Positions 1 to 18,829 of a DNA stretch of 18,829 nt are shown piece by piece. Made by a program: the position numbers and the translations under genes. Under the pieces are notes generated by a model. It did no database searches, was not told where the DNA came from, and saw only the letters and a program-made list of their open reading frames with translations. Source of the stretch: Chthoniobacteraceae bacterium (GTDB lineage Bacteria; Verrucomicrobiota; Verrucomicrobiia; Chthoniobacterales; Chthoniobacteraceae); the NCBI GenBank assembly GCA_031409655.1, contig JANNXQ010000005.1, positions 1 to 18,829 on the forward strand. Reading direction: 5' to 3'. Positions within the stretch are counted from its first letter, which is position 1. Every line of letters begins with the position of its first letter.

Positions 1-1
1 G

Positions 2-1990
2 ATCGTGTCCGTCACCGCGCTGCGCGATGCGCCGGGCGGGATCATCGGCTATCTGCTCATCGGGACGGATAACACCGCGCGCAAGCAGGTCGAGGCGGAC
101 CAGAAGCAGCTCGATCAGCGGCTGCGCGACCAGCAGTTTTACACGCGCTCGCTCATCGAATCGAACATTGACGCGCTGATGACGACCGATCCGGCGGGCA
201 TCATCACCGACGTGAACAAACAGATGGAGGCGCTCACCGGCTGCACGCGCGATGAGCTGATCGGCGCGCCGTTCAAGAGCTACTTCACCGACCCGGAGCG
301 GGCCGAGGCGGGGATCAAGCTGGTGCTGAGCGAAAAGAAGGTCACCGATTACGAACTAACCGCACGCGCCCGGGATGCGAAGGAGACGGTGGTTTCCTAC
401 AACGCGACCACCTTCTACGACCGGGATCGGAAGCTGCAAGGCGTGTTCGCCGCCGCGCGGGATGTCACCGAACGGAAGCAGGCAGAGCAGGAACTTTCCG
501 AAAAAGCGCGGCTGCTCGATCTGAGCAACGACGCGATCATCGTGCGGGATCTCGATGACCAGATCAGTTCCTGGAACAAGGGCGCGGAGAATCTCTATGG
601 CTGGACTTGCGAGGAAGTGCTGGGGAAGCACCTCGACACGCTGCTCCAGACGGAATTTCCCAAGCCGATGACGGAGATCCTCGAGCAACTGCACAGCGAG
701 GGACAGTTCAGCGGCGAGTTGGTGCAGGTCGCGCGAAATGGCCGGAGGGTGGCCGCGCTTTGTCGCTGGGTTTTGGATCGCGGCACGGAGTCGATCCTGA
801 CGAGTTACACGGATATCACCGAACGCCGCATGCTGGAAGAGTCACTGGCCGCGCGCGCTGCGGACCTGGTCCGGGCGGATCGCAGCAAGGATGAATTTCT
901 CGCCATGCTCGCGCATGAGTTGCGCAATCCGCTCGCGCCGCTGCGCAATGCCGCGGAGGTCCTGCAGACGGAGGGCGCGAGCGCCGAGGAGTGCGGGCAC
1001 GCGCAGGACATCATCCGCCGGCAGATTGAAAACATGACGCGAATGATCGACGACCTGCTCGATGTCTCGCGCATCACCGAGGGGAAGATCGAGCTGCGCC
1101 GGCAACCGGTGGCGCTCGCGGACATCCTCACCGCCGCAGCCAGCGTGGCGCGCTCCGGGATCTCGGCCCGGCGCCAGGAGCTGGCCCTTTCGCTGCCCCG
1201 CGAGGCGATCTTTCTGAGTGCGGATGCCACGCGGCTCGAGCAGGTCTTCGGCAATCTCCTCGGCAATGCCTGCAAATACAGCGACGCCGGCTCGACCATT
1301 TCACTGAGCGCCGAACGCGCTCCGGCCACGGGAACGGAACCGGCGGAAGTCATCGTGCGCGTGCGCGACACCGGCATGGGCATCGCGCCGGAACTGCTGC
1401 CGCACATCTTCGATCTCTTCGTGCAAGCCACTCGCGCGCTCGACCGCGCGCATGGCGGCCTCGGCATCGGCCTCACGCTCGTGCAGCGGCTCGTGAAGCT
1501 GCACGGCGGCAGCGTCGAGGCGTGCAGCGCAGGACTCGGTCACGGCAGCGAATTCATCGTGCGTCTGCCGACCCTGGCCGCGCCGCCCGCCGAACTTTCT
1601 CCGCCCACGGTGCCGTCGGCGCACGAGGCGCCCCGCCGCATCCTCATCGTGGACGACAACGAAGACTCCACCCGCAGCATGGCGATCCTCCAGCGCCGGC
1701 GCGGCCATGAAACGCGCACCGCTTTCACCGGCCCGGATGCCGTCGCCGTCGCCGCCGAATTTTTGCCCGAAGTCGTCCTGCTGGACATCGGTCTGCCCGG
1801 CATGGATGGCTTTGAAGTCGCCCGCCGCCTGCGCGCCATGCCCGCGCTGGCCGGCGCCTTCCTCGTGGCGATGAGCGGCTACGGCAGTAATGAAGACCGC
1901 GTCGAGGCACGCGCCGCCGGCTTCGACGAATACCTGGTCAAGCCCGTGGATCTCACCGTCCTGCGCACCTGGCTGCGGAGCCGGTCTTGA
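2..1990 (+). CDS. PAS/PAC hybrid sensor histidine kinase with C-terminal receiver domain (5' end outside window)
   Basis: Frame is open from the window edge. Two PAS/PAC units ending DVTERK and DITERR; HisKA H-box EFLAMLAHELRNPL; HATPase boxes NLLGNACKY, DTGMGI, GGLGIGL; receiver ILIVDD...LLDIGLPGMDG...KP. Confidence 0.96.
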   Translation: MVSVTALRDAPGGIIGYLLIGTDNTARKQVEADQKQLDQRLRDQQFYTRSLIESNIDALMTTDPAGIITDVNKQMEALTGCTRDELIGAPFKSYFTDPERAEAGIKLVLSEKKVTDYELTARARDAKETVVSYNATTFYDRDRKLQGVFAAARDVTERKQAEQELSEKARLLDLSNDAIIVRDLDDQISSWNKGAENLYGWTCEEVLGKHLDTLLQTEFPKPMTEILEQLHSEGQFSGELVQVARNGRRVAALCRWVLDRGTESILTSYTDITERRMLEESLAARAADLVRADRSKDEFLAMLAHELRNPLAPLRNAAEVLQTEGASAEECGHAQDIIRRQIENMTRMIDDLLDVSRITEGKIELRRQPVALADILTAAASVARSGISARRQELALSLPREAIFLSADATRLEQVFGNLLGNACKYSDAGSTISLSAERAPATGTEPAEVIVRVRDTGMGIAPELLPHIFDLFVQATRALDRAHGGLGIGLTLVQRLVKLHGGSVEACSAGLGHGSEFIVRLPTLAAPPAELSPPTVPSAHEAPRRILIVDDNEDSTRSMAILQRRRGHETRTAFTGPDAVAVAAEFLPEVVLLDIGLPGMDGFEVARRLRAMPALAGAFLVAMSGYGSNEDRVEARAAGFDEYLVKPVDLTVLRTWLRSRS

Positions 1991-2017
1991 GCGGCGGCTT
2001 TTGGTAGAACAACACCC

Positions 2018-2104
2018 TCAGTCCCGCGGCGATTGACCGCTCACAGCGTCGGATTCGATCAGCGTGCCGTCCATCGCCACGGCGGCGGCGTGGATGTGTT
2101 TCAT
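2018..2104 (-). pseudogene. Probable N-terminal remnant of a HAD-superfamily hydrolase (28 aa)
   Basis: MKHIHAAAVAMDGTLIESD resembles HAD motif I (hhhDxDGTLxDS) with the first Asp replaced by Ala. Stops after 28 aa. Last position in the minus-strand operon, behind an A/C-rich leader. Confidence 0.45.
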
Positions 2105-2126
2105 GGCGGGTTGATTCTTGGGGAAG

Positions 2127-2471
2127 TTAGCGGAAAAGATTTCGGATTCTTCCGCCGAGTTTTTGCAGGCTGCGGTCGAGGTGGAGATCGTGGAAATGTT
2201 CGACGCCATCCCTGACCGTGCTGGTGCCGCTTTCGACTAGGCGATCCGCGTTTCGCCGGACGGGCGCTGCGATGCTGTGCAGCCGGTCCTGAATTTCTTC
2301 GAGCAGGCGGGTCGCGCGACTTTCGATCGGGCGCGGTTGCAGCGCGCGGATGAGAAGACCGGCGGCGAGACCGCAGCCGATCGCGAAGATCAGGGACTGC
2401 GTTGGGTTTTCGCGCGTGAAGCGATTGAGCTTCGACGCGCATTCGGTGGTGGCACTGGATGGTGTGTTCAT
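2127..2471 (-). CDS. Small membrane-anchored protein with DUF883/ElaB-like segment (114 aa)
   Basis: Start reassigned to the ATG at 2471, which overlaps the upstream stop (ATGA). FTRENPTQSLIFAIGCGLAAGLLIR resembles the ElaB/YqjD 'vRenP.a..ia.g.G.l.Gll' anchor. Confidence 0.75.
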   Translation of the reverse strand: MNTPSSATTECASKLNRFTRENPTQSLIFAIGCGLAAGLLIRALQPRPIESRATRLLEEIQDRLHSIAAPVRRNADRLVESGTSTVRDGVEHFHDLHLDRSLQKLGGRIRNLFR

Positions 2472-2743
2472 GGATTGGATGAGCGGTTGGTTTTTTCGGG
2501 GCAGAGTTCCCACGCTTTGAGCAGGCCGAGGAAGAGCAGCGCCGGTCGCACCAGCGTGAAGGCGATGGCGGCGAGCGCGCCAACGATCGCGCTGATGGGA
2601 AGTAGATTGATGAGAAATCCCGCGCCAAACGCGGACGCGACGGCCTTCGCGGGTTCGCGGCGTGCAAAGGCGTCGGCGTGGCGAAGCCACGAGCGATCAG
2701 CGGCGGGATGCGGGGTGATTTTTTCGGAGTCAGTCATATTCAT
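2468..2743 (-). CDS. Hypothetical membrane protein (91 aa), DUF883-like REP..A motif
   Basis: FARREPAKAVASAFGAGFLINLL plus a second hydrophobic stretch. Tight operon spacing with both neighbours. Confidence 0.75.
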   Translation of the reverse strand: MNMTDSEKITPHPAADRSWLRHADAFARREPAKAVASAFGAGFLINLLPISAIVGALAAIAFTLVRPALLFLGLLKAWELCPEKTNRSSNP

Positions 2744-2763
2744 TTTTCTGAAAGCGTCGGGAA

Positions 2764-3267
2764 CTAGCGGACGGCATCCTGGATGGCGTCACCCGCTTTT
2801 TGCGCAGCGTCCTCGATGGAATTGCCCACGCGCTTTGCGGCGTCTTCCACCTTGTCCGCGCCGGATCGCGCATCGACCGGGCCCGACGTGGTGAGCGGCG
2901 CTTTAGCCTGCGCCACGGTAAAGCGCGCCATTTCCGCCGCGCGATACGTCTGGAGATTTTTCAATTTCACCGCGGCCTCTTCCCGACTGTCGCCGGTCCG
3001 CTTCGCCACGAGTTCCTCGAGTTCGGCAATTTCGCCTTCAAGTTCCGCGAGCGCCTTTTTCACGGTCGCGTGATTGGCCGCGGTCGGCTCGCGATCATAC
3101 AAATCGACTACCGAGCCGAGCCGCGAAGTTTCCAGCGTCCGCGTCTTTGCCACGGGCTCTGCGAGCGGCGCGGGCGGTTCGATTTGCACCACCACGGTTT
3201 TGCGCTCGCAACCCGCGGCGGCAAATGTGGCGGCAACAGCGATCAGGGCGAATGTGCGTGGAGTCAT
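2764..3267 (-). CDS. Lipoprotein with coiled-coil middle and LEA-like C-terminus (167 aa)
   Basis: The ATG at 3267 gives signal peptide MTPRTFALIAVAATFAAAG-C (lipobox). Paralog at 17560-17811 supports this start. C-terminal DAAKRVGNSIEDAAQKAGDAIQDAVR. Confidence 0.85.
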   Translation of the reverse strand: MTPRTFALIAVAATFAAAGCERKTVVVQIEPPAPLAEPVAKTRTLETSRLGSVVDLYDREPTAANHATVKKALAELEGEIAELEELVAKRTGDSREEAAVKLKNLQTYRAAEMARFTVAQAKAPLTTSGPVDARSGADKVEDAAKRVGNSIEDAAQKAGDAIQDAVR

Positions 3268-3276
3268 GCCAGTCCC

Positions 3277-3303
3277 ATCGCGAGCGACCCTGTCGGCGGC
3301 TGC
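3277..3303 (-). promoter_or_regulatory. Putative alternative-sigma promoter GCAGCC-N16-GCGAT
   Basis: On the minus strand GCAGCC (3303-3298), 16-nt spacer, GCGAT (3281-3277), then 9 nt to the ATG at 3267. Same boxes and spacing as the site at 4746-4772. Confidence 0.6.
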
Positions 3304-3345
3304 ATGTTTTTTTTGAAAATGCCGCGTCACATTTCCGCATTTGCC

Positions 3346-3372
3346 ACGACCGAATCCGGCGCGGGACGCGAT
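3346..3372 (+). promoter_or_regulatory. Putative alternative-sigma promoter ACGACC-N16-GCGAT
   Basis: ACGACC 3346-3351, 16-nt spacer, GCGAT 3368-3372, then 8 nt to the ATG at 3381. Confidence 0.55.
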
Positions 3373-3380
3373 AAGAGGGC

Positions 3381-3770
3381 ATGAACACGTTACACACCTT
3401 CACTTTCGATGGCTCCTGGCACCAAATCAAAGGCCAGCTCCGGCAGAAATTTGCGCTCCTCACCGACGACGATCTCGAATTCCTGGAAGGCAAAGGCGAA
3501 GAATTGCTCGGTCGTTTGCAGACCAAACTCGGCCTCACGAAAGACGCGCTAATCGCCCTGCTCAACCAATTGAAGGAAGCCGGAACGGAGTTCGCCGGGG
3601 ATGTGAAAGCGACCGTCGCGGGAGCCGCCGAAGAGGCCTACGCACAGACGCGCCAGCGCGTTCGCACGCTGCGCGAAGAGGCGGAGGATTACGTGAGCCA
3701 GCAGCCGCGCAAAGCCCTGCTGACGGCCCTCGCCGCGGGGTTTGTCGCCGGCCTTCTCATGCGGCGGTAG
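3381..3770 (+). CDS. CsbD-family stress protein fused to a DUF883/ElaB-like membrane anchor (129 aa)
   Basis: N-terminal GSWHQIKGQLRQKFALLTDDDLEFLEGKGEELLGRLQTKLG is CsbD/YjbJ-like. C-terminal EDYVSQQPRKALLTALAAGFVAGLLMRR is ElaB/YqjD-like. Confidence 0.9.
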   Translation: MNTLHTFTFDGSWHQIKGQLRQKFALLTDDDLEFLEGKGEELLGRLQTKLGLTKDALIALLNQLKEAGTEFAGDVKATVAGAAEEAYAQTRQRVRTLREEAEDYVSQQPRKALLTALAAGFVAGLLMRR

Positions 3771-3840
3771 TTGATGATTGTCCGACCATTGGAACGATGG
3801 CGAAATCGACCATCGCGCCAATCGAGGCGCGAGAACCTTG

Positions 3841-4281
3841 TTACTTCCGGCGCCCGCATTCGATCTCCGGCGCGTCGGTGTCGCTCCCACCCTGCGCGAG
3901 ATGCTCGCGGGCGAGTTCGGCGAGGTGTTCGTAGTCCTTGCGAATCGATCCCAACTCTTCCTCCGATAGCTCTTCGAGATTGAGCAGCGCAACGTGCGCG
4001 CCCTGGGTCGCGCGGATCAATTCGTCGAGCTTGATCTGAATGGCCTGAGTGTCGCGGTTCTGGCTGTTTTGGATGAGGAAAACCATCAGGAAGGTGATGA
4101 TCGTGGTGCTCGTGTTGATGATGAGCTGCCAGGTGTCGCTGAACCCGAAAACCGGCCCGGTGATGAGCCACAGGACGATCATCCCAAACGCGATGGCGAA
4201 CGCGATCGGTCGTCCAGTCATGATCGCGCACCACTGCGCGAGCCGCTTGAAGGTGGAGGCTGGGCTGGGCTTCGCGACCAT
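3841..4281 (-). CDS. Low-affinity iron permease family protein (Fet4-like)
   Basis: Family signature GPVFGFSDTWQLIINTSTTIITFLMVFLIQNSQNRDTQAIQIKLDELIRA. Start overlaps the upstream stop (TAATG). Confidence 0.93.
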   Translation of the reverse strand: MVAKPSPASTFKRLAQWCAIMTGRPIAFAIAFGMIVLWLITGPVFGFSDTWQLIINTSTTIITFLMVFLIQNSQNRDTQAIQIKLDELIRATQGAHVALLNLEELSEEELGSIRKDYEHLAELAREHLAQGGSDTDAPEIECGRRK

Positions 4282-4736
4282 TATCCCTCAATCGTCGGGT
4301 TATCGATGCCCAAAGCCCCCGCCAAATCGGTCAGGTGCTCCTGCTCTTGGGCGATGATTTTTCGCAACACTTCGCTCAACCCAAACTCGCCCATCGCCTC
4401 CGCCTGCCGAATCCTTTCGCGGTAATGGAGGATGGTCACTCGTTCGTTTTCGAGATCGTAGCGCAACATGTCCTCCGCCTTGTCGGACATTTTCACTTCC
4501 TTCGGCATCGTCGCGGGAGTGCCGTTGAAGTAATCGACCTGCTTGGCGATCTGCATGGCGTGGCTGAGTTCCTCGGTGGCGTGGACCGCCAGCTCCCGCG
4601 CGATGTCCGAAAATGCCGCGCCTTTAATCGTCTGACTGTAAACTGTGTACGCAATAATGGCTTGGTATTCGCGTGCAAGATCCTCGTTGAGGAGTTCGAT
4701 CATTCGTTCGCGGGTAATCTTTAATTCCTGGTTCAT
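4281..4736 (-). CDS. Ferritin-like (bacterioferritin-related) di-iron protein
   Basis: Four-helix di-iron pattern: LNEDLAREYQAIIAY, EELSH, DLENE...Y, EQEH. Confidence 0.92.
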   Translation of the reverse strand: MNQELKITRERMIELLNEDLAREYQAIIAYTVYSQTIKGAAFSDIARELAVHATEELSHAMQIAKQVDYFNGTPATMPKEVKMSDKAEDMLRYDLENERVTILHYRERIRQAEAMGEFGLSEVLRKIIAQEQEHLTDLAGALGIDNPTIEG

Positions 4737-4745
4737 GCTGTTGGA

Positions 4746-4772
4746 ATCGCAGCGCGCTCAAGCGGTGGCTGC
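4746..4772 (-). promoter_or_regulatory. Putative alternative-sigma promoter GCAGCC-N16-GCGAT
   Basis: On the minus strand GCAGCC (4772-4767), 16-nt spacer, GCGAT (4750-4746), then 9 nt to the ATG at 4736. Confidence 0.6.
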
Positions 4773-4803
4773 GTTTCATTCGTTGGAACGTCGGAAATAA
4801 GAT

Positions 4804-4830
4804 GCGACCGGCGCGCGCCCAGGATGCGAT
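4804..4830 (+). promoter_or_regulatory. Putative alternative-sigma promoter GCGACC-N16-GCGAT
   Basis: GCGACC 4804-4809, 16-nt spacer, GCGAT 4826-4830, then an A-rich leader to the ATG at 4850. Confidence 0.55.
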
Positions 4831-4849
4831 TCACTGGAAAACACAACCT

Positions 4850-5188
4850 ATGAAAACACTCATTGCATTCACCACCATCGGAGCCGCGCTGATAGGATTT
4901 ACCGCGTGCGATTCCAAAGTCGAATCCAGCCGCAAAGACGCGCTCGAAAGCAAAGCCGACGCGATGGAAAACAAGGCTGACACCGTCCGGAAGGACAGCA
5001 AGACCGACGCAGCCGACCTGAAGAAACAAGCCACATTGAACGCGGACGCCGATAAGGATGCCGCGAAGGCGCGCGCCGAAGTGGAGAAGAAAGCTGCCGA
5101 ACAGACCGCGGAGAGCGTTCGTAAATCGGGCGAGCAAGCCGCAAAGAATCTCGAAGAAAAGGCGAAAGACACTCGCGAGCAGAAATAG
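4850..5188 (+). CDS. Ala/Lys/Asp/Glu-rich LEA-like lipoprotein (112 aa)
   Basis: ATG at 4850 after leader aaaacacaacct. Signal peptide MKTLIAFTTIGAALIGFTA-C. The mature part is highly charged and helical with no aromatic residues. Confidence 0.85.
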   Translation: MKTLIAFTTIGAALIGFTACDSKVESSRKDALESKADAMENKADTVRKDSKTDAADLKKQATLNADADKDAAKARAEVEKKAAEQTAESVRKSGEQAAKNLEEKAKDTREQK

Positions 5189-5334
5189 CTCTCTGGTTCT
5201 CGCGCTCAGCATCTGCAGGCGGCGCGATGCGTCTGATGTGGCGTTCGTGACACAATTTGGCCCGCTTGCGCTGGCCAGTCTCGTGACTTACTGGCGGGAC
5301 GATTGCATAGGCGACAACGCACGCGGGTTCGGCG

Positions 5335-5562
5335 GTGCCGGAGGCACCATGGAATTTAGCCGGTGGTGAAGCGAGTCCGCGAGCGGGAACCACCGGATGG
5401 CGTCCACAAAAACGAAGGCGCCCCGGCAGGGGCGCTGGAACCACACGCGGGACCGGAAGGCCATCGCCCCTGCCGGGGCGGATTCCCTTTTCACATGGTT
5501 CCGGTGGTTCCCGCTCGCGGACTCGCTTCACCACCGGCTAATTTCCTCAGCGCCTCCGGCGC
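5335..5562. repeat. Nested palindromic intergenic element (REPIN/MITE-like)
   Basis: 47-bp inverted repeat 5351-5397 / 5500-5546 with 1 mismatch. Outer hairpins GTGCC-GGA-GGCAC (5335-5347) and GCGCC-TCC-GGCGC (5550-5562). Inner perfect 16-bp inverted repeat CGCCCCGGCAGGGGCG (5419-5434 / 5465-5480). Confidence 0.9.
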
Positions 5563-5694
5563 GGTCAGCAAGATGATCGCTCCTGTCGTCTATCCTCCAG
5601 CCTTCTCATTACGTGACTCTTTCCACGGCCTGCCTGACAGGACCGGAGTGGATTTGCGTAGTCATCGCAGCGGCTTCCACATCAACTACTGCTA

Positions 5695-7431
5695 ATGCCC
5701 GACTCCGGGAAAACCCACTTGGAACTGTTCAGGAAGTTCTTCGTTCTCGCCAAAGCCTTCTTCAATGGCGGGGCGAAGCGGCAGGCGCGGTTGTGGCTCG
5801 CGGCCTTGCTCGGGCTCTGCGTCGCGGTCGGGGTCGTCCAGGTTTTCCTCAGCTATGCGATGCGGGATTTCGTCACTGCACTCACCCAGCGCGATCACGC
5901 GGCCTGGGTGCGCGGGCTTTGGAAATATGTTGCCGTCTGCCTGGTCTCCGTCCCCGTCGGCGTCTTCTACCGCTTTTCCTCGGAGCGGCTCTCACTCGCC
6001 TGGCGGCGCTGGCTGACGCAGATCCTCATCAAGCGCTATTTTTTCAACCGCGCCTACTACCGCATCCGCGCTTCCGAGAGCGTGGACAACCCCGACCAGC
6101 GCATCGCCGAAGACGTGAAAGGCTTCACCACAAACGTGCTGAATTTCTTCCTCGTCATCGTCAACTCACTCGTGACGCTGGTCGGTTTCGTCGGTGTCCT
6201 ATGGGCCGTATCAGGTCGCCTTGTTGGCGTCCTTTTCATTTACGCCGTGGTCGGCACCGGCGTCTCGATGCTCTTCGGAAGACGGCTCGTGGGGCTCTAC
6301 TTCAACCAGTATCAAAAGGAAGCCACGTTCCGCTACGGTCTCGTCCGGGTGCGCGACAATGCGGAATCCATCGCCTTCTTTCGCGGAGAAAAACGGGAGC
6401 ATCGCGATCTGATCGAACGCCTCAACGAGGTGCTGGAGAACTCATTCTGGATCATCGGATGGACGCGAAACCTGGGCTTCTTCGCCAATGGCTACAACTA
6501 CCTTGCCCTCATCATTCCCGGCCTGATCGTCGGCCCCATGTTCATGCGCGGCGAGGTGGAGTTCGGCGTCGTCACCCAAGCCGAGGGAGCTTTCGCGGCG
6601 GTGCTCGGCGCTGTCTCCATCATCATTGCGCAGATCGAGGGTCTCAGCGCCTTTACCGCCGGCATCCGCCGACTCGCTGATCTTTTGGAAAACCTCGACG
6701 AGTTCGACGCCGAGGATGCCCGCGAGGCCGAGGAAGCGAAGAGCGAAGTCAATGAAGAGGCGCTCCAACTCAAGCTCGACGACGTGACCGTGCAAACGCC
6801 CAGCGGCGACAAAACCCTCACCCAGCACCTCAGCCTCCAGCTTCCCCGGCGCGGCAGCCTGCTCGTCATGGGCGAGAGCGGCTCGGGAAAAAGCTCGCTG
6901 CTGCGCACGATCGCCGGCCTGTGGCACCCCGGCGGCGGCACCATCGATCGACCCGCGCACAACCGCCTCATCTTCCTCCCGCAAAAACCCTACATGGTCC
7001 CCGGCAATCTCCGCGCTCAGCTCATGTATCCGCTCGGCGAGGAGGACGCGAAAGACGACGCCATCCGCGCCGTGCTCGAAAACGTGAACCTTCACGACAT
7101 CTTCGCCCGCGTGGGTAACGACCTCGACAAGATCGTCGATTGGACCAACGTCCTTTCCCTCGGTGAACAACAGCGCGTCGCCTTCGCCCGGCTCTTCCTG
7201 AAAAAGCCCGCCATCGCCTTTCTCGACGAAGCCACGAGCGCGCTCGACGAGGAAAACGAACGCTTCCTCTACGAAAAACTGCGCGCCTCCGGCATCGCCT
7301 TCGTCAGCGTCGGCCACCGCTCCACGCTCAAGGAATTCCACGACCGGCTGCTCCTCCTCAAGAACGATGGCAGCAGCGAGATCGCGCCGCTAACCAAGCC
7401 CGGCGCGGAACCGGCCAGTCACCACTCCTGA
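5695..7431 (+). CDS. ABC transporter, fused permease/ATP-binding, ABCD (YddA/ExsE-like) family
   Basis: DNPDQRIAED; EAA-like EATFRYGLVRVRDNAESIAFFRGE; Walker A GESGSGKS; signature LSLGEQQR; Walker B FLDEATSALD; H-loop VGHR. Confidence 0.95.
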   Translation: MPDSGKTHLELFRKFFVLAKAFFNGGAKRQARLWLAALLGLCVAVGVVQVFLSYAMRDFVTALTQRDHAAWVRGLWKYVAVCLVSVPVGVFYRFSSERLSLAWRRWLTQILIKRYFFNRAYYRIRASESVDNPDQRIAEDVKGFTTNVLNFFLVIVNSLVTLVGFVGVLWAVSGRLVGVLFIYAVVGTGVSMLFGRRLVGLYFNQYQKEATFRYGLVRVRDNAESIAFFRGEKREHRDLIERLNEVLENSFWIIGWTRNLGFFANGYNYLALIIPGLIVGPMFMRGEVEFGVVTQAEGAFAAVLGAVSIIIAQIEGLSAFTAGIRRLADLLENLDEFDAEDAREAEEAKSEVNEEALQLKLDDVTVQTPSGDKTLTQHLSLQLPRRGSLLVMGESGSGKSSLLRTIAGLWHPGGGTIDRPAHNRLIFLPQKPYMVPGNLRAQLMYPLGEEDAKDDAIRAVLENVNLHDIFARVGNDLDKIVDWTNVLSLGEQQRVAFARLFLKKPAIAFLDEATSALDEENERFLYEKLRASGIAFVSVGHRSTLKEFHDRLLLLKNDGSSEIAPLTKPGAEPASHHS

Positions 7432-7447
7432 TCCGATTCAGCACGCG

Positions 7448-9226
7448 ATGACTTTTCAAATCGCCCTCATGCTCGCCGCGTTGCTCGCCGCCGTCGTGCT
7501 CTTCTCCCTCGAGTGGTTCACCGCGGATACCATCGCGCTCGGGCTGCTGGTGATGCTTGTGCTCACGGGGCTGCTGCCGGTCGAGCGCGCGTTCGATGGC
7601 TTCGGCAGCGATACGGTCATCGTCATCCTCGCGTTGCTCATCCTCACGGCGGCGCTCACGCGCACAGGGATGATCGACATCGTCGGGCGCGCGATCCTCC
7701 GGCGCACGGGCGACAATCCCGAACGGTTGCTCGCCGTGGTCATGGTCGGCTCGGCGACCATCGGCGCTTTCATGAGCAATACAGCGGCGACGGCGTTCTT
7801 CGTGCCGATCGTCATCGGGATCGCGCAGCGCGCTGGCTTTTCCGCGTCGAAGCTGCTGCTGCCGCTGGCCTTCGCGGGCATCCTGAGCAGCTCGGTTTCG
7901 CTGATCAGCACTTCGTCGAATCTCGTGATCAGCGGGCTGATGACGCAGAAGGGCCTCGCGCCAATGGGCATGTTCGAACTCGCGCCGGTTGGCATCCCGA
8001 TCACCGTCGCCGGCCTGCTCTACATGTATTTCATCGGGCGAAAACTCACGCCGGATCGCGGCGGCGGCGCAGGCTTGATCGAGCAGTTCGGCGTCGCGCC
8101 GTTTCTCACCGAGGCGTTGATCCCGCCTGACTCTCCGCTCGTCGGGAAAACGCTCGGCGAGACGAAATTCGGCAGCGACCTCGACCTCACCGTGCTCGAA
8201 ATCATCCGCGACAAGGATCGCCATTTCGCGCCGCGCACCACGATGAAACTGGCCGCGGGCGACGTGCTCCTCGTCGAAGGCCGGCCGGATGAAATCCTCA
8301 AGATCAAGGGAACCGACGGCGTGGAGATCAAAGCCGACGTGAAGCTGGCGGACCCCGATCTTCAGGACGACGAGATGGGCCTCGTCGAGGCGATCCTCAT
8401 GCCAGGCTCGCCGCTCATTGGGCGGACGTTGAAGGGCGCGCGCTTCCGTGAGCGCTACGGCCTGCAGGTGATCGGCATGAACCGCCGCGGGACCAATCTG
8501 CGCACCAAGTTGAGCACCGTGTCGCTACGGATGGGCGATGTCCTGCTCGTACAGGGGCCGCGCGTGCATGTCGCCGCGCTCAACGACGACCACACCTTCC
8601 GCGTCCTCGGCTCGCTCGAGGAAAAGCTCCCGCGGGGCCGGCGCGCGATAATCGCCGGCGCGATCTTCGCCGCCGCGATCCTGCTCGGCACTTTCAAGAT
8701 CGTGCCGCTCTCGATCGCGTTCCTCGCGGGCTGCGTGCTCGTCTTCGCGACGCGCTGCATCACGCCGGAGGAAGCGTATCGCGAAGTCGAGTGGCGCGTG
8801 CTCATCCTCATCGCCAGCATGCTCGGCTTCGGCGTCGCAATGGAGCACACCGGCACCGCGAACTACCTCGCCGGCCTGCTGCTCCGCCTGGCCGGCGACT
8901 CCAATCCGCTCTGGCTGCTCACCGGCTTCTTCTTCCTCACCGTCGCGCTCACGCAGCCCATGTCGAACCAGGCCGCCGCCGCCGTGATCCTGCCCATCGC
9001 GATCCAGACCGCCCAGAGCGCCGGCCTGAATCCGCGCACCTTTGCCATGATGGTCGCCGTCGCCGCGAGCACCTCCTACCTCACGCCGCTGGAGCCCTCC
9101 TGCATGATGGTCTTCGGCCCCGGCCGCTATCGTTTCGCAGATTTTGTGAAAGTCGGCGCGCTCCTGACGGTCATCGTCTTCGCCCTGGCCATCCTGCTCG
9201 TCCCGCGCTTCTGGCCACTGCGGTAA
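7448..9226 (+). CDS. SLC13/DASS-family permease with two TrkA-C domains (YfbS-like)
   Basis: Hydrophobic N- and C-terminal halves with motifs FMSNTAA, ISTSSNL, PMSNQAAA, YLTPLE...GPGRYRFADF. Central TrkA-C repeats DSPLVGKTL and GSPLIGRTL. Confidence 0.94.
   Translation: MTFQIALMLAALLAAVVLFSLEWFTADTIALGLLVMLVLTGLLPVERAFDGFGSDTVIVILALLILTAALTRTGMIDIVGRAILRRTGDNPERLLAVVMVGSATIGAFMSNTAATAFFVPIVIGIAQRAGFSASKLLLPLAFAGILSSSVSLISTSSNLVISGLMTQKGLAPMGMFELAPVGIPITVAGLLYMYFIGRKLTPDRGGGAGLIEQFGVAPFLTEALIPPDSPLVGKTLGETKFGSDLDLTVLEIIRDKDRHFAPRTTMKLAAGDVLLVEGRPDEILKIKGTDGVEIKADVKLADPDLQDDEMGLVEAILMPGSPLIGRTLKGARFRERYGLQVIGMNRRGTNLRTKLSTVSLRMGDVLLVQGPRVHVAALNDDHTFRVLGSLEEKLPRGRRAIIAGAIFAAAILLGTFKIVPLSIAFLAGCVLVFATRCITPEEAYREVEWRVLILIASMLGFGVAMEHTGTANYLAGLLLRLAGDSNPLWLLTGFFFLTVALTQPMSNQAAAAVILPIAIQTAQSAGLNPRTFAMMVAVAASTSYLTPLEPSCMMVFGPGRYRFADFVKVGALLTVIVFALAILLVPRFWPLR
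8906..9226 (+). repeat. Direct repeat copy 1 (3' end of the SLC13 permease gene)
   Basis: Aligns without gaps to 13682-14002; 15 differences in 321 nt by manual count. Confidence 0.97.
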
Positions 9227-9291
9227 GTTTTCGGCACAGGCCCAGGAGACGGAAAAGCGCGAACCCCGGCGCAGCTGCGAACTTTCTGTCT

Positions 9292-9411
9292 ATGAAAAGC
9301 GCAAACTCTGACCATTCCACGAGCGGGAAAATCGGCTGGGCCTTACTTTGGCTCATCGGCGTGCCGGTGCCCGTGTTGCTCGTATTCTTCCTCCTGCGCG
9401 GCTGCACATAG
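9292..9411 (+). CDS. 39-aa single-TM micro-protein, copy 1 (MKSANSDHSTSGKIGWALLWLIGVPVPVLLVFFLLRGCT)
   Basis: Near-identical second copy at 16012-16131 with the same length, start and stop positions and only conservative or synonymous changes. Confidence 0.82.
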   Translation: MKSANSDHSTSGKIGWALLWLIGVPVPVLLVFFLLRGCT

Positions 9412-9912
9412 ACGATGAAGGGCGAAGCGCGTGACGCGCAACGGCTCCTGCCATTCGCGATTGGAGCTTGTGTGATAATTAACGACCCTTCCTCTCGCTT
9501 TCGAGACCATCGGAAAAACCGACGATCAATAGGTGAACGGTGCGCTGGGCGGGCGCGTAACGGAGCCGTTACCGCTAGTTATGTGTTTTGAAGATCGATG
9601 GAGGACGTTTTGTCGTGCCCTGTCAGACACAACCTTCACCGGGTATCGGTCGGAGCCCTAAATAAGTTCGGAGAGGGGGTTAAAGATGTGCCGGTATCAG
9701 CCCGGCCTGCATCTTTCAGGAATAGCGCGGCATTCGCCCCAGATGGCGGAACCCCGCCGCATCAAAAACAAAACAGAAAGCAAGCAAGGCCGGACCCCCG
9801 ACGGCACCCGATGTAATTCTGCCAGGCACAGCACAACAAACCAGAAAACGAAAAGCAGACCATGAATCCTTAAGCCCGTGCCCTCTCGCCCGCGCCTAAC
9901 CCCGCAGTTCCT

Positions 9913-12561
9913 ATGAAAACTCCTAAACGCCGTTCCTCGCCGAACTTCATTCTTCGGCTTTGCCAAACTTGGACGCTGCTAGCGGGCGCTTTCCTCATCG
10001 TCGGCGCGGCGGAAGTCCGCGCCGCCAGTGCGCTTTCCTTCGATGGCGCAAACGACTACGTCACCTTCGGCTCGGCGCCGGGACTGGGCACCGGAACGTT
10101 CACGGTTGAGACGTGGTTCAAGCGCACAGGAACCGGCATGGCCGCGAGCACTGGCACGGGAGGAGTGAGCGCGATCCCGCTGGTGGCCAAGGGCAGGGCG
10201 GAAGCCGATGGGACCACCCAGGACATGAATTATTTCCTCGGCATCCGCGCGGCGGACAACGTGCTGTGCGCGGATTTTGAGGAGGGTGCGGGCGGCGTCA
10301 GTCCGGGGCTGAATCATCCGGTTGCGGGCGTGACGCCGATTGCGAACAATGTGTGGTATCACGCCGCGGCTACTTACGACGGGACGAAGTGGCAGCTCTT
10401 TCTCAATGGCGCGCTCGAGGCCGAATTGGTGGTCGGCCGGCCGCCCCGCGCGGACAGCATCCAGCACGCGGCGCTCGGCTCCGCGCTCAATTCCACCGGC
10501 GTGGCGGCGGGCTATTTGGCCGGCGTGCTCGATGAAATCCGGATTTGGAATTACGCGCGCACGGCTGCGGACATTGCGGCGAACAAGAACGCGGAGATTC
10601 TCAATGCCACGGGCTTGCTCGGGCGCTGGGGCTTGAACGAAGGCAGCGGCACGGTCGCGGGCGACAGCGCGGGAAGTGTGATCAACGGCACGCTCCTGAA
10701 TGGTCCGCTCTGGGTCGCCGGATTCCAGCAGGCAGGCACGCCGGTCGTCACGCGTGGGCCGTATTTGCAGACCGGCACGCCGGCGAGCGTGATCGTGCGC
10801 TGGCGCACCGATCTCGCGACCGACAGCCGGGTTCGCTTCGGCACCAGCGCTGCGAACTTGAATCTCACCGCCGACAACGGCACCGCGGCCACCGAGCACC
10901 AAGTGCAGCTCACCGGGCTCACCGCGGACACGCAATACTTCTACTCGATTGGCTCGACCACCGCGACGCTGGCGGCTGGCGCGGACTTCTCACTCTTCAC
11001 CGCGCCTCCCGTCGGCACCGCGCAGCCGACGCGCATCTGGGTGCTCGGCGATTCGGGCACGGCGGATGCCAACGCGGCGGCGGTGCGCAACGGCTACACC
11101 AGCTTCGCCGCGGGCCGCTACACTGACGTCTGGCTGATGCTCGGCGACAATGCTTACAACAGCGGCACCGACGCGGAATTTCAGTCCGCGGTTTTTAACA
11201 TGTATCCGACGTATCTGCGGCAATCGGTGCTCTGGTCGGCGATCGGAAATCATGAGACGGCGCAATCGACCAATCCGCCGCTGACGATTCCGTATTTCCA
11301 AATCTTCAACTTCCCGACGAACGGCGAGGCCGGCGGCATGCCATCGGGCACGGAGAAGTATTATTCTTTCGATTACGGGCGGATTCACTTCATCGCGCTG
11401 GACTCGATGACTTCGAGCCGCCAGCCGGGAAGCCCGATGCTCACTTGGCTGCAGGCCGATCTCGAATCGACCGCGCAGGACTGGCTCATCGCGTTCTGGC
11501 ATCATCCGCCTTACACGAAAGGCTCGCATAATTCGGACACCGAGTCCGCTCTGATCGAGATGCGGCAGAACGCGCTGCCGATCCTTGAGGCGGGCGGCGT
11601 CGATCTCGTCCTCGCCGGCCACAGCCATTGCTACGAGCGCTCGTATTTGATCAACGGCCACTACGCACTCTCCACCACCTTCTCGAGCGCGAATGTGATC
11701 GACGGCGGCAGCGGTCGGGAGGGTGGCACCGGCGTTTACAGCAAGCCGGCAGGCTTGCCCGCGAATCAAGGTGCCGTCTATGCCGTGGCGGGAAATGGCG
11801 GCAAGCTCACGACGAGCTGGGTCGGTGGCAGCACGGCGGAGTTCAACCCGACGCCGCACCCCGCAATGTTCTATTCCGCCCGGCACCTCGGCTCGCTCGT
11901 GCTCGACGTGGATGGCAATCGGCTCGATGCAAAAATGATCCGCGAGACTGGCGCGCTGGATGATTACTTCACGATCGTCAAAAACGTGCCGAACACGCCG
12001 CCGAGCGTCAGCATCTCCAGCCCGGCCAATGGCGCGACTTTTCCCGCGCCCGCAACGATCACCGTCACCGCGAACGCCAGCGACACCGACGGCTTGGTCG
12101 CGCAGGTGGACTTTTACGCGGGCAACACTCTCCTCGGCACCGCAACGACCGCGCCTTTCAGCGTGACCTGGAGCAATGTGACCGCGGGCAGCTACCCGCT
12201 CACCGCAGCGGCGACGGATAATCTGGGGGCGACGACGGCTTCCGCCGCGGTGAACATCACGGTCAATCCGCCGCCGCCAGCGACTCCATCGGCGCCCACG
12301 AATCTGACGGCGGCAGCCATCTCGCCGACGCAGATCACTCTCACGTGGGCGGACAACTCTGGAAACGAGGATGGCTTCCAAATCGAGCGCGGGATCAGCG
12401 CGAACTCCTTTGCCCAGATCGCGGTCGTCGGTGAAAATGTGACGAGCTTTGCGAACACGGGCGTGGCCCCGAACAAGAAATACTACTACCGTGTTCGTGC
12501 GTATAACGCCGCCGGTGCCTCACCCTACTCGAATACCGCCAGCGCCAGGACGCCGAGGTGA
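9913..12561 (+). CDS. Secreted multidomain purple-acid-phosphatase-like metallophosphoesterase (LamG - FN3-like - MPP - Ig-like - FN3)
   Basis: Signal peptide; LamG motifs ALSFDGANDYV, WYHAAATYDG, GVLDEIRIWNYART; metallophosphoesterase motifs GDSG, GDNAY, GNHE, WHHPPY, GHSH; Ig-like NTPPSVSISSPANG...ATDNLG; C-terminal FN3 YYYRVRAYN. Confidence 0.93.
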   Translation: MKTPKRRSSPNFILRLCQTWTLLAGAFLIVGAAEVRAASALSFDGANDYVTFGSAPGLGTGTFTVETWFKRTGTGMAASTGTGGVSAIPLVAKGRAEADGTTQDMNYFLGIRAADNVLCADFEEGAGGVSPGLNHPVAGVTPIANNVWYHAAATYDGTKWQLFLNGALEAELVVGRPPRADSIQHAALGSALNSTGVAAGYLAGVLDEIRIWNYARTAADIAANKNAEILNATGLLGRWGLNEGSGTVAGDSAGSVINGTLLNGPLWVAGFQQAGTPVVTRGPYLQTGTPASVIVRWRTDLATDSRVRFGTSAANLNLTADNGTAATEHQVQLTGLTADTQYFYSIGSTTATLAAGADFSLFTAPPVGTAQPTRIWVLGDSGTADANAAAVRNGYTSFAAGRYTDVWLMLGDNAYNSGTDAEFQSAVFNMYPTYLRQSVLWSAIGNHETAQSTNPPLTIPYFQIFNFPTNGEAGGMPSGTEKYYSFDYGRIHFIALDSMTSSRQPGSPMLTWLQADLESTAQDWLIAFWHHPPYTKGSHNSDTESALIEMRQNALPILEAGGVDLVLAGHSHCYERSYLINGHYALSTTFSSANVIDGGSGREGGTGVYSKPAGLPANQGAVYAVAGNGGKLTTSWVGGSTAEFNPTPHPAMFYSARHLGSLVLDVDGNRLDAKMIRETGALDDYFTIVKNVPNTPPSVSISSPANGATFPAPATITVTANASDTDGLVAQVDFYAGNTLLGTATTAPFSVTWSNVTAGSYPLTAAATDNLGATTASAAVNITVNPPPPATPSAPTNLTAAAISPTQITLTWADNSGNEDGFQIERGISANSFAQIAVVGENVTSFANTGVAPNKKYYYRVRAYNAAGASPYSNTASARTPR

Positions 12562-13454
12562 TGACTGCGCTGCGCGAACGGCGGACGACGCCCGCCGACT
12601 GGTCTGCGGGCTGCGTGGCGTTTGGCATGTGGGTGGTGCTGACGGCCTCAGCGTTCGCGCACGGCGACCTTCACGAACAGATCGCAAACGTGACCGAGCA
12701 GGTTCAGAAAAGTCCCGAGAGTGCGGAGCTGGTTCTCAAACGGGCCGAACTCCACCGCGTCCACGCAGACTGGCCGGCTGCGGCGGCCGACTACGACCGC
12801 GCCGCGCAGCTCGCGCCCGGTCTGCTTGTGGTTCATCTCGGACGCGGCAGGATGCTCCTCTCGCAAGGCCGCTTCGAAGAGGCGAAAGCGGAACTGGATC
12901 AATTTGTCGCCGGGAATCCCGGGCATGTTGACGGCTTTGTCACGCGCGCCCGCATCGAGGTGAAACGCGGGAAACCACTCGCCGGCGCTGAAGATTTCGC
13001 GCGCGCCATTGCGCTCTCCGCGCGGCCTGAGCCCGAGGTTTACCTCGAGCGCGCACAGGCGCTCGTCGCAGCCGGCGGTGAGCATGTGGCCGAAGCTCTG
13101 CGCTGCCTCGATGACGGAACGGCAAAGCTCGGAAACTTGCCGACGCTCGGCCTCTACGCCATCGAGCTGGAGGTGAAGCGCGAGGAGTTCGACTCCGCCC
13201 TCTCACGTCTCGAACGCCTGAGCGCCGTCTCACCCCGCAAGGAAGCCTGGTTCGAGCGCCGCGGCGACATTTTGTTGCTCGCTAACCGCCTGGACCCGGC
13301 GCAGCAGGCATATCGCCAGGCGCTCGCCGCGATGGCGGCTCTGCCCTCGCGTGCCCGCGAAACCAAGGCGACGGCGGAGCTTCAAGAACGTCTCATCGGA
13401 AAGCTGGCTAACATGGCCACCGCCGCGCACGCTGAAAAACCGGCCGCTCCATAA
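12558..13454 (+). CDS. Exported tetratricopeptide-repeat protein
   Basis: Signal peptide ending ASAFA-HGDLHEQI. Repeated TPR-like helices (AAADYDRAAQLAP, AEDFARAIALS, AQQAYRQAL). Start (GTG 12558 or ATG 12561) overlaps the phosphatase stop. Confidence 0.88.
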   Translation: MMTALRERRTTPADWSAGCVAFGMWVVLTASAFAHGDLHEQIANVTEQVQKSPESAELVLKRAELHRVHADWPAAAADYDRAAQLAPGLLVVHLGRGRMLLSQGRFEEAKAELDQFVAGNPGHVDGFVTRARIEVKRGKPLAGAEDFARAIALSARPEPEVYLERAQALVAAGGEHVAEALRCLDDGTAKLGNLPTLGLYAIELEVKREEFDSALSRLERLSAVSPRKEAWFERRGDILLLANRLDPAQQAYRQALAAMAALPSRARETKATAELQERLIGKLANMATAAHAEKPAAP

Positions 13455-13492
13455 GTATCGAACCGCTGCAAGCTCGATAGACCGCACGGGGG

Positions 13493-14002
13493 GTGGCCCG
13501 TGCTCGGATCGGTGCGGCGCAGGCATCGAGCTTCCGGCCCGCCACGCGGCACGCGCACGGCACGTTCGAGACGCTCGACCTCACGCCTTTCAAATCGCTC
13601 CTCGCGTCCGGCCGCAACGTCCTCGCCATCGAACTCCACCTCGCCAGCACCACCGACACCGACGCCTACTTCGACGCCGACCCGCTCTGGCTGCTCGCCG
13701 GCTTCTTCTTTCTCACCGTCGCGCTCACGCAGCCCATGTCGAACCAGGCCGCCGCCGCCGTCATCCTACCCATCGCGATCCAGACCGCGCAAAGCGCCGG
13801 CCTGAACCCGCGCACCTTTGCGATGATGGTCGCCGTCGCCGCGAGCACCTCCTACCTCACGCCGCTGGAGCCCTCCTGCATGATGGTCTTCGGTCCCGGG
13901 CGCTATCGGTTCGCGGATTTTGTGAAAGTCGGCGCGCTCCTGACGGTGATCGTCTTCGCCCTGGCCATCCTGCTCGTCCCGCACTTCTGGCCACTGCGGT
14001 GA
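13493..14002 (+). pseudogene. Chimeric remnant: beta-sandwich domain fragment fused in frame to a duplicate permease 3' end
   Basis: About 13540-13681 encodes FETLDLTPFKSLLASGRNVLAIELH...DAYFDA, the tail of a jelly-roll-like domain. 13682-14002 encodes the last 106 aa of the permease. No convincing start. Confidence 0.8.
13682..14002 (+). repeat. Direct repeat copy 2 (displaced permease 3' end)
   Basis: Offset 4776 nt from copy 1; about 95% identical. Confidence 0.97.
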
Positions 14003-14003
14003 G

Positions 14004-14030
14004 GCATCCGCGCGCATGACCCGATGCGAA
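14004..14030 (+). promoter_or_regulatory. Putative alternative-sigma promoter GCATCC-N16-GCGAA
   Basis: GCATCC 14004-14009, 16-nt spacer, GCGAA 14026-14030, upstream of the ATG at 14054. Confidence 0.5.
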
Positions 14031-14053
14031 ATCATTCCGAATACGAAGCCACC

Positions 14054-15868
14054 ATGACTGCACAGACCATCTCTTCACCTCCGGCGACCGCGGCCCCCGG
14101 CATGGGAGCCATCCCGCTTGAAAAAGGCGTGGCTTTTCGCGTGTGGGCTCCGCACGCGGAGGGTGTGGCAGTCCTCGGCACGTTCAATGATTTCGATGCC
14201 ACCCGGCATCCGCTGTCCTCGGAGGGCAACGGCTATTGGTCTGCGGAGGTCGAGTCGGCCAAGGCAGGCGACGAATATAAGTTCGAGATCAGGAACGGAG
14301 AGCAGCGGCTCTCCCGCATCGATCCCTACGCCCGGCAGGTGACCAACTCCGTGGGCAACGGCGTCATCTACCACGATGACTTTGCCTGGGAGGATGACGA
14401 TTTCCGCATGCCATCGTGGAATGAAATCGTGATCTACGAACTGCACATCGGCACCTTTGCGCGCAGCGCAGATGGCCGGCCGGGAACCTTCGACGACGCC
14501 ATCAAGCGGCTCCGCTATCTGCAGGCGCTTGGGATCAATGCCGTGGAAGTGATGCCCATCGCGGAATTCGCGGGCGACTTATCCTGGGGCTACAACCCCG
14601 CGCACATTTTTTCGGTCGAAACGGCTTACGGCGGGCCCGATGGGTTCAAGCGTTTCGTCAAAGCGGCCCACGCCCTGGGCATCGCGGTCATTCTCGATGT
14701 CGTCTATAACCACTTCGGCCCGTCCGATCTCGATCTCTGGCGTTTTGACGGCTGGAGCGAGAACGACAAAGGCGGCATCTATTTCTACAACGACTGGCGC
14801 TCCGCTACGCCGTGGGGCGACACGCGGCCCGACTATGGCCGCGGCGAAGTCCGCCGCTTCATCCACGACAACGCGATGATGTGGCTCGGCGAGTTTCGCG
14901 CCGATGGCCTGCGCTACGACATGGCGCTCTACATTCGCAGCGTCTCGGGAAACGCCGGCGACGACCTGCACGAGGGCTGGACGCTGATGCAGTGGATCAA
15001 TCGCGACGTGGCGGAGCGCTTTCCGGGAAAGATCACGATCGCGGAGGATTTGCGAAACAACGAGGCGCTCACCGCCCATGAGAACCAGGGCGGCGCAAAT
15101 TTCTCGACGCAGTGGGATCCCGGATTCGTGCATCCGATCCGCGCGGCGGTGATCTCGGCGGATGACGCCCATCGCGACATGTGCGCGGTGCGCGACGCAC
15201 TGCTGCACAGCTTCGGCGGCGATGCCTTCAAGCGCGTGGTCTATACCGAGTCGCACGATGAAGTCGCCAATGGCAAAGCCCGCGTGACCTCGGAAATCAA
15301 CGTCAACGATCCCGAAGGCTGGTATGCCCTGAAACGCTCCACGCTCGGCGCCGGTCTCGTGCTCACCGCACCGGGCATCCCGATGCTCTTCCAAGGCCAG
15401 GCCATGCTGGAAGACGGCTGGTTTCAAGACACCGACGCGATCGACTGGAGCAACGTCCGCAAGTTCTCCGGCGTGACGCGCCTCTATCGCGACCTCATCC
15501 GCCTGCGGCTGAACTCGGACGGCATTTCCCGCGGACTCACGGGTCAGCACGTCAATGTCCATCACGTCAACGACCACGACAAAGTGATCGCGTTTCTGCG
15601 GCACAAGGACGGCGGGCCGAACGACCACACGCTCGTCGTCGCCAACTTCTCCGCGCGAGGTCTGGAACCCTACGAAGTCGGCGTGCCCGTGGCCGGTCGC
15701 TGGGTCGCGCGTTTCAACAGCGACTGGGAAGGCTACCGCGAAGACCTCGGGAATTTCCCCGTGCAGGACGTGGTGGCCACCGCCATCGAACGCGACGGCC
15801 AACCGGCGACCGCTGCCGTTTCGGTGGCCGCCTATTCGCTGAGCATTTACGTCCTGGCTGGTGATTAG
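14054..15868 (+). CDS. GH13 alpha-amylase-family enzyme with CBM48 (glycogen branching enzyme / TreZ-like)
   Basis: FRVWAPHA (CBM48), IYELHIGTF, SWGYNP, DVVYNH, DGLRYD (nucleophile), IAED (acid/base), ESHDE. The ATG at 14054 is preferred because the ATG at 14024 lies inside the promoter motif. Confidence 0.93.
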   Translation: MTAQTISSPPATAAPGMGAIPLEKGVAFRVWAPHAEGVAVLGTFNDFDATRHPLSSEGNGYWSAEVESAKAGDEYKFEIRNGEQRLSRIDPYARQVTNSVGNGVIYHDDFAWEDDDFRMPSWNEIVIYELHIGTFARSADGRPGTFDDAIKRLRYLQALGINAVEVMPIAEFAGDLSWGYNPAHIFSVETAYGGPDGFKRFVKAAHALGIAVILDVVYNHFGPSDLDLWRFDGWSENDKGGIYFYNDWRSATPWGDTRPDYGRGEVRRFIHDNAMMWLGEFRADGLRYDMALYIRSVSGNAGDDLHEGWTLMQWINRDVAERFPGKITIAEDLRNNEALTAHENQGGANFSTQWDPGFVHPIRAAVISADDAHRDMCAVRDALLHSFGGDAFKRVVYTESHDEVANGKARVTSEINVNDPEGWYALKRSTLGAGLVLTAPGIPMLFQGQAMLEDGWFQDTDAIDWSNVRKFSGVTRLYRDLIRLRLNSDGISRGLTGQHVNVHHVNDHDKVIAFLRHKDGGPNDHTLVVANFSARGLEPYEVGVPVAGRWVARFNSDWEGYREDLGNFPVQDVVATAIERDGQPATAAVSVAAYSLSIYVLAGD

Positions 15869-15902
15869 AGCGGTTGCCGAAAGCTGCTTCCGGCAGTGCA
15901 AG

Positions 15903-15925
15903 GTAGCGCAAGCCTCCGGCCTGCG
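15903..15925 (+). repeat. Single GTAG-type REP-like hairpin
   Basis: GTAG followed by CGCAAGCC-TCC-GGCCTGCG (8-bp stem, one mismatch) in an intergenic region. Confidence 0.5.
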
Positions 15926-16011
15926 AGCCGGGAAAGACCCAAGCCGCCCGATCGTGTGAGTCCGTCAAATAGACAAGCGCAAACCCCGGAGGTGCTGCGA
16001 ACTAGCTATGT

Positions 16012-16131
16012 ATGAAAACCGCAAATTCTGACCATTCCACCAGCGGGAAAATCGGCTGGGCACTGCTCTGGCTCGTCGGCGTGCCGGTGCCCGTGCTGCT
16101 CATCCTTTTCCTCCTGCGCGGCTGCACTTGA
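16012..16131 (+). CDS. 39-aa single-TM micro-protein, copy 2 (MKTANSDHSTSGKIGWALLWLVGVPVPVLLILFLLRGCT)
   Basis: Paralog of 9292-9411, 35/39 aa identical; about 35 nt of upstream sequence is also similar. Confidence 0.82.
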   Translation: MKTANSDHSTSGKIGWALLWLVGVPVPVLLILFLLRGCT

Positions 16132-16137
16132 TCGCTC

Positions 16138-16290
16138 TCCGGCTACGGCTGCGCGCGCACTTACGCCGAAGTCCTCGGCGACAAGGCAGGCGCGAAGGTG
16201 CTCCAGCAGACGCTCGATGAAGAAGCCGCGACCGACAAAAAACTCACCAAGCTCGCTAAATCCACCATCAACCTCGCCGCCGTGAAATAA
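16138..16290 (+). pseudogene. C-terminal remnant of a YciE/YciF (DUF892) ferritin-like stress protein
   Basis: SGYGCARTYAEVLGDKAGAKVLQQTLDEEAATDKKLTKLAKSTINLAAVK* matches the DUF892 C-terminal pattern YG...A..LG....L..TL.EE..TD.KLT.LA...IN. No ATG and no N-terminal two-thirds. Stop lies 3 nt before the BON gene. Confidence 0.85.
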
Positions 16291-16293
16291 TCT

Positions 16294-16689
16294 ATGAAAC
16301 CAACCATCAAGAAAACCCTGTTAGCCTTCACCTCGATCGCCGCCTTGAGCTTCGCCGCCGTGGCTGCGGACGAGAAAAAGCCCGCCGCGGACAACACCGG
16401 GAAAAATGAGCGCGACCGCTCCGGTGAAACCAAAACCCCCGCCGATCAATCCAACACCCCGGAGGATCTGAAAATCACCCAGGCCATCCGGAAGGCGGTC
16501 GTCAAAGACAAGTCACTCACGATGACGGCCACGAACGTGAAGATCATCACGGCGGGCGGACAGGTCACGCTGCGCGGCCCGGTGAACACCGCCGAAGAGA
16601 AAATGAAGATCGAGGCCCACGCGAAGGCCGTCGCCGGCGACGCAAAAGTCGTCAACCAGCTCGAAGTCAAAGCAGCCAACAAAAATTAA
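16294..16689 (+). CDS. Exported BON-domain (OsmY-like) protein
   Basis: Signal peptide; ADNTGKNERDR...DQSN..DLKITQAIRKAVV...NVKIIT.GG.VTLRGPV...VVNQLEV. Confidence 0.93.
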   Translation: MKPTIKKTLLAFTSIAALSFAAVAADEKKPAADNTGKNERDRSGETKTPADQSNTPEDLKITQAIRKAVVKDKSLTMTATNVKIITAGGQVTLRGPVNTAEEKMKIEAHAKAVAGDAKVVNQLEVKAANKN

Positions 16690-16716
16690 CAACCAGCAAC
16701 CTAGAAAAACATCACC

Positions 16717-17241
16717 ATGTCAAAATCCGTATTCTGTATCGCAACCACCCAGGGCCAGGCCGAACGCATCGTCGAGCGGCTGCAATCCCAAGGCTTCGCA
16801 GCCTCCGAAATCTCCGTGCTCATGCCTGACACGGCGGGCACCAAGGACTTCGGCCACGTGAAATCGACCAAGGCCTCCGAAGGCGTGACCGCAGGCGCCA
16901 CGACCGGCGGCGTCGCGGGAGGCACGCTCGGGCTCCTCGCGGGCATCGGCGCACTCGCCATTCCGGGCATCGGCCCATTCATCGCGGCCGGTCCGATCAT
17001 GGCGGCGCTCAGCGGCGCGGCCATCGGTGCCACCGCCGGCGGGATCGTCGGCGGGCTGATCGGCCTCGGCATTCCCGAGATCGAAGCCAAGCGCTACGAG
17101 GAGAAGCTCAAGAAGGGCAACTACCTCGTCTCCGTTCACACCGACAACGGCGACCAAATCGACCGCGCGAAGAAAATCTTCAAAGAGGCTGACGCCGAGG
17201 ACATCAACACCGTGAGCGAAGCCACCGCGCCCACGGCGTAA
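16717..17241 (+). CDS. Gly-rich membrane general-stress protein (YflT/DUF3341-like)
   Basis: [58 protein letters not shown]...G.YLVSVH. Confidence 0.88.
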
Positions 17242-17269
17242 GGCTTTCGTCTTTTCCCTGAAGTTCCTA

Positions 17270-17301
17270 AAAACCCCGCGCACTTCGGTGCGCGGGGTTT
17301 T
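17270..17301 (+). terminator. Rho-independent terminator, possibly bidirectional
   Basis: AAAA-CCCCGCGCAC-TTCG-GTGCGCGGGG-TTTT: perfect 10-bp stem, c(UUCG)g loop and T tail, about 30 nt after the stop at 17241. Confidence 0.9.
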
Positions 17302-17395
17302 CTTCGTTGGGCAGCGAGACTGTTTTTCACAAATCCAAAATGCACACACGCGCGGAGCGATGCAGGCGCGATACTTGGTAGAACCACATAACATT

Positions 17396-17563
17396 ATGAT
17401 TAACCTCGCCATCACCCTCCTCGTCATCGCACTCATCGCCGCCGTGCTCGGCTTCGGCGGACTCGCCGGCACCGCTGTCGGCCTCGCGAAGATCCTCTTC
17501 ATGGTCTTCATCGTGCTTGCCATCCTCGCTTTCTTCATGGGGCGCAGAGGGCCGAGCGCATGA
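17396..17563 (+). CDS. DUF1328 (YtjA-like) small membrane protein (55 aa)
   Basis: [50 protein letters not shown] at 17396 after an A-rich leader. Confidence 0.93.
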
Positions 17564-17811
17564 AGGCCCGGAGCCTCGCCTTGTTCGCCGTGGCCGGCGC
17601 CCTCGCCATCACGGGTTGCGAGCGCAAGGCTGTGGTGGTGGAAATGGCGCGCTTTACCGTGGCTCAAGTGAAGGCTCCATCGGCTGCACCGGCGTCACGC
17701 GACGGCCGGACAGGCGCGGAGAAGGTGGAGGACGCGGCAAAGCGCGTCGGCGATTCCCTCAAGGATGCGGCACGAAAGACGGGGGACGCCATCAAGGAAG
17801 CCGTTCGGTAG
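17560..17811 (+). CDS. Short lipoprotein (83 aa), internally deleted paralog of 2764-3267
   Basis: Lipobox ITG-C, ATGA overlap with DUF1328. The first 27 and last 56 aa align without gaps to the 167-aa paralog. Confidence 0.82.
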
Positions 17812-17908
17812 CCATGCCTTGTTTTCTCTCCGCTGCCGCGGGTGGGTTTCCGTTGGTGACCTCCATTTTCATCCAGGATTGCGAACGCAGGAAGAAGCGC
17901 CCCCGCTG

Positions 17909-18829
17909 ATGAGCGAGCCTCGCCAGGGCGGGAGGAGAAGACTTCAGCGCAAAACGAAAGTGCCGGTCGCCATCTCCATCGCCGTGGTGGTGACGCTTTT
18001 CCTTACCCTGCTCTTTCTGAACCTCCGCGCCGGAGAGAAGCAGATCCTCTACAAACTCGAACACCGTTTCGCCGTGAGCGACCCGCAGTTTGTCCGCAGC
18101 ATGAACCACTTGCTCGGCCCCGGCATCCTCGCGGGCAACCGGATCACCGCGTTGCAAAATGGCGATGAAATCTTCCCGGCGATGCTCGGGGCGATTCGCG
18201 GCGCGCGCGAAACCATCACCTTCGAGACTTACATTTATTGGTCGGGAGACATCGGTAAAAAGTTCTCCGATGCTTTGTCCGAGCGCGCCCGGAGCGGCGT
18301 GAAGGTGCATGTGCTGCTGGATGCCGTGGGCGCCGGAAAGCTCGATCAGCAGGCGCTGGACGAAATGAAAGCCGCCGGGGTGGAGGTGGAGAAATATCAT
18401 CCGTTGACCTGGCATACCGTGGCTCGCATCAACAATCGCACCCATCGCAAGCTGCTGGTCGTCGATGGCCGGATCGGCTTCACCGGCGGCGTGGGCATCG
18501 CCGATCTGTGGGCGGGCCACGCGGACTCAAAGGACCACTGGCGCGATTCCCACTACCAATTGGAAGGCCCGGCGGTCGCGCAGATGCAGGCGGCCTTTAC
18601 CGACAACTGGATCAAGACGCGGGCGAAGGTGCTCTTCGGCAGCGAATATTTTCCCGAGCGGAAACCCGTCGGCGAATCCCAGGCGCAGGTCTTCAAAAGC
18701 TCGCGCGGCGAGGGCAGCGAAAGTGTGCGGCTGATGTATCTGCTCTCCATCGCCTCGGCGACCGCGAGCGTGCGATTGCAGGCGGCGTATTTCGTGCCGG
18801 ACGATCTGGCGATCGACACCTTCATCGCC
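17909..18829 (+). CDS. cls: Cardiolipin synthase / phospholipase D family (3' end outside window; not in ORF track)
   Basis: Manual translation from the ATG at 17909: TM segment, GNRITALQNGDEIFPAMLGAIRGARETITFETYIYWSG, HKD motif NNRTHRKLLVVDGRIGFTGGVGIAD, WRDSH, AYFVPD. Open to the window end. Confidence 0.93.
   Translation, partial: MSEPRQGGRRRLQRKTKVPVAISIAVVVTLFLTLLFLNLRAGEKQILYKLEHRFAVSDPQFVRSMNHLLGPGILAGNRITALQNGDEIFPAMLGAIRGARETITFETYIYWSGDIGKKFSDALSERARSGVKVHVLLDAVGAGKLDQQALDEMKAAGVEVEKYHPLTWHTVARINNRTHRKLLVVDGRIGFTGGVGIADLWAGHADSKDHWRDSHYQLEGPAVAQMQAAFTDNWIKTRAKVLFGSEYFPERKPVGESQAQVFKSSRGEGSESVRLMYLLSIASATASVRLQAAYFVPDDLAIDTFIA

Follow-up and report, generated by a model that had tools for sequence, protein, structure and literature searches.

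The question raised by this locus is whether the paired short boxes that precede many of its genes are promoters of one stress regulon and, if they are, which sigma factor reads them. The window, i.e. the whole stretch of DNA that was analysed, comprises 18,829 nt from a Chthoniobacteraceae bacterium. The initial annotation described a motif RCRNCC-N16-GCGA(T/A) before five transcription units and took it for the site of an alternative general-stress sigma factor with a consensus that it did not recognise. In our reading, the motif probably (probability roughly 0.7) forms the -35/-10 promoter of a regulon of the general-stress type and is read by a SigK-related ECF clade that occurs mainly in Chthoniobacterales.

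Sites and genes of the window

The five strict sites were found at the positions, on the strands and with the spacing originally claimed, and the window holds no other strict match. They are given below with the genes around them; scores come from a matrix trained solely on 52 sites of other genomes.

2764..3267, minus strand: gene for a predicted lipoprotein, 167 aa; no Pfam family, paralogue on contig C85
3277..3303, minus strand: putative promoter site GCAGCC-N16-GCGAT, 9 nt before the ATG of the 167-aa ORF (3267-2764); score 12.6
3346..3372, plus strand: putative promoter site ACGACC-N16-GCGAT, 8 nt before csbD; score 12.9
3381..3770, plus strand: CsbD-domain gene, 129 aa (PF05532, E 1.4e-14)
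3841..4281, minus strand: low-affinity iron permease gene (PF04120)
4281..4736, minus strand: ferritin-like gene (PF00210)
4746..4772, minus strand: putative promoter site GCAGCC-N16-GCGAT, 9 nt before the ferritin-like gene; score 17.0
4804..4830, plus strand: putative promoter site GCGACC-N16-GCGAT, 19 nt before a 112-aa ORF (4850-5188); score 17.9, the top score of the whole genome
14004..14030, plus strand: putative promoter site GCATCC-N16-GCGAA, 23 nt before a GlgB/TreZ-like GH13 gene (14054-15868); score 16.5

The lipoprotein ORF leads a leftward three-gene unit that continues with 2737-2468 and 2471-2127. Part of the window is duplicated on C85 (85-88%), where the counterpart of the 3277-3303 site is ACGACC/GCGAA with a diverged spacer, that of the 3346-3372 site keeps both boxes, and that of the 14004-14030 site is GCATCC-N15-CCGAA, i.e. 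with SigK spacing. In shuffled versions of the window, the strict pattern occurs 1.42 times on average, and five or more matches were reached in 3 of 200 shuffles; taken alone, this result is modest, because the pattern was derived from these same sites.

Four weaker sites had also been put forward. Those at 7411-7437, 9786-9812 and 17859-17885 can be regarded as good, plausible and weak, respectively; the one at 9237-9263 (CAGGCC/GCGAA) was rejected as the micro-protein site, with a score of 3.8 vs 11.5 for a variant at 9255-9281. Two further sites, at 15975-16001 and 17346-17372, had been overlooked. The corresponding features are:

7411..7437, plus strand: putative promoter site CCGGCC-N16-CCGAT, 10 nt before a CitMHS/TrkA-C permease gene (7448-9226, Pfam); score 16.2
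9255..9281, plus strand: variant site AAGCGC-N16-GCGAA, 10 nt before the gene for a 39-aa micro-protein (9292-9411); score 11.5
9786..9812, plus strand: possible site AAGGCC-N16-CCGAT, upstream of a metallophosphoesterase gene (9913-12561); score 11.7, near background
15975..16001, plus strand: variant site AAGCGC-N16-GCGAA, 10 nt before a micro-protein gene (16012-16131); score 12.0
16132..16290, plus strand: yciF remnant, 52 aa, C-terminal part only
16294..16689, plus strand: BON gene (Pfam)
16717..17241, plus strand: YflT-like gene
17346..17372, plus strand: variant site ACACGC-N16-GCGAT, 23 nt before a DUF1328 gene (17396-17563); score 15.6
17859..17885, plus strand: weak site ACCTCC-N16-GCGAA, 23 nt before a cardiolipin-synthase-like gene (from 17909); score 8.7

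The 9255-9281 site is kept in the duplicate at 15975-16001, and a paralogue on C165 is preceded by ACGCGC/GCGAA. To judge from gene spacing, the 15975-16001 site likely drives the yciF remnant, the BON gene and the YflT-like gene as an operon. The ACACGC-type -35 variant also precedes DUF1328 in relatives, and the CC-N16-GCGAA of the 17859-17885 site is retained in paralogous C85 DNA. As for the gene labels, Pfam confirms CsbD, BON, DUF1328, the ferritin-like gene and the iron permease; the gene that had been called yciF is a mere C-terminal remnant, and the small genes at 2127-2737, labelled ElaB-like, have no Pfam match.

Spacing, distribution and conservation

Counted over the whole genome, the strict pattern is not raised at the 16-nt spacing (356 matches, vs 331-621 across N10-23). 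The enrichment of this spacing is seen close to genes: non-coding matches at most 40 nt from a called start number 16 at N16, 13 of them outside the window, vs 0-5 at 13 other spacers, and a matrix score of at least 14 is found for 27 genes at N16 vs 3-9 at other spacers. On eight site-rich contigs, which were picked after the matches had been seen, 40 of the 166 genes have sites (0-4 at other spacers); outside them the count is 23 of 5124 genes, vs 12-24 at other spacers. The approximately 40 clustered sites precede CsbD, KatE, YciF, DUF1328 and trehalose/glycogen genes, and a REC-SpoIIE phosphatase gene is also under the motif; with BON, this content fits a general-stress regulon. The distance from motif to ATG is 8-13 nt for 23 of the 40 sites on these contigs; since sites often end 8-12 nt from the ATG, many of the mRNAs are likely leaderless. 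These distances agree, indirectly, with the transcription start expected some 9-10 nt past the -10 box of an ECF promoter. A fixed spacing between -35 and -10 (16-18 nt) and a CG at -13/-12 are what PMC7776599 Table S1 gives for ECF promoters, and both are found here.

The spacing is also conserved in orthologous upstream regions, as had been predicted. A wider consensus, VCRNSC-N16-NCGAW, occurs before 16 of 29 copies of yciF in relatives (shuffle mean 0.38, maximum 3, 200 shuffles) and before 16 of 28 copies of csbD, with reverse-strand matches at 0-1 of these 28-29 upstream regions; the site counts are not independent, because the genomes are related and C85 carries a partial duplicate of the window.

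The background-level N16 count across the genome and the existence of paralogous DNA could suggest chance or local duplication, the probability of which we consider negligible: that explanation is refuted by the held-out conservation in other genera, and spacers of the window sites share few bases (3-8 of 16), the duplicated micro-protein pair excepted. Nor are the two boxes easily seen as a transcription-factor operator acting with sigma-70 rather than a promoter in their own right, which is very improbable given that they are neither palindromic nor direct repeats, are strand-specific with the spacer fixed at 16 nt, and end so near the ATG at the 23 sites mentioned; sigma-70-like promoters in 1900-18000 number 0 vs 2.6 expected. 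Spacing specificity, orientation, conservation, the presence of both leaderless and leadered distances and gene content thus support the reading of the motif as an alternative-sigma promoter of a general-stress regulon.

The candidate sigma factor

The consensus is less unfamiliar than it had seemed. It resembles the promoter consensus of Mycobacterium tuberculosis SigK (ECF19), CCATCC-N15-CCGAAT (PMC4821874, supplement table), in a loosened form: the CC and CGAW cores are shared, and exact CCATCC/GCATCC hexamers occur among the sites, whereas the spacer is one base longer and the -35 degenerate. The motif is likely read by an orphan clade of SigK-like ECF sigmas with the signature GTIKTRLEL. 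The best solved-structure match of the candidate is SigK (4nqw, E 2e-21), and its top NCBIfam models are PRK12519 and SigK PRK09646; however, it scores 127-142 bits, below the model cut-offs of 222-226 (127 and 137 bits vs 226 for PRK09646), and thus falls outside the SigK subfamily proper. It also differs from SigK in having no sigma-4 cysteine pair, no autoregulation and, in this genome, no full-length RskA at +1. The SigK regulon is small, sigK plus mpt70/mpt83 in the available part of PMC4105308, in contrast to some 40 promoters here.

Within the family, the clade is present in 24 relatives, and it extends to 4 further families of the order; its loci are often unlinked to stress genes. The genome at hand has two copies, C58:11693-12349 and C276:33358-33990, both on stress-gene contigs bearing the approximately 40 sites. 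In a quick tree, which has long branches (G024C271, G018C302 and G022C38), the clade is separate from 14 canonical SigK-like rows with an SH-aLRT of 99. The clade is large: among 8000 scored candidates, 2941 proteins match at E<=1e-50, some canonical relatives included; named matches are from Chthoniobacter, Chthoniobacteraceae and Candidatus Udaeobacter.

Linkage and co-occurrence point to the same clade. Around the 12 closest sigmas, the motif precedes 12 of 114 neighbours, vs 0 of 138 for the canonical SigK-like sigmas; the neighbours of the other 40 members show no enrichment (4/394). At least one of csbD, DUF1328 and yciF is present in 26 of 28 clade-positive relatives, and none in 11 of 12 clade-negative ones. 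Outside Chthoniobacterales, genomes without the clade have the motif at 0 of 11 yciF and 0 of 9 csbD upstream regions, and in G160, which belongs to another order but has two members of the clade, one of three yciF genes is preceded by ACAACC-N16-ACGAA. Gene-blind pattern counts over 41 genomes, which are noisy, are weakly raised (301 vs 230 in clade-positive genomes, 57 vs 54 in clade-negative ones).

The residues of the clade can be compared with PMC7776599 Dataset S3 (RpoE numbering), in which its Lys171 and Asp84 go with C at -31 (0.98) and CG at -13/-12 (0.62), its Thr172 predicts G at -34 (0.74), and Arg175 is tied to T at -32. Residue 175 is Glu in the clade, and the matching motif position is unconstrained (A12 T16 C14 G10 of 52). 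The Thr172 rule is a mismatch, the motif having C at -34 in the SigK register; SigK's own Ser172 also breaks this rule.

An ECF sigma gene with the motif upstream, the proposed signature of the regulator, was sought among SigK-like sigma genes; 2 of 66 loci matched, neither of them a copy in this genome, and a regex search of 700 nt upstream of 42 sigma-70 factors gave no convincing own-promoter site. A test by autoregulation would have failed, because the likely sigma carries no motif upstream. No anti-sigma gene adjoins either copy; given this and the lack of an upstream motif, we infer a transcriptional switch. Of 52 clade loci, 19 have a sigma-54-type site, among them 10 of the 12 closest, and 33 have none; at canonical loci the count is 0 of 14. 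One copy in this genome lies behind such a site, and that of the C276 copy is degenerate. The genome has RpoN, the spacing of sigma-54-type sites is enriched genome-wide (45 vs 9-17), and GAFTGA activators are encoded at 8 clade loci. At 5 of the 52 loci there is a 78-97 aa protein resembling the RskA N-terminus; an HMM of these proteins matched only the C219 RskA in this genome.

Other readers have to be weighed against the orphan clade. It is quite unlikely that a core Verrucomicrobia sigma (the group-2 sigma at C19, which by analogy we take to be an RpoS-like candidate, or an RpoE-like one at C32 or C147) reads the promoter after a lineage-specific change, the clade merely travelling along. 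These sigmas are common to the present genome, G020 and G023, as is the clade, and strict sites are absent from 7 of 28 genomes with examined stress genes (G004, G018, G020, G021, G029, G030 and G037), all of which have the clade (G021 with 0 of 6 sites). Yet orthologues of the group-2 (63-68%) and C147 (46-49%) sigmas exist in 5 of 5 sister-order genomes whose yciF and csbD are motif-free, RpoE-like sigmas have Ser172/Phe175, for which a GGAAC-type -35 is expected, and the motif resembles the SigK consensus; C32-type matches in the sister order are ambiguous (39-42%), so that distribution argues less cleanly against an RpoE-like core sigma. A canonical SigK/RskA-type sigma (C219 with RskA, or C66), alone or with the clade, would explain the GCATCC/CCATCC hexamers and the occasional N15 by membership of the same family, and in G014, whose assembly is 75% complete, 3 of 4 genes have sites and C66 has an orthologue, but a clade member was not found. 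We consider such a reader decidedly improbable. At 94-96% completeness, G002 (5/5 sites), G010 (3/3) and G013 (1/2) lack any canonical SigK-like match at E<=1e-35. A divergent pair specific to C219 reads TGCATCC-N17-CGCAT, the sequence at three further canonical loci is TGCATCY-N15/16-CGT, in which the -10 is different, and sister-order genomes have canonical SigK-like sigmas, yet no motif. The promoter and sigma could also be as proposed but serve a local module that is borne on an island and meets a single condition (desiccation or stationary phase), instead of the general stress response of the cell. The excess of sites is confined to eight contigs, one of which, C58, encodes a TrwC relaxase as well as an integrase next to a tRNA-Gly, and the window is duplicated on C85; nevertheless, the breadth of the clade across the order, its frequent lack of linkage, the conserved csbD/yciF sites and a gene content like that of SigB, RpoS and EcfG regulons make this unlikely. 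Among further sigmas, FliA/sigma-28 is rejected by its distribution: it was not found in G010, G020 and G023, and G010 and G023 have sites at 3/3 genes. Five genomes were tested for a divergent group-2-like sigma (C32:97161) and gave no orthologue, just matches of 33-42%.

Proposed regulation and known stress systems

Under the orphan-clade reading, NtrC-type activators with genes nearby would be phosphorylated by sensor kinases; sigma-54 would act at TGGCACG-N4-AGGCA to transcribe the gene of the ECF sigma, and this sigma would in turn initiate mostly leaderless transcripts of CsbD, YciF, DUF1328, KatE, ferritin-like, BON, trehalose and glycogen genes, presumably upon stress. Chthoniobacter and Udaeobacter lineages are abundant, mostly uncultured soil bacteria. 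With odds that seem to us evenly balanced, Chthoniobacterales, including Candidatus Udaeobacter, may have a fourth master stress sigma beside RpoS, SigB and EcfG: a SigK-derived ECF that would have shed its membrane anti-sigma and loosened its -35 for dozens of largely leaderless promoters, one branch coming under sigma-54 and enhancer-binding proteins and another keeping a soluble mini anti-sigma. The literature searched describes no general-stress sigma or promoter for Chthoniobacterales; PMC7776599 Datasets S1/S2 or the logos of PMC7826278 may list the motif. The consensus could make stress regulons and small leaderless genes predictable from metagenome bins, and stress state readable from metatranscriptomes. 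It also offers a testable case of a local ECF becoming a global regulator: Arg175 would have given way to Glu and the -32 T been lost, the anti-sigma would have disappeared, and sigma-54 would have taken control.

SigB, RpoS and EcfG regulons match the gene content seen here. The likeness to SigB (Firmicutes, Actinobacteria) and RpoS lies in the CsbD, YciF, YflT-like, BON, trehalose/glycogen, KatE and REC-SpoIIE phosphatase genes; SigB belongs to group 3 and RpoS to group 2, each with promoters of another kind, whereas the candidate is a group 4 sigma. EcfG regulons contain CsbD/YciF/KatE-type genes, and EcfG is controlled by NepR/PhyR partner switching, instead of which a sigma-54 cascade would act here. 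As an ECF sigma with such a regulon, fed by sensor kinases, EcfG (ECF15) is similar in role (PMC7826278 supplement, available part), but its -35 is GGAAC vs VCRNSC here and it belongs to a different ECF lineage; EcfG-type GGAAC-N16/18-GT[ACG]C was found at 0 of 90 Chthoniobacterales stress-gene upstream regions.

Some other ECF promoters are partly alike. The available part of PMC7826278 gives TGCATCTT/CGTA for ECF18, ATC/CG for ECF19, GCATG/CGGAAG for LitS and TGTGATTTT/GCGAAT for ECF22, none of them with VCRNSC-N16-NCGAW, and describes neither a stress-gene context nor sigma-54 control for ECF19. ECF22 shares the GCGAA -10, but its -35 and DUF2207 anti-sigma do not fit. ECF18 and ECF19 have a related -35; at the T of the ECF19 ATC, 16 of the 52 sites have T, and the CG of the -10 is fixed by construction of the pattern.

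The motif in this genome and its relatives

The five RCRNCC-N16-GCGA(T/A) matches that the initial annotation read as promoters of an alternative-sigma stress regulon lie where it placed them, and the window, which is the entire contig C5 of a 6.85-Mb bin with close relatives in the Chthoniobacteraceae, has no other strict match. Five such matches were reached in 3 of 200 shuffles of the window. Matrix scoring and paralogue comparison add four sites to these five:

3277-3303, minus strand, strict site
3346-3372, strict site
4746-4772, minus strand, strict site
4804-4830, strict site
14004-14030, strict site
7411, added site, also accepted as a weak site of the initial annotation on its matrix score
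9255, added site
15975, added site
17346, added site

The same comparisons reject the proposed weak site at 9237 and leave those at 9786 and 17859 uncertain.

Genome-wide, the strict pattern is at background (356 matches at N16, 331-621 at other spacers). With 5491 genes from a self-trained gene caller, enrichment of the 16-nt spacing is seen in non-coding matches within 40 nt of a start (16 at N16 vs 0-5 across N10-23), which peak 8-9 nt upstream of the ATG. A matrix built from 52 sites of other genomes, excluding this genome (G000) and G001, finds 27 genes at N16 vs 3-9 at other spacers (score of at least 14), or 63 vs 12-28 (at least 12). The excess is limited to eight contigs, picked once matches had been seen (40 of 166 genes vs 0-4 at other spacers); outside them the count is 23 of 5124 genes vs 12-24.

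Predicted targets include four CsbD genes, a long catalase, YciF, three DUF1328, DUF3309, DUF2383, DUF6799 and DUF2934 genes, GH13 trehalose/glycogen enzymes, pyridoxamine-oxidase-like stress proteins, an AI-2E transporter, iron permeases and a REC-SpoIIE phosphatase. Stress genes of this kind are typical content of SigB, RpoS and EcfG regulons, and the regulon here appears to work like those of EcfG and SigB. The ATG lies 8-13 nt past the site end in 23 of the 40 sites on the eight contigs and 15-57 nt past it in the rest; because the CG of ECF promoters is placed at -13/-12 (PMC7776599 Table S1), mRNAs from the 8-13-nt sites would have little or no leader. A search for RNA runs containing window DNA (2700-5300) listed none.

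For 41 genomes, upstream regions were taken for 30 of 41 csbD, 30 of 38 DUF1328 and 30 of 44 yciF (DUF892) matches. The motif is kept in relatives, as the initial annotation required: leaving G000 out, VCRNCC-N16-NCGAW occurs within 100 nt of the start in 16/28 csbD, 16/29 yciF and 5/28 DUF1328 copies, counts made non-independent by kin genomes and paralogues, with 0-4 matches at other spacers and 0-1 on the reverse strand. The strict form is found in 4 csbD, 7 yciF and 3 DUF1328 copies. Because the pattern was loosened after csbD was inspected, yciF serves as the held-out test; its 16/29 compares with a shuffle mean of 0.38 and maximum of 3 (200 shuffles). The -35 box of DUF1328 genes varies to ACGCGC/ACACGC; both forms together are described by VCRNSC-N16-NCGAW. 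Gene-blind pattern counts are weak (301 vs 230 in genomes with the sigma clade described below, 57 vs 54 in genomes lacking it). We put at about 95% the probability that the motif is real, an ECF-type promoter found across the order and serving a regulon of the general-stress type. Literature searches found no report of a stress sigma or stress promoter from this order, and eight supplements of PMC7776599 contain no Verrucomicrobia names.

Sister-order genomes have GGAAC-N16/18-GT upstream of yciF or csbD in 6 of 20 upstreams (L248, L252, L256, L262, L266 and L269, in G084, G136, G051, G063, G098 and G154), at those spacers 0 of 90 Chthoniobacterales stress-gene upstreams do, and the sister-order genomes lack the sigma clade described below. 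The pattern is a probable further stress promoter of Verrucomicrobia, resembling those of EcfG/RpoE.

Candidate sigma factors

Among 42 sigma-70 region-2 matches in G000, two paralogues are encoded on contigs rich in the motif, with DUF1328, DUF3309, GlgX-like, catalase and yciF genes as neighbours:

C58:11693-12349, SigK-like sigma
C276:33358-33990, SigK-like sigma

Of relatives with solved structures, SigK is nearest to them; in NCBIfam they match SigK-like models best, with scores under cut-off. A quick tree of 66 homologues separates 14 canonical SigK/RskA-type sigmas (GTIKARIRRG, support 99) from 52 with GTIKTRLEL, the orphan clade. The M. tuberculosis SigK consensus, CCATCC-N15-CCGAAT (PMC4821874 Supplementary Table 2), has the same cores as our motif with spacing one base shorter. 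Although alike in promoter and protein, the clade falls outside SigK by score, anti-sigma and autoregulation.

It is fairly probable that this clade reads the motif. Among 40 relatives, csbD, DUF1328 or yciF is present in 26 of 28 clade-positive genomes, and none of the three in 11 of 12 clade-negative ones. Across 150 genomes of the phylum (20 candidates scored per genome, full recheck for eight outside genomes), G160 is the sole genome from outside the order in which the clade was detected; there, 1/3 yciF and 0/2 csbD upstreams have the motif; in clade-negative genomes outside the order it precedes 0/11 yciF and 0/9 csbD. Since G002 has both -35 variants and a single clade sigma, one sigma likely reads both. 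In the residue code of PMC7776599, Lys171 specifies the -31 C and Asp84 the CG; Arg175, tied to -32 T, is Glu in the clade and that base is unconstrained in the motif, and Thr172 predicts G at -34 where the motif has C, a rule SigK also breaks. On the other side, seven of the 28 genomes from which stress genes were fetched have the sigma and lack strict sites, with near-matches in several of the seven but not in G021; sites occur in G014, whose 75% complete genome yielded no clade member; and neighbours of the 40 more distant clade members show no enrichment (4/394).

Other readers fit the distribution less well. Canonical SigK-like sigmas, with likely own promoters TGCATCY/CGT or CGCA, were not found at E<=1e-35 in G002, G010 and G013, though sites occur there; FliA was not found in G010, G020 and G023; the core group-2 and C147 RpoE-like sigmas are present in genomes without the motif. 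In sister-order genomes the C32-type sigma has ambiguous matches (39-42%).

At L017 (G000 C219:12820-13084), a divergent TGCATCC-N17-CGCAT pair flanks the canonical SigK-RskA/DUF4331 locus and likely forms its own promoters. A short ORF (83-aa frame) at C213:44407-44658, whose sole domain is sigma region-2-like, could be a fragment or sigma mimic.

Control of the sigma

The motif suggested for the sigma's own upstream region precedes 2 of 66 sigma genes and neither G000 copy; the clade sigma is not autoregulated, and no anti-sigma gene adjoins it in G000. A sigma-54-type site precedes 19/52 clade genes, 10/12 of the closest and 0/14 canonical ones; in G000, which has RpoN, this spacing is enriched genome-wide (45 vs 9-17). 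GAFTGA activators occur at eight clade loci, among them a CHASE3 kinase-activator fusion adjoining the C276 copy, where the sigma-54-type site is degenerate. Many of the 45 G000 genes with such a site, flagellar and pilus-like genes included, have it 11-16 nt before the ATG, and leaderless sigma-54 transcripts look common. Eight of the 12 closest sigma genes have, divergent from them, a conserved gene for a sensorless histidine-kinase core of 220 aa (H box RQHTHDVRN), which may relay phosphate to adjoining activators:

L001:12526-13185, plus strand, histidine-kinase core
L003:8370-9047, minus strand, histidine-kinase core

Five other genomes encode, directly 3' of the clade sigma, a protein of 78-97 aa similar to the N-terminal domain of RskA alone and with no Pfam match (L210:5712-5981, minus strand; also L195, L201, L202 and L208). 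It is likely a soluble mini anti-sigma, predicted to bind its own sigma; this evidence concerns the clade, not G000. The predicted complex of the G023 pair (own alignments) has ipSAE 0.77 vs 0.00 for the best control, a pass that could come from likeness to solved SigK-RskA, on a mark reached by 116/157 solved and 2/215 mismatched pairs; contact agreement between runs is at least 95% and partner pLDDT at least 84.

Mobile and duplicated DNA

At C58:22898-29332 (L002, L302), a TrwC relaxase, an integrase and tRNA-Gly flank the sigma-bearing stress island, a border read as an integrative element. In the window, 13672-14003, upstream of the GH13 gene, repeats the 3' end of the permease gene (8896-9227) at 94.6%, and the 169-aa ORF at 13493-14002 is probably a rearrangement scar. 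A 39-aa micro-protein with its promoter is duplicated (9252-9411 and 15972-16290, 86%); it occurs again on C165, and G033 and G037 have homologues. A 52-aa C-terminal remnant of yciF adjoins the second window copy. The stretches 1215-3786 and 5690-7606 are 85-88% paralogous to C85, which may reflect duplication or bin heterogeneity (5.26% contamination); the permease copy on C85 has lost its start codon. The window also has an imperfect inverted repeat of 224 nt (5337-5560) that contains hairpins and recurs on C126; it is likely a REP/MITE-like element.
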